Part shown: one piece after another, positions 1-64,000 of the stretch
How the letters are laid out: each line of letters opens with the position of its first letter
How positions within the stretch are numbered: the first letter of the stretch is position 1
Assembly (NCBI GenBank): GCA_001793945.1
Contig: MGIW01000006.1
Span: 70,179 to 134,178, forward strand
Origin: Candidatus Wolfebacteria bacterium RIFOXYD12_FULL_48_21
Lineage (GTDB): Bacteria > Patescibacteriota > Minisyncoccia > UBA6257 > UBA9933
Direction: 5' to 3'
DNA length: 64,000 bases
The notes under the pieces: generated by a model
Database searches by the model: none
What the model was told of the DNA's origin: nothing
The model's input: the letters and a program-made list of their open reading frames with translations, nothing else
Translations under genes and position numbers: made by a program

Positions 1-675
1 TTGGGTTATGAGATCGTGCTCAAAACAAACGATACATTCGACCTGCATCTTGTTACCGCATTGGTTGCGGCGCCGAGCTATTGTTCCAATGCGCTTTCCC
101 AGGACGGGTGGGGAACATGGAGTATCAGCACCAAATCGTTACTGGGGAACTATCCCATGCCGACGAACGGGCTCATCTTTATCGAAGATAATGTTTGGGT
201 CAGCGGACAGATTGATGGTGCGCGTGTGACCATAGCTGCGGCACGGTTTCCTGACAATGTGGCGACCCGTTCGAGTATTACGGTAAATGATAATTTGCTG
301 TATACAAATTACACGGGCAACGATGTTATTTCGCTGATTGCACAAAAGAACATCAACATTGGCATGGTCAGTGTCGATACCATCCGCATCGATGCCGCGT
401 TGATGGCGCAAAACGGCCGCGTGGGGCGGTACTATTACGAAGGTCCAACGACCAGCCCTAATCGCGACCGCTGTTCGCCGTATCATGCCCGTACATTCAT
501 TACATCCTACGGCATGCTCGGCTCGAACCAGCGGTATGGGTTTGCCTATACCGACGGCACCGGCTATGTGTCCCGCAACTTGGTCTACGACACCAATCTG
601 CTCTATGGTCCGCCACCAAGCTTTCCATTGACCACCGACGCCTACAAGATCGTTTCATGGGACGAGGTTAAGTAA
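1..675 (+). CDS. C-terminal fragment (5' partial) of a large hypothetical secreted/surface protein
   Basis: ORF open from the window edge to a stop at 673-675. No recognisable catalytic motifs. GC and codon usage match the core genes. Confidence 0.4.
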   Translation: MGYEIVLKTNDTFDLHLVTALVAAPSYCSNALSQDGWGTWSISTKSLLGNYPMPTNGLIFIEDNVWVSGQIDGARVTIAAARFPDNVATRSSITVNDNLLYTNYTGNDVISLIAQKNINIGMVSVDTIRIDAALMAQNGRVGRYYYEGPTTSPNRDRCSPYHARTFITSYGMLGSNQRYGFAYTDGTGYVSRNLVYDTNLLYGPPPSFPLTTDAYKIVSWDEVK

Positions 676-752
676 GGGACATGAGATATGAGGTGTGGGG
701 CATGAGGTATGAGATGTGAGATGTGAGGTATGAGATGTGAGGTATGAGGGGG
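676..752. repeat. Heptanucleotide tandem array, about 11 units of the ggtatga/gatgtga family, directly after a stop codon
   Basis: Read directly: gggacat gagatat gaggtgt ggggcat gaggtat gagatgt ... with 7-bp periodicity. Same unit family as the array at 27586-27682. Confidence 0.8.
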
Positions 753-768
753 AAATTCGCTCCTTTCC

Positions 769-934
769 TGTCATTCCGAGTGCAACGCAGCGAAGCGGAG
801 TGAAATCGAGGGATCTGTAGCATGCGTCATTGCTGTCTGCCGGCGGACGGAGGGATCCAGAGTTTGCATTGTCATCCCGAGTGCAACGCAGCGAAGCGGA
901 GTGAAATCGAGGGATCTGTAGCATGTGTCATTGC
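769..934. repeat. Two tandem copies of a MITE/REP-like element with a GTCATYCCGAG terminus
   Basis: Copies at 769-834 and 866-934 each read tgtcatYccgagtgcaacgcagcgaagcggagtgaaatcgagggatctgtagcatg. A related copy lies at 51325-51436. Confidence 0.8.
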
Positions 935-1013
935 CGATATTTTCAATCCATAGTATAATGGACAGTAAGTAAAAAGGTCGAGGAGTTTTATCATTCAGTT
1001 AGTTTTACTACCA

Positions 1014-1448
1014 ATGAAAAAAGATTTTACAAAGGGTTTTACCTTGATCGAATTGCTCGTGGTTATCGGTATCATCGCGATCTTGGCCGGCGTGGTCATC
1101 GTTGCGTTGAACCCGGGACGACAGTTTGCACAGGCTCGCAACACGCAGCGCTGGAGCAATGTTAACACGATCTTGAACGCGGTCAGCCAGAATATGGCAG
1201 ACAACAGAGGTAACTGGACATGCGCCACCGCCACTTCATTGCCGTCGGTTTCGGCCGAAATCGGTACTGCAGGCGTGGATATTGAAGGTTGCATCGTTCC
1301 GACCTATGTTTCGACCATGCCGACCGATCCGACCGATGGAACGCTTGCTGCCACGAAATACTTTATTTCGTACAGCACGACGACCCGCCGGGTCAGCATC
1401 AACTCAGCTAGCGCGGAGTTGAGTGAGTCGATTTCAGTCACCCGCTAA
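1014..1448 (+). CDS. Type IV pilin (prepilin with class III signal)
   Basis: N-terminus MKKDFTKG|FTLIELLVVIGIIAILA is the canonical prepilin peptidase site followed by a hydrophobic helix. Confidence 0.85.
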   Translation: MKKDFTKGFTLIELLVVIGIIAILAGVVIVALNPGRQFAQARNTQRWSNVNTILNAVSQNMADNRGNWTCATATSLPSVSAEIGTAGVDIEGCIVPTYVSTMPTDPTDGTLAATKYFISYSTTTRRVSINSASAELSESISVTR

Positions 1449-1451
1449 GAT

Positions 1452-1722
1452 AGAATGTCCTTGCTTGGCGAATTGCTGCGTTACGGGCCCCTCGCCCCTC
1501 GGTCACCGTACAGGTAGTACGCTTTCCTCGGTGCGTTTCCCGTGCCTTGCACTTCACTCAAGCAAAAACATTCCATAATAGTTCCGTGAATTCGGCGAAC
1601 TGCTGCGTTGCCTGCCTACCGGCAGGCGAGGCTCCGCCAGCCGGCGGATTCGGTCACCGTATGCATAATACGGCTTCCTCTCCAACCTCCCCGCGCCTTG
1701 CATTTCATCCGAATTCGCAAAA
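1452..1722. repeat. Two adjacent copies of a roughly 110-190 bp repeat family (gaattgctgcgtt...cgccttgcacttcactcaag)
   Basis: Copies at 1452-1565 and 1587-1722. A third copy lies at 62585-62775. Shared 5' block ggYgaaYtgctgcgttRc and shared 3' block gccttgcaYttcaY. Confidence 0.6.
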
Positions 1723-1797
1723 CTATCACATATAAAAACGATTCGCCCTGTGAGGGGGCGGATCGTTTTTTGTTCGCATTACTCGCCCCGTGGTCCG

Positions 1798-1870
1798 TTG
1801 CATTGTCATACTGGCGGAGGCCGGTATCCAGCGCATTGTCATTCCCGTGAAAACGGGAATCCATTTCCAT
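1798..1870. repeat. MITE/REP-like palindromic element (cattgtcat...ggcggaggccgg...gtcattcccgtgaaaacgggaat)
   Basis: Contains a ccggcggaggccgg box and a gtcattccc-gaaaac-gggaat hairpin. Related to the elements at 9992-10079, 35290-35350 and 58131-58296. Confidence 0.6.
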
Positions 1871-1948
1871 CACAATAAGAGCATAAACCAACAAAACATG
1901 GTATTCTTAGAGGTAATACATGTATTCACTTTAAAGTCACTCATCATC

Positions 1949-2206
1949 ATGCTACTCGAATTTTATGGAACCGAATGCGCACATTGCATCCACATGAAGC
2001 CAATTGTAGAGCGGCTGAAGACGGAAGAGGGTATAGAGCTTCAGTCGTTTGAAACATGGCATAATGCTGAAAACGAGGCGAAGCGAAAGGAATACGACAA
2101 AGGCTTGTGCGGAGGCGTGCCGTTTTTCTTCAACACGGATACCGGCAAACACATTTGCGGCGGGACGGACTACGAAACCCTGAAAAAATGGGCAAAGGGG
2201 GAGTAA
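1949..2206 (+). CDS. Small thioredoxin/glutaredoxin-like protein
   Basis: 85 aa with an N-terminal YGTECAHC (CxxC) motif and a C-terminal GGVPFFF thioredoxin-fold motif. Confidence 0.55.
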   Translation: MLLEFYGTECAHCIHMKPIVERLKTEEGIELQSFETWHNAENEAKRKEYDKGLCGGVPFFFNTDTGKHICGGTDYETLKKWAKGE

Positions 2207-2301
2207 AAGATACCTTTTGCGCATCGGTATTTGCATGCAATACAGGCAAAAAGAAAGGTTGCAAAAACCCATTTTTTCAGGCATTATTTAAAAGCATATT
2301 T

Positions 2302-2372
2302 TGCCAGATCGTCTAATGGTAGGACAGCGGACTCTGAATCCGTCAATCTTGGTTCGAATCCAGGTCTGGCAG
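2302..2372 (+). tRNA. tRNA-Gln (anticodon CTG)
   Basis: Manual cloverleaf. Acceptor tgccaga/tctggca, D-loop aatggta, anticodon stem gcgga/tccgt, loop ctCTGaa, T-arm cttgg-ttcgaat-ccagg. Confidence 0.75.
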
Positions 2373-2461
2373 CAGCGCACCATTCGGTGCACTGCTTCGC
2401 TAAGAAGCAGAAAACGAATGGTAAGCGTCGGGATGCACCGTATGGTGCGTCTCCCCACGCT

Positions 2462-2761
2462 ATGAAATTTTATTATGTTTATATCTTAAAAAGCATCAAG
2501 AAGCGTTTTATTTATACGGGCTATACTACGGATCTTGGGCGTAGATTTAAAGAGCATAATAATAGGGAAGAGCTATCAACAAAGCACTACGCACCTTTTG
2601 ATCTGATCCATTATGAAGCATATAGAAATCAGAAGGATGCGAAACGACGCGAGGGATACCTGAAAACAACAAAAGGGAAAACAACCCTACGAACCATGCT
2701 CAAAGAGTATTTTGAAAATGATTCAGCACCAGGAGGTGCCTTGCGTGAATCGGTAGAATAA
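2462..2761 (+). CDS. Small GIY-YIG domain protein
   Basis: KFYYVYIL...FIYTGYTTDLGRRFKEH matches the GIY-10/11aa-YIG-R-E/H pattern. Coding sequence is AT-rich. Confidence 0.7.
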   Translation: MKFYYVYILKSIKKRFIYTGYTTDLGRRFKEHNNREELSTKHYAPFDLIHYEAYRNQKDAKRREGYLKTTKGKTTLRTMLKEYFENDSAPGGALRESVE

Positions 2762-2943
2762 AACAATTAAAGAAATGGATCCGTGCCAAAAAAGAAGCCC
2801 TTATTGCGGGGGATTTAAAGTTGCTTAAGGAATTGTAACCTCCCTTGCCCAACCCCTCTTAGGGGCGTATTATGGAGGGAATAGGGGGGGTAATTAAAGG
2901 TACCTGACCCTATTACTCCCAAATTATTAAATTAATATAAACT

Positions 2944-3561
2944 ATGGAATATTTCTTTCAATATATATTCAGCGGGATAGCGACTATAGTAACTGGCACC
3001 GTCGCTATAGCTATCTACTTTCATCAAAAGCGTAACAATAAAATCCAGGCAGCAAGGGTTTTACTAACAGAAATTAGAACCGCCGAGGAACAGATTGGAG
3101 TTATTAGGGAAAAGATTATTACAGGGGATACATCGGACATGCCAAATTCTGTTTTTCAAACTAATAATTGGAAAAAATATGCACACTTATTTGTAAGCAA
3201 TTTTGATCAAGATGATTTAAAATTGATAAATTCATTTTATGATTACGGTGAATTAATAGAGGAATTTGCAAAGAGAGAAAGTAATTATTTTTGGATAGCG
3301 ACAGAGGAGCGCGCAAGAATAACAGTGCAGATGATTGCTAGATTTGTAGATGAGGAATTTCATAAAATTCCACAGGAGAGGGATACTAATAATATAGAAT
3401 TAAAAAAACAATTTTTTAATGTTGGTATGGATAACCATAACACTCCTTATTCTCCTAAAAAAACTCTCAAAGGAATAGAAAACCGTTTATCAAAAATTCA
3501 AACAATAACTACTTCGAGTACGGGTGCCAAGCTAAAAAAACTTGCAAAATTAGATAAATAA
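2944..3561 (+). CDS. Hypothetical membrane-anchored protein (single N-terminal TM helix), very AT-rich
   Basis: ORF of 205 aa with an N-terminal hydrophobic segment SGIATIVTGTVAIAIYF. GC is far below the window average. Confidence 0.5.
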   Translation: MEYFFQYIFSGIATIVTGTVAIAIYFHQKRNNKIQAARVLLTEIRTAEEQIGVIREKIITGDTSDMPNSVFQTNNWKKYAHLFVSNFDQDDLKLINSFYDYGELIEEFAKRESNYFWIATEERARITVQMIARFVDEEFHKIPQERDTNNIELKKQFFNVGMDNHNTPYSPKKTLKGIENRLSKIQTITTSSTGAKLKKLAKLDK

Positions 3562-3835
3562 TATTAGCGCTCAAGGTGCGTCGATGGGGTTGGTAAAATT
3601 GGCTCAAAAAAGCCTTACAGAGTCTATTCGGCGGTGGTTCTAACTCGACTTAGCCAGCCATTCGACTCGCTCCGCTCGCTCATGGCTTTCAGCCCCTCCG
3701 ACAAGCTTAGTATGGGTCAATAAAATAAGACCGCCCCTTGAGGCGACCTTATTTTATTGCGTGCATCGGGTGTGGCTATTTGCATTATATTACAATTTGG
3801 AATATAACGCAACGGAATACTATCATATATACATC

Positions 3836-4057
3836 ATGACAAAGGCGATATTTTCAAAAGACCACAAATATGCGGTTGAACAGGTAAAGAAAGCCCGTAT
3901 TGAGGCAGGCTTGGGTCAAGTCGAAGTGGCGAAGCTACTTGGCAAAACCCAGCCACACATATCAAAGATTGAAGCAGGGCAAAGACGGCTTGATATTACG
4001 CAGCTCAAAGAGTTTGCAAAAATCTATAAAAAAGACTTGTCTTTTTTCATCAAATAA
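3836..4057 (+). CDS. XRE-family helix-turn-helix regulator, candidate controller (C) protein of the R-M system
   Basis: VEVAKLLGKTQPHISKIEAGQRRLDITQL is an HTH_3 motif. Its stop lies 1 nt before the restriction endonuclease start codon. Confidence 0.75.
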   Translation: MTKAIFSKDHKYAVEQVKKARIEAGLGQVEVAKLLGKTQPHISKIEAGQRRLDITQLKEFAKIYKKDLSFFIK

Positions 4058-4058
4058 C

Positions 4059-4760
4059 ATGACACTTGCAGAACTCAAAAAGAAGCTCAAAAATATCAAG
4101 AGACTTGGCTTCGTTAAAACTCACCGAAAGGGCGATACGGGGATAGGCAAAACCCTTGAAGATTTACTCGGAATAAAAGAAAACAACATTCCGCTCCCTG
4201 ATATTGGCGAGATTGCAGAACTAAAGGCGTATCGTCGAAGCGCAGGATCCATGCTTACTCTTTTTACTCTTGAACCTCAACCAAAAGGTGGCGATCGAGA
4301 TAGAACGCTTCTTGATAATTTTGGATATTCAAAAAGAGATAATGGTCGCTTAAAAGAACTACACAGCACTCTTTCCTGTAAAAGATATAACAACCAAGGT
4401 TTGAAACTCAAAGTTGAAAAAGACAAGGTCCGCGTTGTTGGTAAAGGGAAAAGACTCAATATCTATTGGGACATGGAGGATTTGAAGAAAAAGTTTGAAG
4501 CTAAGCTTCCAGCCCTCGTCTATGCTTTAGCAGATAATAAAGAATTAAAAGGCATCGAGTATTTTTATTTTAATCAAGTATATTTCTTGGAAGGTTTTGA
4601 TTTTGAGCATTTCAAAAATATGGTCAAAAAAGATGCGATTGTTGTCGATCTCAGGATGTTCTATCGACCAAATGGATCTGTTCGTAACCACGGTACTGGA
4701 TTTCGGGTGAAAATAAACCAGTTATATAATTGCTTTGATACGAAAGTTGAATTGCTTTAG
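4059..4760 (+). CDS. Type II restriction endonuclease, MvaI/BcnI-like family
   Basis: The HRKGDTGIGKTLEDLLGIKENNIPLPDIGE...LKAYR...LTLF segment resembles the MvaI_BcnI family from memory. Convergent and tail-overlapping with a DNA methyltransferase gene. Confidence 0.6.
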   Translation: MTLAELKKKLKNIKRLGFVKTHRKGDTGIGKTLEDLLGIKENNIPLPDIGEIAELKAYRRSAGSMLTLFTLEPQPKGGDRDRTLLDNFGYSKRDNGRLKELHSTLSCKRYNNQGLKLKVEKDKVRVVGKGKRLNIYWDMEDLKKKFEAKLPALVYALADNKELKGIEYFYFNQVYFLEGFDFEHFKNMVKKDAIVVDLRMFYRPNGSVRNHGTGFRVKINQLYNCFDTKVELL

Positions 4761-6622
4761 TTTTTCCTCAATACAACAATGCTCTCTTTGTTCATTGTTT
4801 CCTCCAGCGCACCAACAATGTTGGTCGGCGAGTTTTTGATCGGCATTCTTTTCCCTGGAATATTACGGACGATTATATCTTCGCAAGTAAAGCCAATCTT
4901 CTCGGCAAGCTCGGCAATAATAAAATCGGTAGGGATTCTAACTTGTTTCACCAATCTGTTACCTATAACAAGGCAAAAATATTTTCTTGGTTTAAGGATT
5001 CTATGAGCCTGCTTCAAACACTCATTCAATCCAAGATTAAAGCTTAATACATCTTTTGCTCTGGCTTCGTCTTGATTCGCAATTTTTTCTAAGGATTCTT
5101 TAAGATAATTGGATGAGAGTATGTGGGTTAGGTTTTTAGCAGCTCTGCCACCGAGTAGATCGTTATCTACGCCAGAGGCATCATTTGGATTATCAAATAC
5201 ATCAATCCACTGCGCCGATAGGCGGGAAAATTGTCCATATGCAACTGTTGTTCGGCTATCGCCGTATGGCGGAGAAGTGATAATGCAGTCAATAGAATTT
5301 GCTTTAATCCCATTGTCTTTTGACGAATCTCCGTAGATTATTTTTGTCCACGAATCCTTATTCGCATCTTTGTAAAATTCGGTCATTCCTACAATATTTT
5401 TTTCTGCATTTTTGCGAAAGATTGCCAATACATTTGGATTATGTCTTTCAAGTTTTTCTCCTTTAACACGCACCAATTTAAACTCTCCAGTTTTTGCGTT
5501 GGAGGAATAACGGACGGTCTCACTAAAGGCAACCATTAAGAAATTTTGAATTGGCTTGTCTTTTATTTCGCGTATGGCTTTTTTTAGCTTGGCAAGTTCA
5601 ATAATTACTTTATCCTTAAACCAAAAATCAATGTTCTTGAAATCCGGTCGTTTTATTTCGTTATCTTTTATTTTTGCTACTCTATCGAGTAAAGATAAGT
5701 ATTCTTTTGTTAGTTTTTGAGGATTGATTGGACTCATTTTTGCTTTCGCAAGAAAAATAGCCAAAGGGTTAAGGTCAATTCCGTAGGCATTTCTCCCTAT
5801 CAATCTGCTTTCGACAAGCGCCGTACCCGAACCGCAGAAAATATCACAAATTGTATCGCCTTTTTTGCTATAGGTTTCCAGCAGTCTTCTTCCGACTTGT
5901 GGAATGAACATTGCGGGATAGGTATGTATTCCATGCGTGTATGATTTTGTTTTTTCACCTCTATAATCCCACGAGTAGTCTATTTTGCGGACATACTTTT
6001 CATCCCTTGATTGTCCTTGGTCAAGCTGTGATTCAAGATTGCGAATTATTTTTACAACGACACCTCTGACTTCCACTTCATCGCGATATATCGGGAATAG
6101 TGTTGGATTCGCGGGTTGCAATCTAAATCTCCCATTCTCTCGGTATAGTTTTTTTAGTGTTGCTTCGTTGTTATCTATTACCGCTACAACGGTCTGGCCA
6201 TTTTCCGCCACTTCTTGTTTTCGGATAACTACAATATCGCCATCAAAAATACCGTCATCAATCATGCTGCTGCCTTGCACACGCAAGGCATAGTGCTTTC
6301 CTTGCTGTCCGATTTCGTCTTTTGTGATAGTGATAGTTTCATCGGGGATTTCGATCGCCTCAATCGGTTGTCCGGCGGCGATCGCTCCTAAAATAGGTAT
6401 TTCGATAGTTTGTTTCGCTTCTACCGTTGAAACAGCACGAGGTTGATTGTGTTCTTTATTCAAGAAGCCAGCATCTTGTAATTTGCTAATGTAATAATGG
6501 GCCGTGGAAACAGAGGCGAGCTTGAATTTTTGCCGTATATCTTCAAGAGAGGGGGCATAACCATGCTTCGCTCTGTAAAATTTGATGAAATCAAGAACTT
6601 GCACTTGCTTTTTTGTGAGCAT
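4757..6622 (-). CDS. LexA repressor fused to an N4/N6-type DNA methyltransferase (SPPY motif IV, m4C-like)
   Basis: Single 621-aa ORF. Residues 1-205 align along the whole of LexA: wHTH, AAGQP cleavage site, GSSM Ser, LKKL Lys. Residues about 215-621 carry HTYPAMFIP...DIFCGSGTALVES (motif I) and DCIITSPPYGD (motif IV). Confidence 0.75.
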   Translation of the reverse strand: MLTKKQVQVLDFIKFYRAKHGYAPSLEDIRQKFKLASVSTAHYYISKLQDAGFLNKEHNQPRAVSTVEAKQTIEIPILGAIAAGQPIEAIEIPDETITITKDEIGQQGKHYALRVQGSSMIDDGIFDGDIVVIRKQEVAENGQTVVAVIDNNEATLKKLYRENGRFRLQPANPTLFPIYRDEVEVRGVVVKIIRNLESQLDQGQSRDEKYVRKIDYSWDYRGEKTKSYTHGIHTYPAMFIPQVGRRLLETYSKKGDTICDIFCGSGTALVESRLIGRNAYGIDLNPLAIFLAKAKMSPINPQKLTKEYLSLLDRVAKIKDNEIKRPDFKNIDFWFKDKVIIELAKLKKAIREIKDKPIQNFLMVAFSETVRYSSNAKTGEFKLVRVKGEKLERHNPNVLAIFRKNAEKNIVGMTEFYKDANKDSWTKIIYGDSSKDNGIKANSIDCIITSPPYGDSRTTVAYGQFSRLSAQWIDVFDNPNDASGVDNDLLGGRAAKNLTHILSSNYLKESLEKIANQDEARAKDVLSFNLGLNECLKQAHRILKPRKYFCLVIGNRLVKQVRIPTDFIIAELAEKIGFTCEDIIVRNIPGKRMPIKNSPTNIVGALEETMNKESIVVLRKN

Positions 6623-6679
6623 ATAATAGTATTATAGAAAATAATTAGAATATAAACAAATTAACTTATCCCCACACAT

Positions 6680-6976
6680 ATGCTAAAATTTAGTAGAATC
6701 CAAAAATTCACGAAAGCAAATATAGCCAATGTCCCTCAAGACAAAGCTATCATCTATAAAATAAAAAGCAGGAGCGGAGAGAACCTATATACAGGAATCG
6801 CCGGTCGCGGTCGCGGACAGGATCGCCTCGTAGAACACAAGAACATTAAGAAAGATCAAATCCCTGAAGGAACGAGATTTCAGTATGCGCAGGTAAAAAC
6901 GAAAGTGCGCGCCCACCAGATCGAAAAATCTATTATTAAAAAGGAACAACCCGAGCATAACGAGCAACACAAATGA
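6680..6976 (+). CDS. Small GIY-YIG-like protein
   Basis: IIYKIKSRSGENLYTGIAGRGRGQDRLVEH fits the GIY...YIG...R...E/H spacing. Overlaps the next gene by 4 nt. Confidence 0.45.
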   Translation: MLKFSRIQKFTKANIANVPQDKAIIYKIKSRSGENLYTGIAGRGRGQDRLVEHKNIKKDQIPEGTRFQYAQVKTKVRAHQIEKSIIKKEQPEHNEQHK

Positions 6977-7818
6977 ATTACGCTTTCCAGCCCCAACCGA
7001 AACCAATGCGAGTGCATATTTTTGATGTTGAACACGGAGAATGTAGCGCTATAGAGACACCATCGGGCGAGTTAATTTTGATTGGTGCCGGACATAATTT
7101 ATCAACGAACTGGAAACCTTCCGACTGGCTCAAGAGTCGTAATCAGCGACCTCATTGCTTGGTTTTGAGTAACCTTGATCGCGACCATCTCTCTGATTTG
7201 CCGAGTTTTGAACCGGGAATTCGTCCTGTTTCAATCAAGCACAACAACTCTGTAAGTCCTGACTGGGTTGAAAATTTGAAAATCGAGGAAAGTGGCGAGG
7301 TACACGATAGTATTAAGACAGCTCTTCATTGGGTGCGAAATGTTTTTACAGGTGAATCCATAAATCCAGACTATGGAATGGAAAAAATGTTTTTTTACCA
7401 CTCACCGACGAAATTCCAAGATACCAATAATTTGAGTGTCGTTACATTCGTTTCTTACAATAATATCGGCATCATGTTTCCGGGCGACCTTGAAACTGCA
7501 GGGTGGCAAGAATTTTTGAAAGATCAAAACTTCTTAACTTATCTGCGCAGGACGAATATATTTATTGCTTCGCATCACGGTCGCGAAGGAGGATACTGCA
7601 AAGAAGTTTTTGATTATTGTAGCCCTCACGCAGTCATCATTTCCGACAAGCCGGTGGTTCACGGTACCCAAGACCATGATCTTTATAGCCAACATTGTAG
7701 CGGTTTAGATTTTAGTGGTACAAACAGAAAAGTTTTGACTACGCGAAACGATGGAAAAATAACTATAGAAGTTCCTTCGACTGGCTCGTATACTGTGTAC
7801 ATCAATCAAGCCTACTAG
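6973..7818 (+). CDS. Metallo-beta-lactamase-fold hydrolase
   Basis: NLDRDHLSDL is an HxHxDH-like motif. IASHHGREGG further downstream. Confidence 0.65.
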   Translation: MNYAFQPQPKPMRVHIFDVEHGECSAIETPSGELILIGAGHNLSTNWKPSDWLKSRNQRPHCLVLSNLDRDHLSDLPSFEPGIRPVSIKHNNSVSPDWVENLKIEESGEVHDSIKTALHWVRNVFTGESINPDYGMEKMFFYHSPTKFQDTNNLSVVTFVSYNNIGIMFPGDLETAGWQEFLKDQNFLTYLRRTNIFIASHHGREGGYCKEVFDYCSPHAVIISDKPVVHGTQDHDLYSQHCSGLDFSGTNRKVLTTRNDGKITIEVPSTGSYTVYINQAY

Positions 7819-7827
7819 GTTAATAAT

Positions 7828-8316
7828 ATGAAAGACATTCTCGACAAAATAACTTCTTACAATCTTTTCAATTACCTACTGCCCGGGGTGCTCTTTGTTG
7901 CTATTTTAGATAAATTCACGATTTACTCACTTACGCAGGAAAATCTCGTCGTTGGAGCTTTTGTATATTATTTCGTAGGATTGGTAATAAGTAGATTTGG
8001 TTCGCTGATTATCGAACCGTTTTTGAAGTCAGTATCTTTTCTGAAATTTGCTGATTATGCCGATTTTGTTTCTGCGTCAAAAATTGATTCCAAAGTCGAG
8101 AATTTTTCGGAAGTAAATAATATGTACCGGACATTTACTGCAATGTTCGTCTTGCTCCTATTGCTCAAAGGTTACGAATTACTTGCTGTTAAAATTTCGA
8201 TATTGGGCGAACACACCCCATTGATTTTGGTGGCAGTACTTTTGACGATGTTTCTTTTTTCGTATAGAAAACAAACTGGTTATATAACAAAGAGGATTAA
8301 AGCGAGCAAATCCTAA
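7828..8316 (+). CDS. Hypothetical multi-pass membrane protein
   Basis: Several hydrophobic helices. AT-rich. Follows the MBL-fold gene with a 9-nt gap. Confidence 0.5.
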   Translation: MKDILDKITSYNLFNYLLPGVLFVAILDKFTIYSLTQENLVVGAFVYYFVGLVISRFGSLIIEPFLKSVSFLKFADYADFVSASKIDSKVENFSEVNNMYRTFTAMFVLLLLLKGYELLAVKISILGEHTPLILVAVLLTMFLFSYRKQTGYITKRIKASKS

Positions 8317-8446
8317 TTTGTAATTAACGAGGTCAGATACCATTGATTGCCATTTGTTATAGAAGAAAGAAGCGATATACTGTATATAATGCCATGTATC
8401 CCATGCATTGATGTTGGAGGGATATTTATTGTGTTATTAACCGTGC

Positions 8447-8481
8447 TAATTTGCTATAAATGGGGTAAACCACTATCATTC
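8447..8481 (+). promoter_or_regulatory. Candidate sigma70-like promoter (ttgcta-17-tatcat)
   Basis: Read as ttgctataaatggggtaaaccactatcat, ending about 10 nt upstream of the 8490 start. Confidence 0.3.
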
Positions 8482-8489
8482 CATCACTT

Positions 8490-8954
8490 ATGAAAAAAAT
8501 CTCAATACTATTTCTTCAGGCGGTCACTGTGCTTATTGGCATTGGTGTTCTTGCCTTTCTGCTTTGGGAGCCGTGGGTGGAAGGCGTAAACGCACACGCT
8601 ACTTCGTTCTTTGACATCTATTTTGACGATCCCTTTTTGGCATATATGTATCTTGGGTCCATCCCATTTTTTGTAGGGCTTTATCAGGCATTCAAAGTGT
8701 TGGGATATGCCGGGCAAAACAAGATATTTTCGCAAGTGACCGTGAACGCTTTGTGGACTATAAAATACTGCGCGTTCATTACGGCGGGCGCAGTAGTGGC
8801 GGCAGATGCCTACCTCATGATAGCCGCACGCAGCAGCAACGATGATGCCGCAGGAGCCGTGATGCTTGGCATGATAGCCACCCTCATCTTGCTTGTTGTC
8901 GGTATAGTTGCGGCGATGTTTGGGCGGACTTTGCAGAATAGGGTCCAGTCTTAA
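8490..8954 (+). CDS. Hypothetical membrane protein (4 TM)
   Basis: ORF of 154 aa with four hydrophobic segments. Confidence 0.55.
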   Translation: MKKISILFLQAVTVLIGIGVLAFLLWEPWVEGVNAHATSFFDIYFDDPFLAYMYLGSIPFFVGLYQAFKVLGYAGQNKIFSQVTVNALWTIKYCAFITAGAVVAADAYLMIAARSSNDDAAGAVMLGMIATLILLVVGIVAAMFGRTLQNRVQS

Positions 8955-8970
8955 TTTTTTAACAAAAAAA

Positions 8971-8994
8971 GCCCGGCGGGTGCCGGGCTTTTGG
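8971..8994. terminator. Bidirectional intrinsic terminator hairpin
   Basis: aaaaaaa gcccggc gggt gccgggc ttttgg, sitting between convergent genes. Confidence 0.6.
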
Positions 8995-9009
8995 TCGGGG
9001 TGAGCGGGC

Positions 9010-9183
9010 TTAACGGTTTCCGTAGACAGTGAGTATCGTGCTTGCCAAAATGGCGAGGGCGATCTTGCCGACTTCCTCTGGTTCGCCCAAATAGATCTTT
9101 GGCATATCCGCCGTTTCCCATGCCCGCTTTGCGGTCCTCAATGCCTCCTCAAGATCTTCCTGGGCCTGTTGTGCTATGGCCAT
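9010..9183 (-). CDS. Small hypothetical protein (57 aa)
   Basis: ATG start preceded by a GGAGG Shine-Dalgarno (cctccg on the + strand). MAIAQQAQEDLEE... Confidence 0.5.
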   Translation of the reverse strand: MAIAQQAQEDLEEALRTAKRAWETADMPKIYLGEPEEVGKIALAILASTILTVYGNR

Positions 9184-9379
9184 GGTGCTTCCTCCGTATG
9201 AAAAGTTAATAAAAAAATGATGCTGTATTGTTAATACCATGTGGTGGTTTAATTGTCAAGTTTGCTCGGTAATGTATAAAGTGGTCAGATACTTCCTTAA
9301 CTTCTGTTTTACAAAAAAATCGCCTAACGGCGATTTTTTGTTTTATCTTGCGGAAATGGCTGCCGGCTTGTTTATTGAT

Positions 9380-9808
9380 TTAGTAAAATCCGCCTAAGGA
9401 ATTTATGTTGTTTTGCTGAGTTTGGATGGATTCCTTGAGCTGTGTAATTCCTGCCCATATTGACCAAGTAAGAAGGACTATAGTGCTAATGAGGAGAATT
9501 ACAGATATAAACCCTATGCGCCGAGCTTTTGGATCCCTTGATCTCATATATGCCACCCCTTGCCAATGTCTGTACGCGAGATAACCGGTAAACGGCATGA
9601 CAATAAGGGTGAAGATATAGAGCCATAGTTGTGCCCAGATAGTCGTAGACAGCGGCACTTCTTCGAGTTTTTTACCGCAGTTCGGACAAAAATAATACTC
9701 AGAAAGAACCGGTTGATGGCATTGGGGGCAGATATTTTTTCGATCGGGAGTAGCTACTGATGGCATCGCTGCGACTTCGGGTTGGTTTGGGGCTTGCGGG
9801 TTATCCAT
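9380..9808 (-). CDS. Zinc-ribbon domain membrane protein
   Basis: CPQCHQ...CPNCGK zinc ribbon followed by two TM helices. Confidence 0.55.
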   Translation of the reverse strand: MDNPQAPNQPEVAAMPSVATPDRKNICPQCHQPVLSEYYFCPNCGKKLEEVPLSTTIWAQLWLYIFTLIVMPFTGYLAYRHWQGVAYMRSRDPKARRIGFISVILLISTIVLLTWSIWAGITQLKESIQTQQNNINSLGGFY

Positions 9809-9991
9809 GGTCTATATATTTCAAGAGGCTTTATAGTATAGTATACCTTACTTTTTAAAAAAGGTTTCATGGTGCTGGAGTCAAAGGTGCGTCTAATGGG
9901 GTCGGCCCGTAAATATGAATTTGGTCCGCTAACGCACATTTTGGACAAAAAGTAAATTTTGTGAGTAATGAACAAACGATGGCAGAGGAGG

Positions 9992-10079
9992 TTGTCATCC
10001 CGGCGGAGGCCGGGATCCAGGTTTGTATGCACTACTTGGATGTTCAGACTCTGGATACCGGCCTCCGCCGGTATGACAG
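9992..10079. repeat. MITE-like element with about 29-bp terminal inverted repeats
   Basis: ttgtcatcccggcggaggccgggatccag ... ctggataccggcctccgccggtatgacag. Confidence 0.7.
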
Positions 10080-10277
10080 CTTAAACTACTCGATAGAAGT
10101 TTTATTGTCCGGAATGTGCGTTAGTTATGCAGAATTTGACAAAGGAGCATGCAAATGCTTTTATAGTAGCAAATTCTTGGTCGTATGGCTAAGTCGTTTC
10201 TTTCGCCGAAAGGTGGGAAAATAAGGAGGTAAGTGCGTTCCTCTACTAACGCACAAGCACATTGAAAGGAGTGTTGT

Positions 10278-10788
10278 ATGACACAGAAAGAGTTCGAAAT
10301 CGACAACGGGCCGTCAAAGCTCGATCTAATGCTCTCCCTGTTCGACACGGACATGGGCGCGCGGACGGTGAAATTCCATACGCCGGAGTGGGTTCACACC
10401 CATGACGCGCATGCGTTCAGCGTGAAGATCGATTCCGTAAGGAGGCGGGTCCTCGCCGCAAATATTTGGGATATCGAGGGGATTGTGGATACTCCGAAGG
10501 ATTATAAGGGAGAGAATGTCCGAGTTTCCCCTCTATTATCACTCGGATGCCCGCGAAGGTCAGATGCGGTTCGAAGATGAACTTCGGACTCATGGCGTCA
10601 TGGAAACACCAAGCGACTCCAAGCGGGCGCGGGCACTCATGCTTGTCATTCACAAGATGATCGCCATGTATCAGAATAGTCATCACGGCAATCTGAACGA
10701 GGATATCTTCAAGCTTTTCGAGAAAGCAAAAATGGTTAGCTTTGCTGATGATCGCGAGGCTCTCGCTGAGGCCATTGATAACATCTAA
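10278..10788 (+). pseudogene. Hypothetical gene, possibly frameshifted (two overlapping ORFs in different frames)
   Basis: ORF 10278-10580 and ORF 10483-10788 overlap by about 100 nt. The frame switches near 10510-10525. Confidence 0.25.
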
Positions 10789-10952
10789 AAGGTCTACAAT
10801 GTGAACCTGCTGTAGGCCTGAGGAGCACAACCAGGGCGACCAAGGCAATAGCCGAGGTCGCCCTTTTTATCATCGCCAGTGAACGAAGCCCCCCAGTATA
10901 GAGCTACCACTAAATGCCAGTTTGATTTAATTATAACCTGCAGTAAATAAAA

Positions 10953-10977
10953 ATTGCGCCCCAAGGGGCGCAATTGT
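10953..10977. terminator. Hairpin, likely terminator of the minus-strand gene at 11135-11452
   Basis: aaaaattgcgcccc aa ggggcgcaatt. A T-run is present on the minus strand. Confidence 0.45.
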
Positions 10978-11134
10978 GGTCGCGGTGCATCGCGTGAGTG
11001 CGTTATACGGGACTTTCGTCCGCAATCTTTATTGCGAGCGCAATGATCATCGAGCGTAGTTTGTCCATTCTCTCTGACGCGAATTGATATTCGTTATGTT
11101 CGCGAAGGGATGGCGACCGCACCATTCTTTTGAT

Positions 11135-11452
11135 TCACTCGTCCATTTTTGCGGGATCGTACTCTTTGATCGCTTTGCCTAACCGCTCCATTGTTTGGAT
11201 CGCGGCCGACCTGTCGATGTTTTCGTTGCAGCTCGGACAGAAAAATTCATTCCCCGATCCGAGCGGATTGGTGACATAGCTGTCGAACCATAATCCCGAT
11301 TTGCATTTGGGACATTGCAGGAGCATGTCATTTTCTTCCGCCATTCGCCAGCAACTTCCTACATCCAGCTCCATGCTCGGAGCGCACGCGCGACCGCCTT
11401 GAATACAGCCCCTGTCTGCGCATCTTCTGTCGCACACATCGAATGCTTTCAT
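11135..11452 (-). CDS. Cys-rich putative zinc-binding protein
   Basis: Contains CDRRCADRGC, CPKCKS and CPSC. Confidence 0.5.
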   Translation of the reverse strand: MKAFDVCDRRCADRGCIQGGRACAPSMELDVGSCWRMAEENDMLLQCPKCKSGLWFDSYVTNPLGSGNEFFCPSCNENIDRSAAIQTMERLGKAIKEYDPAKMDE

Positions 11453-11597
11453 CGATAGCCTCCTCAATTGGATTGAACTGCTTTCTTTGTTCTGCCTACT
11501 TTATACGATTTATTTGCCGTTTATGTCAATGTTTCAGGATGCCACGAGGGTTTTACCTTGCCCAAGGGGAGGCGAGAGTGTATGATTTAGGAACACT

Positions 11598-13322
11598 ATG
11601 GATAAGAGAATCTTTATCGGGCTTGCGTGGCCGTATGCAAACGGGAGCCTTCATTTGGGACATGTATCGGCGTTTATTGGTGCCGATATTCTTGCGCGGT
11701 ACTATCGGCTTGCCGGCGACCGCGTATTGTTTGTTTCCGGTAGCGATTGCTACGGAACGCCCATTGCCGTGGAGGCGGCGGAAAAAGGCATCCAGCCAGC
11801 TGAAATTGCAAACAAATATCACGAGGAGTTTCGGAAGAACCTCGTAGACGGCATGGGGTTTTCGTACGATATGTATACCCGCACGACGACCGACCAGCAT
11901 GCGAAGGTGGTGCAGGATCTTTTTTTGGAATTGCATAAAAAAGGATTTCTTTACACCAAAACAGAAAAGGCGCTTTATTCGCCGTTGCTCGAGCGTTTTT
12001 TGCCTGATCGTTTTGTAGAGGGCACATGTCCGAAGTGCGGCTATACCGGCGCGCGTGGCGACCAATGCGATGAGTGTGGAACATTGCTTGATCCGCTCGA
12101 ACTGAAGGATCCGCGCATCAATCCGAAGATATTGAACCGCAAAGGGGAGTTGAGCGATACAGACCGTCGGCTTGAGGTGCGGGAGTCGGAACATTTTTAT
12201 TTGAAACTCACCGCTTTGCAGGGGGCACTGGAACAATGGGTCGAAAGCACAAGCGATTCATGGCGCGCAAACGCGAGCGGGTTTGCCAAGAGCTTTTTAA
12301 AACAGGGTTTGCACGATCGCGCCATTACTCGCGACACCGATTGGGGTGTGCCTATTCCGTTGCCGGGCTATGAAACAAAACGCATTTATGTGTGGTTTGA
12401 GGCGGTCGCGGGATACCTTTCCGCATCCATGTTGTGGGCTGAAGAACAAAACACTCCCGATGAATGGAAAGAGTGGTGGCAGAACGAAGAGGCGGTGCAT
12501 TATTATGTGCACGGGAAGGATAACATTCCGTTCCATACGATCATTTGGCCGGCGATTTTGCTTGCGCAGGGTGCGCTGCATACGCCCGACCATATTGTTT
12601 CTTCCGAATATCTTAAACTTGAAGGAAAGCAGTTTTCCAAGAGCAGGGGGTGGGCCGTATGGCTTCCGGAGTTTTTGGAATCGTTCGACCCTGAAACACT
12701 TCGGTATTTTTTGGTCGCGAATGGGCCGGAAACAAGCGATGCTAACTTTATGTGGGCGGAGTATGCCCAACGCGTAAATGGCGAGCTTATCGGTACATTT
12801 GGCAATTTGGTCAACCGCACGCTTTCCATTGCCAAGAGCAAGTTTCCGGAAGGACTTCGGTTTCCAGAGACGGTGGATGCAGAATCCGCCGAACTGCTTG
12901 CCGTTGCGCGCGATGCTTTCCCGAAGGTGGGCGAGCTGATCGAGGCGGGCAAGTTTCGTGCCGCTTTCAGGACGGCATTGGAAGTCGCTGAGCATGGCAA
13001 CCGATATATCAATACAAAAGAACCGTGGAAGAAGATTAAAGATGAGATGAAAAAAGATGAGGTCGAGGGTGATCTCGCAGTGCTTGTTCAAGTAATCCGT
13101 TCGTTGGCCATGTTGGTCAATCCGTTCCTGCCGCGGACATCCGAGAAGATATATGGATTTCTTGGGTTTACCGCTCAAGAGCAAATATGGAAGTACCCAG
13201 AGCCGGAAGCGGCTTGGAAAATCGGCGATGTTACGCCTTTGTATCGCAAGATCGAAGATGCCGACATTGAAGCGCAGTTGGCAAAGCTCGGGAAGCCCGT
13301 TGCGCCGGAGGAGGGTTTGTAA
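11598..13322 (+). CDS. metG: Methionyl-tRNA synthetase
   Basis: HLGH (HIGH) motif, Zn knuckle CPKCG...CDECG, and KFSKS (KMSKS) motif. Confidence 0.95.
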   Translation: MDKRIFIGLAWPYANGSLHLGHVSAFIGADILARYYRLAGDRVLFVSGSDCYGTPIAVEAAEKGIQPAEIANKYHEEFRKNLVDGMGFSYDMYTRTTTDQHAKVVQDLFLELHKKGFLYTKTEKALYSPLLERFLPDRFVEGTCPKCGYTGARGDQCDECGTLLDPLELKDPRINPKILNRKGELSDTDRRLEVRESEHFYLKLTALQGALEQWVESTSDSWRANASGFAKSFLKQGLHDRAITRDTDWGVPIPLPGYETKRIYVWFEAVAGYLSASMLWAEEQNTPDEWKEWWQNEEAVHYYVHGKDNIPFHTIIWPAILLAQGALHTPDHIVSSEYLKLEGKQFSKSRGWAVWLPEFLESFDPETLRYFLVANGPETSDANFMWAEYAQRVNGELIGTFGNLVNRTLSIAKSKFPEGLRFPETVDAESAELLAVARDAFPKVGELIEAGKFRAAFRTALEVAEHGNRYINTKEPWKKIKDEMKKDEVEGDLAVLVQVIRSLAMLVNPFLPRTSEKIYGFLGFTAQEQIWKYPEPEAAWKIGDVTPLYRKIEDADIEAQLAKLGKPVAPEEGL

Positions 13323-13358
13323 TGGATACGGGCACTCCATCTGTTATACTTAGCACAT

Positions 13359-14009
13359 ATGAACAGGCGGCTGATATTTTCATTTCTTTTCGCGATTGTT
13401 GTCGCCTTTTTGTTTTGGTCCTCGAGTCTGTTGCAAAGCGAGTTTTGGCGCGTTGTCGATTTTTTTAATGTGCTTGTTGTGCGGAACGAGCTGCTGGCAA
13501 TGGTTTTGTTCGTTCTTTCTTCGGTTGCGGCGGCACTTGTTAGCCCGCTGACGAACATTCCGCTCGTGCCTATCGCGGTCGTGTTTTGGGGTCCTGCGAT
13601 TACTGCACTGTTGCTGTTGTTCGGTTGGCTCGTGGGCGACATGCTTGCCTACTTTGTCGGGCGCTATTTTGGCAGGCGGGTCGTCTTCTATTTTGTGCAC
13701 GAAGAGCTGTTTGAACAATGGAGCCGTAAGATAAAAGAACACACTACATTTTTGACCGCGCTCCTGTTGCGCTTGGCTTTGCCTGCCGAGCTTGGATATG
13801 CATTCGGTATGGTTCGTTACCCCATAGGTGCGTATGCTCTCATTACCGTTCTATCCGAGCTTCCGTTTGCCATCATTTCCACCTATGCCAGTGAAGCTGT
13901 CTTGCTTGGGAATGCGGTGCAGTTTCTTGGTTTTGCCGGTATATTACTTGGGATCATCTTTATTACGATCAAAATAACGAATACTAACCGAAAGAAGCTT
14001 GCCATATAG
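13359..14009 (+). CDS. DedA/TVP38 family membrane protein
   Basis: VPIAVVFWGPAITALLLLFGWLVGDMLAYFVGRYFGRR is DedA-like. Confidence 0.7.
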   Translation: MNRRLIFSFLFAIVVAFLFWSSSLLQSEFWRVVDFFNVLVVRNELLAMVLFVLSSVAAALVSPLTNIPLVPIAVVFWGPAITALLLLFGWLVGDMLAYFVGRYFGRRVVFYFVHEELFEQWSRKIKEHTTFLTALLLRLALPAELGYAFGMVRYPIGAYALITVLSELPFAIISTYASEAVLLGNAVQFLGFAGILLGIIFITIKITNTNRKKLAI

Positions 14010-14108
14010 CAACACCTTGACTTTTTTGAGAAATGTGTAATAGTAGTGTTAGATAGTCAACGATGTAAATCTACCCGCAACACAACCAAAAAAGTAAGGA
14101 GGTGTACG

Positions 14109-15053
14109 ATGGATTTTACAAAGAGGCTTTTTACAATCTGTTTAATTTTCATTTTCGGCCTGACGGGCTGCGTGACGACCGGGGTCGGAATCGGCGCCAG
14201 TAACGGGACTCAGCCGGTAGCCGGGAATTCCGAGACCGGAGGCACAAAACAGCTGCAAACATGCAATGTTCCTGTTAGCCAGCGGCTGAGCGTTAATCTG
14301 GACCTCGGTGGTGATGCCGATACCCAGATCAAGTATCTGGTCAAGAACGGATTGCCGAGTAATCCGTTACCGGCGATGCGTTTGATCGCGCAGCAGTCCG
14401 GGTGCTTTACCCCGTCTGCCTACACCAAGGCGATGGAACGGGCCGGCCGGAATACGACGGCGGACTATACGCTGTTGGTTGAGATCATTACCAGCAATGA
14501 AAACGAGTCCGGTGGTGGTGCCGCCGGTGCGGCTGCGGGAATCGGGTCTTTGTTTGGTCCCGTCGGCATGGTTGTCGGTGCAATAGCTGGTAGTATCAGG
14601 AAGTCTGAAGCGGGGGTCATCCTTACCATGGTAAGCAACAAGGACGGCGAGCAGATCGCTTCTGCTTCGGGCGTCGCTACGGGGACCAGTTTTGGTCTTG
14701 GCGGTGGCCTTGGTGTTGCCGGTGCCGGCGGTGCAATCGCCGGGGGACTTGGCGGATATGAAAATACCGACCAAGGAAAGGTTATCATCGGCGCCATGAT
14801 CGACGCCGTGAACAAACTTACGCCGATGATCCCGCAGCTGCAGGCCAGCCAACGAGTTGCGCCGGTTGATCGTGCATCCACGAATCTGGTGCAGGACATC
14901 CAGGCCGCGCTTAAGGTCAAAGGGTACTCCGTCTCCGTTGATGGACAGTATGGTCCCATGACCAAGGCTGCCATCGCCGACTGGCAAAAAAAGAACGGTC
15001 TGCCTGCAGACGGCAAGCCCTCTCAGAGCCTTTTGGACGCGATGCGGAAGTAG
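14109..15053 (+). CDS. Lipoprotein with a glycine-zipper region and a C-terminal peptidoglycan-binding domain
   Basis: Lipobox LTGC. Gly-rich GGAAGAAAGIGSLFGPVGMVVGAIAGS. C-terminal LKVKGYSVSVDGQYGPMTKAAIADWQKKNGLPADG (PG_binding_1). Confidence 0.7.
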   Translation: MDFTKRLFTICLIFIFGLTGCVTTGVGIGASNGTQPVAGNSETGGTKQLQTCNVPVSQRLSVNLDLGGDADTQIKYLVKNGLPSNPLPAMRLIAQQSGCFTPSAYTKAMERAGRNTTADYTLLVEIITSNENESGGGAAGAAAGIGSLFGPVGMVVGAIAGSIRKSEAGVILTMVSNKDGEQIASASGVATGTSFGLGGGLGVAGAGGAIAGGLGGYENTDQGKVIIGAMIDAVNKLTPMIPQLQASQRVAPVDRASTNLVQDIQAALKVKGYSVSVDGQYGPMTKAAIADWQKKNGLPADGKPSQSLLDAMRK

Positions 15054-15077
15054 GCGGCGGGTATTACGTGGGTTTAC

Positions 15078-15116
15078 GGGGGCGTTGCGCGCATGCGCGC
15101 AACGCCCCTTTTTTAT
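15078..15116 (+). terminator. Intrinsic terminator
   Basis: gggggcgttgcgcgc atg cgcgcaacgcccc followed by tttttt. Confidence 0.7.
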
Positions 15117-15132
15117 TCATAAAAGCACATAT

Positions 15133-15158
15133 AAAAACAGCCCATAGGGCTGTTTTTA
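15133..15158. terminator. Hairpin with flanking A/T runs (bidirectional terminator)
   Basis: aaaaacagccc ata gggctgttttt. Confidence 0.5.
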
Positions 15159-15169
15159 TATCGAAACTG

Positions 15170-15379
15170 TTAGGCTTCCGATTCTTCCTTTGCAGGGGCT
15201 TCGGTTTCAGCTTCCGGAGAAGTTTCTTCCTTGACCTCTTCTGCGCCTTCGGTCGGCTCTGCCGCTACTTCAGTAGCTTCAGTTGCTTTGGTTTCTTCAA
15301 CCGCTACCGCATCGGCATCGCCGGTTGCAGGTACTACTACTTCTTCGGAAGTTACTCCCGGGTTTGTGGACTGGTCCAT
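15170..15379 (-). CDS. Small acidic low-complexity protein
   Basis: Composition rich in E, A and T. Flanked by a terminator. Confidence 0.35.
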   Translation of the reverse strand: MDQSTNPGVTSEEVVVPATGDADAVAVEETKATEATEVAAEPTEGAEEVKEETSPEAETEAPAKEESEA

Positions 15380-15548
15380 AGTATTTAATTCGTTCTATCT
15401 TAAGGGCAATTACAATCACCACTTGCATTACTTTTCGAAGGCAATAGCCTACCATAACACATAACCCTGAGAAAGCAAATTAAAATGGAGATAAAAAAAG
15501 AGGCAGCCGAAGCTGCCCCATTGGTGTGGTTGGGAAGGCGCATACCTA

Positions 15549-16097
15549 TCAACCGTTTTTCCCGACACGATACATTTCAATTTTATGATCGCCTTTCCGT
15601 CCCCAAGACTGAGCGGCGATTCTTCCTGTATCGCTTTCTCCCACGAAAAAGTCGAAGCGGCGGGGGCCTTTTATGCCCCCACCTTTATCTTCGACAGTCC
15701 ATTGACCAAAGTCTTTGCCGTCGATAACGACGCGAAACTTGGTACCCACCGGATTATAGCGTTGATCGGCCGATAAGTGGCCTATCTCCGCGCGTTTTCC
15801 GGAGCTGGTGACCCCTGTTCCATTCAGGCGAATGTCGCCTAAATAAGACCCGGTCACATACTTTCGTTGGCCTTTTACCGGCCTGTAATAGGCTGAAGTA
15901 ACGGCAACGAGGGGGCGTGGCGGGTTATTAGTGGTGCTTTTCGTGATCAAGCCGTATGCTTCGCGGGGAAGCGATGCGTGGCTTGTGGTGTCGGGGGAGC
16001 AAAAAACTGCAAGCAGTGCCATTGCTATGGCGATATATGTTTTCAAGTTTTTGATCCTCCTTCTTCCATATTCAGTTTGTAATGTGCTCTTTTCCAA
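15549..16097 (-). CDS. 3D-domain (MltA-like) cell-wall protein
   Basis: YLGDIRLNGTG...VIDGKDFGQWTVEDKGGGIKG..RFDFF contains the three conserved Asp of the 3D domain. Confidence 0.6.
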   Translation of the reverse strand: MEKSTLQTEYGRRRIKNLKTYIAIAMALLAVFCSPDTTSHASLPREAYGLITKSTTNNPPRPLVAVTSAYYRPVKGQRKYVTGSYLGDIRLNGTGVTSSGKRAEIGHLSADQRYNPVGTKFRVVIDGKDFGQWTVEDKGGGIKGPRRFDFFVGESDTGRIAAQSWGRKGDHKIEMYRVGKNG

Positions 16098-16155
16098 ACA
16101 AAAACGGCTCTTGGGGAGCTATTTTTGTATTAAAACTAATATAGCAGAAGGATAG

Positions 16156-17079
16156 TTATTTGTCAATACCCTGTATGTGCTGGTGCAATTCCAAAGGTTT
16201 TTTGCCCTCTATATGGATCTTTTTGATGATCAGTGTGTCTTCCATGGAAATATCCGCTTCCAGTAGTTTGATCCGTTTTTCTTGACCAAAGTGCAGGTTG
16301 CAAATGGACTTGGCTATGGTCCACGTGCCCGGCTCGGGGTTGAGGGCGCGGATCTTGCGCTCAATGGCGAGGGCAATTTCGCCCCCTTCGGAATGGGCCC
16401 GTTCAATGTCGTGAATATCTATGAACGCGTCGTCCGTGGAGAACTTTTTCGTAAAGGTTGCCTTTGTATGGTCTTGTTCCTGCGGAACGATCGTGCCGTC
16501 CACAAGACCGGGGATCGTTTTCGCTACCAGTTCGCCACCTATCTCCGCAAGCTTTTTTGCGAGCTGGGTATAGTTCATGGTTCCGATCTGTACCGTTTCC
16601 TGCGCCACGATGGGGCCGTGATCCATTTTCTCATCGATCATGAACAATGAAACGCCGGTGATGTCTTGCCCGTCGAGTAATGTAGTTTGCATAGGCGAAG
16701 CGCCGCGATATGCGGGAAGAAGTGAAGGGTGCACCCCTATGGTTCCGTGTTTTGGTATATCGAGCACATTTTGCTTGACCAGCTTTGCGTATGCGGCAAT
16801 AACGAACAAGTCGGGTTCAAATGACCTAAGCTGTTCAAGAAACGCATCGTCGAGCGCTTCCGGTTGCAGTAGGGGAATGCTGAGCGTCGGGTCCTGCAAC
16901 TGGTGTTCCATGATAAGTAGTTTGACCGCCGGTGGCGTGACCACTTTTTTGCGTCCGACTGGCCTGTCGGGGTTGCAAACGATCGCGGCAGGAATGATGC
17001 CCCGGTTAAGGAGTTTTTCGAGTACATCTGTGGCGAATTCGGGAGTTCCGAAGAATATGAATCTGGGTTGGGTGGGCAT
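16156..17079 (-). CDS. fmt: Methionyl-tRNA formyltransferase
   Basis: IFFGTPEFA...HPSLLPAYRGASPMQ is the Fmt signature. Confidence 0.9.
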   Translation of the reverse strand: MPTQPRFIFFGTPEFATDVLEKLLNRGIIPAAIVCNPDRPVGRKKVVTPPAVKLLIMEHQLQDPTLSIPLLQPEALDDAFLEQLRSFEPDLFVIAAYAKLVKQNVLDIPKHGTIGVHPSLLPAYRGASPMQTTLLDGQDITGVSLFMIDEKMDHGPIVAQETVQIGTMNYTQLAKKLAEIGGELVAKTIPGLVDGTIVPQEQDHTKATFTKKFSTDDAFIDIHDIERAHSEGGEIALAIERKIRALNPEPGTWTIAKSICNLHFGQEKRIKLLEADISMEDTLIIKKIHIEGKKPLELHQHIQGIDK

Positions 17080-17116
17080 CGTTCTTTTTCAGTTAATTAT
17101 ATGGTATCATTGTATC

Positions 17117-17542
17117 ATGAAATTTTTTATAGCGTCACCATGGAAAAATAAGACGCAGGTCGAGCAGTTGACGGACGAGTTGGAAAAGCTCGGACATTCG
17201 GCATATTCGTATGTTGAAAGCGGCGCCAATTTGTTGACGGGCAAGCCTATCGAGGACGAGATGAAGGAGTTTACCCAGGCGTTGGTCAATTGGAAGGTAG
17301 ATGATCGCATCGCCAAGATCGCCGAATCCGAGGTGCAAGCCATCAAAGATGCCGATGTTGTTATTCTATTGCTTCCGGCGGGCGATTCTTCGCACATGGA
17401 AGCAGGGGTCGGATATGGCCTCGGTAAGCGCATGGTACTGATCGGACCGGTCGAAAAACCGGAAGTCATCTATTTGCTGTTCAACCATGTGTATCTTGAC
17501 ATCAGCTCTTTCCTGCGCGAATTTTCCTTTGTCGCGGAATGA
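17117..17542 (+). CDS. Nucleoside 2-deoxyribosyltransferase-like protein
   Basis: FIASPW...AGDSSHMEAGVGYGLGK resembles the Nuc_deoxyrib_tr active-site Glu region. Confidence 0.6.
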   Translation: MKFFIASPWKNKTQVEQLTDELEKLGHSAYSYVESGANLLTGKPIEDEMKEFTQALVNWKVDDRIAKIAESEVQAIKDADVVILLLPAGDSSHMEAGVGYGLGKRMVLIGPVEKPEVIYLLFNHVYLDISSFLREFSFVAE

Positions 17543-17556
17543 ACCGATCATCCATA

Positions 17557-17590
17557 TAAAAACACCGCTTTTCATGAGCGGTGTTTTTAT
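17557..17590. terminator. Bidirectional terminator hairpin
   Basis: aaaaacaccgct tttcatg agcggtgttttt. Confidence 0.55.
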
Positions 17591-18111
17591 ATGTTGACCT
17601 CTTCGTTTTGCGCGGTATTTATTTCTATATTCTGTGCTTTATCGATAAATACAATTCCGTTCAAATGGTCTATCTCATGCTGGAAGATGCGTGCCAGTAA
17701 TCCGGTTGCGCGTATCTTGATGGGTTTTTGGTGTTTGTCGAATCCGGCAACGGTTACTTCCCATGGGCGTGAAACGACCCCGTGCGTACGGGGGACGCTG
17801 AGGCAACCTTCTTCCATGGGGCGCATGTCCTTTGATGCGTCAATGATATTGGGATTGAAGATCGCGTAGAGTTTTGACCGTTTTCCCTGTTTCGGGATTT
17901 CCGCAACAAAGAGCTGTATATCCAGTCCGACCTGATTTGCGCTCAGGCCTACACCATTTGCGCGTTTCATAATAAACCGCATGGTTGCGATGAGTTCGCG
18001 GATTTCTTTTGGCGTGTATTTCGAGAAATCAAAATTGGCCGGATGTGTTCTCAGGAATCTTTCCTCTTGTTTATTGGTTATTATCCAAATTGGTTGGTCT
18101 TTTGATAACAT
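17587..18111 (-). CDS. def: Peptide deformylase
   Basis: GVGLSANQVG, EGCLSVP and QHEIDHLNG are the three peptide deformylase motifs. Confidence 0.9.
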   Translation of the reverse strand: MLSKDQPIWIITNKQEERFLRTHPANFDFSKYTPKEIRELIATMRFIMKRANGVGLSANQVGLDIQLFVAEIPKQGKRSKLYAIFNPNIIDASKDMRPMEEGCLSVPRTHGVVSRPWEVTVAGFDKHQKPIKIRATGLLARIFQHEIDHLNGIVFIDKAQNIEINTAQNEEVNI

Positions 18112-18424
18112 TCTTTTTAACTATTTTCTTTGCAGCCTTCTTTTTTGCCGGTGCCTTTTCCTTTTTCGGCAGGGGGTATCGTTCGTGTAATACTTTCATA
18201 AAATATGCACCCCTGTTGGCGATGTTCTTGCGGTCGGCGACATCCCGCGCGATGGACATAAGAATCGACGCATCGTGCTGTTGTGCGAGTTTTATGTACA
18301 GTGCCTTGTGCGGCCTGTCTCCGAGTATGTCCGCCAGTTGCAGTCCTATGTCTTGAAATTGGCGGTATACATGGGATTGTTTGCCGCGCGCTTTCAGAGT
18401 TTCAAGATAGTCTTTATCGAACAT
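18071..18424 (-). CDS. Hypothetical protein with a Lys-rich C-terminus
   Basis: ORF only. Start assigned at MFDKDY. Confidence 0.35.
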   Translation of the reverse strand: MFDKDYLETLKARGKQSHVYRQFQDIGLQLADILGDRPHKALYIKLAQQHDASILMSIARDVADRKNIANRGAYFMKVLHERYPLPKKEKAPAKKKAAKKIVKKNVIKRPTNLDNNQ

Positions 18425-18561
18425 TGACAATAGTATATATTTGTTTTCTAAGTTTGTCCACCCCCCCTCGTGGGATAACCGATAACCAATAACTAATAAC
18501 CTATAACGGGACAACTCTACGAGAATGAATAAAGTGTCATTTTTGTATATACTTAATACAT

Positions 18562-18978
18562 ATGTGGATCATCTATGCCATTCTTTCTGCCATCACTGCG
18601 GCGGGGGTCGCCATTTTTGCAAAGCTTGGGTTGAAGCAGATCGATACCGTGCTTGCCACCACAGTGCGTTCGCTGATCATGGCGGGGTTTTTGATCGTGG
18701 TCAGTTTGCTTCTGAAAAAGTTTGACGGATTTTCGCCGGCTTCATGGAGCGGGCGCGAGTGGGGGTTGATCGTGCTTGCCGGCGTAAGCGGTGCTGTTTC
18801 GTGGCTTTTCTATTTTCTTGCATTGCGGTCGGCTGATGCATCGCGTGTTGCCGCGCTCGATCGTACGAGTCTTGTGTTCGTGGCGTTGCTTGCCGCGGTG
18901 TTTCTTGGCGAGCAGCTAAAAATGAAAGCGATGTTTGGGATCGTGCTTATGGTCATCGGTGCGATATTAATGGTGTAA
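18562..18978 (+). CDS. Small EamA-like (DMT superfamily) membrane protein
   Basis: Four TM helices and an EamA-like pattern. Confidence 0.55.
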   Translation: MWIIYAILSAITAAGVAIFAKLGLKQIDTVLATTVRSLIMAGFLIVVSLLLKKFDGFSPASWSGREWGLIVLAGVSGAVSWLFYFLALRSADASRVAALDRTSLVFVALLAAVFLGEQLKMKAMFGIVLMVIGAILMV

Positions 18979-19033
18979 AAAAATGCAGCCGCTGGTTGGC
19001 GGACTGCATGGGGGGCTTGAAACGGAACAGTGT

Positions 19034-19459
19034 TCAGTCGCTGGGTCCGCGGTCGTTGATGGCTCCCAATTTGCGAGTGAATTCGCTTGCGCAGGCCTCG
19101 GCAATTTCTTGCCAGAGGGGAGGGTCGAGGAGGCGCTGGTTGCACGCTGTTGTTGCGGCATATGCTTCCTCGACATCAGATGCGTCACTACACATTCTCT
19201 CGATTCTTTCCCGGTAGTCGTTCCGGAATGGCGAGAAAATGATCAAGGATTGGATTATCGTATCCTTCATTTCCGTATCACTGGTTTGTTCGGCCACGCT
19301 CATCAACGCGTCAGCCGATTCTTTCGTGCCGATGAGCCCGAGTTGCATCACGGCGAGTGTCGCCGATTCCATGTCGTCTTTATTGGCGATAATGCCCGTT
19401 AAGACGGCGATGCGTTTTTGGATGATTTCGTTGACGATTTCCCTTGGGTCAGTCTGCAC
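19034..19459 (-). CDS. Hypothetical protein
   Basis: ORF only. Confidence 0.35.
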   Translation of the reverse strand: MQTDPREIVNEIIQKRIAVLTGIIANKDDMESATLAVMQLGLIGTKESADALMSVAEQTSDTEMKDTIIQSLIIFSPFRNDYRERIERMCSDASDVEEAYAATTACNQRLLDPPLWQEIAEACASEFTRKLGAINDRGPSD

Positions 19460-19568
19460 TGGCGTATCCTCCCGTATAAAATTAGTTGGTTAACTGCTGT
19501 TATTTGTATAGCAATATGGGGTGTATTTGTAAAGACCGCACGCCTTGGGCGTGCGGTCTTTACATGCA

Positions 19569-21299
19569 TCAGTCGATGATGAATGTGCGGGCTCCGAATG
19601 GAACATCGCGTTCCCGTTCCGGAAGCAGGTAGAACATATTTTTTTCCTTTTGCTTTCCCGGAGTGAATGTGTCGGTGATGAACATGACGGTTTGTGTCGG
19701 CATGGGCATGCCGCGGACCTCCGTGCCTCCCGTATGCACGATGATGTACTTTGGCGTTTCCTTTGGGAGCGCGTTGAGTTCGCGCCCGAGGTCTACATAG
19801 TTTTGCGCAAATGCGCCGAAGGTGTTCGGGTCCTTGTTCCAGCGCTGGAAGTATATATAGTAGGCTTCGCAGGGGAGCAGTACGAGCACGATGATCGCTA
19901 AGATCTTCAACAGCATTTCCTTTACATGCGACCATGTCGATTCCGGGTCGGCGCCCTTTGCGAATGCGAGCAGGCGGTCGTACAGCCAAATGCCTCCCGC
20001 TCCGGCAAGGATGAATACAGGCGGGATCATGAGGATCGCGCGAAGTGCGTGGGGGATGCCTTCATTGGATATGACGACCGGCAGCGCGGCTACCAATAAC
20101 CATGCAAGGGGGATGAGCAATGCGAGCGGCGGCGTGCGTTCGGCGAGTGTGGCCGTTTCCGAAATGGCGGAATGTGTTTCTTCGAACGCGGTGCCCTTAA
20201 ACAAGCGGATCAGAAATGTCCACGCTGCGCCGAGCGCTCCGAGCATGCCGACGAGGAACATGAGCCCAACCGGCCAAAAGAGTTCCGCCCGACCGGCAAG
20301 GTTGTGGCGCCAGTTCATGTCGCCTTGTACGAAGAACATGCCTATTGTCTTTCCTATATTAATAACAAGCGAGAAGATGGGGTGTTCTGCGCTGAACACG
20401 GATATTTGACTGGTGCGTCCAAAGAAATCCTGCGGGTTCATGGCAAAGTGCCACACCAACGGGAGTACTGCAAATGCCGCCGCGGCGGCAAATATGACAA
20501 ATGTTTTCGCCAGTTCTTTACGCGCGTCCTTCATGGAGAAATACCAATAGACGAACATTGCCATGGGTATCAATGGCATGATGCGATAGGCGATGTAGCT
20601 GTTGAACCCGAGGCCAAACACAAAACCCGCGGCGACCGAAAAGAGCAGGGTATAGAGGTTGAGGCCCCAATAGGTCTTTTCTTTTGGTACGGCGAACACG
20701 CTCGGCGCTCCCAGCTCTGGTGTTATCGTTTCCGCCTGTTGTCGCATTTTAAACTCTTCCAACTTACGCGCGATCATGAGCGTAAGATAGGTTCCCCATG
20801 TCATGAAAAACGGCGCCATGATGGCGCGAAACCCGATGCGCGAAAAAATGATGTGCCAAAAGGATGTCGCAATGCAGAATGCCGCAAGGAGTGCTATTTT
20901 TTCATGGCGACGAATGCGCGGTTCGCGTTCTTCGTCCACATGACTTTGCTTTGCAGGAAGAAACAGTTCGCGGGTCAATACAAAAACGCCTGCGACCGTA
21001 AGAATGCCAAAGAGTGCGCTTACCAAACGCAATGCCCATGGCTCATTGCCAAAAATCGCTATTGATAGTGCCTGCAGGTTTATGAAGAAACCTTCCCGCC
21101 CGTTGTTTTCCGGGTAGAATGTTTTGAACTGTCCGGTAGACAATGCTTCGAGCGCGTTGTTGCCATTCATGGCTTCGTCGGGGTAGAGTCCCGGCGGCGC
21201 TTCTGAAATGTTGTAGAGCCTTAGGAAAGAGGCTATAATAATAACACCAAACAGGAGAAGCGCGGCGAATCGTTTTGGATTTGTAAAAAGCGGCGTCAT
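19569..21299 (-). CDS. GT-C family 39 glycosyltransferase (ArnT/PMT-like)
   Basis: Multi-TM with N-terminal LYPDEAMNGNNALE...FFINLQA, the DE-loop typical of GT39. Confidence 0.7.
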   Translation of the reverse strand: MTPLFTNPKRFAALLLFGVIIIASFLRLYNISEAPPGLYPDEAMNGNNALEALSTGQFKTFYPENNGREGFFINLQALSIAIFGNEPWALRLVSALFGILTVAGVFVLTRELFLPAKQSHVDEEREPRIRRHEKIALLAAFCIATSFWHIIFSRIGFRAIMAPFFMTWGTYLTLMIARKLEEFKMRQQAETITPELGAPSVFAVPKEKTYWGLNLYTLLFSVAAGFVFGLGFNSYIAYRIMPLIPMAMFVYWYFSMKDARKELAKTFVIFAAAAAFAVLPLVWHFAMNPQDFFGRTSQISVFSAEHPIFSLVINIGKTIGMFFVQGDMNWRHNLAGRAELFWPVGLMFLVGMLGALGAAWTFLIRLFKGTAFEETHSAISETATLAERTPPLALLIPLAWLLVAALPVVISNEGIPHALRAILMIPPVFILAGAGGIWLYDRLLAFAKGADPESTWSHVKEMLLKILAIIVLVLLPCEAYYIYFQRWNKDPNTFGAFAQNYVDLGRELNALPKETPKYIIVHTGGTEVRGMPMPTQTVMFITDTFTPGKQKEKNMFYLLPERERDVPFGARTFIID

Positions 21300-21457
21300 G
21301 ATGCGAATGAGCGAACGGAATCGGAGAACTGTCGCTTTGCTGCATGGGCAACGCTTTGCATTTCACTCGATCGCATACGCTCGTATGGGTAATTAAGTTT
21401 ATTATCTATAAGTATATAGGAAGTCGCCTGTTTTTAACATAATCATTTCATTATCTC

Positions 21458-21898
21458 ATGGCAGAAGAAACAACAAACCAAGTTTCCGTTTCCGCCGAGA
21501 ACATCGTTGCGAAGATGCGCGCGCATCCGTTCGCATATGTCACATATTATTTGGGAGGGCTGTTCATTTTTTTGGTTTCCTATTGGTATGGCTATATGTA
21601 TACCGCAGCCGGCCTGCTCGTGCTAATCGCGAGCGAAGTGCTCCGCCGCGCAGATACATTCTTTATTTTGAACGAAGGGATCTCGCGCAACTTCTCTTTG
21701 TTTTCCACAAAGCATATTTTTACCGGATATGACCAGATCCGCACCGTTGCCGTTTCGCAAGGGCCCATTGACCGTATTTTTGGCATCGGCGATGTGCGCA
21801 TGACCACCGTGGGACTGGACGAGGGAACGATACAGTTTTCCGGGGTTAAGAAGCCGTATGAGGTTGCTAAGATGATAGAGGCTAGGCTTAGCGAATAA
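21458..21898 (+). CDS. Bacterial PH-domain (bPH_2/DUF304) membrane protein
   Basis: Two TM helices then IFGIGDVRMTTVG. Confidence 0.55.
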   Translation: MAEETTNQVSVSAENIVAKMRAHPFAYVTYYLGGLFIFLVSYWYGYMYTAAGLLVLIASEVLRRADTFFILNEGISRNFSLFSTKHIFTGYDQIRTVAVSQGPIDRIFGIGDVRMTTVGLDEGTIQFSGVKKPYEVAKMIEARLSE

Positions 21899-21966
21899 AT
21901 ACATGAGGCTTTTTTTGAGATGCACTACTCTCGTTCACAGTTAACAGTTCACGGTTTATAGTAACT

Positions 21967-22362
21967 ATGGAAGAACAATTGGAACAACAAAATAAAATAG
22001 AGGCCGACATTCATAAGGTCGGACAGGAAGTAAAGGAGCAAATAGGGGGAAGCGCAACGCCCGAAGTCACGGAGCGTGCATTGGTGCGGCAGTCGTTACA
22101 CCCCATGGTAAAAGCGCCGGCCGTTGCGGTGCCGCAATCTGGCCAACCCACGGCCGTAGACATGGAACTTCCGGTTTATTTGCACGACGCTTCCGCGGCC
22201 ATCAAAGATCGCGTAGAGCGGCTCGTTGAAGACGCATTCAAACATGGCGTCGAGCACGCCGCAGTCGAAGCGCAGAAGTCGGGCCCGTTTATCGTTGATG
22301 CATTGCATGATGCGCTTTCTGATAAATTCTACGAAGAATTAAAGAAGCGTAATATTGTTTAA
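21967..22362 (+). CDS. Hypothetical protein
   Basis: ORF only. Confidence 0.35.
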   Translation: MEEQLEQQNKIEADIHKVGQEVKEQIGGSATPEVTERALVRQSLHPMVKAPAVAVPQSGQPTAVDMELPVYLHDASAAIKDRVERLVEDAFKHGVEHAAVEAQKSGPFIVDALHDALSDKFYEELKKRNIV

Positions 22363-22365
22363 AAA

Positions 22366-24744
22366 ATGGCCACCATTTTTACCTCTATCATTATCTTTGC
22401 CATTGCACTGCTTGTCGTAGGCGGTGCCATTTTGTTTTTTATGCGGCAAAAGGAGCGCAAGGTGCGCATGAAGCAGGCGCTCGACCTGAGCCTGCTTTTA
22501 TTGCGGTTCCCGCGCATTGCGCGGGAAGAACGCGAGCGAAAAGATTTCAAGGACGAGATCAATCTTTCCGCACAGCTTTACAGCACGCTTCTTGGGCTCA
22601 AGGTACCATTTGCGCTTGAAGTTGCGGTGCATCATGTCGGCGAAGAGATCCATTTCTATGTTGGCGTGCCAAAGGGATCGATGGATCCGGTACGGCGTCA
22701 GATCGAGGGTCTTTTTGCGGAGGTACAGGTGGAGCCGATCGATGATTACAATATATTCAATGCGACTGGCGTGAGCGCCGGTGTGTATGTAAAACAGCGC
22801 TATTCCTATGCGCTGCCTATTCGTACCTATCAGGAGGCGAATGTCGACACATTTTCTTCCATCTTGAGCGGATTTTCCAAGGTCAGCGAAGTTGGCGAGG
22901 GTGCCGCATTGCAGGTGCTTGTTCGCCCTGCGCCTGAATCTTCCAAGAAATCCATTTTTAAAATGATCGGGCAACTGCGGCACGGCGAAAAGTTTGAAGA
23001 TGTTTTGCAGAGCGGCAGCGATACGCTTGCGCTTATGAAAAAGATCGCCGCCGGAGCGCCTGCCGAACAGCCGATGCCCGAGCAGCCACGCATTGTCAAC
23101 GAAGATGCCGTAAAGGCGCTTGAGTCAAAAGTAGGCAAGTCGTTGGTGCTCGCGAATGTGCGCATCGTTACTTCCGCCATCAATCCACTGCAGTCCGAAG
23201 ACTTGCTTAACGGCATCGCTTCCGGGTTCGCGCAATTTTCCGCGCCGTTTCGGCAAGAATTGCGCATTGCCAAGCCGAAGCAGCTGCAGCGTTTTTTGCG
23301 ACAATATTCGTTCCGCGAATTCGACGATGCCACTGCTATCTGCTTGAACACCGAAGAGATTGCGAGTTTGTTCCATATGCCGACGCCTTCGCTTGATGTG
23401 CCGCGCGTCAAAGCGCTTGAATCGCGCGAGGCTGCGCCGCCGGAGAATTTGCCGACCGAAGGTACGCTGATCGGAGAAAATTCGTTCCGCGGCGATGTGC
23501 GGCCTATTTATCTTACGCCGCAGGACCGCATGCGCCATGTGTATGCCATTGGGCAAACGGGTACCGGTAAATCGACACTGTTGGTGCAAATGGCGCTCGA
23601 AGACATTCGCCAAGGGAAGGGCGTGTGTATTATCGATCCGCATGGCGAATTGGTCGACAAGACCTTGAGCCTTATCCCCGAGCATCGTTATGAAGATGTG
23701 ATCGTGTTCGACCCGGCAGACATTGCATCGCCCATGGGTTTGAATATGCTTGAGTATGATTTTAGCCGACCCGAACAGAAGTCGTTTATCGTCGACGAAC
23801 TGTATGGCATCATGGACAAGTTGTACGACATGAAGACCTCGGGTGGTCCGATGTTTGAGCTGTACATGAAAAATGCAGTTCTGCTGCTTATGGAGGATGC
23901 GCCCAATGAGCCTGCGACGCTTATGGAAATCCAGCGGCTCTTTACCGACGACGCATTTCGCGAGCGCAAGCTGGCACGGATACATAATCCGGTCGTGATC
24001 GATTTTTGGGAAAAGGAGGCGGCCAAGGCAAGCGGGGAACATTCGCTTGCGAACATGTCGGCGTATATTACATCAAAGTTCAATGTGTTCACGACGAACG
24101 ATTTTATGCGGCCTATTATTGGACAGCCGCATTCGGCATTCAATTTTCGGCAAGCCATGGACGAAGGGAAAATATTGCTCATCAGCTTGTCCAAGGGCAA
24201 GATTGGCGATTTCAATATGGGATTACTCGGCATGGTCATCGTGGGTAAGATATTGATGGCCGCGTTGTCGCGCACCGATATTCCCGAAGCGGAACGCAAA
24301 GAGTTCAATTTGTATCTGGATGAGTTTCAAAACTTTACGACCGATGCCATATCGACCATATTTTCCGAAGCACGCAAATATGCGCTGAGCCTTACGGTCG
24401 CGCACCAGTATATCGGCCAAATGTCCGACAAGATCCGAACATCCGTGTTCGGCAATGTGGGTTCGAAGATTATATTGCGCGTGGGCATGGACGATGCGGA
24501 AGTGTTCGAGCGGGACCTTGTGCCGACATTTACCAAAAATGACCTTACAAACTTGAAGGCCGGACAGGCCTATGCCAAACTGTTATTGAATGGGCAGGTT
24601 ACCCGACCGTTCAACCTGCAGCTCGTCAATGTACAATGGGGCGACCGTTCGTTGGTAGAAAAATTGCGCGAGCTTTCCCGATTGAAATATGGACGAAACC
24701 GTGCGGAGGTGGAAGAGGAAATTTTACACAGGCTTAGACTATAA
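22366..24744 (+). CDS. VirD4/TraG/TraD-like coupling-protein ATPase (FtsK/HerA superfamily) with N-terminal TM
   Basis: Walker A GQTGTGKST. Walker B LYLDEFQNF. C-terminal TraD/TraG-like region. Confidence 0.6.
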   Translation: MATIFTSIIIFAIALLVVGGAILFFMRQKERKVRMKQALDLSLLLLRFPRIAREERERKDFKDEINLSAQLYSTLLGLKVPFALEVAVHHVGEEIHFYVGVPKGSMDPVRRQIEGLFAEVQVEPIDDYNIFNATGVSAGVYVKQRYSYALPIRTYQEANVDTFSSILSGFSKVSEVGEGAALQVLVRPAPESSKKSIFKMIGQLRHGEKFEDVLQSGSDTLALMKKIAAGAPAEQPMPEQPRIVNEDAVKALESKVGKSLVLANVRIVTSAINPLQSEDLLNGIASGFAQFSAPFRQELRIAKPKQLQRFLRQYSFREFDDATAICLNTEEIASLFHMPTPSLDVPRVKALESREAAPPENLPTEGTLIGENSFRGDVRPIYLTPQDRMRHVYAIGQTGTGKSTLLVQMALEDIRQGKGVCIIDPHGELVDKTLSLIPEHRYEDVIVFDPADIASPMGLNMLEYDFSRPEQKSFIVDELYGIMDKLYDMKTSGGPMFELYMKNAVLLLMEDAPNEPATLMEIQRLFTDDAFRERKLARIHNPVVIDFWEKEAAKASGEHSLANMSAYITSKFNVFTTNDFMRPIIGQPHSAFNFRQAMDEGKILLISLSKGKIGDFNMGLLGMVIVGKILMAALSRTDIPEAERKEFNLYLDEFQNFTTDAISTIFSEARKYALSLTVAHQYIGQMSDKIRTSVFGNVGSKIILRVGMDDAEVFERDLVPTFTKNDLTNLKAGQAYAKLLLNGQVTRPFNLQLVNVQWGDRSLVEKLRELSRLKYGRNRAEVEEEILHRLRL

Positions 24745-24756
24745 TAAGAGAGTCGG

Positions 24757-24851
24757 CATTGTCATCCCGATCCGCCAGCAGGCGGAGAGGGGTCTGTAGC
24801 AAAAAGCAGATTCCTCGGCTTCGAAGAGTACTTCTTCGCTCGAAATGACAG
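24757..24851. repeat. MITE-like element with GTCATCCCGA / TCGAAATGACAG inverted termini
   Basis: cattgtcatcccga...cagattcctcggcttcgaagagtacttcttcgctcgaaatgacag. Near-identical internal block at 56494-56581. Confidence 0.7.
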
Positions 24852-24855
24852 TGCC

Positions 24856-25218
24856 GTGCACTCATTTTTTACCATGTTTTTACCCAACATTATCAAAGAT
24901 ACCTACTTGCGCGTGGTCCTTGCGGTCAGCTTTGCGCTGCACCTCATCATTACCGCGCTTATGTCGGTAAAGTTCATATCCCGACGGGAGGCTATCGTAC
25001 TGCATTTTGATGCCTATCGGGGGATCGATTTCGTTGGCGGACGCATCGACCTGTTTGGTACGCTTTTTTCCGGTTTCATTATACTTGCGCTTAATTTTCT
25101 GCTTGCCGATTTCCTCTATTCCCGCGACCGGTTCTTTTCGTATTTGCTTTCGTTTGCAAGTTTGTTGCTTGCCATATTGATGGCCGTGGCTATGATGGTT
25201 GTGTACTTGGTCAATTGA
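24856..25218 (+). CDS. Hypothetical membrane protein
   Basis: Three to four hydrophobic helices. Confidence 0.4.
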   Translation: MHSFFTMFLPNIIKDTYLRVVLAVSFALHLIITALMSVKFISRREAIVLHFDAYRGIDFVGGRIDLFGTLFSGFIILALNFLLADFLYSRDRFFSYLLSFASLLLAILMAVAMMVVYLVN

Positions 25219-25287
25219 CAGGTTTTAATAATAGTGTTACTGTTATTTCAGGTCTTAGTTACATAACCAATACGAGTGGAGGAAGTC

Positions 25288-25581
25288 ATGGCCGAAGAAG
25301 ATGAAAATATTCTTGCAAGCGGGAAAAGCGTTGCGGAAGAGCTTATTTTTACGCTTTCCAGATTGATCAAAAGCAAAGGTGGGTCCTCCTTTGAGGATCT
25401 GCTATACCTCGTCAGTCCGGACGGTCTCGCATTCCTTGACGATCTTGCTTCGCAGATTGTTGAGTATCGGCGGGAGCTGCTTACCCGTGGCGTCGCGCCT
25501 GTCGGAGTGCCAGACGGCGTGATGGTGTCGCAGCCTGCTGCGCAGCAGCAGGGTACCGAAATGCCCGGGTTCCTATTTTGA
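25288..25581 (+). CDS. Hypothetical protein
   Basis: A GGAGG Shine-Dalgarno precedes the ATG. Confidence 0.45.
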   Translation: MAEEDENILASGKSVAEELIFTLSRLIKSKGGSSFEDLLYLVSPDGLAFLDDLASQIVEYRRELLTRGVAPVGVPDGVMVSQPAAQQQGTEMPGFLF

Positions 25582-25604
25582 TTTTTAGGCTCCTTGGTTT
25601 TGCA

Positions 25605-25632
25605 AAGCCCCGCTTCGGCGGGGCTTTTTTAT
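25605..25632. terminator. Bidirectional terminator
   Basis: aaagccccgc ttcg gcggggcttttttatt. Confidence 0.6.
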
Positions 25633-26418
25633 TTATGCTTTTGCGACCACAAGGGCAAATATCTTTTTTGCCCCCGCTTGTTTCAGTGTGCGCGCCGCTT
25701 CCGATAGCGTAGCGCCGGAGGTGGAAACATCGTCTATGAGAATAATGGTTTTGTTGCGAACGGCGGCGAGGCGCGGCACGGCAAATGCGCCGTGCATGCG
25801 AGCGAGGCGCGCTATGCGCTTTTTTGTTTGCGCTTGCGGGTCGTTGTCGATCAATTTTATAAGCAGTTCGTCGTAGGGGAGCTGTATCGTGCGTGCGAAT
25901 GACCGTGCAATGAGCGCCGATTGGTTGAAGCCCCGGTTGCGTTCCTTGTGCATGTGTAGGGGAATGGGAACGACGATCGGCGATGCTGAAAGCAGTCTTG
26001 GTTTCGGGTCGAGTGCGTTTATGTATTCGACAAGCAGTGTTGCAAAAACAGGAGCGAGGGAATGGACCTTTTCATACTTGCATTGGTGGATGCATGCGCG
26101 AATGATCGGGTCGGCGTAGTGCGTTGCCGCGCCGAGCAGGTAGGGATATTGGTCGCGCTTGCTTTTTCCGTGCGTGCAGATGTTTTTGTTATCTGCCATG
26201 CGGGCGTTACATATCGGGCAGATCAGGGCTGTTTGTTTGACGATTGTGGCAAGGCACATATTACATAGCGGCGCTGTTTCATCGTTTAGATATGCTTCGC
26301 AATATGCGCAGAGCGGGGGAAAGAGTATGTCGAGGGCGTATCGCGAAATACGGAATAGGAAAAAGGAAATATGTGAAAGGCCATATGCATTTGTGGTTTC
26401 TTCTGCTTCGTTTTTCAT
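25633..26418 (-). CDS. comF: ComF-family protein (phosphoribosyltransferase-like competence protein)
   Basis: N-terminal Cys clusters. C-terminal ILIDDVSTSGATL PRT motif. Confidence 0.75.
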   Translation of the reverse strand: MKNEAEETTNAYGLSHISFFLFRISRYALDILFPPLCAYCEAYLNDETAPLCNMCLATIVKQTALICPICNARMADNKNICTHGKSKRDQYPYLLGAATHYADPIIRACIHQCKYEKVHSLAPVFATLLVEYINALDPKPRLLSASPIVVPIPLHMHKERNRGFNQSALIARSFARTIQLPYDELLIKLIDNDPQAQTKKRIARLARMHGAFAVPRLAAVRNKTIILIDDVSTSGATLSEAARTLKQAGAKKIFALVVAKA

Positions 26419-26497
26419 ATTCCCTGTTTCGTTTTCCGTGCTTCTGTAGTATAGTATACGATAATAGCGTACGGAAACGTATTTTTATTGCATCATC

Positions 26498-27583
26498 ATG
26501 TTCGGAATAAAATTGTTTGGCACATCTTCATATCTTGGCGTCGATATCGGAACTACATCCATCAAAATTGCCGAGATCGGCAAGGGTGGGCATGGTCCCG
26601 AATTGCAGAACTACGGTATTTTGGAGAGCTATGGCCATTTGGAACGGGTCAATAACGCCATTCAGACGAGCGCGCTCAAGATCATGGAGGCGGACACCAT
26701 CCAGCTGTTAAAGACATTGATCAAGCATTCCAATTTTAAATCGCGCGACGCGATTGCTTCCCTACCGTCGTTCGCCGCGTTCATCACATTGTTTGAAATG
26801 CCGCAAATGAACGACGCAGATATCGCAAAGACGATGCAATTTCAGATCGGACAATATATTCCGCTTCCTCTTACCGAAGTTTCCATTGATTGGCTCAAGG
26901 TGGGCGAGCGGCAGGATGACCAAGGGTTCGTCAAGGAGCAAATATTACTCGTGTCCATACCAAATGAAACGATTGAAAAGTATCAGCGTATTTTTGCCGC
27001 CGCAGGCTTGCGGTTGCGTGCCATTGAAATAGAAAGCCTTGCGCTGTTGCGTTCAGTCTCCGATGCAAACATGCCGCCGACGATGGTCGTCGACATCGGT
27101 TCGCGATCGACGAACATCGCGGTCGTGGACAAGGGAAATCTCCGCTACAATTTTCAAACTGATATGTCAGGCGCGGGCATTACACAAGCCCTTGCTGGCG
27201 GGTTGGGAATCAAGATCCGCCGTGCGGAAAAATTGAAACGCGAGCGCGGCATCCTTGGCGGTTCCGAATCTGAACTATCCACATTGATGATGCCGTTCGT
27301 AGATGCTATACTGAATGAGGTAAAGCGCGTAAAAACAAAATACGAACAAAGCTTCGGTACCGTGGTCACGCAAGTGATCCTTGCCGGAGGCGGTTCAAAG
27401 ATGCCGGGTCTTGCTCCCTATGCGCAGGAGCAACTCGGACTTCCTATTGTGATCGCCGATCCGTTTCAAAAGATCCATTATCCTGCGGCGCTTGAACCCA
27501 TCGTGCGTGACCTCGGTCCTTCGTTTGCCATTTCCATCGGTCTCGGCATCAAGGAATTTGTCGAGGCACATCCCGCGGTCTAA
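26498..27583 (+). CDS. pilM: Type IV pilus assembly protein PilM (actin-like ATPase)
   Basis: [15 protein letters not shown] and the overall PilM architecture. Confidence 0.85.
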
Positions 27584-27585
27584 GG

Positions 27586-27780
27586 GGTGTGAGTATGGAG
27601 GCACGAGGTGTGAGATATGAGGTATGAGGTATGAGGTATGAGATATGAGGTATGAGATATGAGAATAAGATATATCTCTCGCCTCCCATCTCCCATCTCC
27701 CATCTCCCATCTCCCATCTCCCATCTCCCATCTCCCATCTCCCATCTCCCATCTCCCATCTCCCATCTCCCATCTCCCAT
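27586..27780. repeat. Heptanucleotide tandem array of about 28 units: (gtatgag-type) x14 then (ctcccat) x14
   Basis: Read directly. 7-bp periodicity is continuous from the pilM stop to the pilN ATG at 27779. Confidence 0.9.
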
Positions 27781-28327
27781 GTCGTATACCCAATCAGTTC
27801 TGCAAACAGAATTATCAAAACAGCGTGAAGCTGCAGCTGGCTGGCCATGGCGGCTGATGACATTTTCTTTTGTCGTCTTCCTCGCAGTCGCAGCTGTATA
27901 TATCGGCATGCGATTTGGCTTCGAGAAAGTTTATTTGAAGCGCGCATTGTCTCAAGAAGAGGCTGAGTTTACTTCGACCTTCAAATCGGTAAGCACGGAA
28001 GAGCAAAAGTCCGTTTTTAATTTTTATTCGCAGTTAAGCAATATTGATACCTTGTTGAAAAAACAAGGGAAAGCGACTCCCCATCTTTCATTCATTGAGC
28101 AAAATACCCTTAAGACGGTCACATATTCCGGCATGGATCTTCGATTTGCCGATCGTTCTGTCGTTATCGTTCTGAATGGCAAGACCGCGGCTTATGCGTC
28201 GGTCGTTCAGCAGCTTGAACTGTACAAACGAGTTTCGACCGTTACTGAAGTTAAATTATTGGGCGCCCGTTTTATTAGTCCGGCCGAGGGTGTTGATTTT
28301 TCCATTCAAATAACCGCAGCGCGTTGA
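27779..28327 (+). CDS. pilN: PilN-like pilus assembly protein (possible N-terminal extension to 27659 through the repeat)
   Basis: Short cytoplasmic N-terminus, one TM helix, periplasmic domain. Position between pilM and pilO. Confidence 0.6.
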
Positions 28328-28337
28328 TCCGTATCTT

Positions 28338-28922
28338 ATGAAATACCTGTCAAAACGATTCGCCAGTATTCTTCTCTCGTTTACATTTTTCGCGTTTGCG
28401 CTTGTTCTGTATGCAAACTTTATCGGGCCTGCCTATGACACCATTAAGGCAGAACAGGGCAAGCTTATTGCGGCGCGGCAAAAGAACGCTGAGTATACGA
28501 GCATTTTTACCCGCCTAAAGCAGGCATCTTCCGAATTTCAGCAGTCATCTGAAGTGCAAAACCGCGTATCCATGGCGTTGCCGCTTGCCGCAAATGTTCC
28601 CGATTCCATGAACCAGCTCTCTGTAATCGCTACGGCGAATGGATTGACCATTACTTCCATCGATATCGTAAATGCGCCAGTCGTTCCGTCCAGCGTGGGA
28701 AAGGCGGGGGAGTCTTCGTTGATCAAAGGCGTTGGTGTGCTAAAAAACTCCATTCGATTAACCGGGACATATGACCAACTGAAGTCCTTTTTGCAAGGCA
28801 TCGAAACCGGCGTACGCATCGCGAGTATTTCTTCCGTAAAAATAGACAAAATCGCAAATCCGATCACGCCCGGCACCATGGGCATAACGGTCGAAGTCGA
28901 AACATATTATCAGGTCAATTAA
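28338..28922 (+). CDS. pilO: PilO-like pilus assembly protein
   Basis: N-terminal TM plus coiled coil. Gene order pilM-N-O. Confidence 0.6.
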   Translation: MKYLSKRFASILLSFTFFAFALVLYANFIGPAYDTIKAEQGKLIAARQKNAEYTSIFTRLKQASSEFQQSSEVQNRVSMALPLAANVPDSMNQLSVIATANGLTITSIDIVNAPVVPSSVGKAGESSLIKGVGVLKNSIRLTGTYDQLKSFLQGIETGVRIASISSVKIDKIANPITPGTMGITVEVETYYQVN

Positions 28923-28930
28923 TATTTATC

Positions 28931-29224
28931 ATGGCAATCGTACTTGAAAAGGAACAAAAAAGTTTTGATTGGAACTTCATACTCGGTATTATGGCCGTTG
29001 TTGGAATCGTCGGTGCGGCTGTCGTGTATTTGTTTTTTGTCAGTCCTGAGACCGTGCAGCAGTTGACGACTCCGGAGCAAAAGACGCTAAGCGAATTTTC
29101 ACAGGTAAGATTTCGACCGGAAGAGATATTAAATAGTGCTGCGTTTCAAAGTCTTCGCACTTTGGCGCCGATGACGGTGCCAAGTGGGGCTGAGGTTGGG
29201 AAATTAAACCCCTTCCTTCAATAA
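28931..29224 (+). CDS. Small membrane protein (pilus-associated?)
   Basis: One TM helix. Located in the pilus operon. Confidence 0.4.
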   Translation: MAIVLEKEQKSFDWNFILGIMAVVGIVGAAVVYLFFVSPETVQQLTTPEQKTLSEFSQVRFRPEEILNSAAFQSLRTLAPMTVPSGAEVGKLNPFLQ

Positions 29225-29373
29225 TCCGTTTTGCTGGCGAACTACCGCGTTGCCTTCCTCGTTTGCTCCCGCGAAGGAGTTTACTCCATCTTGGTTGCAA
29301 GCCTTGTCGGCGCCTTGTATTTCACTCAGCCAAACAAATTATTGTCGTATATGATTGAAATTGAATAAGCCAT

Positions 29374-31113
29374 ATGGAAAACAAAACACTGGTTGATGCA
29401 CTAATTCAAGATGGGCTGATCGGAGAGGTGGAAGGGCGCAAGGTGTTGCAGGAAGCCGCGCTTGCGCGACGACCCGTAGATGAAATGATCTACGAACAGC
29501 GCCTTGTGGACGAAGAAAAGCTTGCCATAGCAAAGGGCAAGCTTTTGAATGTGCCTTATCGAAAGATTGATCCACAGGATATCGATGATGAAACGCTAAA
29601 GTTGTTCCCCGAAGAAAGCGTGCGGAATTACAAGATCATCCCCCTCAGCATCAAAGACGATCTGTTGGTTGCGGGTATGATCAATCCGGATGATGCGCAT
29701 GCGCAGGAGGCCTTGAAGTTCATTGCCAAACAGCGCCGATTGAATGTGGGCGCATATATCGTCACACCGTCATTGTGGGAAACCGTGTTGCGTCGCTACT
29801 CGCCCTATCGCAGCTTGATCGATGAGGCCATAAAAGCGAGCGCTTCCATCGCGGCAAAGGGTTCCGGCCCGGTGCAGACCGTTCGGCTTGAAGAAACGAA
29901 AGGCGCCAATGCCGATGAGACGCCGATTATTCGCATTGTTTCGACCACGCTCAAGGAAGCGGTTTGGGAAAAGGCGTCCGATATCCATATTGAACCACAG
30001 CGCAACCGCAGTCGCATCCGCTTTCGTATCGACGGCGAATTGCGGGAAGTCTCCGCATTTCCTTTGGTTCTGCATTCATTGATCGTATCCCGCGTCAAGA
30101 TCCTTGCGAACCTTAAGATCGACGAGTCGCGTATTCCACAGGATGGTCGTTTTCGAACCGTTTTGTTTGGCAGGGATATCGATTATCGCGTTGCTACATT
30201 TCCGACTCCGGTCGGCGAGAAGGTTGTTATTCGCGTACTTGATCCGTCCACCGGTTTGCGCGGGTTGGAAGATCTTGGGTTGCGCGGTAAGAATCTTGCT
30301 ACCGTAAAAAGTGGTATTGAAAAACCATACGGTGTCATTTTGATTACCGGCCCTACTGGCTCCGGAAAAAGCACAACGCTATATGCGTTGATGCAGTTGT
30401 TGAACAAGGACGATGTGAACATTGTCAGTCTTGAAGACCCGGTTGAATATTATATGGATGGACTGAATCAATCCCAGGTAAAGCCGGAAATCGGATACGA
30501 TTTTGCATCCGGACTGCGCCAGATATTGCGCCAAGACCCCGATGTGATCATGGTCGGTGAGGTCCGCGACGAAGAAACTGCTGCACTTACCATCCAAGCT
30601 GCACTTACCGGGCATATTGTACTTTCCACGCTGCATACCAACAATTCCGTTGGTGTCATCCCGCGTCTTATCGATATGAAGGTGCAACCGTTTTTGCTTC
30701 CTGCCGCACTTAATCTTATGCTTGCACAACGGCTTGTTACGCGGTTGTGCCAACAGTGCAAAGTGGGTGAACTTGCCCCTCCTCAAGTTGCCGAGATTAT
30801 TGCTCGCGAACTTGGCAGATTATCTGCCGATGCACGGGGGGTATATCCGGTTTCCGGCCCGTATACGGTGTATCATTCGCCGGGCTGCGAAGCATGTAAA
30901 GGAAAAGGTGTCTCGGGGCGACTCGCTGTGTTTGAAGTATTGGCCATGACTCCCGAGATGGAGCGGGTCATAAACGCCGGGGCGACCGAGTCCGCTATTC
31001 TTGAAGAAGCCCGCCGGCAAAATATAGTTACCATGCATCAAGATGGCATTCTTAAGGCACTTGAGGGGATGACATCCATAGAAGAAGTGCTTCGTGAAAC
31101 CGTGGAAATGTGA
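29374..31113 (+). CDS. pilB: Type IV pilus assembly ATPase PilB/GspE
   Basis: Walker A GPTGSGKSTTL. Tetracysteine CEACKGKG. Confidence 0.9.
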   Translation: MENKTLVDALIQDGLIGEVEGRKVLQEAALARRPVDEMIYEQRLVDEEKLAIAKGKLLNVPYRKIDPQDIDDETLKLFPEESVRNYKIIPLSIKDDLLVAGMINPDDAHAQEALKFIAKQRRLNVGAYIVTPSLWETVLRRYSPYRSLIDEAIKASASIAAKGSGPVQTVRLEETKGANADETPIIRIVSTTLKEAVWEKASDIHIEPQRNRSRIRFRIDGELREVSAFPLVLHSLIVSRVKILANLKIDESRIPQDGRFRTVLFGRDIDYRVATFPTPVGEKVVIRVLDPSTGLRGLEDLGLRGKNLATVKSGIEKPYGVILITGPTGSGKSTTLYALMQLLNKDDVNIVSLEDPVEYYMDGLNQSQVKPEIGYDFASGLRQILRQDPDVIMVGEVRDEETAALTIQAALTGHIVLSTLHTNNSVGVIPRLIDMKVQPFLLPAALNLMLAQRLVTRLCQQCKVGELAPPQVAEIIARELGRLSADARGVYPVSGPYTVYHSPGCEACKGKGVSGRLAVFEVLAMTPEMERVINAGATESAILEEARRQNIVTMHQDGILKALEGMTSIEEVLRETVEM

Positions 31114-31224
31114 TAAAATACATGCAACAAGCGACATGTAACATGTAACAAGGGAATGCGGTTATAGTACACCATTTCACTTATATTCCATGTCTCAGTA
31201 ACTAGTAAACATTCATCCCTTTCT

Positions 31225-32298
31225 ATGGACTACAAACAACAGCTAAATGACCTTTTGCTTTCAACGGCAAAACAAAACGCATCCGACCTGCACATCGGTG
31301 TCGGCAAATATCCCATGTTGCGCATCGATGGGTTGTTGATCCCGTTGCAAAAAGAGGGCATCGTTACACCCGAGGTCGCAACTGGTCTTGTTACCGAGTT
31401 GCTGACTCCCCAACAACGCGCGGTTGTTGAGAAAAACCGCGAAGTCGATTTTTCTTATACCTATGAAGATAAGGCGCGTTTTCGTATTAATGTATTCTAT
31501 CAGCGCGGATATATGGCTGCAGCATTGCGTTTGATCCCGGCGGAGGCTCGCACTATAGAAGATCTTGGTTTGCCGCCGATCTTGCACGATTTTACCAAAC
31601 TGTCGCAAGGATTCTTTTTGATTGTGGGCCCTGCCGGCCATGGCAAGTCGACTACGCTTGCTGCACTTGTCGACGAGATCAACCATACTCGCACGGAACA
31701 TATTATCACCATTGAAGATCCTGTCGAATATATGTTTGTGCAGGATAAGTCCATCGTTTCGCAACGCGAAGTGCTGAGCGATACGCCCGATTTTCACATG
31801 GCATTGAAGTCGCTTTTGCGTCAGGATCCGGACATTGTCATGATTGGAGAAATGCGCGACAAGGAATCCATCGCTACCGCCATGACGGCCGCGGAAACCG
31901 GACACCTTGTCTTTTCCACACTGCATACCAATTCGGCCGCACAGACTATTGATCGTATTATTGATAGCTTTCCGCCTGATCAGCAAAACCAGGTCGCTTC
32001 GCAGCTTGCCGCCACATTGGTCGGCATCGTTTCTCAGCGGTTGATCCCGCATGTCGATGGCGGCCGCGTTCCCGCGTGCGAAATCATGATCGTCAATTCC
32101 GCCATCCGCAACTTGATCCGTGAGCGCAAGGCGTACCAAATCGACTTGGTCATTGAAACATCCATGCAAGAGGGTATGGTCACGCTGAACCGATCGCTTG
32201 CTACGCTGGTTCGCAGTCGGCAGATCGCACTCGAAGAGGCGGAGTTGTACTCGTTGAATGCGAGTGAGCTGCGCATATTGATCGAAAGGGTGTCGTAG
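31225..32298 (+). CDS. pilT: Twitching motility ATPase PilT
   Basis: GPAGHGKSTTLAA and the PilT-type IITIEDPVEY. Confidence 0.9.
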   Translation: MDYKQQLNDLLLSTAKQNASDLHIGVGKYPMLRIDGLLIPLQKEGIVTPEVATGLVTELLTPQQRAVVEKNREVDFSYTYEDKARFRINVFYQRGYMAAALRLIPAEARTIEDLGLPPILHDFTKLSQGFFLIVGPAGHGKSTTLAALVDEINHTRTEHIITIEDPVEYMFVQDKSIVSQREVLSDTPDFHMALKSLLRQDPDIVMIGEMRDKESIATAMTAAETGHLVFSTLHTNSAAQTIDRIIDSFPPDQQNQVASQLAATLVGIVSQRLIPHVDGGRVPACEIMIVNSAIRNLIRERKAYQIDLVIETSMQEGMVTLNRSLATLVRSRQIALEEAELYSLNASELRILIERVS

Positions 32299-32302
32299 GG
32301 TT

Positions 32303-32378
32303 GTGTCATTCTGAACTTGTTTCAGAATCCCCCCTATTTGTACATGAGATTCCGAAACAAGTTCGGAATGACAATAAG
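32303..32378. repeat. Palindromic MITE-like element
   Basis: gtcattctgaacttgtttcagaatc ... gattccgaaacaagttcggaatgac. Confidence 0.7.
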
Positions 32379-32390
32379 ATATGTTTATCC

Positions 32391-33605
32391 ATGAAATTCA
32401 AATACCAAGCACGCAATAAGGATGGGGAACTGCAAGTCGGGTTCGTGGAATCATATTCGCAGGCGGGCGCTGCGGATGTTTTGGTTTCCCATAGTCTGTA
32501 TGTCCTTAGTCTTGAAAGTACGGATAAGGAAAATATTTTTGACAAATTTCTTGCCGCGTTCAAGCATATTTCACTAACCGATCTCATGATCTTTACGCGT
32601 CAATTTGCGACGCTCATGGAGGCAAAGGTTTCCCTTGGTGATTCCATGAAGAACCTGCAAAAGCAGACGCGTAGCCCGATGATGAAAGAAGTGATCCATG
32701 AGATCACATCCGACATCGACAGCGGTCTTGCCCTGTCACAGGCGTTTGAACGACAAAAGGATGTATTTTCGGAATTTTATGTCAGCATGATCCGGTCTGC
32801 CGAGATAACGGGGCGTTTGGAAGAAGCCGTTATTTATTTGGCCGCCTATATCGAAAAGCAAAAACTGTGGCGCTCTCGCATCATTAACGCGCTTATTTAT
32901 CCAATCATTTTAGTTGTCATGTTCTTGGGCATCGTGTTGCTTATGGTAACCATGGTCTTGCCGAACATTCGGCCGATCTTGCTTGAATCGGGCACCGCAT
33001 TGCCGTGGTATACGCAGGCTGTTTTGGTTGGGGGCGATTTCATCATCAACTGGTGGTGGGTCGTGATTCTTGCCGTCGTACCTTTGGTCATGTTCATTTT
33101 GGAATATGCCCGCAGTGAAGAGGGTAAGGTGGTTATCGACGAAGTGGTATTGCGCATGCCCGTGTTCGGAAACCTTTTTGCGAAAATGTACATTGCCCGG
33201 TTTGCGGAATCGTTGAGCATCTTGATCCAAGGAGGTATTCCTATCGCGCAAGCATTGGAGATCACTTCTCGATCGATTGGCAGTAATGTGTTCCATGAGA
33301 TATTGCACGAGGTCAGCGATCGGGTTCGCGGAGGCGAGCTGCTTTCCACTGCATTGGAGCAGTACGAATTTTACTTTCCTTCGTTGGTCAGTCAGATGAT
33401 CGCCATCGGCGAAACTACGGGGCGGCTCGATGAACTGCTCGGCCGCGTTGGTATATTCTACACGCGGGAGGTCGACGACATCATGGGTCGGCTTGGCGAG
33501 CTTATCCAGCCGCTCATCATCGCCATTATCGGTGTCTTTGTCGGATTCCTATTTGCATCCATACTCGTTCCGATATATAATTTAGTAAAGTCATTCAGTG
33601 CATAA
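32391..33605 (+). CDS. pilC: Type IV pilus inner-membrane platform protein PilC (GspF family)
   Basis: Two T2SSF repeats and three TM helices. Confidence 0.9.
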   Translation: MKFKYQARNKDGELQVGFVESYSQAGAADVLVSHSLYVLSLESTDKENIFDKFLAAFKHISLTDLMIFTRQFATLMEAKVSLGDSMKNLQKQTRSPMMKEVIHEITSDIDSGLALSQAFERQKDVFSEFYVSMIRSAEITGRLEEAVIYLAAYIEKQKLWRSRIINALIYPIILVVMFLGIVLLMVTMVLPNIRPILLESGTALPWYTQAVLVGGDFIINWWWVVILAVVPLVMFILEYARSEEGKVVIDEVVLRMPVFGNLFAKMYIARFAESLSILIQGGIPIAQALEITSRSIGSNVFHEILHEVSDRVRGGELLSTALEQYEFYFPSLVSQMIAIGETTGRLDELLGRVGIFYTREVDDIMGRLGELIQPLIIAIIGVFVGFLFASILVPIYNLVKSFSA

Positions 33606-33660
33606 TTAACCAACAACTAATAACCTGCGGCCGATAACAAATATCGGAGGATACTATTTT

Positions 33661-34155
33661 ATGAAAATACTACAATACAAAAAAGGCAGCGCCTTGATCC
33701 GTCAGGCGACGGAGAAAGGTTTTACTTTGGTCGAAATGCTTATCGTTATTGCTATCGTTGCCATTCTTGCATCGGTTGCGTTGGTAAGCGTGCGTGGCGT
33801 TCGTGAGGCGGCGGCCGACACCAAGCGCATTTCCGATTTGAGCAAAGTGCAAACATTGCTTGAGATCTATTATAATAAGCAAGGTACATATCCGAATGTA
33901 AGTACTTGGGACGCATTGGAGACCGAGCTGAAAGCAAAGAACATCACTGCTACCGATATTCCGCAGGACCCGCTTGGCGACACCCGCTCCTATGCATATG
34001 GCATTCAGCCCTCCACATTTCAACGCTATATTTTACGGGCTCAATTGTTGGATTCAGACCATAGAAATCTTACCGATGCCAACGAGATTGATACCACTGA
34101 ATACGGCGTTGATTGCAACGATACCAGCGGCTATTACTGTATAAGCTCGTTCTAA
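33661..34155 (+). CDS. Type IV pilin (prepilin)
   Basis: EKG|FTLVEMLIVIAIVAILASVALV. Confidence 0.8.
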   Translation: MKILQYKKGSALIRQATEKGFTLVEMLIVIAIVAILASVALVSVRGVREAAADTKRISDLSKVQTLLEIYYNKQGTYPNVSTWDALETELKAKNITATDIPQDPLGDTRSYAYGIQPSTFQRYILRAQLLDSDHRNLTDANEIDTTEYGVDCNDTSGYYCISSF

Positions 34156-34182
34156 CGGGTTCCCGTATGCCCATGCAAGCGC

Positions 34183-35109
34183 ATGGGCATATTTATATCT
34201 TTTGCCATTATGACATTTTTTTCCTATATACTTTTGGCGACGCTCGGGCTTATTATCGGAAGCTTTCTTAATGTTGCAACGCTGCGCTATGATCCTGATG
34301 GGGGATTTTTGAATATACGTTTATTTGGCGGTCGTTCTCATTGTCCGCGGTGTCGCGCGCAACTGGCGTGGTATGAGCTCATCCCCGTATTGAGTTATTT
34401 GTTTCTTTGGGGGCAATGCCGCCATTGCAAGCAGCACATATCGTTGCAGTATCCTATCGTAGAGCTTCTAACCGCCATTGTATTCGTTGCGATTCCTATG
34501 CGCATTGAATCGATGTCCTATATGCTATTTGCGGGCAGTGTCGGAGCGCTTTCCGTTGCGCATCTTTTGGTATCTGCGCTTTGGGTCGCAGTCTTTGTGT
34601 TGTTCATTGCATTGGCGGTCATAGATCTTCGCCACATGATCATTCCCGATTTTATTGCGATCGCCTTGGGCACTATCGGGGTCGTGCTTGCCGGTGTCAT
34701 GCAATGGTTTGGCGGGTTTTCCCCGTTGCGGGGTTCTTTTATGGGGCACTATGCCATGATTTTTGGGTTTCGCGAAAGCATTTGGGTTAACCATTTTTTT
34801 GCGGCGTTTGTTGGGCTTATATTTTTTGGGCTTATCATCGGCTTGAGTAGGGGGCGTGCGATGGGATGGGGAGACCTAAAGCTTGCGGGTGCATTGGGTC
34901 TTATCTTCGGATGGCCGGATATTGTGCTTGTGCTCATGCTCTCGTTCATTATCGGGTCCGTTGTGTCGGTTGGGCTTATGGTGCGCGGGCGCAAGACCAT
35001 GGGCGATGCGGTTCCATTTGGTCCGTTTTTGGTTATCGGCGCGGCAACCGTGTTCTTTTTCGGTTTCCGAATCATGTCGCTATATTTTGGTTCGTTCGGT
35101 GTTGTGTGA
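34183..35109 (+). CDS. pilD: Prepilin peptidase (A24 family)
   Basis: CPRCRA...CRHC zinc motif plus a multi-TM peptidase domain. Confidence 0.85.
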   Translation: MGIFISFAIMTFFSYILLATLGLIIGSFLNVATLRYDPDGGFLNIRLFGGRSHCPRCRAQLAWYELIPVLSYLFLWGQCRHCKQHISLQYPIVELLTAIVFVAIPMRIESMSYMLFAGSVGALSVAHLLVSALWVAVFVLFIALAVIDLRHMIIPDFIAIALGTIGVVLAGVMQWFGGFSPLRGSFMGHYAMIFGFRESIWVNHFFAAFVGLIFFGLIIGLSRGRAMGWGDLKLAGALGLIFGWPDIVLVLMLSFIIGSVVSVGLMVRGRKTMGDAVPFGPFLVIGAATVFFFGFRIMSLYFGSFGVV

Positions 35110-35120
35110 GTAGGGGGGCG

Positions 35121-35420
35121 CCAAGCAGAATCGCTGCAGGGGAACCCGCTCACGGATTTTGTGGGGCAAAATCCTGCGCTTCCGTTTGGGTTCCCCTGCA
35201 GCGATTTCGCTTGGCTTGAAGGGAGGGGAAGAGAAGGGAAGGGGCAGACAGAATCGCCATGCGGGAACCCGCTCACGTGTTACACACTGCTGTCCGCCGG
35301 CTGGCGGATTTAGGTTCCCATATTGTCATTCCTGTGAAAACAGGAATCTGAATTTCCGTCATCGCAAGGCGGAATGTTTCTCATATAGGCTTGCCATGCC
35401 TGCAGATCGCATATATACTT
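35121..35420. repeat. Cluster of palindromic MITE/REP-like elements, including a 28-bp-arm hairpin at 35121-35218
   Basis: gccaagcagaatcgctgcaggggaaccc ... gggttcccctgcagcgatttcgcttggc, followed by copies with the ccggctggcggat box and a gtcattcctgtgaaaacaggaat hairpin. Confidence 0.75.
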
Positions 35421-35539
35421 GAAATAGAAGGGTAGTATTGGGTTTAGTGTTAGCCACACAGTCGAGGTGGCTTGACAAAAATATTAAACCATGCTATTAA
35501 TTAAATCAGCAACTAACCAACTAATAAAGGAGAAAAACC

Positions 35540-36145
35540 ATGGAAGGATTCAACAGAAAGGCATTCGACGAAATGGTGGGCAAGGCACAAGAAGAGGCAT
35601 TAAAAGACAATGCCAAACTTGATAGCGCAAATGCGCTGATCAAAGAGATCAAGGGAGAAAAGGAAATTGCCGAGTCGAAAGAGCAATTCGAAACTTGGCA
35701 AACAATCGAATCTGGAGGGAAGTCAAAGGACGAGCTCATAAAAGAGCTTGAAGAAAAAGGAAGACTAATTGGCGCCGACGCCAACCATCTTCTTAAAAGT
35801 GAAGATTTCAAGACCTCCGAATCAAGGGAACATATTGATCTCGTAAGGCCGACCGTTAAAGATCTCGGGTTTGATAATGGTGCCACTACTGAAGAAATAT
35901 ACGCAAGAGCCGATGAATTGGGGTTGGATCTCTGTGAAGCTGAAGATGCTCCCAACTTAAGGGTCCAATATGATGGGACAGAAGGCATGGCGATCGCCAT
36001 GAAGCAGATTACCGGCTCTGGTGGCTTCCCGAGTGTGTTCTACCTGAGCAGCGATGACGACGACCTGTGGCTCGGCACGAACGGTGCGCGTCCCGGCATC
36101 AGGTGGAATGCTGACAATCGCTTTGTCTTCCGTCGGCGCAAGTAA
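35540..36145 (+). CDS. DGR target protein with a C-terminal variable region
   Basis: AAAGGAG Shine-Dalgarno. The C-terminal 45 aa is encoded by the VR. The tail reads DDDLWLGTNGARPGIRWNADNRFVFRRRK, which is CLec-fold-like. Confidence 0.8.
   Translation: MEGFNRKAFDEMVGKAQEEALKDNAKLDSANALIKEIKGEKEIAESKEQFETWQTIESGGKSKDELIKELEEKGRLIGADANHLLKSEDFKTSESREHIDLVRPTVKDLGFDNGATTEEIYARADELGLDLCEAEDAPNLRVQYDGTEGMAIAMKQITGSGGFPSVFYLSSDDDDLWLGTNGARPGIRWNADNRFVFRRRK
36008..36142 (+). repeat. DGR variable repeat (VR)
   Basis: 135-bp copy of the TR with 14 substitutions, all at TR adenines. Confidence 0.85.
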
Positions 36146-36208
36146 CTCTTGTGGACTTGTGCGCCTGTTATCTATTTGGGCACTTGGTCCCTTTGTTCCC
36201 TTGCATTT

Positions 36209-36233
36209 AAATCCCGCGCTTTGCGCGGGATTT
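36209..36233 (+). terminator. Perfect 11-bp-stem hairpin downstream of the VR and target stop
   Basis: aaatcccgcgc ttt gcgcgggattt. Confidence 0.45.
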
Positions 36234-36498
36234 GTATTATGGTACGATGATTGCGGTAGTAGGCTAATGATCCAATGCGGGCGATCAAGGTTTCCCGCGG
36301 CCGAATCCGGTATCCATGCGTCGAGAGTGCCTTCGTCCTCCGGCTGGCGGATTGAGACAGGGTGGCGCATGCAGAAACTCCATCAAAAATGAAGATACTT
36401 GGTATAAGATATTGGAGGAGTCTTGCTCCCAAATACTATACAGCCTTGAGTTTGCCAGCAAGCGATCGAGGGGCGGTGGAACGGATGATATCTTATAC

Positions 36499-36633
36499 AT
36501 TACCGACTCTGATGGCAACCCGAATGTGTTCAACCTGAACAGCAATGACGACGACCTGTGGCTCGACACGAACAATGCGCGTCCCGACAACAGGTGGAAT
36601 GCTGACAATCGCTTTGTCTTCCGTCGGCGCAAA
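36499..36633 (+). repeat. DGR template repeat (TR)
   Basis: Adenine-containing master copy, with AAC/AAT codons in the target frame. Embedded in a non-functional-looking ORF, 36316-36834. Confidence 0.85.
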
Positions 36634-36638
36634 CCTCT

Positions 36639-36953
36639 TTATTTCTCCTCCGGACTTGCGCCGGAGGAGTTTTTCTTTTCAATCTGGTGTTGCCACCCGC
36701 CGAGCATCTTGCCGATCTCATCTACGCATTTTGAAAGCGCAATGTATTTCTTACTATCAAGAACATTTATTTCCCACGCAAAGCGGAAAAAAAATTTTAG
36801 TTCGTCTATCTTGGCCCCGGCTTTTTGTAGGTGAGGCAATTTGAGTGCCTCTTTTTTCCAGCTGGCGGTAAACAGAAGTCCTGCCGTTTCGATAATAAGG
36901 CCGTCGATTTTTGTCCCCAATGTATAGCGTGAAGTTTTCGGGAATAGCTTCAC
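36639..36953 (-). CDS. avd: Avd-like accessory variability determinant (four-helix-bundle / 23S IVS protein family)
   Basis: FPKTSRYTLGTKIDGLIIETAGLLFTA and SKKYIALSKCVDEIGKMLGGW match the Avd/IVS pattern FPK.E.Y.L..QI.RAA.SI..NIAEG ... E.GKML. The ORF may extend upstream to about 37010 with a non-ATG start. Confidence 0.7.
   Translation of the reverse strand: MKLFPKTSRYTLGTKIDGLIIETAGLLFTASWKKEALKLPHLQKAGAKIDELKFFFRFAWEINVLDSKKYIALSKCVDEIGKMLGGWQHQIEKKNSSGASPEEK
36645..36679 (+). terminator. Plus-strand intrinsic terminator immediately 3' of the TR
   Basis: ctcctccgg acttgcg ccggaggag tttttctttt. Confidence 0.6.
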
Positions 36954-37013
36954 ATATTCTTGCCAGAGTTTGTACAGTGTGATAGTTTTGCTAATAATTG
37001 TTAAATTATTAGC

Positions 37014-37033
37014 GGGGGGGGGTAATTTTTTTT
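37014..37033. repeat. Homopolymeric G9 tract followed by a T8 tract in the avd-RT intergenic region
   Basis: agcgggggggggtaattttttttg, read directly. Confidence 0.8.
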
Positions 37034-37042
37034 GTTATTATT

Positions 37043-38071
37043 ATGAATGTCAAATTGAGTCATATATTTGAAGAGATAATTTCCGTCGATAATCTTTTGT
37101 TTGCATGGAAGGAATTCGAAAAGGGCAAGAAAAACAAAATCGATGTTTTAAAATTTTCGGAACGACTGATGGATAACATCTTATCATTGCATTACGATTT
37201 GGCAAGCAGAACATATGCGCATGGCGGGTATAAGGCATTTAAAATAAGCGATCCGAAGCCCCGCGATATCCATAAAGCGAGTGTGCTGGACAGATTGCTC
37301 CATCACGCCATATATAGAGTCGCATACCCCTATTTTGACAGGAAGTTCATCTGCGATTCTTATTCCTGCCGGAACGGGAAAGGAACACACAAAGCCATGA
37401 GTCGCTTTAAGCAATATCACAATGAAGTTTCCAAAAATAACACAAGAACCTGCTGGGTATTGAAATGTGACATTAGAAAGTTTTTTGCCAATATCGACCA
37501 TCAAATACTGAGGGATATTTTAGAAAAACATATAGAGGATGAGGATTTGATGTGGCTATTGGGAGAGGTTGTCGGGAGTTTTAATACCGAAGGGAAGACG
37601 GGCAAAGGGCTTCCGCTCGGGAACCTTACATCTCAGCTCTTAGTGAATATATACATGAATGAATTTGATCAGTATATGAAGCATGTATTGAAAGTAAAAT
37701 GGTATATCCGATATGCTGATGATTTTTGCATGCTATCTGGGAATAAAAAAGAATTGGAACAATTGTTGTCCCAAACAGGTGACATTCTGAAAGGAAAGCT
37801 GGAACTGGAGCTCCATCCCGATAAGGTTTCCATAAAAACATTTTCTTCCGGAGTTGATTTTCTTGGGTGGGTGCATTTCCCGGCTTATAGCGTCTTGCGA
37901 ACTTCCACCAAAAGGAGAATGATGGAAAGAATAAGAAAGCGCTTAAATGATGAAACGGTGGGTTCGTATTTGGGAATGCTGAAGCACGGGAACGGGCATT
38001 TAATACGCGAAGAAATAGTATCAATACAAAATGGCGCAAGCGGTTGGATACCCTCTGCCAATAAGGTATAA
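37043..38071 (+). CDS. DGR reverse transcriptase
   Basis: RT motifs present. PLGNLTSQ is the DGR-specific (I/L)GxxxSQ. YADDF active site. Confidence 0.9.
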   Translation: MNVKLSHIFEEIISVDNLLFAWKEFEKGKKNKIDVLKFSERLMDNILSLHYDLASRTYAHGGYKAFKISDPKPRDIHKASVLDRLLHHAIYRVAYPYFDRKFICDSYSCRNGKGTHKAMSRFKQYHNEVSKNNTRTCWVLKCDIRKFFANIDHQILRDILEKHIEDEDLMWLLGEVVGSFNTEGKTGKGLPLGNLTSQLLVNIYMNEFDQYMKHVLKVKWYIRYADDFCMLSGNKKELEQLLSQTGDILKGKLELELHPDKVSIKTFSSGVDFLGWVHFPAYSVLRTSTKRRMMERIRKRLNDETVGSYLGMLKHGNGHLIREEIVSIQNGASGWIPSANKV

Positions 38072-38078
38072 TGGTCAT

Positions 38079-38657
38079 ATGATGAACGGGAAACGCGTCG
38101 AAAAGCATGCGGCTATGAGAGGATTTACCTTGATCGAAACACTCGTTGTTATGAGCCTTGTTTTGATTTTGATCTCGATTGCGGCCATGTATAACAGAAA
38201 TGCCGGACGGCAGGTTTTGGTGGCTCGCGAACATGCAAAGGTGCTGACGACATTCGTGCGTGCGCGTTCTGCCGGACTTACCATTCCAAAGACCGACCCA
38301 AGTGTGGAACGCATTTGTGCCTATGGCGTGCATGTCGATTCTGCTGCGCGTACCATTATACTATTCAAGGATCTGGGCGAGCCGCTTCCCGGCTCCTGTG
38401 TTTCGGCGAATCATATATATGATGGCGACAGTGAGGCGCTTGAGCGAAGCGTGCTTGATGCCACGGTTAATATGGCCGCTACGAACATACAAGATGTCGT
38501 ATTCATTCCGCCTTCCGGTGAAGTGATTATTACCAACGAAGGGGGAACAGTCGTGCAATCGGCGACCGTAACGGTTGCCGGTGTTGAATCGGGGCTTTCC
38601 CGCGGCGTAAAAATAAATACATTCGGACAAATAACCGAGTTTGAGCCAATCCCATGA
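38079..38657 (+). CDS. Minor pilin / pseudopilin
   Basis: AAMRG|FTLIETLVVMSLVLILI prepilin motif. Confidence 0.7.
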   Translation: MMNGKRVEKHAAMRGFTLIETLVVMSLVLILISIAAMYNRNAGRQVLVAREHAKVLTTFVRARSAGLTIPKTDPSVERICAYGVHVDSAARTIILFKDLGEPLPGSCVSANHIYDGDSEALERSVLDATVNMAATNIQDVVFIPPSGEVIITNEGGTVVQSATVTVAGVESGLSRGVKINTFGQITEFEPIP

Positions 38658-39172
38658 AACAGCGCATATCCATACAATCGGGAGGATTTCTTCTTGTCGA
38701 AGCCATGGTATCTATGAGCGTATTGATGGTCGGCGTGCTTGGTATATTTGCGCTCATGTCCCAGTCGATCAAACTTACTCGAGTGATCAACGATCAATAT
38801 GTTTCCACCTATCTTGCGGCAGAGGGAATCGAAGTGGTAAAGAACATACTTGATTCAAATGCGCTTACCGATCCCGGCGCATGGAATGCCGGAGGGTTTG
38901 ATGCGGCTGCGTGCTACGAACTTGACTATACAACCGATGATATTGGCTCCGCGCTGTCGGCGTCGTGTTCGGGAAGCGGTGCTACGCCCTTGCTGTTCGA
39001 TGGCTCTGTTTATAGTTATGCGGGCGGAACGGCGAGCGGTTATTCGCGAACGGTGCAGATCGCTCCGATCATGGATGGCGCGCAGATCGGTGTGCGCGTG
39101 CGTTCCATTGTGCGTTGGGCCGGCGGAGAACAATCGTTTGCACTGGAGGACACATTTTATGCGTGGCATTGA
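38654..39172 (+). CDS. Minor pilin / pseudopilin
   Basis: QSGG|FLLVEAMVSMSVLMV. Confidence 0.7.
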   Translation: MKQRISIQSGGFLLVEAMVSMSVLMVGVLGIFALMSQSIKLTRVINDQYVSTYLAAEGIEVVKNILDSNALTDPGAWNAGGFDAAACYELDYTTDDIGSALSASCSGSGATPLLFDGSVYSYAGGTASGYSRTVQIAPIMDGAQIGVRVRSIVRWAGGEQSFALEDTFYAWH

Positions 39173-39183
39173 TCATGACTATG

Positions 39184-39846
39184 GCATGTAAACAAAAACA
39201 AAAAATGCAAAGAGGATTCACCTTGATCGAACTGATCGTCGCATTCGGTATTTTTGCCATTCTGATCACTATTGCCTCCGGGAGTTTTGTGCGTTCGTTG
39301 CGCATTCAGCGGGTTTCGTTGCAGCTCATGGCGGTCAACGACAATATGGCAATAACTCTGGAACAGATGATGCGCGAGATGCGGACCGGGTATAACTTTT
39401 GCACCAACACGGAAAATCTTTCTGCTGCCGATCCTTCCGTGCAGGCGCAATGCGCCGCACTGGACAACGGAGAGATTCAATTCGTGACCGCCGGCAATGT
39501 TTTGGTGCGGTATCGCTTGAAAAACGAGGCCATTCAAAAGGGTGTTGGCGTTGCCGCATGGGATCCGGCAAATCCGCCTGAAACGGCTTGCGACGAGGGT
39601 GAGTTTGATGCGACCAGCGGTGTTTGTTATCGCACTATGACCGCGGATACGATCAAGGTCTCTGATGCCAATTTTCGTGCGTTGCACAACGATGTGGAAG
39701 TTTCTCCGTTGTATCCACCGCGCATCGTGCTGAGTTTTGCTGTTACCAGCAGCGATCCTTTGGTCGAGGCGTTTGCGAGTCCCATTACCATTCAAACGAC
39801 AGTGAGTGCGCGGTGTGGGGTTAGCTCGTGCCCCTCCGACTCGTAA
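39184..39846 (+). CDS. Minor pilin (PilW/GspJ-like)
   Basis: MQRG|FTLIELIVAFGIFAILI. Start ambiguous between 39184 and 39208. Confidence 0.65.
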   Translation, partial: ACKQKQKMQRGFTLIELIVAFGIFAILITIASGSFVRSLRIQRVSLQLMAVNDNMAITLEQMMREMRTGYNFCTNTENLSAADPSVQAQCAALDNGEIQFVTAGNVLVRYRLKNEAIQKGVGVAAWDPANPPETACDEGEFDATSGVCYRTMTADTIKVSDANFRALHNDVEVSPLYPPRIVLSFAVTSSDPLVEAFASPITIQTTVSARCGVSSCPSDS

Positions 39847-39961
39847 TAGGATGGTTCACGGTTGACGGCTCATAGTTTACGGGCGGAAGCAGTTGGTGCA
39901 TTTAGTCGACTGTGAACCGTAAACTGTTAATGGTTATCGAAGAATAAACAGTCTAAATACA

Positions 39962-40363
39962 ATGCAATCGTTTATGAAGCGACCTAACATAAAAAAATAT
40001 ACCCAACGGGGGCAGGCTATGATCCTGACGGTGCTCGTGTTGTCGAGCATCGTGCTTTCGTTGTCATCCATCGGCGGGTATTTGATGCTGGTCCGCTTGC
40101 GCATCAGTTCCGATATCGGCAATACCATGCGCGCCATTTACATTGCCGATGCGGGGCTTGAGTGTGAAGCATATAACCATTTCAAAAATAGCGATGCGGC
40201 GGGATTTTGTGCTGATGCCGCCCGAAATGCTTTTCTGTCCGGTGAAGTTGATGATACGGCGCGTTTTTATTATGAAACGGTCTATGTATCTGCTGCACCT
40301 TCGTATATTCGTTCCATTGGAACTGCTCGGAATGTAAACCGGTCGTTCCGGCTTGATTTCTGA
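39962..40363 (+). CDS. PilX-like pilus-associated protein
   Basis: N-terminal hydrophobic helix. Last gene of the minor-pilin cluster. Confidence 0.4.
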   Translation: MQSFMKRPNIKKYTQRGQAMILTVLVLSSIVLSLSSIGGYLMLVRLRISSDIGNTMRAIYIADAGLECEAYNHFKNSDAAGFCADAARNAFLSGEVDDTARFYYETVYVSAAPSYIRSIGTARNVNRSFRLDF

Positions 40364-40477
40364 AATAACCCATAGGCATAAGACATGTTGGACATATGCA
40401 TTTATGGCCGGCATTTTATTTCGGGCGGGAAATGGGCTATAGTTATATACATCATATAATCAGATAGAGACACCAAT

Positions 40478-43303
40478 ATGCAATTCAAAAAAGTAGAGAA
40501 AAAGTGGCGGGAGACATGGAAAAAGGAGGGTATCTACCGGACCAAGGATGCGGTGAAAGGAAAGAAAAACTTTTACAGCATGGTCATGTTTCCGTACCCG
40601 TCGGGGGATCTGCACATCGGACATTGGTATAACTTTGCACCCGCGGATGTTTTTACGCGGTTCAAGCGCATGAGCGGTTTCAATGTTCTTTCTCCAATCG
40701 GGTTTGATGCGTTCGGTCTGCCCGCAGAAAATGCGGCCATCAAGCGGGGTATTCATCCGAAGACATGGACATACAAGAATATCAAAACGATGACGGCCCA
40801 GTTGGAGAACATGGGTACGATGTACGATTGGGATCGCCGCGTCATTACTGCCGATCCGGAATATTACAAATGGACGCAATGGATGTTTCTGCAGTTGTTC
40901 CATGCAGGGCTTGCGTACCGCACGAAGGCGAAGGCGAATTGGTGTCCGAAGGATCGGACCGTTCTTGCGAACGAACAGGTCATCGACGGCAAGTGCGACC
41001 GGTGCGGAACGGAGGTCATCCAGCGCGACATCGACCAGTGGCTTCTGAAGATTACCGATTATGCGGAGCGTTTGTTGCAGGATCTGAACGGGCTTGATTG
41101 GCCGGAAAAGACCAAGGCCATGCAGCGCAATTGGATCGGCAAATCCGAAGGTACGACGGTTAAGTTCATGATCGACGGGCTTGATGTGGCTATTTCCAAG
41201 GAAACATTCAAGTTCATGCCGCATCTTATCCCATCGGTACTGTCCGGTGAAAAACGCATTACCTATCGGCTTGAACCGAAAGCAGTGAAGACCGGCGACA
41301 TTGTGCAGCTCATCAACCATGCGAGCAAGGAGCGCTTTGCTTTGGCGCGCATCACCAAGGTGGTGAAGGACACAATGAAGCATGTGTCTGAAACGCAAGA
41401 AGGGCACGAGAAATTCAAGACCCGGAAGGAGTTTTATGCTACATATTCAAAATACTACGACAAGAAGGTTGTCGATGATACCGATATATGGATGTATCAT
41501 ATGGAGGTTATCGACGATTCCATCGATGTGTTTACGACGCGCGTGGATACTATTTTTGGTTGCACCTATGTCGTGGTCGCTCCCGAGCACCGGCTTATCG
41601 GGACATTGCAAAAACAAATAACAAATAGCAGGGAGGTTTCCGCATATGTTGCAAAGGCGCGCAAAAAGTTGGAACGAGAGCGCATGATCGAGGAAAAGAA
41701 AAAGACCGGCGTCGAGTTGCAGGGGATCAAGGCGATCAATCCGTTTACGGGCGAACGCGTACCGGTGTTTGTTGCCGACTATGTTTTGGGTGGTTATGGT
41801 ACGGGTGCCGTTATGGCCGTTCCCGCGCATGACGAGCGCGATCTTGCATTTGCGAAGCAGTTTGGTCTACCGATTAAGACCTCCATTGTCGCAAAAGATG
41901 CCGCGCCGGCCGACGAATGCATGACCGAAGATGGCGTGCTTGTCGATTCCGAATCGTTTACCGGTATGGATTCCGCCGCGGCCCGCACGCACATGACGGC
42001 GTGGCTTGAGCATGAGCGGCGCGGAACAGGGAAGGTAAACTATAAGCTGCGTGATTGGCTTATATCGCGCCAGCGCTATTGGGGCTCTCCCATTCCGCTT
42101 GTGTTTTGTGAACGGTGCAAGGCGCGCATCGAATCGGGTGAATATAAAAAGGGCGAATTCACCAAGGGTGAACTCGCAAATCCTGGCTGGATTGGTGTTG
42201 CCGAAAAAACGCTTCCGGTGTTGTTGCCGACGGTGAAAAACTATTTGCCGACCGAAGAAGGAAAATCACCCTTGGCGCATTCGAAGGCGTTCGTGAATGC
42301 TCCCTGCCCGCGATGCAAAGGAAAGGGTGCGCGCGAGACCGATACCATGGATACATTCATGTGCTCATCGTGGTACTATTTGCGCTACCCCGACCCGCAC
42401 AACGCGAAGCGGTTTGCCGATGAAAAGAAGCTTGCGGCATGGTTGCCGGCCGATATGTATGTCGGCGGAGCCGAGCATTCCGTAATGCATTTGCTCTATG
42501 CGCGTTTCTTTACCAAGGTATTGCATGACCTTAAGCTCCTTAAGTTTAAAGAGCCATTTACTGCACTGCGGCACCAGGGAACGATTCTTGGCCCCGATGG
42601 ACAAAAAATGTCCAAGTCGAAAGGCAATGTCATCGATCCAGATGATCTGGTAGATACATTTGGCGCCGATGCCGTGCGCATGTACCTGTGCTTCATGGGG
42701 CCGTATGATCAGGGCGGACCATGGCAGCCCGGAGGGATGATCGGTATCGCCCGATTTTTGCAACGCGTCGAGCGGTTGTATGATGCACATATGCAGCGTG
42801 CATCTTCTGCAAAGCGGGTCACTGCGAGTGCTTCTTTGAAAAAGGCATTGCATCAGACTATTAAAAAGGTAGGGGAAGATATCGGCGATTTCCGTTTTAA
42901 CACGGCAGTAAGTGCGTTGATGATATTGCTCAATGTCATGGAAGACCAGCGTGATTCGATTGATACGGAAACGCTGGAGCAATTCCTTGTCATGCTCGCT
43001 CCTTTTGCTCCGTATTTTTCCGAAGAGTTGTATCGTGGCGTGTTGGGCAAGAAGACATCTATTCATATCGCGGCATGGCCAAAATACAATGTCCGGTTGT
43101 CTGCCGAAGACGAATTTGAATTGGTCGTGCAGATCAACGGAAAGACGCGTGATACCGTGCGGGTATCAAAGGGGGTTACGCAGGAGCGTGCGCGTGAGCT
43201 TGCACTTGCTTCGAAAAAGGTGCGCGATGCCGCTCCCGGCATGCGGATCAAAAAGGTCATCTTTGTGCCCGATCGTCTCATTAATCTTGTTATCGAATCA
43301 TGA
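40478..43303 (+). CDS. leuS: Leucyl-tRNA synthetase
   Basis: HIGH (GDLHIGHWYN) and KMSKS (KMSKSKGN) motifs. Confidence 0.95.
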   Translation: MQFKKVEKKWRETWKKEGIYRTKDAVKGKKNFYSMVMFPYPSGDLHIGHWYNFAPADVFTRFKRMSGFNVLSPIGFDAFGLPAENAAIKRGIHPKTWTYKNIKTMTAQLENMGTMYDWDRRVITADPEYYKWTQWMFLQLFHAGLAYRTKAKANWCPKDRTVLANEQVIDGKCDRCGTEVIQRDIDQWLLKITDYAERLLQDLNGLDWPEKTKAMQRNWIGKSEGTTVKFMIDGLDVAISKETFKFMPHLIPSVLSGEKRITYRLEPKAVKTGDIVQLINHASKERFALARITKVVKDTMKHVSETQEGHEKFKTRKEFYATYSKYYDKKVVDDTDIWMYHMEVIDDSIDVFTTRVDTIFGCTYVVVAPEHRLIGTLQKQITNSREVSAYVAKARKKLERERMIEEKKKTGVELQGIKAINPFTGERVPVFVADYVLGGYGTGAVMAVPAHDERDLAFAKQFGLPIKTSIVAKDAAPADECMTEDGVLVDSESFTGMDSAAARTHMTAWLEHERRGTGKVNYKLRDWLISRQRYWGSPIPLVFCERCKARIESGEYKKGEFTKGELANPGWIGVAEKTLPVLLPTVKNYLPTEEGKSPLAHSKAFVNAPCPRCKGKGARETDTMDTFMCSSWYYLRYPDPHNAKRFADEKKLAAWLPADMYVGGAEHSVMHLLYARFFTKVLHDLKLLKFKEPFTALRHQGTILGPDGQKMSKSKGNVIDPDDLVDTFGADAVRMYLCFMGPYDQGGPWQPGGMIGIARFLQRVERLYDAHMQRASSAKRVTASASLKKALHQTIKKVGEDIGDFRFNTAVSALMILLNVMEDQRDSIDTETLEQFLVMLAPFAPYFSEELYRGVLGKKTSIHIAAWPKYNVRLSAEDEFELVVQINGKTRDTVRVSKGVTQERARELALASKKVRDAAPGMRIKKVIFVPDRLINLVIES

Positions 43304-43469
43304 CAAAACATCTTGGCACGATCATCGCGTGGATTATCCTTGCGGGTGTCGCGTTGTACATTGTCCGGCATTTTGCCGAACTTACGGGTGGTGCCTCCGT
43401 GGTGCGGGGGTTGTTTGAATGATCGCCTTTACATAAAAAAACAGCGACGGGAGTCGCTGTTTTTTTATG

Positions 43470-44543
43470 TCAACCATTTTTCTCCGTCAATTTTGCCGAT
43501 AGGGAAAGCGTGCGATTCTTGCGCAATACCGTGAGATAAATAGTATCGCCCACCTCGTATTTTTCAAGCAATTCGCCGAGCGGTTTTTCTGCACTGATCA
43601 ATTCTTTGTTGCACTCCACAATCAGATCGTGCTCTTTCAGCCCGGCAATGGCGGCGGGGCTTTTATCGATGACGCTCTTCATATACGGGCTTGGGCTTAC
43701 CACGAGCGCTCCATGATCGGCGGGAAGCTTTAGCCTGCTCTGCATGTTTTCCGTGACCGTAACATAGTGCACTCCGAGAAACGGTTGACGAATGTGACCA
43801 TAGCGCTGCAGGTCTGTGAGGTCCCTTTTGAGCGTGTTGATCGGCAATGCAAAACCGATATTTTGCGCTCCTTGGATGATCGCCACATTTATGCCGATGA
43901 CCTTCCCGGTGCTGTTGATCAGCGGACCTCCCGAGTTGCCCGGGTTGATTGCCGCATCGGTTTGAATAAGTCCGTGGATCTCTTGAATGGGGGAGCGCGC
44001 GTCTATCTGTGCGGTTATCGCCCGGGAAAGGCCGGAAACGATTCCTTTGGAAACGGTGTTCTGGAATATGCCTAACGCATTGCCGACAGTGATGACGGGT
44101 TCGCCCAGCTCAAGGTGCGCTGAGTCGCCCAAGGAGAGAAAGGGGAATGTGCCCCCATTATCGATCTTCAATATGGCGATGTCGCTCAACGGGTCGCGCG
44201 CAAGTATTTTTGCCTGATATTTTTGTCCGTCATTGGTGATGACGGTGTAGGCGTTCTTCACATCGCTTACGATATGCCGATTGCTGACCACAATCCCTGA
44301 GGGGTCGATGATAAACCCTGACCCATTTCCGACCTTCAGCATGCCGCGCTTATCCGTTTGTTGCCTTAAAAAGCCGAGCTCGCGCTGCTTGAGCCAAAGC
44401 GGAATATCGGGATATTGCTCCGTTGCTTCTTTTTCTATTTCGCCAAATTTTTTTGATACGACGATCGTTACCGTGGCGGGTAGCGCCTTTTTAACGACCG
44501 ATACAAAGCCATCCGTGTGTTCCATATAATCATATTGTATCAT
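43470..44543 (-). CDS. htrA: HtrA/DegP-family serine protease with PDZ domain
   Basis: Catalytic triad context (NRHIV, D, GNSGGPL). Start chosen at MIQYDY to avoid overlap with the divergent gene. The ORF is open to 44717. Confidence 0.75.
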   Translation of the reverse strand: MIQYDYMEHTDGFVSVVKKALPATVTIVVSKKFGEIEKEATEQYPDIPLWLKQRELGFLRQQTDKRGMLKVGNGSGFIIDPSGIVVSNRHIVSDVKNAYTVITNDGQKYQAKILARDPLSDIAILKIDNGGTFPFLSLGDSAHLELGEPVITVGNALGIFQNTVSKGIVSGLSRAITAQIDARSPIQEIHGLIQTDAAINPGNSGGPLINSTGKVIGINVAIIQGAQNIGFALPINTLKRDLTDLQRYGHIRQPFLGVHYVTVTENMQSRLKLPADHGALVVSPSPYMKSVIDKSPAAIAGLKEHDLIVECNKELISAEKPLGELLEKYEVGDTIYLTVLRKNRTLSLSAKLTEKNG

Positions 44544-44619
44544 GAAGCATGTAGCCGTGTCATTTCTGGCCCCACCACCAAGATGTTTCACAAGTTGGCA
44601 TGGGCATGCGTTCACGGGA

Positions 44620-45525
44620 ATGACGATGCGTGCTATACTGTATCGTATGAACATTCGGCGGCCTACCGATCTGCGCAAAAAGCGCGATAAACAGGATGTA
44701 CGAAAAAAATATTTCATCGCCGTTGCTGGTGTTGTTTTTTTGTCGTTGACAGGGTTGGCATTGCTTGCCGTGAAGCAATCCGATTTTTTTACGGTTCGCG
44801 CCGTGGAGGTTTCCGGCGTGCCGGCTGTTTATGGCGAGCAGGTGCTGCGGGATATGAAAGCGTTTTCTCGTGAGCATTCGTTACTGTTTCGATTTTTGGG
44901 AGCCGATAATATGCTTGCGTGGAGTGGTGACCCTGATGAATTTCTTGATGCAAATCCGCAGTTCAAAACATTGCGTGTGCAAAAGGATCCCGTGCATCGC
45001 GCCATCAAGATTGTCATTGATGTGCGTGAAAAATTTGGCGTATGGTGCGGAGCGGGAAGCGGCGATGATGTCCGCTTTATCGTGGACGAGGGCACGGCGA
45101 CTGCGACCGAAAGCGGTGTCACTGTTAGCGATACCATGGGTGAATGTTATTGGTTTGATCGCGATGGCGTTCTGTTTGCCAAGGCGCCGCAGGTGCAAAG
45201 CGAGCTGTTCAATCGCGTGCAGGATTCCACGGGGCGCGCGCTTGTATTGCGCGACAAGATCCTTCCCGACCGTTTATTCGTCAATATGGTCAAGATCTTT
45301 GCGCTTTTAGAGGTCGCTGATATCAACACAAAGACCGTATTCCTTCGGGACCTTGAGCTTGAAGAGGTGTTCGTTGACTCCGTTTCTGACCCCACGCTTT
45401 ATTTTTCTCTTCACGAGAGCCCTGATTTTGCATTGAGCGCCATTGATGCCATAAAGAAATCGGGTGGTTGGGGCGGTCTCGGCTATGTCGATCTGCGTTC
45501 GGAAAATAGGGCATACTACCGTTGA
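44620..45525 (+). CDS. FtsQ/DivIB-like cell-division protein (POTRA)
   Basis: N-terminal TM then FFTVRAVEVSG. Confidence 0.5.
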   Translation: MTMRAILYRMNIRRPTDLRKKRDKQDVRKKYFIAVAGVVFLSLTGLALLAVKQSDFFTVRAVEVSGVPAVYGEQVLRDMKAFSREHSLLFRFLGADNMLAWSGDPDEFLDANPQFKTLRVQKDPVHRAIKIVIDVREKFGVWCGAGSGDDVRFIVDEGTATATESGVTVSDTMGECYWFDRDGVLFAKAPQVQSELFNRVQDSTGRALVLRDKILPDRLFVNMVKIFALLEVADINTKTVFLRDLELEEVFVDSVSDPTLYFSLHESPDFALSAIDAIKKSGGWGGLGYVDLRSENRAYYR

Positions 45526-45572
45526 GTTGTAGCTTTCTCGGTGTAAAAAATCAGTTGGTGTGGTAATATGAA

Positions 45573-47282
45573 GTGTATTTAAGCTATATGGAGGGAAACA
45601 TTTTCTTACAAATAAGTACGCTGCTTGCGTTGACCGTATCCATTGCCTTTTTGGTGCGTTTATTAAAGCAGCCTTTGATTATCGCCTATATCGTTGCCGG
45701 TATCGTTGCGGGCCCGATGTTTTTTAACCTGCTTCACGGCGGAAAGGATCTGTATGAGATATTCGCCCAGTTTGGCGTGGTGCTGCTGCTTTTTGTCATC
45801 GGCCTCAATTTGAACTTTAACCACCTGAAGAGCATCGGCCGGATTTCCTTTATTACCGGTGCGGGGCAAGTGATTTTTACGGGCGTCATGGGTGCCCTTA
45901 TTTTATTGGCAATGAATATGTCGGTCACTACTTCGATCTACTTGGCGGTGGCGATGACATTTTCCAGCACCATCATCATCATGAAGTTCCTGACTGATAA
46001 AAAAGACACGGAAACCATTTATGGGAAATATACGATCGGGCTCATGTTGGTCCAGGATATCATTGCAGTGCTTATCTTGGTCGTGATCGGTATTTTGAGA
46101 TACGAAGGCGGCATTATGGATTCTTTGGGAATTCTCATCTTGAAAATCTTTTTCATGATTGCGCTCGTTGTGGTGGCGTCAAAATATCTTTTGCCTAGGA
46201 TATTGGATAGGATATCCCACTCGAGCGAACTGCTATTCATATTTACCATTACGTGGTGTTTTGGCATTTCAAGCCTTATTTACCTTTCCGGATTTTCCGT
46301 CGAGCTTGGGGCGATCGCCGCGGGTCTTTCGCTTGGATCGTCGCCGTATCAGCCGGAAATAGGAAGTCGCATCAAGCCTTTGCGGGATTTTTTCCTCGTA
46401 CTATTTTTCGTGGTCTTGGGTAGTAAAATGGCCTTCGCAAGCGTTGCCTCCGTTTGGTTTCCGGGGTTGATTCTTTCGTTGTTCATTTTGATCGGCAATC
46501 CGCTCATTCTTTTTCTGCTTTTTAGGAGTCTTAAGTTTACTCGCCGAAACAGTTTTTTGGCCGGGGTAACGGCGGCTCAGGTTAGCGAGTTCGGATTTGT
46601 CATCTTGTTCACCGGCGAGCAAATGGGGCACCTTTCCGGCATGGAGCTTCCCATCTTTACCATTGTGGCGCTTTCGACCATTTTTATCTCTTCCTATCTT
46701 ATTACCTACAGCGAACGCATCTACAATGTTTTGCTGCCGGTGTTTAATGTATTTGGGAAAGACAAACATCGCCAAGACAATCAAGTTCCTGTCATGTACG
46801 ATGCGTGGGTCGTCGGATATCATCGCATAGGGCGCAGGGTTTGTGAAACTTTGCAGGACATGCATGTGAAATTTGCGGTGGTCGATTTTGACCCATCGGC
46901 TATACGACATTTGCGTCGACAAAAAACCCCTTCTTTTTTTGGAGACATCGGTGATGTCGAATTTGTGCAGGATCTTCCTCTATCAAACGGCAAGCTTCTT
47001 ATTATGACCTTGCCCTCGACTGATGATCAGATCAGCTTGATCAATCATATTCGCAAATCGAATGGAACGACCCTGATCATTGCCAACGCGGCACAATATG
47101 CGGACATGGATATTCTGTATGAAGCGGGCGCCGATTATGTCATGATGCCACACCTTTTGGGAGGTAACTGGATAGCCGATGTGGTAAGGACAAAGCGATG
47201 GACCGCGAAGACATTTTCCGAACTCAAAAAGGATCAGCAGGAACAGGAGCATGCGCTTGGCGACGCAAAGCGGTTTGCGTGA
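45573..47282 (+). CDS. CPA2 cation/proton antiporter with C-terminal RCK/TrkA-N domain (Kef-like)
   Basis: About 12 TM helices plus a Rossmann GxGxxG VVGYHRIGRRV. Confidence 0.8.
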   Translation: MYLSYMEGNIFLQISTLLALTVSIAFLVRLLKQPLIIAYIVAGIVAGPMFFNLLHGGKDLYEIFAQFGVVLLLFVIGLNLNFNHLKSIGRISFITGAGQVIFTGVMGALILLAMNMSVTTSIYLAVAMTFSSTIIIMKFLTDKKDTETIYGKYTIGLMLVQDIIAVLILVVIGILRYEGGIMDSLGILILKIFFMIALVVVASKYLLPRILDRISHSSELLFIFTITWCFGISSLIYLSGFSVELGAIAAGLSLGSSPYQPEIGSRIKPLRDFFLVLFFVVLGSKMAFASVASVWFPGLILSLFILIGNPLILFLLFRSLKFTRRNSFLAGVTAAQVSEFGFVILFTGEQMGHLSGMELPIFTIVALSTIFISSYLITYSERIYNVLLPVFNVFGKDKHRQDNQVPVMYDAWVVGYHRIGRRVCETLQDMHVKFAVVDFDPSAIRHLRRQKTPSFFGDIGDVEFVQDLPLSNGKLLIMTLPSTDDQISLINHIRKSNGTTLIIANAAQYADMDILYEAGADYVMMPHLLGGNWIADVVRTKRWTAKTFSELKKDQQEQEHALGDAKRFA

Positions 47283-47291
47283 TCATGGCGA

Positions 47292-47861
47292 TTACGCCGG
47301 AGGATGCTCATTTTTTACGACCGCAATGCTGAAATTATAGAGTGTGTCTTTCCACTCGGCGGCATAGTCTACGCCGATGCGTTTTTTGCGGATGATATGT
47401 TCCGGCGGAATGACGATATTACGGTCTTCGAACCAAAGCCCATTTTGTTCGGTTGCTTCGAGCGCGTTGAACTCTTTGCCTATTTTTAAGAACTTTGTGA
47501 GTTTTGCCGGACCGTCGATGTGCTCCAGTTCTCCGGTCGGAAGCATGATGAGCGCGCTTCGGATCAATATCGCAGCGGGATAATCTTTTGGACCGGTCAC
47601 GATGTTCAGCATCCAATGCATGCCATAGACGAGATAGACATAGAGCGATCCCGCAGAGGCGAACATGGGCTCGGTGCGAGCCGTGCGTCCTTTGTGCGCG
47701 TGTGATGCCTTGTCGTCGGGGCCGTCATACGCCTCGACCTCGGTGATCATGAGCGTCCAGTGGTGCCCATTGTATTCGCGGATTAAAAATTTGCCCACCA
47801 GATCTTCTGCTACAAGGGGAGTCGGTCTATTGAAAAAATCCGATGTGAGTGGCGTATGCAT
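47292..47861 (-). CDS. mpg: DNA-3-methyladenine glycosylase (AAG/MPG family)
   Basis: LVGKFL...ITEVEAY.G..D.ASHA.KG.T.R...MF...G..YVY..YGMH. Confidence 0.85.
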   Translation of the reverse strand: MHTPLTSDFFNRPTPLVAEDLVGKFLIREYNGHHWTLMITEVEAYDGPDDKASHAHKGRTARTEPMFASAGSLYVYLVYGMHWMLNIVTGPKDYPAAILIRSALIMLPTGELEHIDGPAKLTKFLKIGKEFNALEATEQNGLWFEDRNIVIPPEHIIRKKRIGVDYAAEWKDTLYNFSIAVVKNEHPPA

Positions 47862-47929
47862 GGGGGGCGAGGGGCCTTTTTTCTTTGCGTTAATTGTACT
47901 ATAATCGTCATAAAGGAGGAAATCATCTT

Positions 47930-48481
47930 ATGTCCATGGATCCTGAACAGCACAATCCGCTTGTAGCCGCCCTTGAGGCACTTTTGTTTGTGCATGGAGA
48001 TCCGTTGGATATCAAAAAGATAGCATCGGTGCTCAAGGCGGAGAAGCAAGATGTGGAACAGGCAATCGCCACACTTACCGGACATTTGGAGCACGCCGAT
48101 CGCGGTTTGATGCTTGTGCATCAAGAATCGCGGGTACAGTTGGCCACCAAGCCAACATTTTCTTCCATGGTGGAACATTTGGTAAAGGATGAATTTGAAG
48201 AAAAGCTCACGCCTGCCGCACTCGAAACGCTTTCGTTGATCGCGTATTTAGGACCTATTTCCCGTGCGCGAGTGGATTACTTGCGCGGTGTCAATTCCTC
48301 ATACTCGGTTCGCAATCTATTGATGCGCGGGTTGGTCGAAAAGACCTCCGATCCGCAAAGTCCGCATGTTGTCGCATATCGGGTCAGCTTTGATCTGCTT
48401 AAGCATCTGGGCGTTTCTTCCATTGAAGATCTCCCTGATTATCAAAAATATAAGACCATCTCTTCGGAAGCCGAAGCATGA
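47930..48481 (+). CDS. scpB: Segregation and condensation protein B
   Basis: ALLFV...ETLSLIAYLGPISRARVDYLRGV is ScpB wHTH-like. Confidence 0.8.
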   Translation: MSMDPEQHNPLVAALEALLFVHGDPLDIKKIASVLKAEKQDVEQAIATLTGHLEHADRGLMLVHQESRVQLATKPTFSSMVEHLVKDEFEEKLTPAALETLSLIAYLGPISRARVDYLRGVNSSYSVRNLLMRGLVEKTSDPQSPHVVAYRVSFDLLKHLGVSSIEDLPDYQKYKTISSEAEA

Positions 48482-48606
48482 TGTGTTTGTTTGTCTACGA
48501 AATCAAAGGTTGCTTCGCAGCCTTTTGATTATCCCCGGTGCTTTTGGTAGAATGGGCATAGTGTGAAATGTGTATCATTTTGCTTCCCTGAACCGAAATA
48601 ATCTTC

Positions 48607-49560
48607 ATGAGAAAGAGCCGAATTATACTTCTTATCCTATTCATATCCCTTTCATTTGCGGTATTCAAGGCAATGGGAGAAGAAGGAAACCATTATATCG
48701 TCGATCAGACTGCCGTCGTGAAAGATAGCATTTCCGATGCGGGGTCCAATTGGTCACCGATCATTGTTACCGAGGGCGTTGCCCCTGAGCTTGCTGCGCA
48801 GGGTGCTTTTGTGTCTCCTGTTGCCGCAGACATAGATCAACCGTGCGGAGCCGGTGTGGGCATGCGGGAAGGCCTTATGAGCTATCTTAACAGTGATGAA
48901 GTTCTTTTTGAACGGAAGACAGATGGCCGATGGCCTATCGCATCGATTACCAAGCTAATGACCGCCATCGTTGCGACCGAGCTGGGCATGGCTAAGCAGG
49001 ATTTTACATTGACGGATGCAATGGTCAAGACCGAGGGGGATGCCGGCGGTTTTAAAATGGGAGAGCTGTTTACGGGATACGACTTACTTGCGGCTATGTT
49101 GTTGTCATCGAGCAACGATGCCGCGGAGGCATTCGCACAGTCCTATGGCAGGGATGCATTCATTCGGCGCATGAATGTAAAGGCGCAGGAGCTGCGCATG
49201 TTGAGTACTCACTATGTCGATCCATCGGGCTTGTCTCCGTTGAATCAATCGACCCCGAGCGATCTGTATAAATTGGCAGGGTATCTGCACGCGACCCACC
49301 CGGATATTTTGAAGGTTTCCCGCCAACGCAAGGCGACAATCGTCGATCTAAACACAAACCGCAAGCGCATCGTTACCACTATCAATGAGTTTGCCGGGCA
49401 GGCGACATTTCTTGGAGGAAAGACGGGCTACATCGTCGAAGCCGAAGGGAATGGAAATCTGCTCTCCGTATTCATGCATAATGGCCAACCGTTCACGCTC
49501 ATCGTTCTGGGGAGCCCCGATCGATTTGGCGAAACAAAAACACTGCTCAAATGTATCTGA
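48607..49560 (+). CDS. dacA: Serine-type D-Ala-D-Ala carboxypeptidase (PBP5/S11 family)
   Basis: SITKL (SxxK), SSND (SxN) and KTG motifs. Confidence 0.85.
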   Translation: MRKSRIILLILFISLSFAVFKAMGEEGNHYIVDQTAVVKDSISDAGSNWSPIIVTEGVAPELAAQGAFVSPVAADIDQPCGAGVGMREGLMSYLNSDEVLFERKTDGRWPIASITKLMTAIVATELGMAKQDFTLTDAMVKTEGDAGGFKMGELFTGYDLLAAMLLSSSNDAAEAFAQSYGRDAFIRRMNVKAQELRMLSTHYVDPSGLSPLNQSTPSDLYKLAGYLHATHPDILKVSRQRKATIVDLNTNRKRIVTTINEFAGQATFLGGKTGYIVEAEGNGNLLSVFMHNGQPFTLIVLGSPDRFGETKTLLKCI

Positions 49561-50630
49561 CACACGCATTCCTTATCGTAAAGTTTCTTAGTTTTTTTAT
49601 GGCATCGTTTCTCGTCGCCATTTTGTTTGCTCCGGTATTGATCCATTTTCTCTATAAATACAAGGCGTGGAAAAAGAAGCCAAAAGAACTGTCTATCGGC
49701 GGTTATGCCACGCCGATCTTTCAGAAGTTTCACGCAAAGAAAGAAGTGACCACGCCGCGCATGGGTGGTATTTTGATATGGGGGACCGTGCTGGTAATAG
49801 CCATGCTCGACCTCATTTTGGTGCAGGTACTTCCGTATCCGCTTTCTGAACAAGTCAATTTCCTGAGCCGTTCGCAAACATGGCTTCCGTTGTTTACTTT
49901 GATCGCCGCTTCGCTGCTTGGCTTGGTCGACGATGTCATGACGGTACGCAATAGCGGAAATTATGTCAGTGGAGGTCTGCGCTTTAAATGGCGATTGGCC
50001 ATCGTTTGTTTGATCGCATTCGTGGGCGCGTGGTGGTTCCATTTCAAGCTCGGCTGGAGCAGTATCTACATTCCGTTTCATGGCAATATCGAGATCGATG
50101 GATTGTATATGGTGCTGTTCGTGTTGACGATGTTAGCTACATTTTCGAGTGGCGTCGTGGATGGGCTCGACGGATTATCAGCGGGCGTTCTGACTCCCAT
50201 CTTTATATCCTTTGGCGTCATTGCCTATTCGCGCGGATTGTATGATCTGGTAACCTTGATCGTGGTCATCGTCGGGGCGATGCTGACCTACCTGTGGTAC
50301 AATGTTCCGCCTGCAAAGTTTTATATGGGCGAGACGGGCATCCTCGGACTTACGGCAGTGCTTGCCGTGATCGCGTTTCTGACTAACTCGGTCGTACTGC
50401 TTCCGATCATTGGCATCGTGCTCGTCATTGAATCGTTGTCCGTCATCATTCAGCTAATGTCAAAAAAATTGCGCCACGGGAAAAAAGTATTTCTTGCTGC
50501 TCCAATCCATCATCACTTTGAAGCATTGGGGTGGAGCGAGGCGCAGATAACCATGCGCTTCTGGCTGTTGTCTGCGATCTTTTCCGGTTTGGGTTTGATC
50601 CTATACTTTTTGAGCAAGTTCCTGTATTAA
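49551..50630 (+). CDS. mraY: Phospho-N-acetylmuramoyl-pentapeptide transferase
   Basis: DD motifs and the MraY hallmark PIHHHFE. Confidence 0.85.
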   Translation: MYLTHAFLIVKFLSFFMASFLVAILFAPVLIHFLYKYKAWKKKPKELSIGGYATPIFQKFHAKKEVTTPRMGGILIWGTVLVIAMLDLILVQVLPYPLSEQVNFLSRSQTWLPLFTLIAASLLGLVDDVMTVRNSGNYVSGGLRFKWRLAIVCLIAFVGAWWFHFKLGWSSIYIPFHGNIEIDGLYMVLFVLTMLATFSSGVVDGLDGLSAGVLTPIFISFGVIAYSRGLYDLVTLIVVIVGAMLTYLWYNVPPAKFYMGETGILGLTAVLAVIAFLTNSVVLLPIIGIVLVIESLSVIIQLMSKKLRHGKKVFLAAPIHHHFEALGWSEAQITMRFWLLSAIFSGLGLILYFLSKFLY

Positions 50631-50651
50631 TGGAAAACAATAAACGGTCCG

Positions 50652-50684
50652 CCAGATGGCGGACCGTTTATTGTTCATATGTCT
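50652..50684. terminator. Bidirectional terminator
   Basis: aaacggtccgcc agat ggcggaccgttt. Confidence 0.6.
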
Positions 50685-51130
50685 ATACCCTTGGTTCGAT
50701 AGAATTCGGTCAGATACTGCTTGAGGTCGGCCCGTTCGGATTCGCTTTCGATGATGTGGTAGGCAATAGACAGTTCGTCCGGCTTATCGACGACCTGTGG
50801 AAACGGGGACCGATCCACACCGATGATTGTTTCGATAATATCCTTTCGGATGTTTGTGGAAGATCCAATATAAAATGGTTTGTTCGCGCAGAGGACTACA
50901 TAGACTCCCGGCTTTGCATCCATGGCAAGGATCGTTTTGAGCGATAGGTTTGCCATCCCCTGGGGGGAGCGGCCGATGTCGAGGTAACCGTTCTTTCGTA
51001 GGCGTTCTATATGATAGGAAACCGTGTTTGTCGACGACACTCCGATCTGGCGGGCTATTTCGCGAAACGAAGGAAGTGCCCCACCATTCTTTTCAAAGAT
51101 ATCCAGTATTTGTTTTTGCGCTTTGGTCAT
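50675..51130 (-). CDS. LexA-type winged-HTH DNA-binding domain fused to a GIY-YIG nuclease domain
   Basis: N-terminal MTKAQKQILDIFEKNGGALPSFREIARQIGVSSTNTVSYHIERLRKNGYL is LexA_DNA_bind-like. C-terminal GVYVVLCANKPFYIGSSTNIRKD is GIY-YIG. Confidence 0.6.
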   Translation of the reverse strand: MTKAQKQILDIFEKNGGALPSFREIARQIGVSSTNTVSYHIERLRKNGYLDIGRSPQGMANLSLKTILAMDAKPGVYVVLCANKPFYIGSSTNIRKDIIETIIGVDRSPFPQVVDKPDELSIAYHIIESESERADLKQYLTEFYRTKGIDI

Positions 51131-51324
51131 GATGAAAATAAATTAGAACGCGGATAGAACAATAAAACATGAGCAGTATTCAATGCATTTATTCTACTAT
51201 AGAACAATTATAGAACACTGGTAATCCATAGTCAATTATTACTCAACTTACGCTTATATCGAATGAATTCAAGCGGCGATAATAAACACGGCAAATCATG
51301 TGCTAATTCGTTAGCAGCCCCTTC

Positions 51325-51436
51325 TGTCATCCCGAGTGCAATGTAGCGAAGCGGAGTGAAATCGAGGGATCTGTAGTTGTGGATGACAGTATGTTCCTTC
51401 CTCAGCCATGCGGACTGAATGCTCAGGAATGACAAT
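51325..51436. repeat. MITE-like element (tgtcatcccgag ... ctcaggaatgacaat termini)
   Basis: Internal block identical to the 769-934 copies. Confidence 0.7.
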
Positions 51437-51699
51437 ACGGACTAAGTTAATTTGGGCTGGGTATTTTTCTCTCCTTGTTATGTTGTACTACGACACCGCA
51501 TCCAATGTACTTTGTGTAAAGTAGTACTATCGCAGAAAACGCTGGACCCCGGCCTTTGACTTGGCGTTGCTATCGACCCGCCTTAGCGGAAGTGTGCAAT
51601 GTGCCGAAATGCCTGCGGAGCATTTGTTCTTACGCAAAGCAGGCCGCCGGGGTGACAACTTTTTTTATAGTATTATTTTCTCGTAATGCCATCCCAGAA

Positions 51700-51745
51700 T
51701 TGTCATTCCCGCGAAGCCTGTCCTCGACCCGATCGGGGAACGGTA
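51700..51745. repeat. Short GTCATTCCCGCGAAG-type repeat fragment
   Basis: ttgtcattcccgcgaagcctgtcctcgacccgatcggggaacgg. Confidence 0.5.
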
Positions 51746-52179
51746 ATTTAAAGTCCGAATGCTTAGCTGTCATTACTGCAGAAAGCACCGGGCCCCTGCC
51801 TATGCAAAGCCCGCTCATGCGGACCGCGTGGCGAGCTCCGTGTGGGTGATAAAAAAGGCGTGCCGGTGTTGTATATCTTATTTTGTTGCCCTATACTAAA
51901 GATAGTATTTTATTGTGCACATGGGTAAACCTGTCTTCGTTGCCTATCGGCAACATCGGCAAGGTGCAACAATTCCATATAGGAATTCTTACATTCTTCT
52001 TGCGTGGAATACGGGGTTCGTTCGACGACCGATTTAAGGGTTTTATTTTTCTTTACGCGTATCGACCGATTGGGTCGTTTTTTTATCCCCACATTAATCA
52101 TCGATCCATGTAATTTTCAAAGCTGTTTTTATAGGCTTCACATTTGTCCGGTTGTCTTCTATACTGCCTGTATCGTTTT

Positions 52180-52250
52180 GCGGGATTAGTTCAGTGGTAG
52201 AATGATAGCTTCCCAAGCTGTAGGCGCGGGTTCGATTCCCGTATCCCGCT
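52180..52250 (+). tRNA. tRNA-Gly (anticodon CCC)
   Basis: Acceptor gcgggat/atcccgc, D-loop agtggta, anticodon loop ttCCCaa, T-loop ttcgatt. Confidence 0.8.
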
Positions 52251-52356
52251 CAAAATATGTTTTAAATATCGTTTGACAGTGCGCAATAAAGAGTGTTAGC
52301 TTGGAGTAGTTTTTATTTTACATATACATATATCCATAGAAAGAGGGGGCGTAGGC

Positions 52357-52965
52357 ATGTCGATCATCAAGCCGGAAAGTAGGGCGTTTCGTATTGTTTC
52401 AGGCGAGCACAAAGGAAAGCGTTGCGTTATTCGAGTGGATAAGGCCGGCGATCATGTCGGAATCGTTTTTGCTGACGGTAAAAGTAATACAGCAATTCTT
52501 GTGCGGGTGGGAAGACTGGCAGAATTGGAAACTCCCGGTTGGCCCGATGAGAACCATGAGCGTTCATACGGTCTTCGCGAATATTGCGAGAGGAAAAAGA
52601 GCAACGGTTCAAACATGTTGTACACGCCGACAATCTCCCAGCCACGGGCGCTTATGCCGGGAGATATTTTAACGGGCAGTGGTGAGGTCGTAGTTGAAGC
52701 TCCGCGCAGAGGGTTTAATAGCTCTGTCCTTATTCGTCTTGATAAAACCGGCTGGGTGGAATTGGCTCCTCGACTTCCGATTGCCCTGCACAGCAATAAG
52801 CGATTCAGATTTCCGGATGAGCTGGCTGAGGGTAATAAGCTGGCGACAGGTTGCTTGATTATCGGAAAGCCATATTCGCCGAAGGTCAACTGGACCACGA
52901 TCTGCTTGGATTGGGAGGGTTGTGAAATAGAGGTTCCTTCCTGCATCCCTTTGGCATTGCGATAA
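52357..52965 (+). CDS. Hypothetical protein with two KOW/SH3-like repeats
   Basis: Strong GAGGGGG Shine-Dalgarno. KOW-like repeats RIVSGEHKGKRCVIRVDKAGDHVGIVF and GDILTGSGEVVVEAP. Confidence 0.5.
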   Translation: MSIIKPESRAFRIVSGEHKGKRCVIRVDKAGDHVGIVFADGKSNTAILVRVGRLAELETPGWPDENHERSYGLREYCERKKSNGSNMLYTPTISQPRALMPGDILTGSGEVVVEAPRRGFNSSVLIRLDKTGWVELAPRLPIALHSNKRFRFPDELAEGNKLATGCLIIGKPYSPKVNWTTICLDWEGCEIEVPSCIPLALR

Positions 52966-53187
52966 TCCCTTTGCGTTTTAGGGCAAAGCCCGGTGGTCAC
53001 CTTTGTAGGGTGTGCCACTGGGCTTTTTTTTATTGCAGTATCTCGGCTATTTTGAAGGGTTTTCGCCCCTCTGAGCTACTGGCTTTTTGGGCTTGTTTTT
53101 GCTATCATAATGGTAATGGATTCTCGCCTCTGCGGGAATGACAGAACTTACATAAGTGCCAGATAATGGCCTTTTATTTTCTAAGAC

Positions 53188-56100
53188 ATGGCGAAAAAAG
53201 CAGAAAACATAGAAGAAGAGAAGCCTCGGAAAGCGGCTGTTAAAAAGTTGGACGAACCGACCGACAACAGGGGAAGTGCTTCGTATAGCGCGAAGGATAT
53301 TCAGGTACTTGAAGGATTGGAGCCGGTGCGCAAGCGCCCCGGTATGTATATCGGCTCGACCGGCGAACAGGGATTGCACCATTTGATCTGGGAGGTGTTC
53401 GATAACTCGCTCGATGAAGCCATGGCGGGTTATGCCAAGAGCATTAAGGTGGAACTGTTGAAAGACGGTACGGTTACGGTGGCCGACGATGGGCGCGGTA
53501 TTCCTGTAGACATTCATCCGAAGACAAAAAAGTCCGCACTCGAAACCGCGGCTACTACATTGCATGCGGGTGGCAAGTTTGATGGCGACTCGTACAAGGT
53601 GTCTGGCGGTCTGCACGGCGTGGGCCTTTCGGTTGTAAACGCACTTTCGACATGGATGAAGATCGAGGTGTGCAAAGAGGGCACGATGTACGCACAGGAG
53701 TATAAGATTGGTAAACCGCAGTATGATGTAAAGAAGGTGGGCAAGTGCGCGGCCAACGGAACAAAGGTTTCGTTCAGGCCGGACGGATCCATTTTTTCCG
53801 TGCTCGAATTTGATCGCAAGGAGATTGTGAGCCATTTGCGTCGACAGGCATTTCTGACCAAGGGTATCCGCATCGAGATCATCGATGATCGCGAGGATCT
53901 TCCATTCTACTACTCCTTTTATTTTGAAGGGGGACTTATTTCGTTCGTTCGCTATGCAAACCGCAATCACAACCCTGTTCATAAGGAGACCTTTTATGCG
54001 CATAAAAGCTACGAAGGTATCGAGGTTGAGTCGGCATTCATCTATAACGATGATCCCGATGCTCGTGAGCTTAGTTTTGCTAATAATGTATACACCCCTG
54101 ACGGTGGTATGCATGTGACCGGATTCCGCACGGCGTTGACGCGCGCATTAAATGAATTCGCGCGGAGTATTAATGCATTGAAAGGAACGGAAGAAAACTT
54201 GACCGGCGACGATGTGCGCGAGGGTATTACAGCGATCATTTCCGTGAAGTTGCGCGATCCGCAATTTGAAGGGCAGACCAAGGCCCGCCTGGGAACACCG
54301 GCGGCACGCGGAGCGGTGGAGTCCGTACTTTCCGAAGCACTGAAGGAATACTTTGAAAAATATTCGGGCGATGGCAAAGCAATCATTGAAAAATGTATCT
54401 TGGCCCAGAAGGCCCGCAAAGCCGCGAAAGCCGCAAAAGATACCGTATTGCGCAAAGGCATGCTCGAGGGTATGACTCTGCCGGGGAAGCTTGCCGATTG
54501 TTCCAGCCGCAAGGCTGCCGATTCCGAACTGTATATCGTGGAGGGAGACTCTGCGGGTGGCTGTTTTTTTGGAAAAACAGAAGTTGCGTTGATCGATGGA
54601 AGAAACATTTCTTTTGAAGAACTTGTCGAGGAGGATAAGCAGGGAAAGCAAAATTATTGCTATACCATTAAGGATGATGGGCATATCGGCATTGCCCCGA
54701 TATTGCATCCAAGAATCACAAAAACAAACGCGTCCGTCGTTAAGGTTATTTTGGATACGGACACGGAGCTTATCTGTACCCCGGACCATTTATTTAGGTT
54801 GGTTGATGGTTCGTATATCCCGGCAGTCGAACTTACTTCTGATCATAGTATCGCGCCTTTGTATAGAGAATTATCAAAAAGAGAAGGCAGGAGTACGCTG
54901 GAGGGTTATGAGATGGTTTTTGACCCTATGTCAAAGAGATGGATATATACGCATGTTTTAGCCGATATGTATAACCTCAGAAATGAGGTTTATGGTGCTT
55001 CCGCCGGGAAGTACAGGCACCACAAGGATTTTAATAAGTTAAATAACAATCCGGAAAATATACAACGGTTACCTCGAGAACAACACATGCAAGTGCATTG
55101 TGATCATCTTGAACATACCCTACATCGTCCTGATATAAAAATAAAATCCACAGAAGCGAAAAGAACCAAAGAATTCAGGGAATTGGCACGCAACAAATCA
55201 TTAGAAAAGAGCGGGTTATTCAGGGCCAATGCAAAAAAGCAATGGGAGAGCGAAGCGTACAAGGCATTCATGACCGCAAAATTCCTGGAATTCTATTATT
55301 CGAATGATGGGTATCGAAAGAAGAATAATGAGCGGTTGAATGCGGTGCAGCGGGAATATTGGAGCAATGAAGAAAATCGGAGCAGGCAGGCCGAGCGGGT
55401 AAAAAACCATTTTGAATCACATCCGGAGCGAAAGGTGCTGCTTTCCGAAATGGCCAAGGCACAATGGCAGGATTCCGTTCTGCTGGATTGGAGGAAGAGT
55501 AAGACCAGCGAGCAGTGGACTACGGACTTTAGGCAGAAGCGAAAAGAATCTTACGGCAAGATGTATCTGGAAAAAGCATTGCGAACATTGCATGGGATCT
55601 ATAAAACAAAACATACCGTTGATAAGGATAGTTATAATGCAATCCGAAAAGAGACGAACGATAAGAGTCTGATCAAATACGAAACGATTTGCCAAAGATT
55701 CTTTAGTGGCGACGAGCGCAAGCTGGAGGATGCGGTTATGCATTACAATCATCGCATAAAGGCAGTGGTCCCGATGGAGGAAACTTTCGATGTGTATGAT
55801 ATCGAAGTTCCGGAAACGCATAACTTTGCCTTGGCGGCGGGTATATTTGTTCATAACAGTGCTAAGCAGGGTCGTGATCGCCGGTTCCAGGCCATTCTTC
55901 CGCTCAAGGGAAAGATATTGAATGTCGAGCGCGCGCGCCTCGACAAGATGCTCGTCAATAATGAAATCAAATCATTGGTCATCGCGCTCGGCACTGCCAT
56001 TTCCGATAGCTTTGATATCGAGAAGTTACGGTACCATAAAGTGGTCATCATGACCGACGCCGATACTGACGGAGCACACATTCGAACATTGTTATTGACT

Positions 56101-56487
56101 TTGTTCTATCGTTTCTTCCGTCCGGTGATTGATGGAGGATTCTTGTACATTGCGCAGCCGCCATTGTTCCGCCTACAGCTTGGCAAGGATGTACGGTATG
56201 TGTACACGCCCGAGCAAAAAGACAAGGCCGTTGCGGAAATGACCGCCGGTAAAAAAGCGGAATCGAATGTCAATGTCCAGCGTTATAAGGGTCTTGGTGA
56301 AATGAACCCCGACCAGCTTTGGGAAACGACCATGAATCCGGAGTTTAGAACATTGCTTCAGGTTGAGATCGACGACGCAGAGGAGGCTGATCGGTTGTTT
56401 GAGATCTTGATGGGCGATGAGGTTGCACCCCGCAAGCAGTTCATCCAGTCGAATGCGACATTGGTTAAAAATCTCGACATAACCTAA
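53188..56487 (+). CDS. gyrB: DNA gyrase subunit B, interrupted by an in-frame intein
   Basis: Exteins read ...LYIVEGDSAGG | SAKQGRDRRFQAILPLKGKILNVE..., the conserved GyrB Toprim region. N-terminal HATPase and C-terminal GyrB tail are intact. Confidence 0.95.
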   Translation: MAKKAENIEEEKPRKAAVKKLDEPTDNRGSASYSAKDIQVLEGLEPVRKRPGMYIGSTGEQGLHHLIWEVFDNSLDEAMAGYAKSIKVELLKDGTVTVADDGRGIPVDIHPKTKKSALETAATTLHAGGKFDGDSYKVSGGLHGVGLSVVNALSTWMKIEVCKEGTMYAQEYKIGKPQYDVKKVGKCAANGTKVSFRPDGSIFSVLEFDRKEIVSHLRRQAFLTKGIRIEIIDDREDLPFYYSFYFEGGLISFVRYANRNHNPVHKETFYAHKSYEGIEVESAFIYNDDPDARELSFANNVYTPDGGMHVTGFRTALTRALNEFARSINALKGTEENLTGDDVREGITAIISVKLRDPQFEGQTKARLGTPAARGAVESVLSEALKEYFEKYSGDGKAIIEKCILAQKARKAAKAAKDTVLRKGMLEGMTLPGKLADCSSRKAADSELYIVEGDSAGGCFFGKTEVALIDGRNISFEELVEEDKQGKQNYCYTIKDDGHIGIAPILHPRITKTNASVVKVILDTDTELICTPDHLFRLVDGSYIPAVELTSDHSIAPLYRELSKREGRSTLEGYEMVFDPMSKRWIYTHVLADMYNLRNEVYGASAGKYRHHKDFNKLNNNPENIQRLPREQHMQVHCDHLEHTLHRPDIKIKSTEAKRTKEFRELARNKSLEKSGLFRANAKKQWESEAYKAFMTAKFLEFYYSNDGYRKKNNERLNAVQREYWSNEENRSRQAERVKNHFESHPERKVLLSEMAKAQWQDSVLLDWRKSKTSEQWTTDFRQKRKESYGKMYLEKALRTLHGIYKTKHTVDKDSYNAIRKETNDKSLIKYETICQRFFSGDERKLEDAVMHYNHRIKAVVPMEETFDVYDIEVPETHNFALAAGIFVHNSAKQGRDRRFQAILPLKGKILNVERARLDKMLVNNEIKSLVIALGTAISDSFDIEKLRYHKVVIMTDADTDGAHIRTLLLTLFYRFFRPVIDGGFLYIAQPPLFRLQLGKDVRYVYTPEQKDKAVAEMTAGKKAESNVNVQRYKGLGEMNPDQLWETTMNPEFRTLLQVEIDDAEEADRLFEILMGDEVAPRKQFIQSNATLVKNLDIT
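54562..55857 (+). mobile_element. GyrB intein (432 aa) with HNH homing-endonuclease signature
   Basis: Starts with Cys (CFFGKTEVALIDG) and ends with HN before the Ser of SAKQGRD. Internal HHKDFNKLNNNPENIQRLPREQHMQVH is HNH-like. Confidence 0.85.
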
Positions 56488-56493
56488 GTAGGA

Positions 56494-56581
56494 TGTCATC
56501 CCGAGCTTGTCGAGGGATCTGTAGTGCAGATTCCTCGGCTCCACAGAGTACTGCTCCGCTCGGAATGACAGAGGAGCGAGT
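56494..56581. repeat. MITE-like element immediately after the gyrB stop
   Basis: tgtcatcccgag...cagattcctcggctccacagagtactgctccgctcggaatgacag. Confidence 0.7.
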
Positions 56582-56650
56582 GCCTTTAAAATCCTTGCAT
56601 TTTCTCAAGGTTTAGTGTATGGTAATTACTGTCTAACTTATTATATTCTT

Positions 56651-56836
56651 ATGTTTTCACGTCTTACTTCGTATTTTCAGGAAGCACAGCTCGAATTCAA
56701 GCGGGTCAACTGGCCAACCCGGCAGGAGACCATTCGATTAACCGGCATGGTTATCGGACTTTCGCTCATATTCGCCGTCTTTTTGGGTGTATTGGATATG
56801 GTGTTTAATTACATACTCGTCCATTACTTCATCTAA
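56651..56836 (+). CDS. secE: Preprotein translocase subunit SecE
   Basis: Single TM. EFKRVNWPTRQET. Synteny with nusG. Confidence 0.75.
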   Translation: MFSRLTSYFQEAQLEFKRVNWPTRQETIRLTGMVIGLSLIFAVFLGVLDMVFNYILVHYFI

Positions 56837-56873
56837 TTAGGAATTGCGCGTAGCGCATTAATGCACATTATTC

Positions 56874-57470
56874 ATGACTGAAACAACATCACAACCGACT
56901 TCGGAAAAGAAGGCTGAGAAGAAAAAGGAACTTTCCCAAAAAGGGGAGCGACATTGGTATGCCGTGCACACCTATTCCGGCTACGAAGATGCCGTTGCGC
57001 GTTATTTGAAACAACGCGTCGATTCTTTGGAAATGGATGACAAGATTTTTAATGTTGTCGTTCCCAAGGAAAAGAGCATCAAGATCAAAAACGGAAAGCG
57101 CAAGGAAGTCGAGGAAAAGATTTATCCCGGGTATGTGCTTGTCGACATGATTATGGGCGAAGACTCATGGTATGTTGTGCGCAATACGCCGCGCGTTACC
57201 GGTTTTGTCGGATCGGATTCTACCGAGCCGACGCCGTTGTCGAAAGAAGAGGTTGATTTTCTGCTCGCCCGCATGGAAGGCGGCGAGAAGAAAATTACTT
57301 TGGATTATGTCGTTGGCGATATCGTAAAGATTACCGACGGACCGTTCAAAGACTACGAAGGAAAGATTTCCGACATCGATCAGGAGCATGCAAAGATCAA
57401 GGTGCTTGTGCCGATCTTCGGACGAGAGACTGCAGTCGAATTGGATTCATTGCAGTTGCAGAAAATATAA
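56874..57470 (+). CDS. nusG: Transcription termination/antitermination factor NusG
   Basis: NGN domain WYAVHTYSGYE and KOW GDIVKITDGPFKDYEGKI. Confidence 0.9.
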   Translation: MTETTSQPTSEKKAEKKKELSQKGERHWYAVHTYSGYEDAVARYLKQRVDSLEMDDKIFNVVVPKEKSIKIKNGKRKEVEEKIYPGYVLVDMIMGEDSWYVVRNTPRVTGFVGSDSTEPTPLSKEEVDFLLARMEGGEKKITLDYVVGDIVKITDGPFKDYEGKISDIDQEHAKIKVLVPIFGRETAVELDSLQLQKI

Positions 57471-57577
57471 GCGCGAATCAAGAAGCATGAATCATGAATA
57501 ATGAATGAATGCGGATGAGATTCTTGACATATTCCTTACCATAATTCATTATTCAGTATTCATAACTCATATACAGT

Positions 57578-58003
57578 ATGGCAAAAGCAATCAAAACTAT
57601 AGTAAAGCTTCAAATCCCGGGTGGCGCGGCAAATCCTGCTCCTCCGATTGGTCCGGCGTTGGGTCAGCACGGCGTGAATATCGCGCAGTTCTGCCAGCAG
57701 TTCAATGAGGCGACCAAAGATATGGTCGGAAGCATCATTCCTGCGGAGATTAATATCTATGAAGATCGAACCTTCGACTTCAAGTTGAAGACCCCCCCGG
57801 CGTCCGATCTGTTGCGCAAAGCGGCAGGCGTCGCAAAGGGATCGGCAAATCCATTGAAGATCAAAGTAGGAACCGTTACCGAGGCGCAGGTGCTCGAGAT
57901 TGCCGAAAAGAAGATGGTGGATCTTAACACCGAGAACGTCGAACAGGCGGCCAAGATCATCAAGGGTGCAGCCCGATCGATGGGAATCACGATTACGGAA
58001 TAA
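57578..58003 (+). CDS. rplK: 50S ribosomal protein L11
   Basis: [26 protein letters not shown]. Confidence 0.95.
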
Positions 58004-58130
58004 AATAGCTCGTAAGCTCGTCAGCCGGGGTTAGCTCGTAAGCGAGAATGCGGGATGCAGAAAAAGAGGCGCATGCGCCTCTTTTTTGGTAACAAGGGTT
58101 GTTATTCTCGGCTCAGGCCCCGTATCGTGG

Positions 58131-58296
58131 TACGGGTCCGCCAGCCGGCGGATCCGGCGGGAATCTGGGGCCTGTGTCATTCCGGCGGAGGCCGGAATCC
58201 ATTTCAACCTCGTGCGGAACGCACAATTATAGATGCGCGTGTCGCGCAAAGGTGGAAGTGGATCCCGGGTTAAGCCCGGGATGACAATCTTCTGTG
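58131..58296. repeat. Cluster of MITE/REP-like palindromes
   Basis: gtccgccagccggcggatccggcgggaat..., tgtcattccggcggaggccggaatcc and gatcccgggttaagcccgggatgacaatc. Confidence 0.65.
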
Positions 58297-58327
58297 AACT
58301 GTGAACTATTTTCTGTATACTATAGCT

Positions 58328-59059
58328 ATGGATATCAAAGGAAAGACAGTATTCATCACTGGTGGGGCGACGGGCATCGGACTGGAAACTGCGAAAAAAT
58401 TCATCGCCGAAGGTGCGAATGTGGTCATTTATTCCCATGGCGCGACAAGCTCGGAAGCGATGTCGCTTCCTGTCGATCGTGCATTAGTCATAGAAGGGGA
58501 TGTATGCGATCGAGCACAAGTTGCCCTTGCTATTGCGGAAGCAAAGAAGCGTTTTGGCGGCATCGATGTGCTTATCAACAATGCGGGCGTTGCCCAGCGC
58601 AAGCGATTTACTGATACGACGGAAGCCGAGTGGCAAAACATGGTCAATGTGAACCTGGCCGGCATGTTTATTGTTACGCAGGAGGTTTTGAAGATCATGG
58701 ATACTGGCGTTGTGGAAACCGATCATGACGGTTGCACTGTGAAGCGAACGAGCATCATCAATATTTCATCGGGGGCGGGACTCTTTGGCATTCCCGAGCT
58801 TGCCGTGTATTCGGCGACCAAGGCCGGCGTGATCGCGTTTACGCAGGCGTTGTCGGCCGAGCTGGTACAGTCGGGCATCGATGTGATCACTATTACTCCC
58901 GGATCAGTAGGAACGGATATGTTCAAAGAACTGTTCAAGGGCACAGAGGCGCATCATACACCCGCAGATGTCGCGGAAGTAATTTATAAGACGGTCACCG
59001 GGGAAATGAAGCCGGATAACCGTCTGATCGTGGATTCGTTCTATCACCAAAGGGTATAA
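58328..59059 (+). CDS. Short-chain dehydrogenase/reductase (SDR)
   Basis: TGGATGIG, NNAG and a YxxxK-like YSATK. Confidence 0.8.
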   Translation: MDIKGKTVFITGGATGIGLETAKKFIAEGANVVIYSHGATSSEAMSLPVDRALVIEGDVCDRAQVALAIAEAKKRFGGIDVLINNAGVAQRKRFTDTTEAEWQNMVNVNLAGMFIVTQEVLKIMDTGVVETDHDGCTVKRTSIINISSGAGLFGIPELAVYSATKAGVIAFTQALSAELVQSGIDVITITPGSVGTDMFKELFKGTEAHHTPADVAEVIYKTVTGEMKPDNRLIVDSFYHQRV

Positions 59060-59107
59060 GGGCAGTGACATGGATGACTGCGACAAGAGTCAGAGAAATT
59101 CTGAAAT

Positions 59108-59156
59108 AAAAAACGCTTAATAATATTGCTATAGCAATATTATTAAGCGTTTTTAT
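59108..59156. terminator. Long palindromic bidirectional terminator
   Basis: aaaaacgcttaataatattgc tat agcaatattattaagcgttttt. Confidence 0.6.
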
Positions 59157-59161
59157 CCGCA

Positions 59162-59884
59162 TTATTCGTGGGGGGATTTTTTGATGGCGATGTCGCCGAA
59201 GCGGTCGGGTTGTTCTACGCGAATATGTTGGTCGCGCAGCAGATGGAGCAGCGCAAGAAAGAGGACCACGACCTCCTTCTTTGATTTTTCATTGATCAGA
59301 TTGCCGAAGCTTTTTATGCCCGCAGTAACTTTCATGAGTATTTCCTCGATCTTTTCTTCGAGCCTTACTACCGTGTTCTCAACCTTTTTGAACTCAAGTG
59401 CTGCGGCCTTAAGGGTTTCGAATAGGGTTGTCATCGCCGCGTGCATTGCTGACGGTGTTATTTCGGGTGATGGGTAGAAGATAGTCGGTCGGCCGAGCAA
59501 GAGCGGGCGCGCAACTGCCACCGATTCTTGCTCATAAAGCGCTTTGACATGTACCATGGCAGGTTTGAATCGTTGGTAGAACTTCAATCGATGTTCGAGA
59601 TCTTTGATATCTTCCTGATCTTCGGCAGACAATACGAGCGAGGGAAGGAGTGCTTTTGACTTGATCAATAATAGGCGCGATGCGATCGCCACAAAATCGG
59701 AAAGAAATCGAATCTCTACCTCGTTGCGTTCTTTGCCCGACAGATTCATTTCCTGTACAAATTTAAGAAAATCATCGGTCACTAAAGCAAGGCTCACTTG
59801 TGTGATCTCCAATTTGCGCGCCTCGATCATTTCAAGGAGTGTCTCTATAGGCCCGGTGAATTGTGCGGTGTTTATTTGGTACAT
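59162..59884 (-). CDS. scpA: Segregation and condensation protein A
   Basis: FTGPIETLLEMIEARKLEITQVSLALVTDDFL is the ScpA N-terminal pattern. Confidence 0.8.
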   Translation of the reverse strand: MYQINTAQFTGPIETLLEMIEARKLEITQVSLALVTDDFLKFVQEMNLSGKERNEVEIRFLSDFVAIASRLLLIKSKALLPSLVLSAEDQEDIKDLEHRLKFYQRFKPAMVHVKALYEQESVAVARPLLLGRPTIFYPSPEITPSAMHAAMTTLFETLKAAALEFKKVENTVVRLEEKIEEILMKVTAGIKSFGNLINEKSKKEVVVLFLALLHLLRDQHIRVEQPDRFGDIAIKKSPHE

Positions 59885-59977
59885 AATAATGACCTATAAC
59901 TTATAACCGATAACTGATTACAGGATACAGCATTCTGATGTGGATGTATTTTGTCAAAAGTCATCCGTTGTTTGTTA

Positions 59978-61246
59978 TCAGTTAGTTTTTGTAAACAAAA
60001 ACTGTATCGGGTCGAGGTAGCCGTAATCGCGCGGATCGCCCGGCGTGTAACCGTAACACGCATGCGGTTCACTTTCCATTGCTCCAGGTATTTTGATCTT
60101 GCACGCCATGCCGCCGTCCGGATTTTCCAATACCGGTTTTGTCTTTAATTCAAAGTGCAGATGGATGTCGTCGGGGTTGGTGCTGTCGCAGCCATCGGTG
60201 CCGACCTTCCAGTTGTTTTGGCAGCCATAGGCGCTGTTGCCGACCGTTCCGAGCGTGTCGCCGGCGTGTACCGTGCCGCCTTCCGTGATCGAAGCGGCAA
60301 TCGAGGCAAGATGCGCATAGACGCCGTAAAGCGTTTTCCCGTCGATGGTGTGTTCGACGATGACTGTTGCTCCCATGCCATGATCCGTTCCGTCATTCGG
60401 CTGTATTCGCATGACTGTTCCGTCGGTTATTGCATATGCGCCAAGATCCGTCGCATCGCGGTTCGGAGCAAGGTCTACGCCCGCGTGCTCATCGTAATCG
60501 AGCATAAGTTTATCGAGGTTGCCGGCGTAGCTCCATGTTGAACGGAGCGGGCTATAGAACCGCTGACGGATCCAAAATTGATCCATGGCCACTGGCGCGT
60601 ATAGGGTCGGTTTGATCGTTCTGTCGCCGAAGGTCTTATAAATGACAAGCTGATCGCCGCGATCCAAAAAATCGAACAAGCGTTTTGCGATATCCGTTTC
60701 GAAGCGCAGGCATCCTCCGCTGAACTGCGATGTCACTTTTGTGCCATCGTCATAAAAGGGGATCTCGTGCATGAAAAAATCTTCGGTGATCTGGATCGCA
60801 TAGGGCATATTGACCGGGAACAATGAGGATCGGTGCTTTTCGTTCATGAACCCCACGCGGAAGTAACCCGTCGGCGTTTGGAACCACACATTTTCCGGTG
60901 ATTGATAAGCGACGGGTAGTATGTCGACGATCTTTCCGTTTTCAAACAAAATAATTTTTTGCGTCGTAAGATCGATCTGTGCTCCTTTTTGTTCGGTTAT
61001 TTTTGGTGCTTCAAAGCAGTAATGCCGGTCGGTTTCGTCTGCTAATTGCAGTGTTTCTGCGCAAATGTTCTTTTGTTTTTCTTCTTGCGACATGGTAATC
61101 AGCCGGCGTGAAAGTGTCGCCACTTGCGACTGTGCCGCCAGTTGTTGTGCGGGCTCCGGATAGACCGCTTTGCCGATGTTCCATCCACCCCAAAAAAGAA
61201 GCGGGGTTGCGATAAGGATGCCGGTTGTTGTTCGGATGGTTTGCAT
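59978..61246 (-). CDS. Bifunctional cell-wall protein: L,D-transpeptidase (YkuD) domain plus M23 metallopeptidase domain
   Basis: YkuD motif HEIP...SGGCLRF. M23 motifs HAGVD and HLHFE. Confidence 0.7.
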   Translation of the reverse strand: MQTIRTTTGILIATPLLFWGGWNIGKAVYPEPAQQLAAQSQVATLSRRLITMSQEEKQKNICAETLQLADETDRHYCFEAPKITEQKGAQIDLTTQKIILFENGKIVDILPVAYQSPENVWFQTPTGYFRVGFMNEKHRSSLFPVNMPYAIQITEDFFMHEIPFYDDGTKVTSQFSGGCLRFETDIAKRLFDFLDRGDQLVIYKTFGDRTIKPTLYAPVAMDQFWIRQRFYSPLRSTWSYAGNLDKLMLDYDEHAGVDLAPNRDATDLGAYAITDGTVMRIQPNDGTDHGMGATVIVEHTIDGKTLYGVYAHLASIAASITEGGTVHAGDTLGTVGNSAYGCQNNWKVGTDGCDSTNPDDIHLHFELKTKPVLENPDGGMACKIKIPGAMESEPHACYGYTPGDPRDYGYLDPIQFLFTKTN

Positions 61247-61294
61247 GATAGGGGCGGGCGTTATTGCACAGTGACGACGAATCGTCGTGCATAC

Positions 61295-62581
61295 TTAATG
61301 TTCTATGCGTATTGTATTGATGCCCTTATTGTCTATGAAATAAACGGAATCGTTTTCAGCTACATAGCGATAGTCGGTGAACCCACTTATGAGTAGAAAT
61401 GTATTCAGGGGTTTTCGGTCGTCTAATTCCGTGATCGCAAGTTCGCCGGTCCATTCGATCAACAGGTGATAGGAATCCCTGTGCCAGTGAACGGTTTGTA
61501 CCGGTTTTTCTTGTGGCAGTGCAATGGCGATGATCTCGCCCGCCTTTTTGCGGATGTCGCCATTGAAATCTTCAATGAACAGCACACTTGCTTCGCCGGT
61601 TGCTTCGACAAAGGCCAACTTTTTTCCATCCGGAGAGAATGTAAATGAGGTGACATTGCTTGAAACGCGGCGGATCGTTTTTGTTTTTGGGTCGAATAGA
61701 GACAACGCATATGCCGTGTCGGAAAACGCCATTGATCCGCTTCCGGTCGTGGACAGCGCTGTAATGACGGTCGTGGTTGCTATGTGCGCGTTCAGCTCAC
61801 CGAGCAAGGCCTTTGACTTGAAGATCAGATTGAGCGTGAATGCCCTTTGCGTGCGCGGTCGTACACCGGTGCCAACCAGCTCAACTCCGACGATTGTTGA
61901 ATCTTGCATGTTCCATGTGGCGAGTGATCCCTTGAGCAAGACCTCTACGGTCTTTTTTTCGGAATCGAACAGCTTGAGGCCGGATGCGTCTTCGATGACG
62001 AATTGGGTCGGCTTGAACGGAACGAACGAGACCTTTTTGATCTTCAGTCCCCGTTGTGCATTGGCAGCGGCAAGGCTTAGGTTGAGCGTGCTGGACGCAT
62101 TTGTTTTATCGTACAGATAGTAGATTCCTGTTGCGGTATCCTGCAATATCATTTTATCAGCTGTTTGCATCGTATCCACAAGACGGGTTCCTTTGGTCGG
62201 TGCGATGAATGTCCGTTCGATCTGTTTCGGAATAAGCTGCACATTCAACAGCTCCTCGACTTGCGATGGTTTTACTGTAAGGGTTTTGTGGTAGGTATGG
62301 TAACCATCTTTTGTTATTTCTACCCGATATGTCTTGGGGAGCAGGTTTGATATGAGCGTGCCGCTTTGCAGAATACCCGCAGCATCCTTGTACGGTTTTC
62401 CGTTTATCGTAATGGCGGTATCGCGCACATTTGTTTTGATATAGATCGCGCCGATCTTTTGGAATGTTTTTGTTTCGGTGGAGAACCGCCATCCGTATGA
62501 GTAGAGGAGCACTCCCGTTCCTCCTATGAGAAAAGCGGCTACGAAGAGGTAAAATAATACGATTCTTGTTTTGTGTTGCAT
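61295..62581 (-). CDS. PEGA-domain / beta-propeller (TolB-like) protein
   Basis: Start chosen at MQHKTRIVLFY (TM). The ORF is open to 62770 through the repeat. ITINGKPY...YRVEITKDGY is PEGA-like. Confidence 0.55.
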   Translation of the reverse strand: MQHKTRIVLFYLFVAAFLIGGTGVLLYSYGWRFSTETKTFQKIGAIYIKTNVRDTAITINGKPYKDAAGILQSGTLISNLLPKTYRVEITKDGYHTYHKTLTVKPSQVEELLNVQLIPKQIERTFIAPTKGTRLVDTMQTADKMILQDTATGIYYLYDKTNASSTLNLSLAAANAQRGLKIKKVSFVPFKPTQFVIEDASGLKLFDSEKKTVEVLLKGSLATWNMQDSTIVGVELVGTGVRPRTQRAFTLNLIFKSKALLGELNAHIATTTVITALSTTGSGSMAFSDTAYALSLFDPKTKTIRRVSSNVTSFTFSPDGKKLAFVEATGEASVLFIEDFNGDIRKKAGEIIAIALPQEKPVQTVHWHRDSYHLLIEWTGELAITELDDRKPLNTFLLISGFTDYRYVAENDSVYFIDNKGINTIRIEH

Positions 62582-62584
62582 AGG

Positions 62585-62775
62585 CGAGCTCGTGCACTTG
62601 GTGAATTGCTGCGTTGCGGGTCCCCGGCGCTGCGGTCGTCGTACGAATAGTACGCCTTCCTTGCGCCGCTCCCGGTCTGCTCCGCGTAAGAATGGATGCT
62701 TCGCCGACATTCCAAATTGCGACACGGCTCCGCCGTGGGCAATTTTAGTCACGCCTTGCACTTCACTCAAGTCCG
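62585..62775. repeat. Third copy of the gaattgctgcgtt...cgccttgcacttcactcaag repeat family
   Basis: Flanked by gagctcg on both sides. 5' and 3' blocks match the 1452-1565 copy. Confidence 0.6.
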
Positions 62776-62852
62776 CGAGCTCTTAGGGATCAATCAATTT
62801 GATTTAGTGATACATATGTTATAGTATAAAAACACTAATTAAGCAACAATCC

Positions 62853-64000
62853 ATGCGGTTTATTATCAACGGAGGGAAGCCATTGCGGGGGGCTATCGAG
62901 GTCAAAGGTTCGAAAAATGCCACGACGAAAATGATGATCGCGTCGCTTCTTACTGATGAAGAATGCGTGCTGGAAAACTTTCCGTCGATTGGAGATACGG
63001 AGATCACGAAAGAGCTGTGCGAACATATCGGGGCAACCGTGACCGTCGACGGCTCCACTGCGCGTCTGTGCACTCCGAATATCAAAAGTCATCGGGTAAC
63101 ACAATTGACCCGCCGAAACCGCATTCCGATCCTTGCGCTTGGGCCGTTGTTGAACCGCGTCGGCAAGGCGGAGGTTCCCGTGTTGGGCGGCGATAAGATC
63201 GGCGCCCGTCCGGTCGACATTCATCTTGATGGATTGAAGCAGCTTGGCGCCGAGATAACGCATGATGATAAATTTTTCTATGCCAGCGCTCCGAATGGAT
63301 TGACAGGCGCGACGATCACACTTCGTTATCCAAGCGTCGGTGCCACAGAAAACATCATCTTGGCTTCTGTGTTGGCGAAAGGGCGTACGGTCATTCACAA
63401 TGCGGCCGTGGAGCCCGAGATCATGGATATTATTTTGCTGTTGCAAAAGATGGGCGCGATCATCGGACTTGGTTCCGACCGTACGATTTATATAGAAGGA
63501 GTAAAGAAGTTGCATGGCGCACGACATCGCATTCTTCCCGATCGCAACGAGGCAGTTTCGTTTGCCTGTCTTGGGTTGGCGTTTCCGGGCAACGAGGTGA
63601 CGGTAAAGAACGCCGTACAAAAAGATCTGATCACATTTTTGAATGCGGTTCGCAAGATCGGCGGGGAGTACCGTATCGAAGATGACGGCATTACCTTTTT
63701 CCGTAAAGATGGACTGGTGGCAAGCGAAGTGGAAACCGATACGCACCCCGGGTTCATGACTGATTGGCAACAGCCGTTTTTGATCCTGCTCACGCAGGCG
63801 GCGGGCACATCCGTCATGCACGAGACCGTGTATGAGGACCGGTTCGGATACACCGAAGAGTTGAAGGCCATGGGTGCAAATATTGCCGTATTCTCGAAAT
63901 GTCTTGGGGAGTTGTCGTGTCGCTATAACGGACAGGGATTTCCGCACAGCGCTATCGTCTCCGGCCCGACCCCGTTGCGGGGTGTTGATACGCTCAAGGT
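62853..64000 (+). CDS. murA: UDP-N-acetylglucosamine 1-carboxyvinyltransferase (3' partial)
   Basis: Translated by hand. The frame is open from the ATG at 62853 to the window edge. MRFIINGGKPLRGAIEVKGSKNA...GGDKIGARPVDIHLDGL...LPDRNEAVSFAC...THPGFMTDWQQPF matches MurA end to end. The ORF is missing from the supplied track because it has no stop codon within the window. Confidence 0.9.
   Translation, partial: MRFIINGGKPLRGAIEVKGSKNATTKMMIASLLTDEECVLENFPSIGDTEITKELCEHIGATVTVDGSTARLCTPNIKSHRVTQLTRRNRIPILALGPLLNRVGKAEVPVLGGDKIGARPVDIHLDGLKQLGAEITHDDKFFYASAPNGLTGATITLRYPSVGATENIILASVLAKGRTVIHNAAVEPEIMDIILLLQKMGAIIGLGSDRTIYIEGVKKLHGARHRILPDRNEAVSFACLGLAFPGNEVTVKNAVQKDLITFLNAVRKIGGEYRIEDDGITFFRKDGLVASEVETDTHPGFMTDWQQPFLILLTQAAGTSVMHETVYEDRFGYTEELKAMGANIAVFSKCLGELSCRYNGQGFPHSAIVSGPTPLRGVDTLK

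What the first reader, a model, noticed from the sequence alone, without database searches (positions are those of the whole stretch)
4757..6622. Full-length LexA repressor fused in-frame to an R-M DNA methyltransferase
A single 621-aa ORF starts with a complete LexA-like module: wHTH, an Ala-Gly cleavage site in AAGQP, and the Ser (GSSM) / Lys (LKKL) autopeptidase dyad at LexA-like spacing. It continues into a methyltransferase with FCGSGT (motif I) and TSPPYGD (motif IV; SPPY is typical of N4-cytosine enzymes). Methyltransferases often carry an N-terminal HTH for autoregulation. A whole self-cleaving LexA would make methylase repression or activity responsive to RecA*/DNA damage, and could couple restriction-modification balance to the SOS state. 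I am not aware of this fusion being characterised.
Basis: partly seen in the sequence, partly recalled or inferred. Interest (0 to 1): 0.75.

Follow-up and report, generated by a model that had tools for sequence, protein, structure and literature searches.

The report
Self-cleaving LexA fused to restriction-modification methylase
One gene in a restriction-modification cassette of an uncultured Patescibacteria genome joins a complete, apparently cleavable LexA SOS repressor to the protective DNA methylase, and this design recurs widely in that group, which suggests that DNA damage raises methylase production.

Summary
ORF 4757-6622 (-) is one 621-aa protein. Residues 1-196 are a full LexA, above the trusted cutoff of the lexA equivalog model. 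Residues ~215-621 are a Type II amino-methyltransferase. It is not an assembly artefact: the best 80 related loci from species-representative MAGs, nearly all labelled Patescibacteria, mostly carry the same uninterrupted ~621-aa ORF (65-93% identity). Ala83-Gly84, Ser119 and Lys157 are invariant, and the protease domain is as constrained as the methylase (dN/dS about 0.03-0.04). The gene sits in a cassette: a C-protein gene and an MvaI/BcnI-family endonuclease gene converge on the LexA-methylase gene. The operator is a period-11 direct repeat (TTCTA-N6-TTCTA) over the -10 box, not a palindrome. Its sequence changes together with the LexA recognition helix across loci. The closest relatives of this LexA module are N-terminal modules on many methyltransferase classes. 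Best reading: an autorepressed methylase gene that is derepressed by damage through RecA-stimulated self-cleavage, which would relieve self-restriction. Autorepression has strong comparative support. Cleavage and the physiological outcome are inferred. I found no published description. I rate it a new variant of a known kind (methylases that autoregulate through an N-terminal DNA-binding domain).

The parts
4757..6622 (-). LexA-methyltransferase fusion gene (621 aa plus stop)
   Evidence: ORF listing. Pfam, NCBIfam and PADLOC matches. Conserved as one ORF in the related loci.
6428..6622 (-). LexA winged-helix DNA-binding domain (residues 1-65; recognition helix ...SVSTAHYYISKLQ...)
   Evidence: Pfam LexA_DNA_bind at residues 2-63. 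dN/dS 0.10. The helix co-varies with the operator.
6371..6376 (-). Codons for Ala83-Gly84, the predicted self-cleavage bond
   Evidence: Aligns with E. coli LexA A84-G85. Invariant in 68/68 orthologues and 50/50 diverse fusions.
6035..6397 (-). S24 autopeptidase / dimerisation domain (residues 76-196). Ser119 codon at 6266-6268, Lys157 codon at 6152-6154.
   Evidence: Pfam Peptidase_S24, 99.8 bits. Ser and Lys align with E. coli S119/K156 and are invariant. dN/dS 0.03.
4760..5980 (-). Type II amino-methyltransferase domain (residues ~215-621). Motif I FCGSGT at 5822-5839, motif IV SPPY at 5264-5275. The order motif X - motif I - variable region - motif IV is the alpha-type arrangement.
   Evidence: PADLOC MTase_II, 437 bits over residues 215-620. 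Pfam N6_N4_Mtase. Unfused plasmid orthologues start aligning at residue ~205-219. Public sources name relatives 'PspGI methylase' or 'cytosine-N4-specific'.
6635..6650 (-). Predicted LexA operator: direct repeat TTCTA-N6-TTCTA (period 11) in the spacer, overlapping the -10 box
   Evidence: The exact pattern occurs 3 times in 64 kb against 0.04 expected. It is conserved upstream of the orthologues. In 590 kb of loci, 55 of 62 exact matches lie within 160 nt upstream of a LexA-module start codon. It co-varies with the recognition helix.
6631..6636 (-). -10 box TATAAT, 8 nt upstream of the ATG, so the mRNA is probably leaderless or nearly so
   Evidence: Read from the sequence and conserved in the orthologous upstream regions. 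The function is inferred.
6654..6659 (-). Putative -35 box TTGTTT (TTGTAT in most orthologues), 17-nt spacer
   Evidence: Read from the sequence and conserved. It falls below the threshold of the consensus scan, so it is inferred only.
6665..6676 (-). TGTGGGGATAAG, the window's variant of the conserved TGTGGATAAC element just upstream of the -35 box. It is the reverse complement of a DnaA-box consensus. Role unknown.
   Evidence: Conserved in nearly all LexA-module promoters, in either orientation. There are 56 copies near LexA-module starts and 35 elsewhere in 590 kb, the latter about the chance level by my estimate.
4059..4760 (+). MvaI/BcnI-family Type II restriction endonuclease gene, convergent with the methylase gene; the two stop codons overlap
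   Evidence: Pfam MvaI_BcnI, 183.8 bits over nearly the full model. PADLOC REase_II. Sequence of the overlap. Found immediately downstream of the fusion gene in nearly all loci.
3836..4057 (+). C (controller) protein gene, 73 aa HTH_3, directly upstream of the endonuclease gene
   Evidence: Pfam HTH_3, 46.9 bits. A 73-aa homologue sits in the same position in L001, L084 and many other loci.
3796..3823 (+). Putative C-box region (TTTGGAATATAACGCAACGGAATACTAT) in the C/R promoter
   Evidence: Conserved upstream of C genes and different for each C-protein variant. A promoter-like site at 3797-3826.

Best explanation
This is the modification gene of a Type II restriction-modification cassette, probably CCWGG-specific and N4-cytosine. 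The cassette order is a C-protein gene and an MvaI/BcnI-family endonuclease gene converging on the LexA-methylase gene. The methylase carries a complete LexA as its N-terminal regulatory module.

Proposed mechanism:
1. The LexA module dimerises through its S24 domain. Its winged helices bind a period-11 direct repeat (TTCTA-N6-TTCTA) that overlaps the -10 box of the gene's own promoter. The methylase therefore represses its own synthesis. This step has strong comparative support.
2. DNA damage creates RecA-ssDNA filaments. This includes double-strand breaks made by the cassette's own endonuclease at unmethylated sites. The filaments stimulate Ser119/Lys157 self-cleavage at Ala83-Gly84, which detaches the DNA-binding domain. 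This step is inferred from invariant catalytic residues and strong constraint.
3. The promoter is derepressed, and the S24-methylase fragment probably stays active. Methylation capacity rises. Stronger methylase transcription reads antisense into the convergent, overlapping endonuclease gene. The net effect is SOS-coupled relief of self-restriction, followed by a return to autorepression. This step is inferred.

At least one resident standalone Patescibacteria LexA uses the same operator type, so the cassette is probably wired into the host SOS regulon.
For: Architecture:
- Full LexA plus methyltransferase in one ORF.
- An REase and a C-protein gene adjacent and convergent in the window and in nearly all of 80 loci.

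Cleavage machinery:
- A83-G84, S119 and K157 align with E. coli LexA.
- They are invariant in 68/68 orthologues and in 50/50 diverse fusions.
- S24 dN/dS is 0.03, against 0.04 for the methylase domain, with synonymous sites near saturation.

Operator:
- TTCTA-N6-TTCTA overlaps the -10 box.
- Period 11 is the best direct repeat in 45 of 77 upstream regions.
- The exact pattern is about 75-fold enriched in the window: 3 matches against 0.04 expected. All three lie in promoters of the two genes that encode a LexA wHTH.
- In 590 kb of loci, 55 of 62 matches lie within 160 nt upstream of a LexA-module start codon.

Co-variation of recognition helix and operator:
- Helices of the type ..STAH[Y/H/F].. 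or ..STVHF.. go with TTTCTA repeats.
- Helices of the type ..ST[V/I]H[Q/E].. go with TTCGGT or TTCGGG repeats.
- The rule holds in fusions to gamma-class, D12 and Type IIS methylases; the C5 fusion's GVYQH helix pairs with an imperfect TTCTGT/TTCGGT repeat.

Precedent for the geometry: LexA is known to bind period-11 direct repeats (GTTC-N7-GTTC in Alphaproteobacteria, PMC8565304), and Patescibacteria LexA is cited among the direct-repeat binders (PMC7739468).

Precedent for the logic: methylases that repress their own promoter through an N-terminal HTH are an established class of R-M regulation (PMC3874152).

Host cross-talk: a standalone 196-aa LexA in L071 has the same promoter architecture and operator type.

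Activity in the lineage: CCWGG is the most depleted of 32 palindromic 5-mers in the window (21 observed, 55 expected).
Against: - There is no experimental evidence for DNA binding, for RecA-stimulated cleavage, or for methylase activity of either the intact protein or the cleaved fragment.
- No recA gene lies in the 64-kb window, so the co-protease is assumed from general knowledge of the group.
- The fate of the S24-methylase fragment is unknown. If it is degraded, the outcome reverses.
- Many of the loci are related by descent, so the raw operator counts overstate the number of independent observations. Independence rests on the three or four distinct operator/helix classes and on the different methylase classes.
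- The putative -35 box is weak by the E. coli consensus.
- If the host LexA already represses this promoter, the need for a fused LexA is not self-evident.
Confidence: 0.58

Rival explanations
1. Damage-triggered suicide (abortive-infection logic). RecA-stimulated cleavage marks the S24-methylase fragment for proteolysis, so the methylase behaves as a labile antitoxin. Methylation falls while the endonuclease persists, and the chromosome of a heavily damaged or infected cell is cut.
For: - R-M systems behave as toxin-antitoxin-like addiction modules (PMC3874152).
- The cleavage machinery is strictly conserved.
- From established knowledge, not tested here: both E. coli LexA cleavage fragments are substrates of cellular proteases.
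- The cassette lies in a defence island next to PDC-M48 genes, and next to a CD-NTase gene in L001.
Against: - The operator overlaps the gene's own -10 box, so cleavage necessarily derepresses synthesis of new full-length methylase. That works against loss of methylase.
- Existing methylation on the chromosome persists without replication.
- Nothing in the sequence shows a degron on the C-terminal fragment.
Confidence: 0.12
2. The LexA module is used only as an autoregulatory DNA-binding and dimerisation domain, like the HTH of SsoII-type methylases. Damage-responsive cleavage is not physiologically relevant.
For: - N-terminal HTH autoregulation of methylases is well established (PMC3874152).
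- The operator evidence supports repression and says nothing direct about cleavage.
Against: - A module used only for binding and dimerisation would not need Ala-Gly, Ser119 and Lys157. All are invariant in 68/68 orthologues and in 50/50 diverse fusions.
- The S24 domain has the lowest dN/dS of the protein, 0.03.
- The predicted N-terminal fragment would end in ...AIAA. This resembles the ...VAA end that makes the E. coli LexA N-terminal fragment a ClpXP substrate (established knowledge; the sequence is).
Confidence: 0.1
3. The protein acts mainly as an SOS master repressor of the host, possibly the main one, with the methylase as a passenger. Equivalently, the R-M cassette captures control of the host SOS regulon, so that losing the cassette deregulates SOS (addiction).
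For: - It scores as a lexA equivalog.
- Its operator type is the same as that of a resident standalone LexA gene and of another LexA-wHTH gene in the window.
- No other S24-containing LexA lies in the 64-kb window.
Against: - The gene travels with the R and C genes as a cassette through unrelated genomic contexts.
- It lies in a low-GC island next to a tRNA gene.
- A standalone LexA coexists with it on contig L071.
- The nearest LexA relatives are almost all methylase fusions. This points to a clade dedicated to R-M systems.
- This reading does not exclude the best explanation.
Confidence: 0.1
4. An assembly or frameshift artefact has joined two adjacent genes.
For: None was found.
Against: - The same continuous ~621-aa ORF appears in at least 120 protein clusters from independent assemblies and in most of 80 genome loci at 65-93% identity.
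- The junction itself is under purifying selection, with dN/dS 0.09.
Confidence: 0.01

Closest known systems
LexA SOS repressor (TIGR00498; E. coli, B. subtilis and T. maritima LexA)
   Same: It has the wHTH, the Ala-Gly cleavage loop and the Ser/Lys S24 autopeptidase/dimerisation domain over the full length. An operator lies in its own promoter. The operator geometry (period-11 direct repeat) matches the alphaproteobacterial GTTC-N7-GTTC box.
   Different: LexA is a standalone protein of about 200 aa. Here it is covalently joined to a methyltransferase of about 410 aa, and it travels inside a mobile R-M cassette. Cleavage would release a DNA-binding domain from an enzyme, not just inactivate a repressor.
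Autoregulating methyltransferases with an N-terminal HTH (M.SsoII/M.Ecl18kI, M.EcoRII, M.MspI, M.ScrFIA)
   Same: The methylase carries its own N-terminal DNA-binding domain and represses its own promoter through an operator that overlaps that promoter (PMC3874152).
   Different: Those proteins carry a short, simple HTH with no protease and no known input signal. Here the regulator is a whole self-cleaving LexA, which adds a DNA-damage input. The R gene is convergent and is separately controlled by a C protein.
MvaI / BcnI / PspGI-type R-M systems (CCWGG or CCSGG; N4-methylcytosine methylases)
   Same: The endonuclease belongs to the MvaI/BcnI family. The methylase has SPPY and is named PspGI-like by public sources. 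CCWGG is strongly depleted in the window.
   Different: The characterised methylases of this type, and the plasmid orthologues found here (35-46% identity), lack the LexA extension.
C-protein-controlled R-M systems (PvuII, BamHI, Esp1396I and others)
   Same: A small HTH gene sits directly upstream of the endonuclease gene, with conserved, variant-specific boxes in its promoter.
   Different: In those systems the methylase is either constitutive or controlled by the C protein. Here the methylase has its own independent LexA-based circuit.
CapH/CapP regulation of CBASS, and SOS-type repressors of mobile elements (lambda CI, SetR of SXT)
   Same: A defence or mobile element is kept repressed by a repressor that is proteolytically inactivated in response to DNA damage.
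   Different: In those cases the repressor is a separate protein. Here it is fused to the effector enzyme it regulates. CapP is also a different kind of protease (a metallopeptidase).
Restriction alleviation of Type I R-M systems after DNA damage (ClpXP degradation of HsdR)
   Same: The proposed physiological outcome is the same: less self-restriction when repair creates unmodified sites.
   Different: The mechanism is entirely different (proteolysis of the restriction subunit). No comparable dedicated mechanism for Type II systems turned up in the literature I could search.

Membership tests
LexA repressor (TIGR00498 / Peptidase S24) | N-terminal LexA-type winged-helix DNA-binding domain | tested here: met
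   Pfam LexA_DNA_bind at residues 2-63, 44 bits against a cutoff of 23.7.
LexA repressor (TIGR00498 / Peptidase S24) | Full-length match to the curated equivalog model above its trusted cutoff | tested here: met
   TIGR00498 at 170.6 bits against a cutoff of 110.95, residues 2-196 on model positions 4-202 of 203. PDB LexA 3K2Z at 109 bits over its full length.
LexA repressor (TIGR00498 / Peptidase S24) | Ala-Gly scissile bond and Ser/Lys catalytic dyad at the homologous positions | tested here: met
   A83-G84, S119 and K157 align with E. coli A84-G85, S119 and K156. They are invariant in 68/68 orthologues and 50/50 diverse fusions.
LexA repressor (TIGR00498 / Peptidase S24) | Binds an operator in its own promoter (autoregulation) | tested here: inconclusive
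   The comparative evidence is strong: a period-11 direct repeat overlaps the -10 box, is enriched, and co-varies with the recognition helix. Binding itself has not been shown.
LexA repressor (TIGR00498 / Peptidase S24) | RecA*-stimulated self-cleavage | not testable with these tools
   This needs a biochemical assay. No recA gene lies in the window.
LexA repressor (TIGR00498 / Peptidase S24) | Standalone two-domain protein of about 200 aa | tested here: not met
   The protein is 621 aa with a C-terminal methyltransferase. It contains a LexA but is not a canonical LexA.
Type II R-M amino-methyltransferase (N6_N4_Mtase; M.PspGI/M.MvaI-like) | AdoMet-binding motif I (FxGxG) and catalytic motif IV ((S/D/N)PP(Y/F)) | tested here: met
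   FCGSGT at 262 and SPPY at 450, invariant in 68/68 orthologues. Pfam N6_N4_Mtase at 76 bits. PADLOC MTase_II at 437 bits.
Type II R-M amino-methyltransferase (N6_N4_Mtase; M.PspGI/M.MvaI-like) | Adjacent cognate restriction endonuclease gene | tested here: met
   MvaI_BcnI at 183.8 bits in ORF 4059-4760, convergent. Conserved in nearly all loci.
Type II R-M amino-methyltransferase (N6_N4_Mtase; M.PspGI/M.MvaI-like) | Makes N4-methylcytosine at CCWGG | not testable with these tools
   Only indirect evidence is available: the SPPY motif, source names such as 'PspGI methylase' and 'cytosine-N4-specific', and an observed/expected ratio for CCWGG of 0.38, the lowest of 32 palindromic 5-mers.
Autoregulating HTH-methyltransferases (SsoII-like) | N-terminal DNA-binding domain on the methylase, with an operator overlapping its own promoter | tested here: met
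   The domain is present. The operator is inferred from comparison. The class is described in PMC3874152.
Autoregulating HTH-methyltransferases (SsoII-like) | The regulatory domain is a short simple HTH without protease or signal input | tested here: not met
   The regulatory module is a 196-aa LexA with an intact S24 autopeptidase.
C-protein-controlled R-M system | Small HTH controller gene upstream of R, with conserved boxes in its promoter | tested here: met
   A 73-aa HTH_3 ORF at 3836-4057. The conserved upstream boxes differ with the C-protein variant.

The most novel reading that the evidence does not exclude
A portable unit made of a LexA module and its promoter has been attached to every major class of R-M DNA methyltransferase across the Patescibacteria. 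The promoter carries the TGTGGATAAC element and a period-11 direct-repeat SOS box. This would give Type II R-M systems a built-in damage-sensing feedback: breaks or ssDNA lead to RecA*, RecA* leads to cleavage of LexA-M, and cleavage leads to more methylase and less endonuclease. That would be a dedicated restriction-alleviation mechanism for Type II systems. Because the operator is shared with the resident LexA, it would also make mobile R-M cassettes both members and co-regulators of the host SOS regulon.
Probability: 0.4. Interest if true: 0.8.

Novelty: new variant of a known kind. Interest (0 to 1): 0.68.

Why it matters
Type II restriction-modification systems endanger their own host whenever repair, recombination or fast replication leaves sites unmethylated. 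For Type I systems a dedicated restriction-alleviation mechanism is known. For Type II systems I know of none comparable.

A methylase whose synthesis is released by the universal DNA-damage signal would be a simple self-correcting circuit against this autoimmunity. It would also be a new way for a mobile defence element to plug into the SOS network.

The design is widespread and strongly conserved in the Patescibacteria. From general knowledge, not tested here, this group largely lacks CRISPR and depends on R-M systems. The design may therefore be a significant part of their genome defence.

The direct-repeat operators and the matching recognition helices also form a natural series of specificity variants for studying how LexA recognises DNA.

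Tried and rejected
- **Structure prediction.** AlphaFold2 on the full-length protein, using the only alignment permitted (32 sequences of at least 88% identity), gave mean pLDDT 44.5 and pTM 0.36. The model was too poor to use, so I ran no fold search.
- **LexA-box palindrome.** The only one near the start codon is the AT-rich ATAATA-C-TATTAT, which is not conserved across loci. I rejected it in favour of the direct repeat.
- **TGTGGATAAC as a terminal inverted repeat of a mobile cassette.** There is no matching copy at the C-gene end. Rejected.
- **TGTGGATAAC as a general promoter element.** Copies outside LexA promoters are at about the chance level by my estimate. Rejected.
- **recA.** Absent from the window and from the loci, apart from one fragment at the edge of L060.
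- **Other SOS boxes in the window.** Only the LexA-wHTH/GIY-YIG gene has them.
- **Phage or plasmid origin.** No fusion was found in the INPHARED phage collection, in PLSDB plasmids or in IMG/VR contigs.
- **Literature.** Five full-text searches found no description of the fusion. The key Patescibacteria SOS paper is not held in the library.
- **Promoter consensus scan.** It did not call the methylase promoter, because the -35 box matches only 3 of 6 positions.


Full report
**1. The observation**

The ORF at 4757..6622 on the minus strand is a continuous 621-aa reading frame with an ATG start. The profile searches agree on two parts.
- Residues 2-63 match LexA_DNA_bind (44 bits) and residues 76-190 match Peptidase_S24 (99.8 bits).
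- Residues 2-196 together score 170.6 bits on NCBI's lexA equivalog model TIGR00498, whose cutoff is 110.95.
- The rest matches N6_N4_Mtase in Pfam. A PADLOC Type II methyltransferase model of 446 positions matches residues 215-620 at 437 bits.

AAGQP starts at 82, GSSM at 117, LKKL at 156, FCGSGT at 262 and SPPY at 450. In alignments to solved LexA structures (T. maritima 3K2Z and E. coli 7B5G/1JHH), Ala83-Gly84, Ser119 and Lys157 fall on E. coli A84-G85, S119 and K156.

**2. It is not an artefact, and it is a family**

A search of 5.8 billion proteins returned at least 120 clusters (at 90% identity) of mostly 621-aa proteins with the same Pfam architecture. They come from independent JGI, ENA, NCBI and Logan assemblies. 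The names given are 'PspGI methylase', 'cytosine-N4-specific methyltransferase' or 'transcriptional repressor LexA', in Parcubacteria, Vogelbacteria, Yonathbacteria, Kerfeldbacteria and Paceibacterota.

A scan of one genome per GTDB species found 400 stretches that encode a relative. The best 80 loci mostly carry the complete fusion at 65-93% identity; a few are cut by contig ends or disrupted. Almost all are Patescibacteria MAGs.

In 68 full-length genes, A83, G84, S119, K157, the motif I glycines and SPPY are all invariant. Pairwise dN/dS values from the same analysis:

| Region | dN/dS |
|---|---|
| wHTH | 0.10 |
| Cleavage linker | 0.20 |
| S24 domain | 0.03 |
| Junction | 0.09 |
| Methylase | 0.04 |

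Synonymous divergence is about 1.1. The high protein identity therefore reflects strong constraint rather than recent spread, and the protease domain is as constrained as the enzyme.

**3. Context**

The gene is the modification gene of a three-gene cassette.
- ORF 4059-4760 (+) is an MvaI/BcnI-family endonuclease (183.8 bits).
- ORF 3836-4057 (+), directly upstream of it, is a 73-aa HTH_3 protein in the position of a C (controller) protein.
- The endonuclease and methylase genes converge, and their stop codons overlap. There is no room for a terminator, so each transcript must read antisense into the other gene.

The same order (LexA-M, then convergent R, then C) is seen in L001 and in nearly all 80 loci. 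The sequence beyond the cassette differs from locus to locus.

Upstream of the C genes there are conserved boxes that differ with the C-protein variant, as expected of C-boxes.

In the window the cassette lies in a low-GC island (32-44% against about 50%) that begins next to tRNA-Gln at 2302-2373. The island also holds a two-gene candidate defence system, PDC-M48.

CCWGG is the most depleted of all 32 palindromic NNWNN/NNSNN pentamers in the window, with 21 observed against 55 expected. CCSGG is not notably depleted. This fits an MvaI/PspGI-type CCWGG specificity acting in this lineage.

**4. The operator**

What is conserved instead is a direct repeat.

The 60 nt upstream of the ATG read TGTGGGGATAAG - TTGTTT (-35) - a 17-nt spacer containing TTCTAATTATTTTCTA - TATAAT (-10) - 8 nt - ATG. 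The orthologous loci are unrelated further upstream. Their similarity starts exactly at TGTGGATAAC and runs through CTTGTATAC and TTTCTAtttaTTTTCTATAAT.

Four observations support the repeat as the operator.
- An unbiased search for the best direct repeat with any period from 7 to 20 picks period 11 in 45 of 77 upstream regions.
- The exact pattern TTCTA-N6-TTCTA occurs 3 times in the 64-kb window against 0.04 expected. One copy is this promoter. The other two lie in the promoter of the only other gene in the window with a LexA-type wHTH.
- In 590 kb of related loci, 55 of 62 exact matches lie within 160 nt upstream of a LexA-module start codon. Most of the rest also lie upstream of LexA-module genes, at greater distance or in loci not indexed by the first scan.
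- The repeat changes with the protein, which is the most telling point.

| Recognition helix | Operator repeat | Loci |
|---|---|---|
| ..SVSTAH[Y/H/F].. | TTTCTA-N5-TTTCTA, either orientation | most loci |
| ..ST[V/I]H[Q/E]H.. | TTCGGT or TTCGGG at the same spacing | 8 of 8 |
| SVATVHQH (gamma-class N6A fusion) | TTTCGGT / TTTCGGT | L082 |
| SVSTVHFH (D12 fusion) | TTTTCTA / TTTTCTA | L084 |
| PSTVHQH (Type IIS fusion) | CTTCGGT / TTTCGGT | L085 |
| LSGVYQH (C5 fusion) | ATTCTGT / TTTCGGT | L086 |

No locus crosses between the first two classes.

A period-11 direct repeat is an established LexA operator geometry. The alphaproteobacterial box is GTTC-N7-GTTC (PMC8565304). The Patescibacteria LexA is cited among the lineages that evolved direct-repeat recognition (PMC7739468, citing Sanchez-Osuna et al. 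2017, which I could not read).

I conclude that the LexA module very probably represses its own promoter.

**5. A LexA clade dedicated to methylases**

I searched the LexA module alone against 1.84 billion cluster representatives. Its closest relatives, at about 45-67% identity, are almost all N-terminal modules of longer proteins (233-890 aa). Standalone LexA proteins of about 200 aa take over only below roughly 50% identity.

Pfam domains in fifty of these fusions:

| C-terminal domain | Members of 50 |
|---|---|
| N6_N4_Mtase | 31 |
| Eco57I-type | 7 |
| N6_Mtase | 5 |
| D12 / Dam-type | 5 |
| C5 DNA_methylase | 3 |
| TaqI_C | 2 |

All fifty keep the Ala-Gly, Ser and Lys residues. Their C-terminal parts fall into at least 18 unrelated clusters. 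Those that carry names come from Patescibacteria.

Contexts fetched for four of them again show R-M cassettes. Examples are a convergent ORF plus a C protein in L084, and an RE_Alw26IDE endonuclease in L085. L037 and L056 each carry two LexA-methylase cassettes side by side.

Within the 621-aa family, the identities of the LexA and methylase parts are decoupled in several loci. For example, L045 has 61% and 88%, and L078 has 85% and 61%. This indicates module exchange.

Methylase orthologues on plasmids of cultured bacteria (35-46% identity) begin aligning at residue ~205-219 and lack the LexA part. No phage, plasmid or IMG/VR record carries the fusion.

A standalone 196-aa LexA, 63% identical to the module, lies 1.8 kb from the cassette in L071. 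It has the same promoter layout and a CTTCTAT-N4-CTTCTAT operator. The fused module therefore shares its operator type with at least one resident LexA, and the two coexist.

**6. Mechanism**

I think the following is most likely.
- (a) The fusion protein dimerises through the S24 domain and represses its own promoter at the direct repeat that overlaps the -10 box. This has strong comparative support.
- (b) RecA filaments on ssDNA arise from damage, from repair intermediates, or from resection of breaks made by the cassette's own endonuclease at unmodified sites. They stimulate Ser119/Lys157 cleavage at Ala83-Gly84. This is inferred from invariance and constraint. The released N-terminal fragment would end in ...AIAA, which resembles the ...VAA end that makes the E. 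coli fragment a ClpXP substrate (established knowledge).
- (c) The promoter is derepressed and methylase levels rise. Increased convergent transcription lowers endonuclease expression. This is inferred from the gene layout, and convergent promoter interference in R-M systems is documented in PMC3874152.

The result would be a negative feedback that stops self-restriction and then resets.

This is the logic of the known HTH-methylases (SsoII, EcoRII, MspI, ScrFIA; PMC3874152) with a DNA-damage input added.

The main rival reverses the outcome: cleavage destabilises the methylase and the cell is killed. I cannot exclude it, but derepression of the same gene argues against it. Two further rivals are that cleavage is irrelevant, which is contradicted by the invariant catalytic residues, and that the protein serves mainly as the host's SOS repressor, which is compatible with cross-talk but not with the cassette's mobility or with its coexistence with a resident LexA.

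**7. Novelty and verdict**

The fusion is abundant in public data but annotated inconsistently. I found no paper that describes it. I could not check REBASE or the 2017 Patescibacteria SOS paper.

It is a new variant of a known kind: self-regulating R-M methylases, and LexA-type repressors on mobile elements. It is not a new category.

It is interesting for three reasons. It gives Type II systems a plausible damage-coupled safeguard. It is strongly conserved across a whole superphylum. It can be tested directly with a few in vitro assays.

Noticed in passing
window 50675-51130 (-), promoter 51144-51216: A 151-aa ORF has a LexA-type wHTH (41 bits) joined to a weak GIY-YIG nuclease-like domain and has no S24 protease. 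Its promoter carries two exact GTTCTA-N5-GTTCTA direct repeats, one of them over a TATAAT box. These are the only matches to the operator pattern in the window besides the methylase promoter. It may be an SOS-regulated or self-regulated nuclease.
   Followed up: partly
window 6665-6676 (-); upstream regions of L002-L086: A conserved TGTGGATAAC element, the reverse complement of the DnaA-box consensus TTATCCACA, lies about 5 nt upstream of the -35 box in nearly all LexA-module promoters. It appears in either orientation, including upstream of a standalone lexA (L071). It is not enriched elsewhere: 56 copies near LexA starts and 35 in the other 590 kb, the latter about the chance level by my estimate. 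Its role is unknown. It could link expression to DnaA and replication status.
   Followed up: partly
window 6973-7818 (+) and 7828-8316 (+): Two adjacent genes match the PADLOC candidate defence system PDC-M48. The B component is an MBL/ComEC-like fold (166 bits). The A component is a small membrane protein (215 bits). The R-M cassette therefore sits in a defence island.
   Followed up: no
window 2302-2373 (+) and 2500-8500: tRNA-Gln (CTG) lies at the left edge of a low-GC island (32-44% against about 50%). This suggests a horizontally acquired island inserted next to a tRNA gene.
   Followed up: partly
window 1804-1831, 9993-10020, 10051-10078, 58175-58201: Copies of a 28-nt hairpin-forming repeat (TGTCATnCCGGCGGAGGCCGGnATCCAG) are present. 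The copies at 1804 and 10051 are 96% complementary and bracket the low-GC island, but the repeat also occurs elsewhere. A second interspersed repeat of about 65 nt lies at 769-833, 870-934 and 51325-51389.
   Followed up: no
window 652-769 and 27567-27800: Heptanucleotide tandem repeats occur at two places: (GAGRTAT)n, and (ATCTCCC)n with about 18 copies.
   Followed up: no
window, whole: CCWGG is strongly under-represented (21 observed, 55 expected, ratio 0.38). It is the lowest of the 32 palindromic pentamers, and the next lowest is 0.77.
   Followed up: yes
L002-L081, downstream of the fusion gene: The same highly conserved methylase (about 90% identity) is paired with two very different MvaI/BcnI-family endonuclease variants. 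One is 70-92% identical to the window's enzyme and the other only 34-40%. The C proteins also fall into at least two variants, each with matching boxes.
   Followed up: partly
upstream regions of L022, L024, L029, L036, L042, L051, L054-L058, L060, L071 (5129), L085: Where the promoter lies about 30 nt further upstream, so that the mRNA has a leader, a conserved GTCAA(T/G) element sits 5-15 nt before the start codon and no Shine-Dalgarno sequence is visible. The window's own gene appears to be leaderless.
   Followed up: no
window 6680-6976 (+) and ~2470-2761 (+): There are two more GIY-YIG-type ORFs in the island. One is a 98-aa weak match, divergent from the methylase promoter and shared only with L009. 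The other is a clear GIY-YIG ORF (57.6 bits) just after the tRNA gene.
   Followed up: no
L001 9062-9940: In the 813-kb Paceibacterota contig, the cassette lies next to a CD-NTase (CBASS-like) gene and a NUDIX gene. This is another defence-island context.
   Followed up: no

Follow-up and report, generated by a model that had tools for sequence, protein, structure and literature searches.

The pilM-pilN locus

What does a long run of heptanucleotide repeats do between two genes for pilus assembly? The question is raised by a spacer of 195 nt (27584-27778) that separates pilM from pilN and is filled by two facing heptamer arrays. The initial annotation of the window, that is, of the whole 64-kb stretch of DNA analysed here, took the repeats for a potential phase-variation switch on a pilus assembly gene. 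The genes pilM, pilN, and pilO follow one another in this order with pilB, pilT, and pilC nearby, and they constitute a type IV pilus assembly operon (Table 1). The pilB and pilT products belong to Pfam T2SSE and the pilC product to Pfam T2SSF. The pilN product has no Pfam match, and its assignment rests on a gene that is syntenic and homologous across 80 loci. A total of 795 PilM homologues were found, the best-named of which is a Candidatus Wolfebacteria PilM. The source organism is an uncultivated groundwater Candidatus Wolfebacteria (CPR/Patescibacteria).

All operon genes around the spacer lie on the same strand, and a scan of 26300-28400 for promoter and terminator consensus sequences found none in the spacer. 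From this gene layout, the repeat is predicted to be transcribed. An Rfam search with the spacer returned no family, only sub-threshold matches to microRNA-like hairpins (17-22 bits, against gathering scores of 73-137).

Table 1. Coordinates of the genes, repeat arms, start codons, and other periodic spacers discussed in the text.
Feature	Position	Strand	Remarks
pilM, 361 aa	26498..27583	+	Pfam PilM_2, E = 1.7e-39; TAA stop (27581-27583) adjoins the left array
Left arm, 12 degenerate purine-rich heptamers	27584..27667	+	Sequence and repeat calls
Two upstream ATGs (27652 and 27659)	27652..27661	+	Frames open through the CTCCCAT array
AU-rich non-repeat stretch AGATATATCTCTCGC, 15 nt	27668..27682	+	Apical part of the predicted hairpin
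Right arm, 14 perfect CTCCCAT units (AUCUCCC in RNA)	27683..27780	+	Variable-copy arm
pilN, 182 aa	27779..28327	+	Canonical start at 27779; assigned by position and homology
pilO	28338-28922	+	Pfam PilO, 1.3e-8
Second array, ~10 ATGAGGT/ATGAGAT units, 75% matches	676..752	+	Directly after a TAA GGG stop
nusG-rplK spacer array	57471..57577	+	GAATCAT units facing ATTCAGT/ATTCATA; lag-7 identity 0.52
Other 7-periodic spacers	59885-59977, 39847-39961, 31114-31224, 21899-21966, 18475-18507		

Anatomy of the two arrays

Tandem Repeats Finder called 27683-27780 as an array of period 7 with 14.0 copies and 100% matches (score 196), and it called 27586-27663 and 27611-27673 as degenerate arrays of period 7, 14, or 21 with 86-93% matches. 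The spacer as a whole (27584-27778) has a lag-7 identity of 0.81. With two mismatches or fewer, CTCCCATCTCCCAT occurs 14 times where 0.38 occurrences are expected. The 13 occurrences of GAGGTATGAGRTAT (0.43 expected) are confined to the pilM-pilN locus and to 683-745. The pilM-pilN array thus consists of head-to-tail heptamer tandem repeats in non-coding DNA, in copy numbers far above chance.

The earlier count of about 28 heptamer units between pilM and pilN was accurate (197 nt = 28 x 7 + 1). These had been described as 14 GTATGAG-type units followed by 14 CTCCCAT units. The second half of this description stands, but the left units are degenerate, and only about eight of them are close to GAGGTAT or GAGATAT. 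In order, they are GGGGTGT, GAGTATG, GAGGCAC, GAGGTGT, GAGATAT, GAGGTAT (three times), GAGATAT, GAGGTAT, GAGATAT, and GAGAATA; read in the GAG register, GGGGTGT is followed by 11 GAGNNNN units at 27591-27667. Many 5-codon ATG...TGA mini-ORFs are found in this arm. The GAGNNNN units are followed by AGATATA, TCTCTCG, and one extra C (27682), after which the 14 perfect CTCCCAT units begin. Contrary to the earlier description, the 7-bp periodicity of the spacer is not strict, because the register shifts by 1 nt at 27682.

The right arm is 98 nt long at 100% identity, a long perfect tract able to slip. It abuts the pilN start, as was first observed, since its last unit supplies the AT of the ATG. 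The complementary strand reads (ATGGGAG)14, a repeated G3-N4 motif. A related array after another stop codon had also been reported at 676-752. I recovered it with Tandem Repeats Finder at 681-749 (9.9 copies, 75% matches), and the sequence TAAGGG is present there too. This second array lies upstream of a type IV pilin gene (1014-1448) whose product has the Pfam N_methyl motif, and no CTCCCAT partner arm is present.

The start codon and reading frame of pilN

Can a change in unit number move pilN in and out of frame? The initial annotation proposed that an N-terminal extension of PilN, read from ATG 27659, is switched in this way. This ATG is indeed in frame with pilN, and the translation reads MRIRYISR(LPSPISH)n...MSYTQS. 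However, the PilN homologues of dozens of relatives start at the residue matching ATG 27779 (M-P/S-Y-T-Q-S), and the sequences upstream of it are mutually unrelated. The tblastn alignments of the pilN product to relatives begin at residue 1, and the start context ATG CCN TAY ACN CAA TC is conserved among them. Whatever the number of units, the last of them restores the ...CCCAT that precedes the G of the start codon, so that slippage cannot move ATG 27779 out of frame. These results showed that the canonical start codon and the frame of pilN are unaffected by the unit number. A phase-variable tract is expected inside an ORF or between promoter elements; the tract found here lies upstream of a conserved start whose ATG is regenerated at any unit number. 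Altered promoter-to-start spacing, which had been suggested as another route, was not borne out either, because a spacer in which no promoter or terminator consensus was found offers no such spacing to alter.

A fuller version of this ON/OFF model would have translation begin at ATG 27659 or ATG 27652, in the AU-rich tip of the predicted hairpin. Ribosomes would read through the CTCCCAT array, and the unit number would decide between an extended PilN and an out-of-frame uORF that occludes the pilN start. The CTCCCAT tract is free of stops in every frame, ATG 27659 is in frame with pilN at 11 or 14 units and ATG 27652 at 13 or 16, and the related locus L009 has a GTG in frame with pilN. The 16-unit allele (L213) places ATG 27652 in frame, and it differs by a single SNP over 3.4 kb, T27660C, by which ATG 27659 becomes ACG. 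These observations favour the switch, but with two open upstream ATGs an in-frame extension is expected by chance in two of the three classes of unit number. Nor is an in-frame upstream ATG conserved: both open upstream ATGs of the related strain L212 (at -100 and -107) are out of frame. The relatives without arrays have in-frame stops just upstream of the pilN start, and most other species with arrays at the pilM-pilN position have a heptamer with stops in all frames. No gene call for a 222-aa extended PilN is on record. Together with the conservation of PilN N-termini from residue 1-2 in all relatives, this makes the upstream-ATG switch clearly unlikely.

A predicted hairpin

It was overlooked at first that the left and right arms are imperfect reverse complements, in which GAGGU or GAGAU pairs with AUCUC. 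In folding calculations, the two arms form one long hairpin (MFE -70.7 kcal/mol), and none of 200 dinucleotide shuffles folded as well. The predicted MFE structure has 5-bp helices every 7 nt. At its apex, GAGATAT (27654-27660) can pair with ATATCTC (27672-27678), and its base is predicted to span the pilM stop and pilN start codons.

I calculated an in-silico series of unit numbers. The MFE reaches a plateau from about 8 units and is constant at -107.8 kcal/mol from 10 to 24 units. The predicted pairing with the G-rich arm thus takes up about 10 repeats, however many the array contains, and yields a long imperfect hairpin. In the same series, the paired probability of the start region (-15 to +12) falls from about 0.8 at 8 units or fewer to about 0.35 at 12 units or more. 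Over the 11-16 units that were observed, the predicted accessibility of the start site changes little (0.43 to 0.32). Accessibility of start sites should matter in this genome because a Shine-Dalgarno-like match was found for only about 9 of 72 genes. The GAGGT units themselves were considered as Shine-Dalgarno sequences and rejected, since the genome hardly uses such sites.

Variation of the unit number and reliability of the assemblies

The first reading of the repeat turned on gains and losses of units, and variation in the unit number was supported. Near-identical assemblies, with flanks 99.2-100% identical, have 11, 11, 14, 14, 16, and at least 15.7 CTCCCAT units instead of a number fixed everywhere; these counts come from short-read consensus assemblies and differ between samples. 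The degenerate left arm is identical in every same-species assembly. In all 8 alleles seen, those of L009 and L212 included, the array has 11 units or more; the sample is small, however, and 11 is a possible collapse value of assembly. All of them are at or above the predicted saturation point of the hairpin.

PilM was found on 24 contigs and full-length PilN on 7, because most short-read assemblies break inside the array. The array therefore fragments metagenome assemblies. It also corrupts annotation, as public PilN records are cut to 156 aa and gene calls run spuriously through it on the antisense strand as (MGDGRWE)n ORFs.

Were the array or its length variation made by the assembler? The scaffold L001 has a 100-N gap within the array, and many other contigs end inside it. 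By my own reasoning on de Bruijn graphs, a collapsed period-7 array gives ceil(k/7) units, and the 11-unit alleles (77 nt) could then be artefacts of k = 77. On the other hand, the 11-unit contigs also have strain-specific pilM SNPs, and neither 14 nor 16 units is known to result from collapse at the k values that metaSPAdes or MEGAHIT uses by default. The array was recovered with identical flanks in more than 10 independent assemblies from different samples and assemblers. Because so many independent assemblies contain it, the array is not considered an artefact, and an assembler origin of the array or of its length variation is hardly credible.

A scan of a metagenome collection for the spacer-array junction AAGATATATCTCTCGCCTCCCATCTCCCAT gave no match. 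Since the junction is present in a JGI contig (L007), the collection evidently does not contain the organism. Another scan with GAGRTRT in three copies found at least 120 unrelated contigs among the matches listed, with GC contents of 34-68%. Some of the arrays among these listed matches have inverted partners or lie beside STRR-like CCCAGTA arrays. Arrays of the GAGRTRT type are widespread, and the metagenome matches are uninformative on the Candidatus Wolfebacteria species itself.

Heptamer arrays in the lineage

How far does the 7-nt periodicity extend beyond this spacer? Lag 7 is the best lag in 8 of the 37 spacers of the window. I then used 241 intergenic spacers from the window and from 80 related, pilus-centred loci. 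A lag-7 identity of at least 0.45 was found in 12.4% of these spacers vs 0.4% in coding sequence. At the same threshold, other lags gave 0-4.6%, except for the 14-nt harmonic (7.9%), and an E. coli control gave 0 of 35 spacers in the lag-7 test. Twenty-six neighbouring array pairs were compared unit by unit. The left unit agrees with the right unit at 5.15 of 7 positions once the latter is reverse-complemented, as against 3.31 for the direct comparison and 3.94 for cross-locus controls. A 7-nt periodicity is common among the intergenic spacers sampled from the lineage, where it usually takes the form of paired inverted arrays.

Besides the nusG-rplK spacer and the others in Table 1, heptamer arrays occur at the scpA spacer, and similar arrays were found in divergent promoter regions upstream of pilM. 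The units differ between species and between spacers, and AT-rich arrays occupy the pilM-pilN position in other Paceibacteria. The arms reach close to the flanking genes in many species, with the left arm starting no more than about 10 nt from the stop codon and the right arm ending no more than about 10 nt from the start codon. A pilus-specific element was also considered; this was rejected, as the nusG-rplK and scpA spacers share the architecture. The flanking of these housekeeping genes by similar arrays also speaks against the idea of a phase-variation device for the pilus.

The closest relatives (L089, L090, L091, L010, and L011) have no array in spite of 85-91% PilM identity; their pilM-pilN spacers are ordinary, of 50-100 nt. 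The array is not required for pilN expression, because these sister taxa do without it. This comparison showed that the pilM-pilN array is recent and dispensable.

Tuner or filler

I consider it probable, though by a modest degree, that the pilM-pilN element is an inverted pair of heptanucleotide arrays of a known class of slippage-prone intergenic repeats, a quantitative tuner at most and not a frame-shifting ON/OFF switch. Slipped-strand mispairing would account for the changes in the number of CTCCCAT units. On a common pilM-pilN transcript, both arms may form the long imperfect hairpin with about 10 units, and the units beyond these would stay single-stranded as a CU-rich leader right before the pilN AUG. 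If it acts at all, the unit number would tune PilN translation or transcript processing relative to PilM, in the manner of the hmw (AUCUUUC)n hairpin. Quantitative tuning of PilN translation or of transcript processing is the most likely effect of the array on pilN.

Neutrality remains a strong rival. The array would then be filler made by slippage, without effect on pilN, and the inversion would come from mutational mechanisms, such as template switching on hairpins, rather than from selection. The absence of the array from the closest relatives, the comparable arrays beside housekeeping genes, and the diversity of units all agree with this, and over-represented heptamer repeats in many bacteria have been put down to polymerase slippage in the literature. 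A test for RNA-level selection pointed the same way, as the periodic spacers have no sense-strand folding advantage (mean dG+ minus dG- = -0.36 kcal/mol). Nor are they more structured than non-periodic spacers by folding z-scores, which are liberal because they come from mononucleotide shuffles. Neutrality accounts less well for arrays that, in many species, fit tightly between the stop before them and the start behind them, for inverted complementarity above the controls, and for 8 of 8 alleles, albeit a small sample, at or above hairpin saturation. I would give it an appreciable chance, well short of even. At the other extreme, the paired inverted arrays that run from a stop to the next start in Paceibacteria/Wolfebacteria might be lineage-wide functional intercistronic RNA hairpins. 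They would serve as RNase III sites or start masks with a length set by slippage, and the pilM-pilN array would be the most expanded and most variable example. This broader proposal is rather unlikely.

Two further explanations concern the position and the composition of the arms. Translational coupling would follow if the base of the predicted hairpin, which may span both codons, joined the pilM stop to the pilN start; a terminating ribosome would melt it and free the pilN AUG for coupled PilM and PilN synthesis. The closeness of the arms to stop and start codons in many species and a genome almost without Shine-Dalgarno motifs are in its favour. For arrays of 11 units or more, however, the predicted structure already leaves the units next to the AUG largely unpaired. 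Coupling is impossible for the similar arrays in divergent promoter regions upstream of pilM, and the relatives manage without an array, so that I regard coupling as quite improbable. A DNA G-quadruplex on the template strand, (GGGAGAT)14, could hinder RNA polymerase on its way from pilM to pilN or favour instability, as considered for the Xanthomonas/Nostoc GGGNATC repeats. The canonical G3-N4 motif, 14 times on the minus strand, has more than the four G3 tracts with loops of up to 7 nt from which a quadruplex is predicted, and the position of the array fits a published strand bias (PMC4692102). The unit GGGAGAT does not fit the GGGNATC or GGGGAYT consensus, though, and the AT-rich arrays at the same position in other Paceibacteria cannot form quadruplexes. 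A quadruplex explanation is very improbable.

Significance

PMC12206443 describes type IV pili as central to the epibiotic lifestyle of cultivated Patescibacteria. These bacteria have few conventional regulators, and in a pilus operon a hypervariable repeat would let piliation vary from cell to cell at little cost. Among the best 12 of 92 papers listed by a full-text literature search, none linked simple-sequence-repeat variation with Patescibacteria. The 7-nt inverted arrays in many spacers of the lineage extend to the CPR an excess of heptamers that has long been noted in bacteria, and spacers with arrays are so many that they offer natural replicates for testing an action at the RNA level. 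If the arrays were a lineage-wide class of functional hairpins, they would provide a general mutational rheostat for operon stoichiometry in genomes poor in regulators and in Shine-Dalgarno sequences. The pilM-pilN array would then tune the assembly of the type IV pili that CPR bacteria use for host attachment.

Comparison with known systems

Slipped-strand phase variation is classically known from the poly-G tract of Neisseria pilC, the CTCTT repeats of opa, and the TA repeats of Haemophilus influenzae hif. Such tracts lie inside an ORF or between the -35 and -10 elements, and one unit flips expression. The pilM-pilN element resembles them in having a perfect tract at a surface-organelle locus whose unit number probably changes by slippage. 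Unlike them, the tract is outside the canonical ORF and has no promoter consensus. The REP/BIME intercistronic hairpins, in turn, are dispersed copies of one conserved sequence, without 7-nt periodicity or hypervariable unit number. The pilM-pilN element shares with them an imperfect palindrome between genes that are, in its case by prediction, co-transcribed, and by analogy it may have a potential for differential mRNA stability.

According to work cited in PMC4679880 and PMC4692102, heptamers rank first in abundance among the long simple-sequence repeats of most genomes. By a published positional rule (PMC4692102), the G-rich strand is the sense strand in arrays up to 50 bp behind a stop codon and the antisense strand in arrays up to 50 bp ahead of an ORF. 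The cyanobacterial STRR, the LSSR (Mrazek et al. 2007), and the Xanthomonas/Nostoc GGGNATC repeats (PMC4692102) have, like the arrays described here, a 7-nt unit located between co-oriented genes at many loci per genome. Extensive length variation in close relatives, occasional inverted pairs, and a G-rich strand that obeys the positional rule (PMC4692102) are shared as well. The unit is GGGAGAT here instead of GGGNATC, and each spacer of the lineage tends to have its own unit. In contrast to the STRR/LSSR/GGGNATC class, the arrays of the lineage are typically inverted pairs, mostly AT-rich and without the capacity for G-quadruplexes. The TAACTGA direct repeats of marine Beggiatoaceae (PMC4679880) are also heptamer arrays immediately upstream of starts, at genes where Shine-Dalgarno sequences are rare. 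They lie beside essential and non-essential genes, and a post-transcriptional role was proposed for them (PMC4679880). In Beggiatoaceae, a single unit sequence recurs throughout the genome, each site has 2-6 copies, and partner arms are absent, whereas the arrays of the lineage have many unit families, at least 16 copies at the most expanded site, and inverted partners.

The closest mechanistic analogue of the pilM-pilN element is the (ATCTTTC)n hairpin in the 5'-UTR of H. influenzae hmw1A/hmw2A, which is processed by RNase III (PMC12721329; PMC8262952); in that system, expression declines as repeats are added. The two have no sequence homology. The hmw repeat is located in a 5'-UTR behind a promoter and its G-rich arm is 3' of the repeat, while the pilM-pilN element is intercistronic, abuts the start codon, and has a degenerate heptamer array 5' of the repeat as its G-rich arm, in a CPR bacterium. 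In both, a pyrimidine-rich 7-nt repeat (here ATCTCCC, in the same rotation) lies just upstream of a gene for a surface structure. Ten hmw repeats pair with the G-rich arm, and natural alleles all have 11 or more (PMC12721329). The few alleles seen here have at least 11 units as well, a count that may be a collapse value of assembly. About 10 repeats are likewise predicted to pair here whatever the total, with the extra repeats outside the hairpin, and in both systems the unit number varies between isolates.

Anatomy of the pilM-pilN spacer

The 195-nt spacer between the TAA of pilM and the ATG of pilN carries two arms of 7-nt units (Table), and the last CTCCCAT unit contributes the AT of the pilN ATG. 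Lag-7 identity (the share of bases identical to the base 7 nt away) is 0.81 over the whole spacer, and two repeat-unit patterns occur 14 and 13 times (expected, 0.38 and 0.43). The initial annotation described the array accurately overall, although the left units are degenerate and the register slips one base at 27682. It had overlooked the imperfect reverse complementarity of the two arms, in which AUCUC is the pairing partner of GAGGU or GAGAU. A second array that it placed behind another TAAGGG was confirmed at 681-749; a type IV pilin gene lies downstream of it. A 65-nt element in two copies (769-833 and 870-934; 97% identical) lies between that array and the pilin gene, and 1449-1900 holds more short repeats and hairpin-like elements.

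The array confuses gene calling at pilN. Antisense stop-free ORFs encoding (MGDGRWE)n are called across it (27395-27947, minus strand), and several public records give PilN as a 156-aa protein begun at an internal Met (P0123; hypothetical protein, Wolfebacteria RIFOXYD1_FULL_48_65 and RIFOXYD12_FULL_48_21).

Coordinates of the pilus genes, the spacer and other elements
Feature	Position	Strand	Description
pilM	26498-27583	+	Pfam PilM_2, 1.7e-39
Spacer 5' end	directly after TAA	+	GGGGTGT
Left arm	27591-27667	+	eleven GAGNNNN units, mostly GAGGTAT or GAGATAT
Stretch between arms	after 27667, before 27683	+	AGATATATCTCTCGC
Right arm	27683-27780	+	fourteen perfect CTCCCAT units
pilN	27779-28327	+	type IV pilus cluster
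pilO	28338-28922	+	type IV pilus cluster
pilB	29374-31113	+	type IV pilus cluster
pilT	31225-32298	+	type IV pilus cluster
pilC	32301-33605	+	type IV pilus cluster
Retroelement variable copy	36008-36141		134-nt repeat at 3' end of ORF 35540-36145
Retroelement template copy	36499-36632		second copy of 134-nt repeat
Reverse transcriptase	37043-38071		Pfam RVT_1, 1.2e-22
7-periodic spacer	18475-18507
7-periodic spacer	21899-21966
7-periodic spacer	31114-31224		pilB-pilT
7-periodic spacer	39847-39961
7-periodic spacer	57471-57577		nusG-rplK
7-periodic spacer	59885-59977

The pilus cluster runs on one strand throughout, and genes for a prepilin peptidase and several pilin-like proteins come after pilC. 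The window belongs to a Candidatus Wolfebacteria genome (CPR/Patescibacteria), and the PilM homologues with the best names are Wolfebacteria proteins. Directly 5' of pilM are a VirD4/TrwB-like coupling ATPase (22366-24744, 792 aa) and a ComF-like phosphoribosyltransferase (25633-26418), an order that is kept in relatives and suggests a DNA-uptake or transfer context. A diversity-generating retroelement (35540-38071) lies within the cluster, flanked by a prepilin peptidase and pilin-like genes; its template copy has an adenine at every mismatch of the repeat pair, the hallmark of such elements.

Unit number among assemblies

As initially suspected, the unit number of the array is variable, and near-identical assemblies have 11, 14 or 16 units. 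Same-organism assemblies, many of them independent, were recovered by exact-protein look-ups. The window and L215 (flanks 100% identical) have 14 CTCCCAT units, L213 (one SNP in 3.4 kb) has 16, and L214 (a patch of pilM SNPs) and L007 (a single SNP in pilM plus a 2-nt gap, overlapping with that patch) have 11. L216, whose contig begins within the array, has at least 15.7 units, while L003 and L002, where the array runs off the contig end, have at least 13.4 and 12.3. L001 gives no count, with a 100-N scaffold gap within the array. The left arm is identical across all these assemblies; the right arm is the one that varies in unit number.

Since PilM was found on 24 contigs versus full-length PilN on 7, most assemblies break in the array. 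A period-7 array longer than k would collapse in a de Bruijn graph to ceil(k/7) units, which for k = 77 is exactly 11, as in the 11-unit alleles. Neither metaSPAdes nor MEGAHIT is known to have a default k that would give 14 or 16 units by collapse, and thus at least two alleles are credible. All eight alleles seen carry at least 11 units, in a small sample where 11 is a possible collapse value.

Reading frame and predicted structure

Is pilN then switched by unit number, through the frame of an N-terminal extension or the promoter-to-start spacing, as the initial annotation proposed? No support was found for this. PilN homologues align from residue 1 and share the start context ATG CCN TAY ACN CAA TC, their upstream sequences being unrelated; the canonical ATG is restored whatever the CTCCCAT count; and a scan of the spacer found no promoter-like or terminator-like sites. 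The upstream ATG at 27659 is indeed in frame with pilN at 14 and 11 units, and at 16 units the ATG at 27652 is. With two open upstream starts, chance alone puts two of the three unit-number classes in frame. Among relatives, a GTG is in frame in L009, neither open upstream ATG is in frame in L212, and a stop lies in frame 15 nt 5' of the pilN start in L089; in most arrays of other species every frame has stops. The only substitution in 3.4 kb of L213, T27660C, changes ATG 27659 to ACG and also breaks the base pair that closes the apical stem; this single case, noticed after the fact, is suggestive. GAGGT was dismissed as a ribosome-binding site, since only about 9 of the 72 genes in the window have a Shine-Dalgarno-like match (anti-Shine-Dalgarno duplex of -6 kcal/mol or better at the start). 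Upstream regions of the window's genes are mostly AU-rich.

Folding models show a strong hairpin potential for the array in this co-oriented operon. In the predicted fold, 5-bp helices alternate with 2x2 internal loops along a single long hairpin, whose energy of -70.7 kcal/mol none of 200 dinucleotide shuffles equalled. At the tip of the hairpin, GAGATAT (27654-27660) pairs with ATATCTC (27672-27678) around an AU-rich loop. A fold of about the same quality was obtained for the opposite strand, and the complement of the right arm, (ATGGGAG)14, is a canonical G3-N4 quadruplex motif. No Rfam family match was found for the spacer. When 1-24 CTCCCAT units were folded in silico, the energy reached a plateau from about 8 units and was constant from 10, and the predicted paired probability of the start region fell from about 0.8 with up to 8 units to about 0.35 with 12 or more.

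Heptamer arrays in relatives and across the lineage

CTCCCAT arrays were found at pilM-pilN in two further lineages, L009 (89% PilM identity; 4 left and 11 right units, then ATATTCCC ahead of the ATG) and L212 (88% nucleotide identity; 11 units, then ATTTCC). L089, L090 and L091 (91%, 87% and 85% PilM identity), L010 and L011 have no array there and ordinary spacers of roughly 50-100 nt. This distribution shows that the array is recent and dispensable and turns over quickly. The CTCCCAT unit may have been seeded by sequence like that at the start region of the array-free relatives (...ATACCCATG, ...ATTCCCATG).

In more distant Paceibacteria, the pilM-pilN spacer often has other heptamers as facing arrays: AATTTCT/AATTAGA (L039), TTTTAGC/CTAACAG (L023), GCGTATA/CGCTNAN (L068), AAAATGG/TTCAACA (L072) and AAAATCA/CATTTTA (L022). 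Comparable facing pairs lie 5' of pilM, 3' of pilO and in the pilB-pilT spacer, and one genome often reuses one unit family at several spacers. L012 has GAATATG/TTCCAAA at both +1214 and +3449, L019 has CTAACAC at two pilus-operon spacers, and the L009 pilB-pilT pair ATGAATT/TCATAAT is similar to the window's nusG-rplK units. Such reuse (L012, L019, L023, L009) hints at copying between spacers or convergent seeding.

Among 241 spacers from the 64-kb window and 80 pilus-centred loci (not whole genomes), 12.4% have a lag-7 identity of at least 0.45, versus 0-4.6% at other lags (7.9% at the 14-nt harmonic), 0.4% for coding sequence and 0 of 35 in an E. coli control. For 26 pairs of neighbouring arrays, comparison of the left unit with the reverse-complemented right unit gave 5.15 identical positions out of 7 (controls: direct orientation, 3.31; cross-locus, 3.94). 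The periodic spacers of the window each have their own unit family (GAATCAT at 57471-57577, TAACYGA at 59885-59977, GGTTCAC at 39847-39961, ACATGTA at 31114-31224, GTTCACA at 21899-21966, GATAACC at 18475-18507), and in several the arrays face each other in inverted orientation. Two of the periodic spacers, nusG-rplK and scpA/M23-peptidase, are housekeeping ones, so that a pilus-specific element was ruled out within the sampled regions. GAGGTAT- and GAGATGT-type arrays also occur in many unrelated metagenomic organisms of 34-68% GC (contigs L128, L129, L100/L140, L164, L126, L156), some with perfectly inverted partners and others adjoining cyanobacterial STRR-like CCCAGTA arrays.

Possible role and comparison with known repeats

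A plausible role is quantitative tuning, modelled on the Haemophilus influenzae hmw 5'-UTR. Unit number would shift by slipped-strand mispairing, and both arms may fold together on the pilM-pilN transcript. Units past hairpin saturation would stay single-stranded as a CU-rich leader, and their number may tune PilN translation or transcript processing. The main rival explanation is that the array is neutral slippage filler of the spacer. Periodic spacers showed neither greater structure than other spacers nor a sense-strand folding bias.

By its defining features the array belongs to the known class of intergenic heptanucleotide long simple-sequence repeats, which includes STRR, the G-rich heptamers of Xanthomonas and Nostoc (PMC4692102), and TAACTGA repeats (PMC4679880). 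It obeys the positional rule of the G-rich heptamers, which lie on the sense strand when they follow a stop and on the antisense strand when they precede a start (PMC4692102); its position is not that of a classical contingency locus. No earlier description was found of inverted array pairs as a pattern across a CPR lineage. Among the 12 top-ranked of 92 papers, none tied simple-sequence repeats or phase variation to Patescibacteria, which is no proof that such work is absent. In hmw, (AUCUUUC)n and a G-rich arm form a hairpin in which the number of repeats engaged is always 10, natural alleles never have fewer than 11, the stem is processed by RNase III, and added repeats lower expression (PMC12721329). 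The pilM-pilN element resembles hmw in its predicted architecture. This parallel, together with the minimum unit number of the eight alleles, would favour tuning over an ON/OFF switch.

What the first reader, a model, noticed from the sequence alone, without database searches (positions are those of the whole stretch)
33661..40363. DGR inserted in the middle of the type IV pilus locus, between pilD and four minor-pilin genes
The gene order is pilM-N-O-B-T-C, major pilin, pilD, then a MITE cluster, the DGR (target, TR, avd, RT), and then four prepilin-type minor pilins plus a PilX-like gene. The RT stop at 38071 is only 7 nt from the first minor-pilin start, which suggests co-transcription. The hypervariable target has no signal peptide or prepilin motif. 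A cytoplasmic or non-classically exported variable protein coupled to a competence/adhesion pilus is an unusual pairing. It may relate to host-cell or phage interaction in an episymbiont lifestyle.
Basis: inference. Interest (0 to 1): 0.55.

Follow-up and report, generated by a model that had tools for sequence, protein, structure and literature searches.

The report
Retroelement cassette inserted in pilus operon
A real, standard diversity-generating retroelement of the kind common in ultra-small (CPR) bacteria sits between two type IV pilus genes in this Wolfebacteria genome, but comparison with relatives shows a lineage-specific insertion with no sign that it works together with the pilus.

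Summary
Window 35540-38071 is a complete DGR, lying between pilD and the minor-pilin genes of a Candidatus Wolfebacteria type IV pilus locus. It has a 201-aa target with VR 36008-36141, TR 36499-36632, Avd on the minus strand, and an RT. All 13 VR/TR mismatches fall on TR adenines.

Small corrections: avd is antisense, there are three prepilin-type genes plus one PilX-like gene, and the "MITEs" are two local palindromic units.

- In four related genomes pilD abuts the first minor pilin, so the site is empty there and the DGR is an insertion.
- The closest relative keeps only the target gene at this site and lacks TR-avd-RT.
- The 7-nt RT/minor-pilin spacing arises because the RT reading frame runs across the insertion junction.
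- A conserved promoter-like site lies just before the pilin start. The target has its own promoter-like site and hairpin.
- Among 80 loci carrying this target family, only 2 lie near pilus genes, about the chance level.
- A target without a signal peptide is already described as typical of CPR DGRs.

The target models as a divergent C-type-lectin-like fold. It is an ordinary member of a known kind, and interest is low.

The parts
26498..34155 (+). Upstream part of the type IV pilus locus: pilM, pilN, pilO, a small ORF, pilB, pilT, pilC and the major pilin (33661-34155)
   Evidence: Pfam hits PilM_2, PilO, T2SSE + MshEN, T2SSE, T2SSF and N_methyl. The same order is found in L004-L008.
34183..35109 (+). 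pilD prepilin peptidase, the left flank of the insertion
   Evidence: PF06750 at 1.6e-29 and PF01478 at 1.7e-12. In L005-L008 the next gene is the first minor pilin.
35108..35345 (.).
   Evidence: RNA fold -114.7 kcal/mol, z -5.7. Also present at the same site in L004. No other copies were found.
35472..35500 (+). Promoter-like site for the target gene: TTGACA, 17-nt spacer, TATTAA
   Evidence: Read from the sequence. The TTGACA box is conserved upstream of the target in L002 and L004. The scan tool did not list it because the -10 hexamer fails the tool's T6 rule.
35540..36145 (+). DGR target (variable protein), 201 aa. It has a long N-terminal helix and an about 150-residue C-type-lectin-like domain whose last 45 codons are the VR.
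36008..36141 (+). Variable region (VR)
   Evidence: 134 nt, 90% identical to the TR, with 13 of 13 mismatches at TR adenines. A strain variant (L001) differs at 18 VR sites, 17 of them at TR adenines.
36209..36233 (+). GC-rich hairpin downstream of the target stop (AAATCCCGCGC-TTT-GCGCGGGATTT). It is a probable terminator of the target gene, or the DGR target-recognition hairpin.
   Evidence: Read from the sequence. Conserved in L004.
36250..38041 (.). TR-avd-RT module: the segment present here but absent from the sister genome L004
   Evidence: In blastn, window 33718-36249 matches L004 9533-12011 and window 38042-40374 matches L004 12065-14496. GC is 0.38-0.42 in the avd-RT part against about 0.50 in the flanks.
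36499..36632 (+). Template region (TR): 35 adenines and 10 AAY codons in the VR reading frame
   Evidence: Identical in the L001 variant.
36645..36669 (+). Strong terminator-like hairpin immediately after the TR: 9 base pairs, 7 of them G-C, followed by a T-run
36639..36953 (-). avd accessory gene on the minus strand. The ORF is 104 aa from a GTG start, and the true start may lie a little further upstream.
   Evidence: PF22296 bAvd at 2.1e-13, 51 bits against a 40-bit cut-off. NCBIfam DivGenRetAVD at 4.7e-18, below its cut-off. phrog_3206 "Avd protein of DGR" at 2.4e-18. Avd lies next to the target in 36 of 80 related loci, antisense to it in most of them.
37014..37022 (.). Poly-G tract of 9 G in the divergent avd/RT intergenic region. 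The L001 variant has 8 G.
37043..38071 (+). DGR reverse transcriptase, 342 aa, with motifs LGNLTSQ and YADD. Its last roughly 10 codons are encoded by the native region upstream of the pilin.
   Evidence: PF00078 at 1.2e-22. phrog_1423 at 1.7e-105. 7973 relatives at E<=1e-60; those carrying a source name are all CPR or unclassified bacteria. Junction analysis.
38045..38072 (+). Promoter-like site TGGATA-16-TATAAT directly upstream of the first minor pilin. Its -10 box overlaps the RT stop codon.
   Evidence: 10 of 12 matches. Conserved in L004, which has no RT there.
38079..39846 (+). Three prepilin-type minor pilin genes: 38079-38657, 38654-39172 and 39175-39846
   Evidence: N_methyl / IV_pilin_GFxxxE hits for the first and third and a PilV-like hit for the second. 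Orthologues directly follow pilD in L005, L007 and L008.
39962..40363 (+). PilX-like gene with a hydrophobic N-terminus and no family hit
   Evidence: Kyte-Doolittle maximum 2.32 at residue 19. No Pfam hit. Same position in L004 and L005.

Best explanation
This is a canonical diversity-generating retroelement of the CPR (Patescibacteria) clade.

**How it most likely works.**
- The TR (36499-36632) is transcribed.
- The RT (37043-38071), helped by Avd (36639-36953, minus strand), copies the TR RNA into cDNA and misincorporates opposite adenines.
- The cDNA replaces the VR (36008-36141).
- This rewrites up to about 20 codons on the ligand-binding face of a small C-type-lectin-like protein that has no signal peptide.
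- The cycle itself is inferred from established DGR biology. The parts and the adenine-specific footprint are shown here.

**How it came to be in the pilus locus.**
- The roughly 2.9-kb cassette (35110-38041) is a lineage-specific insertion into the short pilD / minor-pilin junction of the type IV pilus operon.
- It was present in the common ancestor of this genome and Wolfebacteria RIFOXYB1_FULL_54_12. That genome has since lost TR-avd-RT, or never gained it.
- The cassette carries its own promoter-like and hairpin signals.
- The minor-pilin genes have a promoter-like site at the junction.
- Its position in the pilus locus is most likely incidental rather than functional.
For: **DGR parts**
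- 13 of 13 VR/TR mismatches fall at TR adenines.
- The RT has the LGNLTSQ and YADD motifs and matches RVT_1 and phrog_1423.
- Avd is recognised by three libraries.
- The VR lies at the 3' end of the target ORF.

**Recent activity**
- A strain variant (left part of L001) has an identical TR.
- Its TR-avd-RT segment differs by one substitution and one 1-nt indel in about 1.8 kb (about 99.9% identity).
- Its VR differs at 18 sites, 17 of them at TR adenines.

**Insertion**
- pilD abuts the first minor pilin in L005, L007 and L008, and is followed by it without any DGR in L006.
- The avd-RT part has GC 0.38-0.42 against about 0.50 in the flanks.
- L004 shares the palindromes, the target and the hairpin but lacks window 36250-38041.
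- In L004 the insert is bounded on its right by a 24-nt copy of the pilD 3' end.

**Age of the insertion**
- The non-VR part of the target has dS 1.1 between the window and L004, similar to its neighbours, and dN/dS 0.15.

**No pilus link**
- The layout target(+)-TR-avd-RT recurs in 36-38 of 80 loci with this target family, in most of them with avd antisense as here.
- Pilus genes lie nearby in only 2 of those 80 loci. By my rough estimate, 2-4 would be expected by chance.
- A promoter-like site precedes the minor pilin and is conserved in the RT-less L004.
- A terminator-like hairpin follows the TR.
- Roux et al. 2021 (PMC8144416) report that CPR clade-2 targets typically lack transmembrane or other recognisable domains.
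Against: - No terminator-like site lies between the RT and the first minor pilin, so read-through transcription is possible.
- The target gene has been kept intact and under purifying selection at this exact site in two diverged Wolfebacteria, even where the RT is gone. That is compatible with some local function.
- One unrelated locus (L020) also has a family member directly upstream of pilC and pilins.
- The context survey would miss very divergent pilins, because it relied on tblastn with this window's pilus proteins.
- Promoters and terminators are consensus matches only.
- Exactly the same VR is found in at least 23 contigs from many samples, so current activity may be low.
Confidence: 0.8

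Rival explanations
1. There is functional coupling. The DGR-diversified protein has been recruited to the type IV pilus. It might be a variable adaptor or tip factor, or a non-classical substrate exported by the pilus machinery. It would be co-expressed with the minor pilins to vary host-cell or DNA binding in an episymbiont.
For: - The cassette sits inside the operon, with the RT stop 7 nt from the pilin start and no terminator between them.
- The target is retained under purifying selection at the same site in two species.
- L020 shows another family member directly upstream of pilC and two prepilins.
Against: - The site is empty in four related genomes whose pilus loci are intact.
- Only 2 of 80 family loci are near pilus genes, about the chance level.
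- In 67 of 80 loci the variable domain is preceded, in the same ORF or directly upstream, by an about 520-aa N-terminal region; 58 ORFs of the family exceed 500 aa. None of this is related to pilins.
- The target has no prepilin motif and no hydrophobic segment.
- The target has its own promoter-like site and hairpin, and the pilins have their own promoter-like site.
Confidence: 0.07
2. The element is a decaying or inactive DGR remnant. The cassette landed in the pilus locus, its RT C-terminus was damaged at the junction, and the VR is now frozen. The sister genome, which has lost the RT module, shows the end point of that decay.
For: - The natural RT C-terminus seen in L002 (...SMQRDMVA*) is replaced here by flank-encoded residues.
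- The avd ORF starts at GTG and lacks about 18 N-terminal profile positions.
- An identical VR occurs in at least 23 contigs from many samples.
- L004 lacks TR-avd-RT, and the 3' end of its VR has diverged.
Against: - A strain variant with an identical TR has 18 VR differences, 17 of them at TR adenines, which points to recent mutagenic homing.
- The RT, avd and target ORFs are all intact, and the RT catalytic motifs are present.
- The TR and the 3' 42 nt of the VR are identical, as homing requires.
- A 104-aa avd is also called in L002 and in other assemblies.
Confidence: 0.12
3. The RT belongs to another retroelement class (group II intron, retron, or defence-associated DRT/UG reverse transcriptase), and the repeat pair is coincidental.
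For: The RT gives sub-threshold hits to group II intron maturase, Drt2/Drt3a and UG models.
Against: - All those hits are far below the curated cut-offs, for example 145 bits against 300 and 72 bits against 390.
- The adjacent Avd, the 134-nt TR/VR pair with 13 of 13 adenine-specific mismatches, the VR position at the C-terminus of a lectin-like fold, and the LGxxxSQ motif are diagnostic of DGRs.
Confidence: 0.01

Closest known systems
CPR (Patescibacteria) DGRs: 'DGR clade 2' of Roux et al. 2021 (PMC8144416), first surveyed by Paul et al. 2017 (Nat Microbiol 2:17045, which I could not read)
   Same: - Cellular, chromosome-encoded DGR from groundwater CPR bacteria.
- The RT clusters with thousands of relatives; those carrying a source name are CPR or unclassified bacteria.
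- The target has no signal peptide, transmembrane segment or recognisable domain, and its VR lies in a divergent C-type-lectin-like C-terminus.
- The cassette layout target-TR-avd-RT recurs in 36-38 of 80 related loci, in most of them with avd antisense.
   Different: - The target is a short 201-aa form that lacks the about 520-aa N-terminal region found with the variable domain in 67 of 80 family loci.
- The cassette sits inside a type IV pilus operon.
- The RT 3' end is fused to flanking sequence.
Bordetella phage BPP-1 DGR (Mtd / bAvd / TR / Brt), the prototype
   Same: - Adenine-specific mutagenic retrohoming from the TR into a VR at the 3' end of a C-type-lectin-fold protein gene.
- An Avd accessory protein.
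- An RT with the I/LGxxxSQ and YxDD motifs.
- Identical 3' ends of VR and TR, which look like an IMH.
- A hairpin downstream of the VR.
   Different: - It is cellular, not phage-borne.
- avd is antiparallel and lies after the TR, not before it.
- The target is not a tail fibre and has no export signal.
Treponema denticola TvpA and archaeal AvpA-type DGR variable proteins (C-type-lectin / FGE-like fold)
   Same: The predicted fold class matches, and the variable residues lie in the C-terminal strands.
   Different: - TvpA is a lipoprotein on the cell surface.
- This protein has no lipobox or signal peptide.
- There is no detectable sequence similarity to any PDB chain.
Type IV pilus / competence pilus loci of CPR bacteria (comF-pilMNOBTC-pilin-pilD-minor pilins)
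   Same: A complete and intact locus in the order shared by L004-L008.
   Different: It is interrupted between pilD and the first minor pilin by the 2.9-kb DGR cassette. Elsewhere those two genes abut or overlap.

Membership tests
Diversity-generating retroelement (DGR) | A template/variable repeat pair whose mismatches fall almost only on adenines of the TR | tested here: met
   134-nt pair, 13 of 13 mismatches at TR adenines. The same pattern holds in L001 (10 of 11) and L002 (18 of 19).
Diversity-generating retroelement (DGR) | An RT of the DGR type: RVT_1 domain, I/LGxxxSQ motif and YxDD catalytic motif | tested here: met
   PF00078 at 1.2e-22. phrog_1423 at 1.7e-105. LGNLTSQ and YADD were read in the translation. 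I built no RT phylogeny.
Diversity-generating retroelement (DGR) | An accessory protein (Avd or HRDC) next to the RT | tested here: met
   PF22296 bAvd at 51 bits, above the 40-bit cut-off. phrog_3206 "Avd protein of DGR". NCBIfam DivGenRetAVD at 65 bits, below its 80-bit cut-off.
Diversity-generating retroelement (DGR) | The VR lies at the 3' end of a protein-coding target, in a fold that tolerates variation (C-type lectin or Ig-like) | tested here: met
   - The VR covers codons 157-201 of 201.
- The model has pLDDT 92.5.
- Foldseek is not significant: best E 0.17, to NKG2D.
- The fold assignment is therefore moderate, not strong.
Diversity-generating retroelement (DGR) | Ongoing mutagenic retrohoming (activity) | tested here: inconclusive
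   Two VR alleles share an identical TR and differ at 18 sites, 17 of them at TR adenines. However, one allele is identical in at least 23 contigs. No read-level data or experiment was available.
Diversity-generating retroelement (DGR) | An IMH / initiation-of-homing element and a hairpin at the 3' end of the VR | tested here: inconclusive
   The 3' 42 nt of the VR and TR are identical. The hairpin at 36209-36233 is conserved in L004. Function is not testable here.
Type IV pilus system | Core machinery: PilB/PilT ATPases, PilC platform, PilM/N/O alignment proteins, PilD peptidase, and a major pilin with a prepilin motif | tested here: met
   Pfam hits for all of them except PilN, which is assigned by position.
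Type IV pilus system | The DGR target is a pilus component: it has a prepilin motif or is a conserved member of the locus | tested here: not met
   - No N_methyl hit and no hydrophobic segment.
- Absent from the locus in L005-L008.
- The family is rarely near pilus genes, 2 of 80 loci.
MITE (miniature inverted-repeat transposable element) | A short element with terminal inverted repeats, present in many copies in the genome | tested here: not met
   Inverted arms are present. The only copies found are at this locus: none elsewhere in the 64-kb window or in the about 20-kb loci of L004 and L005. The rest of the genome could not be searched.

The most novel reading that the evidence does not exclude
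In this Wolfebacteria sublineage, a stand-alone hypervariable lectin-like protein without a signal peptide may have been co-opted as a type IV pilus-associated factor. It could be a cytoplasmic specificity adaptor, or a cargo or tip factor exported non-classically through the pilus machinery. That would explain why it has been kept under purifying selection between pilD and the minor pilins in two diverged species, even after loss of the RT module in one of them.
Probability: 0.06. Interest if true: 0.7.

Novelty: new member of a known kind. Interest (0 to 1): 0.22.

Why it matters
As it stands, little. DGRs are already known to be abundant in CPR bacteria, and their targets are already known to lack export signals.

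The useful results are negative or clarifying.
- The pilus context is a lineage-specific insertion with a datable history: an empty site, a target-only state and a full cassette.
- The tight RT/pilin spacing is a junction artefact.
- A contig that seemed to show the same DGR elsewhere is an assembly chimera.

A by-product of more general interest concerns the target itself. It belongs to a very large family without a Pfam model (more than 5000 representatives at 50% identity). These proteins are apparently cytoplasmic DGR targets, and the variable domain is usually preceded by an uncharacterised region of about 520 aa. What such intracellular variable proteins bind remains an open question for CPR biology.

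Tried and rejected
1. **"Same DGR elsewhere" (contig L001).**
   - Contig L001 (JGI Ga0103680_10015084) is 97.7% identical to window 35157-37987, but a glycosyltransferase follows its RT instead of minor pilins.
   - At first I read this as relocation of the cassette and then rejected that reading.
   - The flank is 99.95% identical to a Candidatus Doudnabacteria genome that has its own DGR at that spot.
   - The join lies in a 21-nt stretch shared by the two RT genes.
   - The contig is almost certainly an assembly chimera.
2. **Contig L002.** It is 83% identical at the nucleotide level, but it is too short to show its context.
3. **MITE status.** No additional copies of the palindromic units were found.
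4. **Sequence-level relatives of the target.** No Pfam, NCBIfam, PADLOC or PHROGs hit and no PDB sequence hit. Foldseek against the PDB was not significant. The afdb50 library was unavailable.
5. **A PcfJ-like N-terminal domain in long family members.** Only one of the long members I scanned with Pfam matched PF14284, so this is no more than a weak lead.
6. **An RT elsewhere in the sister genome L004.** No RT named as coming from that genome appears among the top 120 RT relatives, but most of those hits are unnamed.
7. **Paul et al. 2017.** The paper could not be read. No held paper mentions this genome or links DGRs to type IV pili in CPR bacteria.
8. **Other retroelement classes for the RT.** Rejected, because all those hits are far below the family cut-offs.

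Full report
**What is there.**
The window comes from Candidatus Wolfebacteria bacterium RIFOXYD12_FULL_48_21. The target and the RT are 100% identical to its proteins A2524_01085 and A2524_01095.

- comF on the minus strand
- pilM, pilN, pilO and a small ORF
- pilB, pilT and pilC
- the major pilin (33661-34155)
- pilD (34183-35109)
- a non-coding stretch with palindromic repeats (35108-35345)
- the DGR
- three prepilin-type genes (38079-38657, 38654-39172, 39175-39846)
- a PilX-like gene (39962-40363)
- leuS

**The DGR is real.**
- VR 36008-36141 and TR 36499-36632 are 134 nt long and 90% identical.
- All 13 mismatches are at TR adenines, and 12 of the 13 are in codon positions 1 or 2.
- The TR has 35 adenines and ten AAY codons in the VR reading frame.
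- The RT (37043-38071) matches RVT_1 and the phage DGR-RT family phrog_1423 at 1.7e-105. It carries the LGNLTSQ and YADD motifs.
- Avd (36639-36953) is recognised by Pfam bAvd above its cut-off and by phrog_3206.
- Hits to group II intron, retron and DRT models are far below their cut-offs.

- avd lies on the minus strand.
- There are three prepilin-type genes plus one PilX-like gene, not four plus one.
- The "MITE cluster" is one about 100-nt palindromic unit plus a partial second one. I could find no further copies.

**The target.**
- The 201-aa protein has no Pfam, NCBIfam, PADLOC, PHROGs or PDB sequence match.
- It has no hydrophobic segment: Kyte-Doolittle maximum 0.75, against 2.3-3.0 for the pilins.
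- A profile search shows it belongs to a very large family, with 5241 representatives at E<=0.001. The family shares a C-terminal domain of about 150 residues.
- With a 40-sequence alignment, AlphaFold gives a confident model with pLDDT 92.5.
- Foldseek finds nothing significant. I therefore call it a divergent C-type-lectin-like fold, with moderate confidence.
- In 67 of 80 family loci from metagenomes, the variable domain is preceded, in the same ORF or directly upstream, by an uncharacterised N-terminal region of about 520 aa. This window's protein is a short form that lacks it.
- The family as a whole lacks transmembrane-like segments.
- This agrees with Roux et al. 2021, who state that CPR clade-2 targets typically lack transmembrane or other recognisable domains (PMC8144416).

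A genome-collection scan with PilD returned five loci.

*Empty sites.*
- In Wolfebacteria GW2011_GWB1_47_1 (L005, a complete genome) and in three other Paceibacteria-type genomes (L006-L008), the locus has the same order.
- In all four, the first minor pilin is the next gene after pilD, with no DGR between them.
- The two genes overlap in L007 and L008, and lie within about 50 nt in L005.

*The closest relative, Wolfebacteria RIFOXYB1_FULL_54_12 (L004).*
- Its pilus proteins are 84-96% identical to those of the window.
- It has the palindromic units, the target gene (68% identical) and the downstream hairpin at the same site.
- Window 36250-38041, which holds TR, avd and RT, is absent. Homology resumes at 38042, just upstream of the first minor pilin.
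- Its insert is bounded on the right by a 24-nt copy of the pilD 3' end, with 20 of 24 positions matching, including a 14-nt exact run.
- Between the two genomes, the non-VR part of the target has dS about 1.1, like its neighbours, and dN/dS 0.15. The target was therefore in place before the two lineages split, and it is maintained by selection.
- The VR of L004 still shows an excess of changes at TR-adenine positions: 16 of 35 adenine positions differ, against 17 of 99 other positions. Its 3' end has diverged.
- I consider loss of the TR-avd-RT module in L004 the more parsimonious history. Later gain in the window's lineage cannot be excluded.

*Base composition.* The avd-RT part of the cassette has GC 0.38-0.42, against about 0.50 in the flanks. 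This fits a foreign origin.

**The 7-nt spacing.**
- The RT of the nearest independent cassette (L002, 82% identical) ends ...SMQRDMVA*.
- In the window the RT frame continues across the junction at 38042 into sequence that L004 shows to be the native region upstream of the pilin. It stops at 38069-38071.
- The closeness of the RT stop to the pilin ATG is therefore a consequence of where the insertion ends. It is not evidence of designed coupling.
- The same junction holds a promoter-like site, TGGATA-16-TATAAT at 38045-38072 (10 of 12 matches). It is conserved in L004, where no RT precedes it.
- The target has a conserved TTGACA-17-TATTAA site at 35472-35500 and a conserved hairpin after its stop codon at 36209-36233.
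- A strong terminator-like hairpin follows the TR at 36645-36669.
- These are consensus matches only. No terminator separates the RT from the pilins, so read-through remains possible.

**Is the pairing recurrent?**
- A metagenome scan with the family alignment gave 80 loci totalling 702 kb.
- 38 of them have an RT and 36 an Avd next to the target. Most show the same layout as here, target(+)-TR-avd(-)-RT(+). The antisense avd is therefore the norm for this clade.
- Pilus genes are nearby in only two loci. In L020 a family member lies directly upstream of pilC and two prepilins. In L028 a convergent pilB-like gene lies after the RT and a DUF4143 ATPase.
- The typical pilus cluster is about 14 kb in a genome of about 0.9 Mb, and the loci average about 9 kb. 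On those figures, my rough estimate is that two to four such cases would occur by chance.
- There is no enrichment. The caveat is that very divergent pilins would be missed.

**A false lead.**
- Contig L001 is 97.7% identical to window 35157-37987 but continues into a glycosyltransferase gene.
- The glycosyltransferase is 100% identical to a Candidatus Doudnabacteria protein.
- That genome has its own DGR at that place.
- L001 positions 2807-4995 match it at 99.95%.
- The switch between the two sources occurs in a shared 21-mer, TATTTGGGAATGCTGAAGCAC, in the two RT genes. L001 is an assembly chimera, and I do not use its right flank.
- Its left part is still informative. The TR is identical to that of the window. 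TR-avd-RT differs by one SNP and one G in a poly-G tract. The VR differs at 18 positions, 17 of them at TR adenines. This is good indirect evidence of recent mutagenic homing.
- Against high current activity, exactly the same target protein is found in at least 23 contigs from many aquifer samples, all in the same pilus context.

**Conclusion.**
- The feature is a canonical CPR-type DGR with a short-form C-type-lectin-like target that lacks a signal peptide. It was inserted, with flanking palindromic repeats, into the pilD / minor-pilin junction in one Wolfebacteria sublineage.
- The parts and the adenine footprint are shown. The retrohoming cycle and the transcription units are inferred.
- Nothing in the comparative data points to a functional link with the pilus. 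The residual possibility rests on retention of the target at this site in two species, and I put it at about 6%.
- It is a new member of a known kind and of low interest.

Noticed in passing
window 27586-27780 (pilM-pilN junction): There are fourteen perfect tandem copies of the heptanucleotide CTCCCAT (27683-27780). They run straight into the ATG at 27779, which is probably the true pilN start (MSYTQS, conserved in L004). A (TGAGRTA)n array at 27586-27673 precedes them. L004 has 11 copies and L005 has none. A 7-nt unit is a classic slipped-strand tract, so this may be a phase- or level-variable control of pilN.
   Followed up: partly
window 37014-37022: A run of nine G lies in the divergent avd/RT intergenic region, near the promoter-like site for avd (37053-37025, minus strand). 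The strain variant L001 has eight G, so the tract length is polymorphic.
   Followed up: partly
L001 1-5347 (JGI Ga0103680_10015084): This public metagenome contig is a chimera of a Wolfebacteria DGR and a Candidatus Doudnabacteria chromosome. The two parts are joined at a 21-nt stretch shared by their RT genes.
   Followed up: yes
L096 8078-10811 (Cand. Doudnabacteria, GCA_001777515.1 MFEF01000011.1): This Doudnabacteria genome has its own DGR-like cassette (putative target, Avd, RT) beside a glycosyltransferase cluster. Its RT is called as two ORFs of 226 and 108 aa, which suggests a frameshifted or degenerate RT.
   Followed up: no
L016-L095; example L089 8390-10489: In the target family, the variable domain is usually preceded by an uncharacterised N-terminal region of about 520 aa, giving proteins of about 650-700 aa where the two are fused. 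This holds in 67 of 80 loci. One member weakly matches PF14284 (PcfJ-like). There are no transmembrane segments. This appears to be a very large family (more than 5000 clusters at 50% identity) of apparently intracellular DGR targets with no Pfam model.
   Followed up: partly
L004 12040-12066 compared with L004 10880-10906: In the sister genome, a 24-nt copy of the pilD 3' end (TTTGGTTCGTTCGGCGTCGTGCGA) bounds the inserted segment on its right. It looks like a target-site or att-type duplication. The mechanism that mobilised the cassette is unknown, and there is no integrase or transposase nearby.
   Followed up: partly
window 40478-43303 (leuS): The precomputed Pfam list for this leucyl-tRNA synthetase includes an ASCH domain (PF04266) between the catalytic and editing-domain hits. 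This would be an unusual insertion for LeuRS.
   Followed up: no
window 35692-35899 compared with L001: About 45 of the 61 substitutions between the window and the strain variant L001 cluster in a 200-nt tract in the middle of the target gene. The rest of the cassette is nearly identical. This suggests a recombination patch inside the target gene.
   Followed up: no
window about 1017-1199: There is a further prepilin-type N-terminus, 41-45% identical to the pilin N-termini of this locus by tblastn. It lies far from the main pilus cluster.
   Followed up: no
L020 185-3701: In an unrelated metagenome contig, a member of the target family lies 106 nt upstream of a pilC (T2SSF) gene, which is followed by two prepilin-type genes. 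This is the only other tight juxtaposition with pilus genes among the 80 loci.
   Followed up: partly
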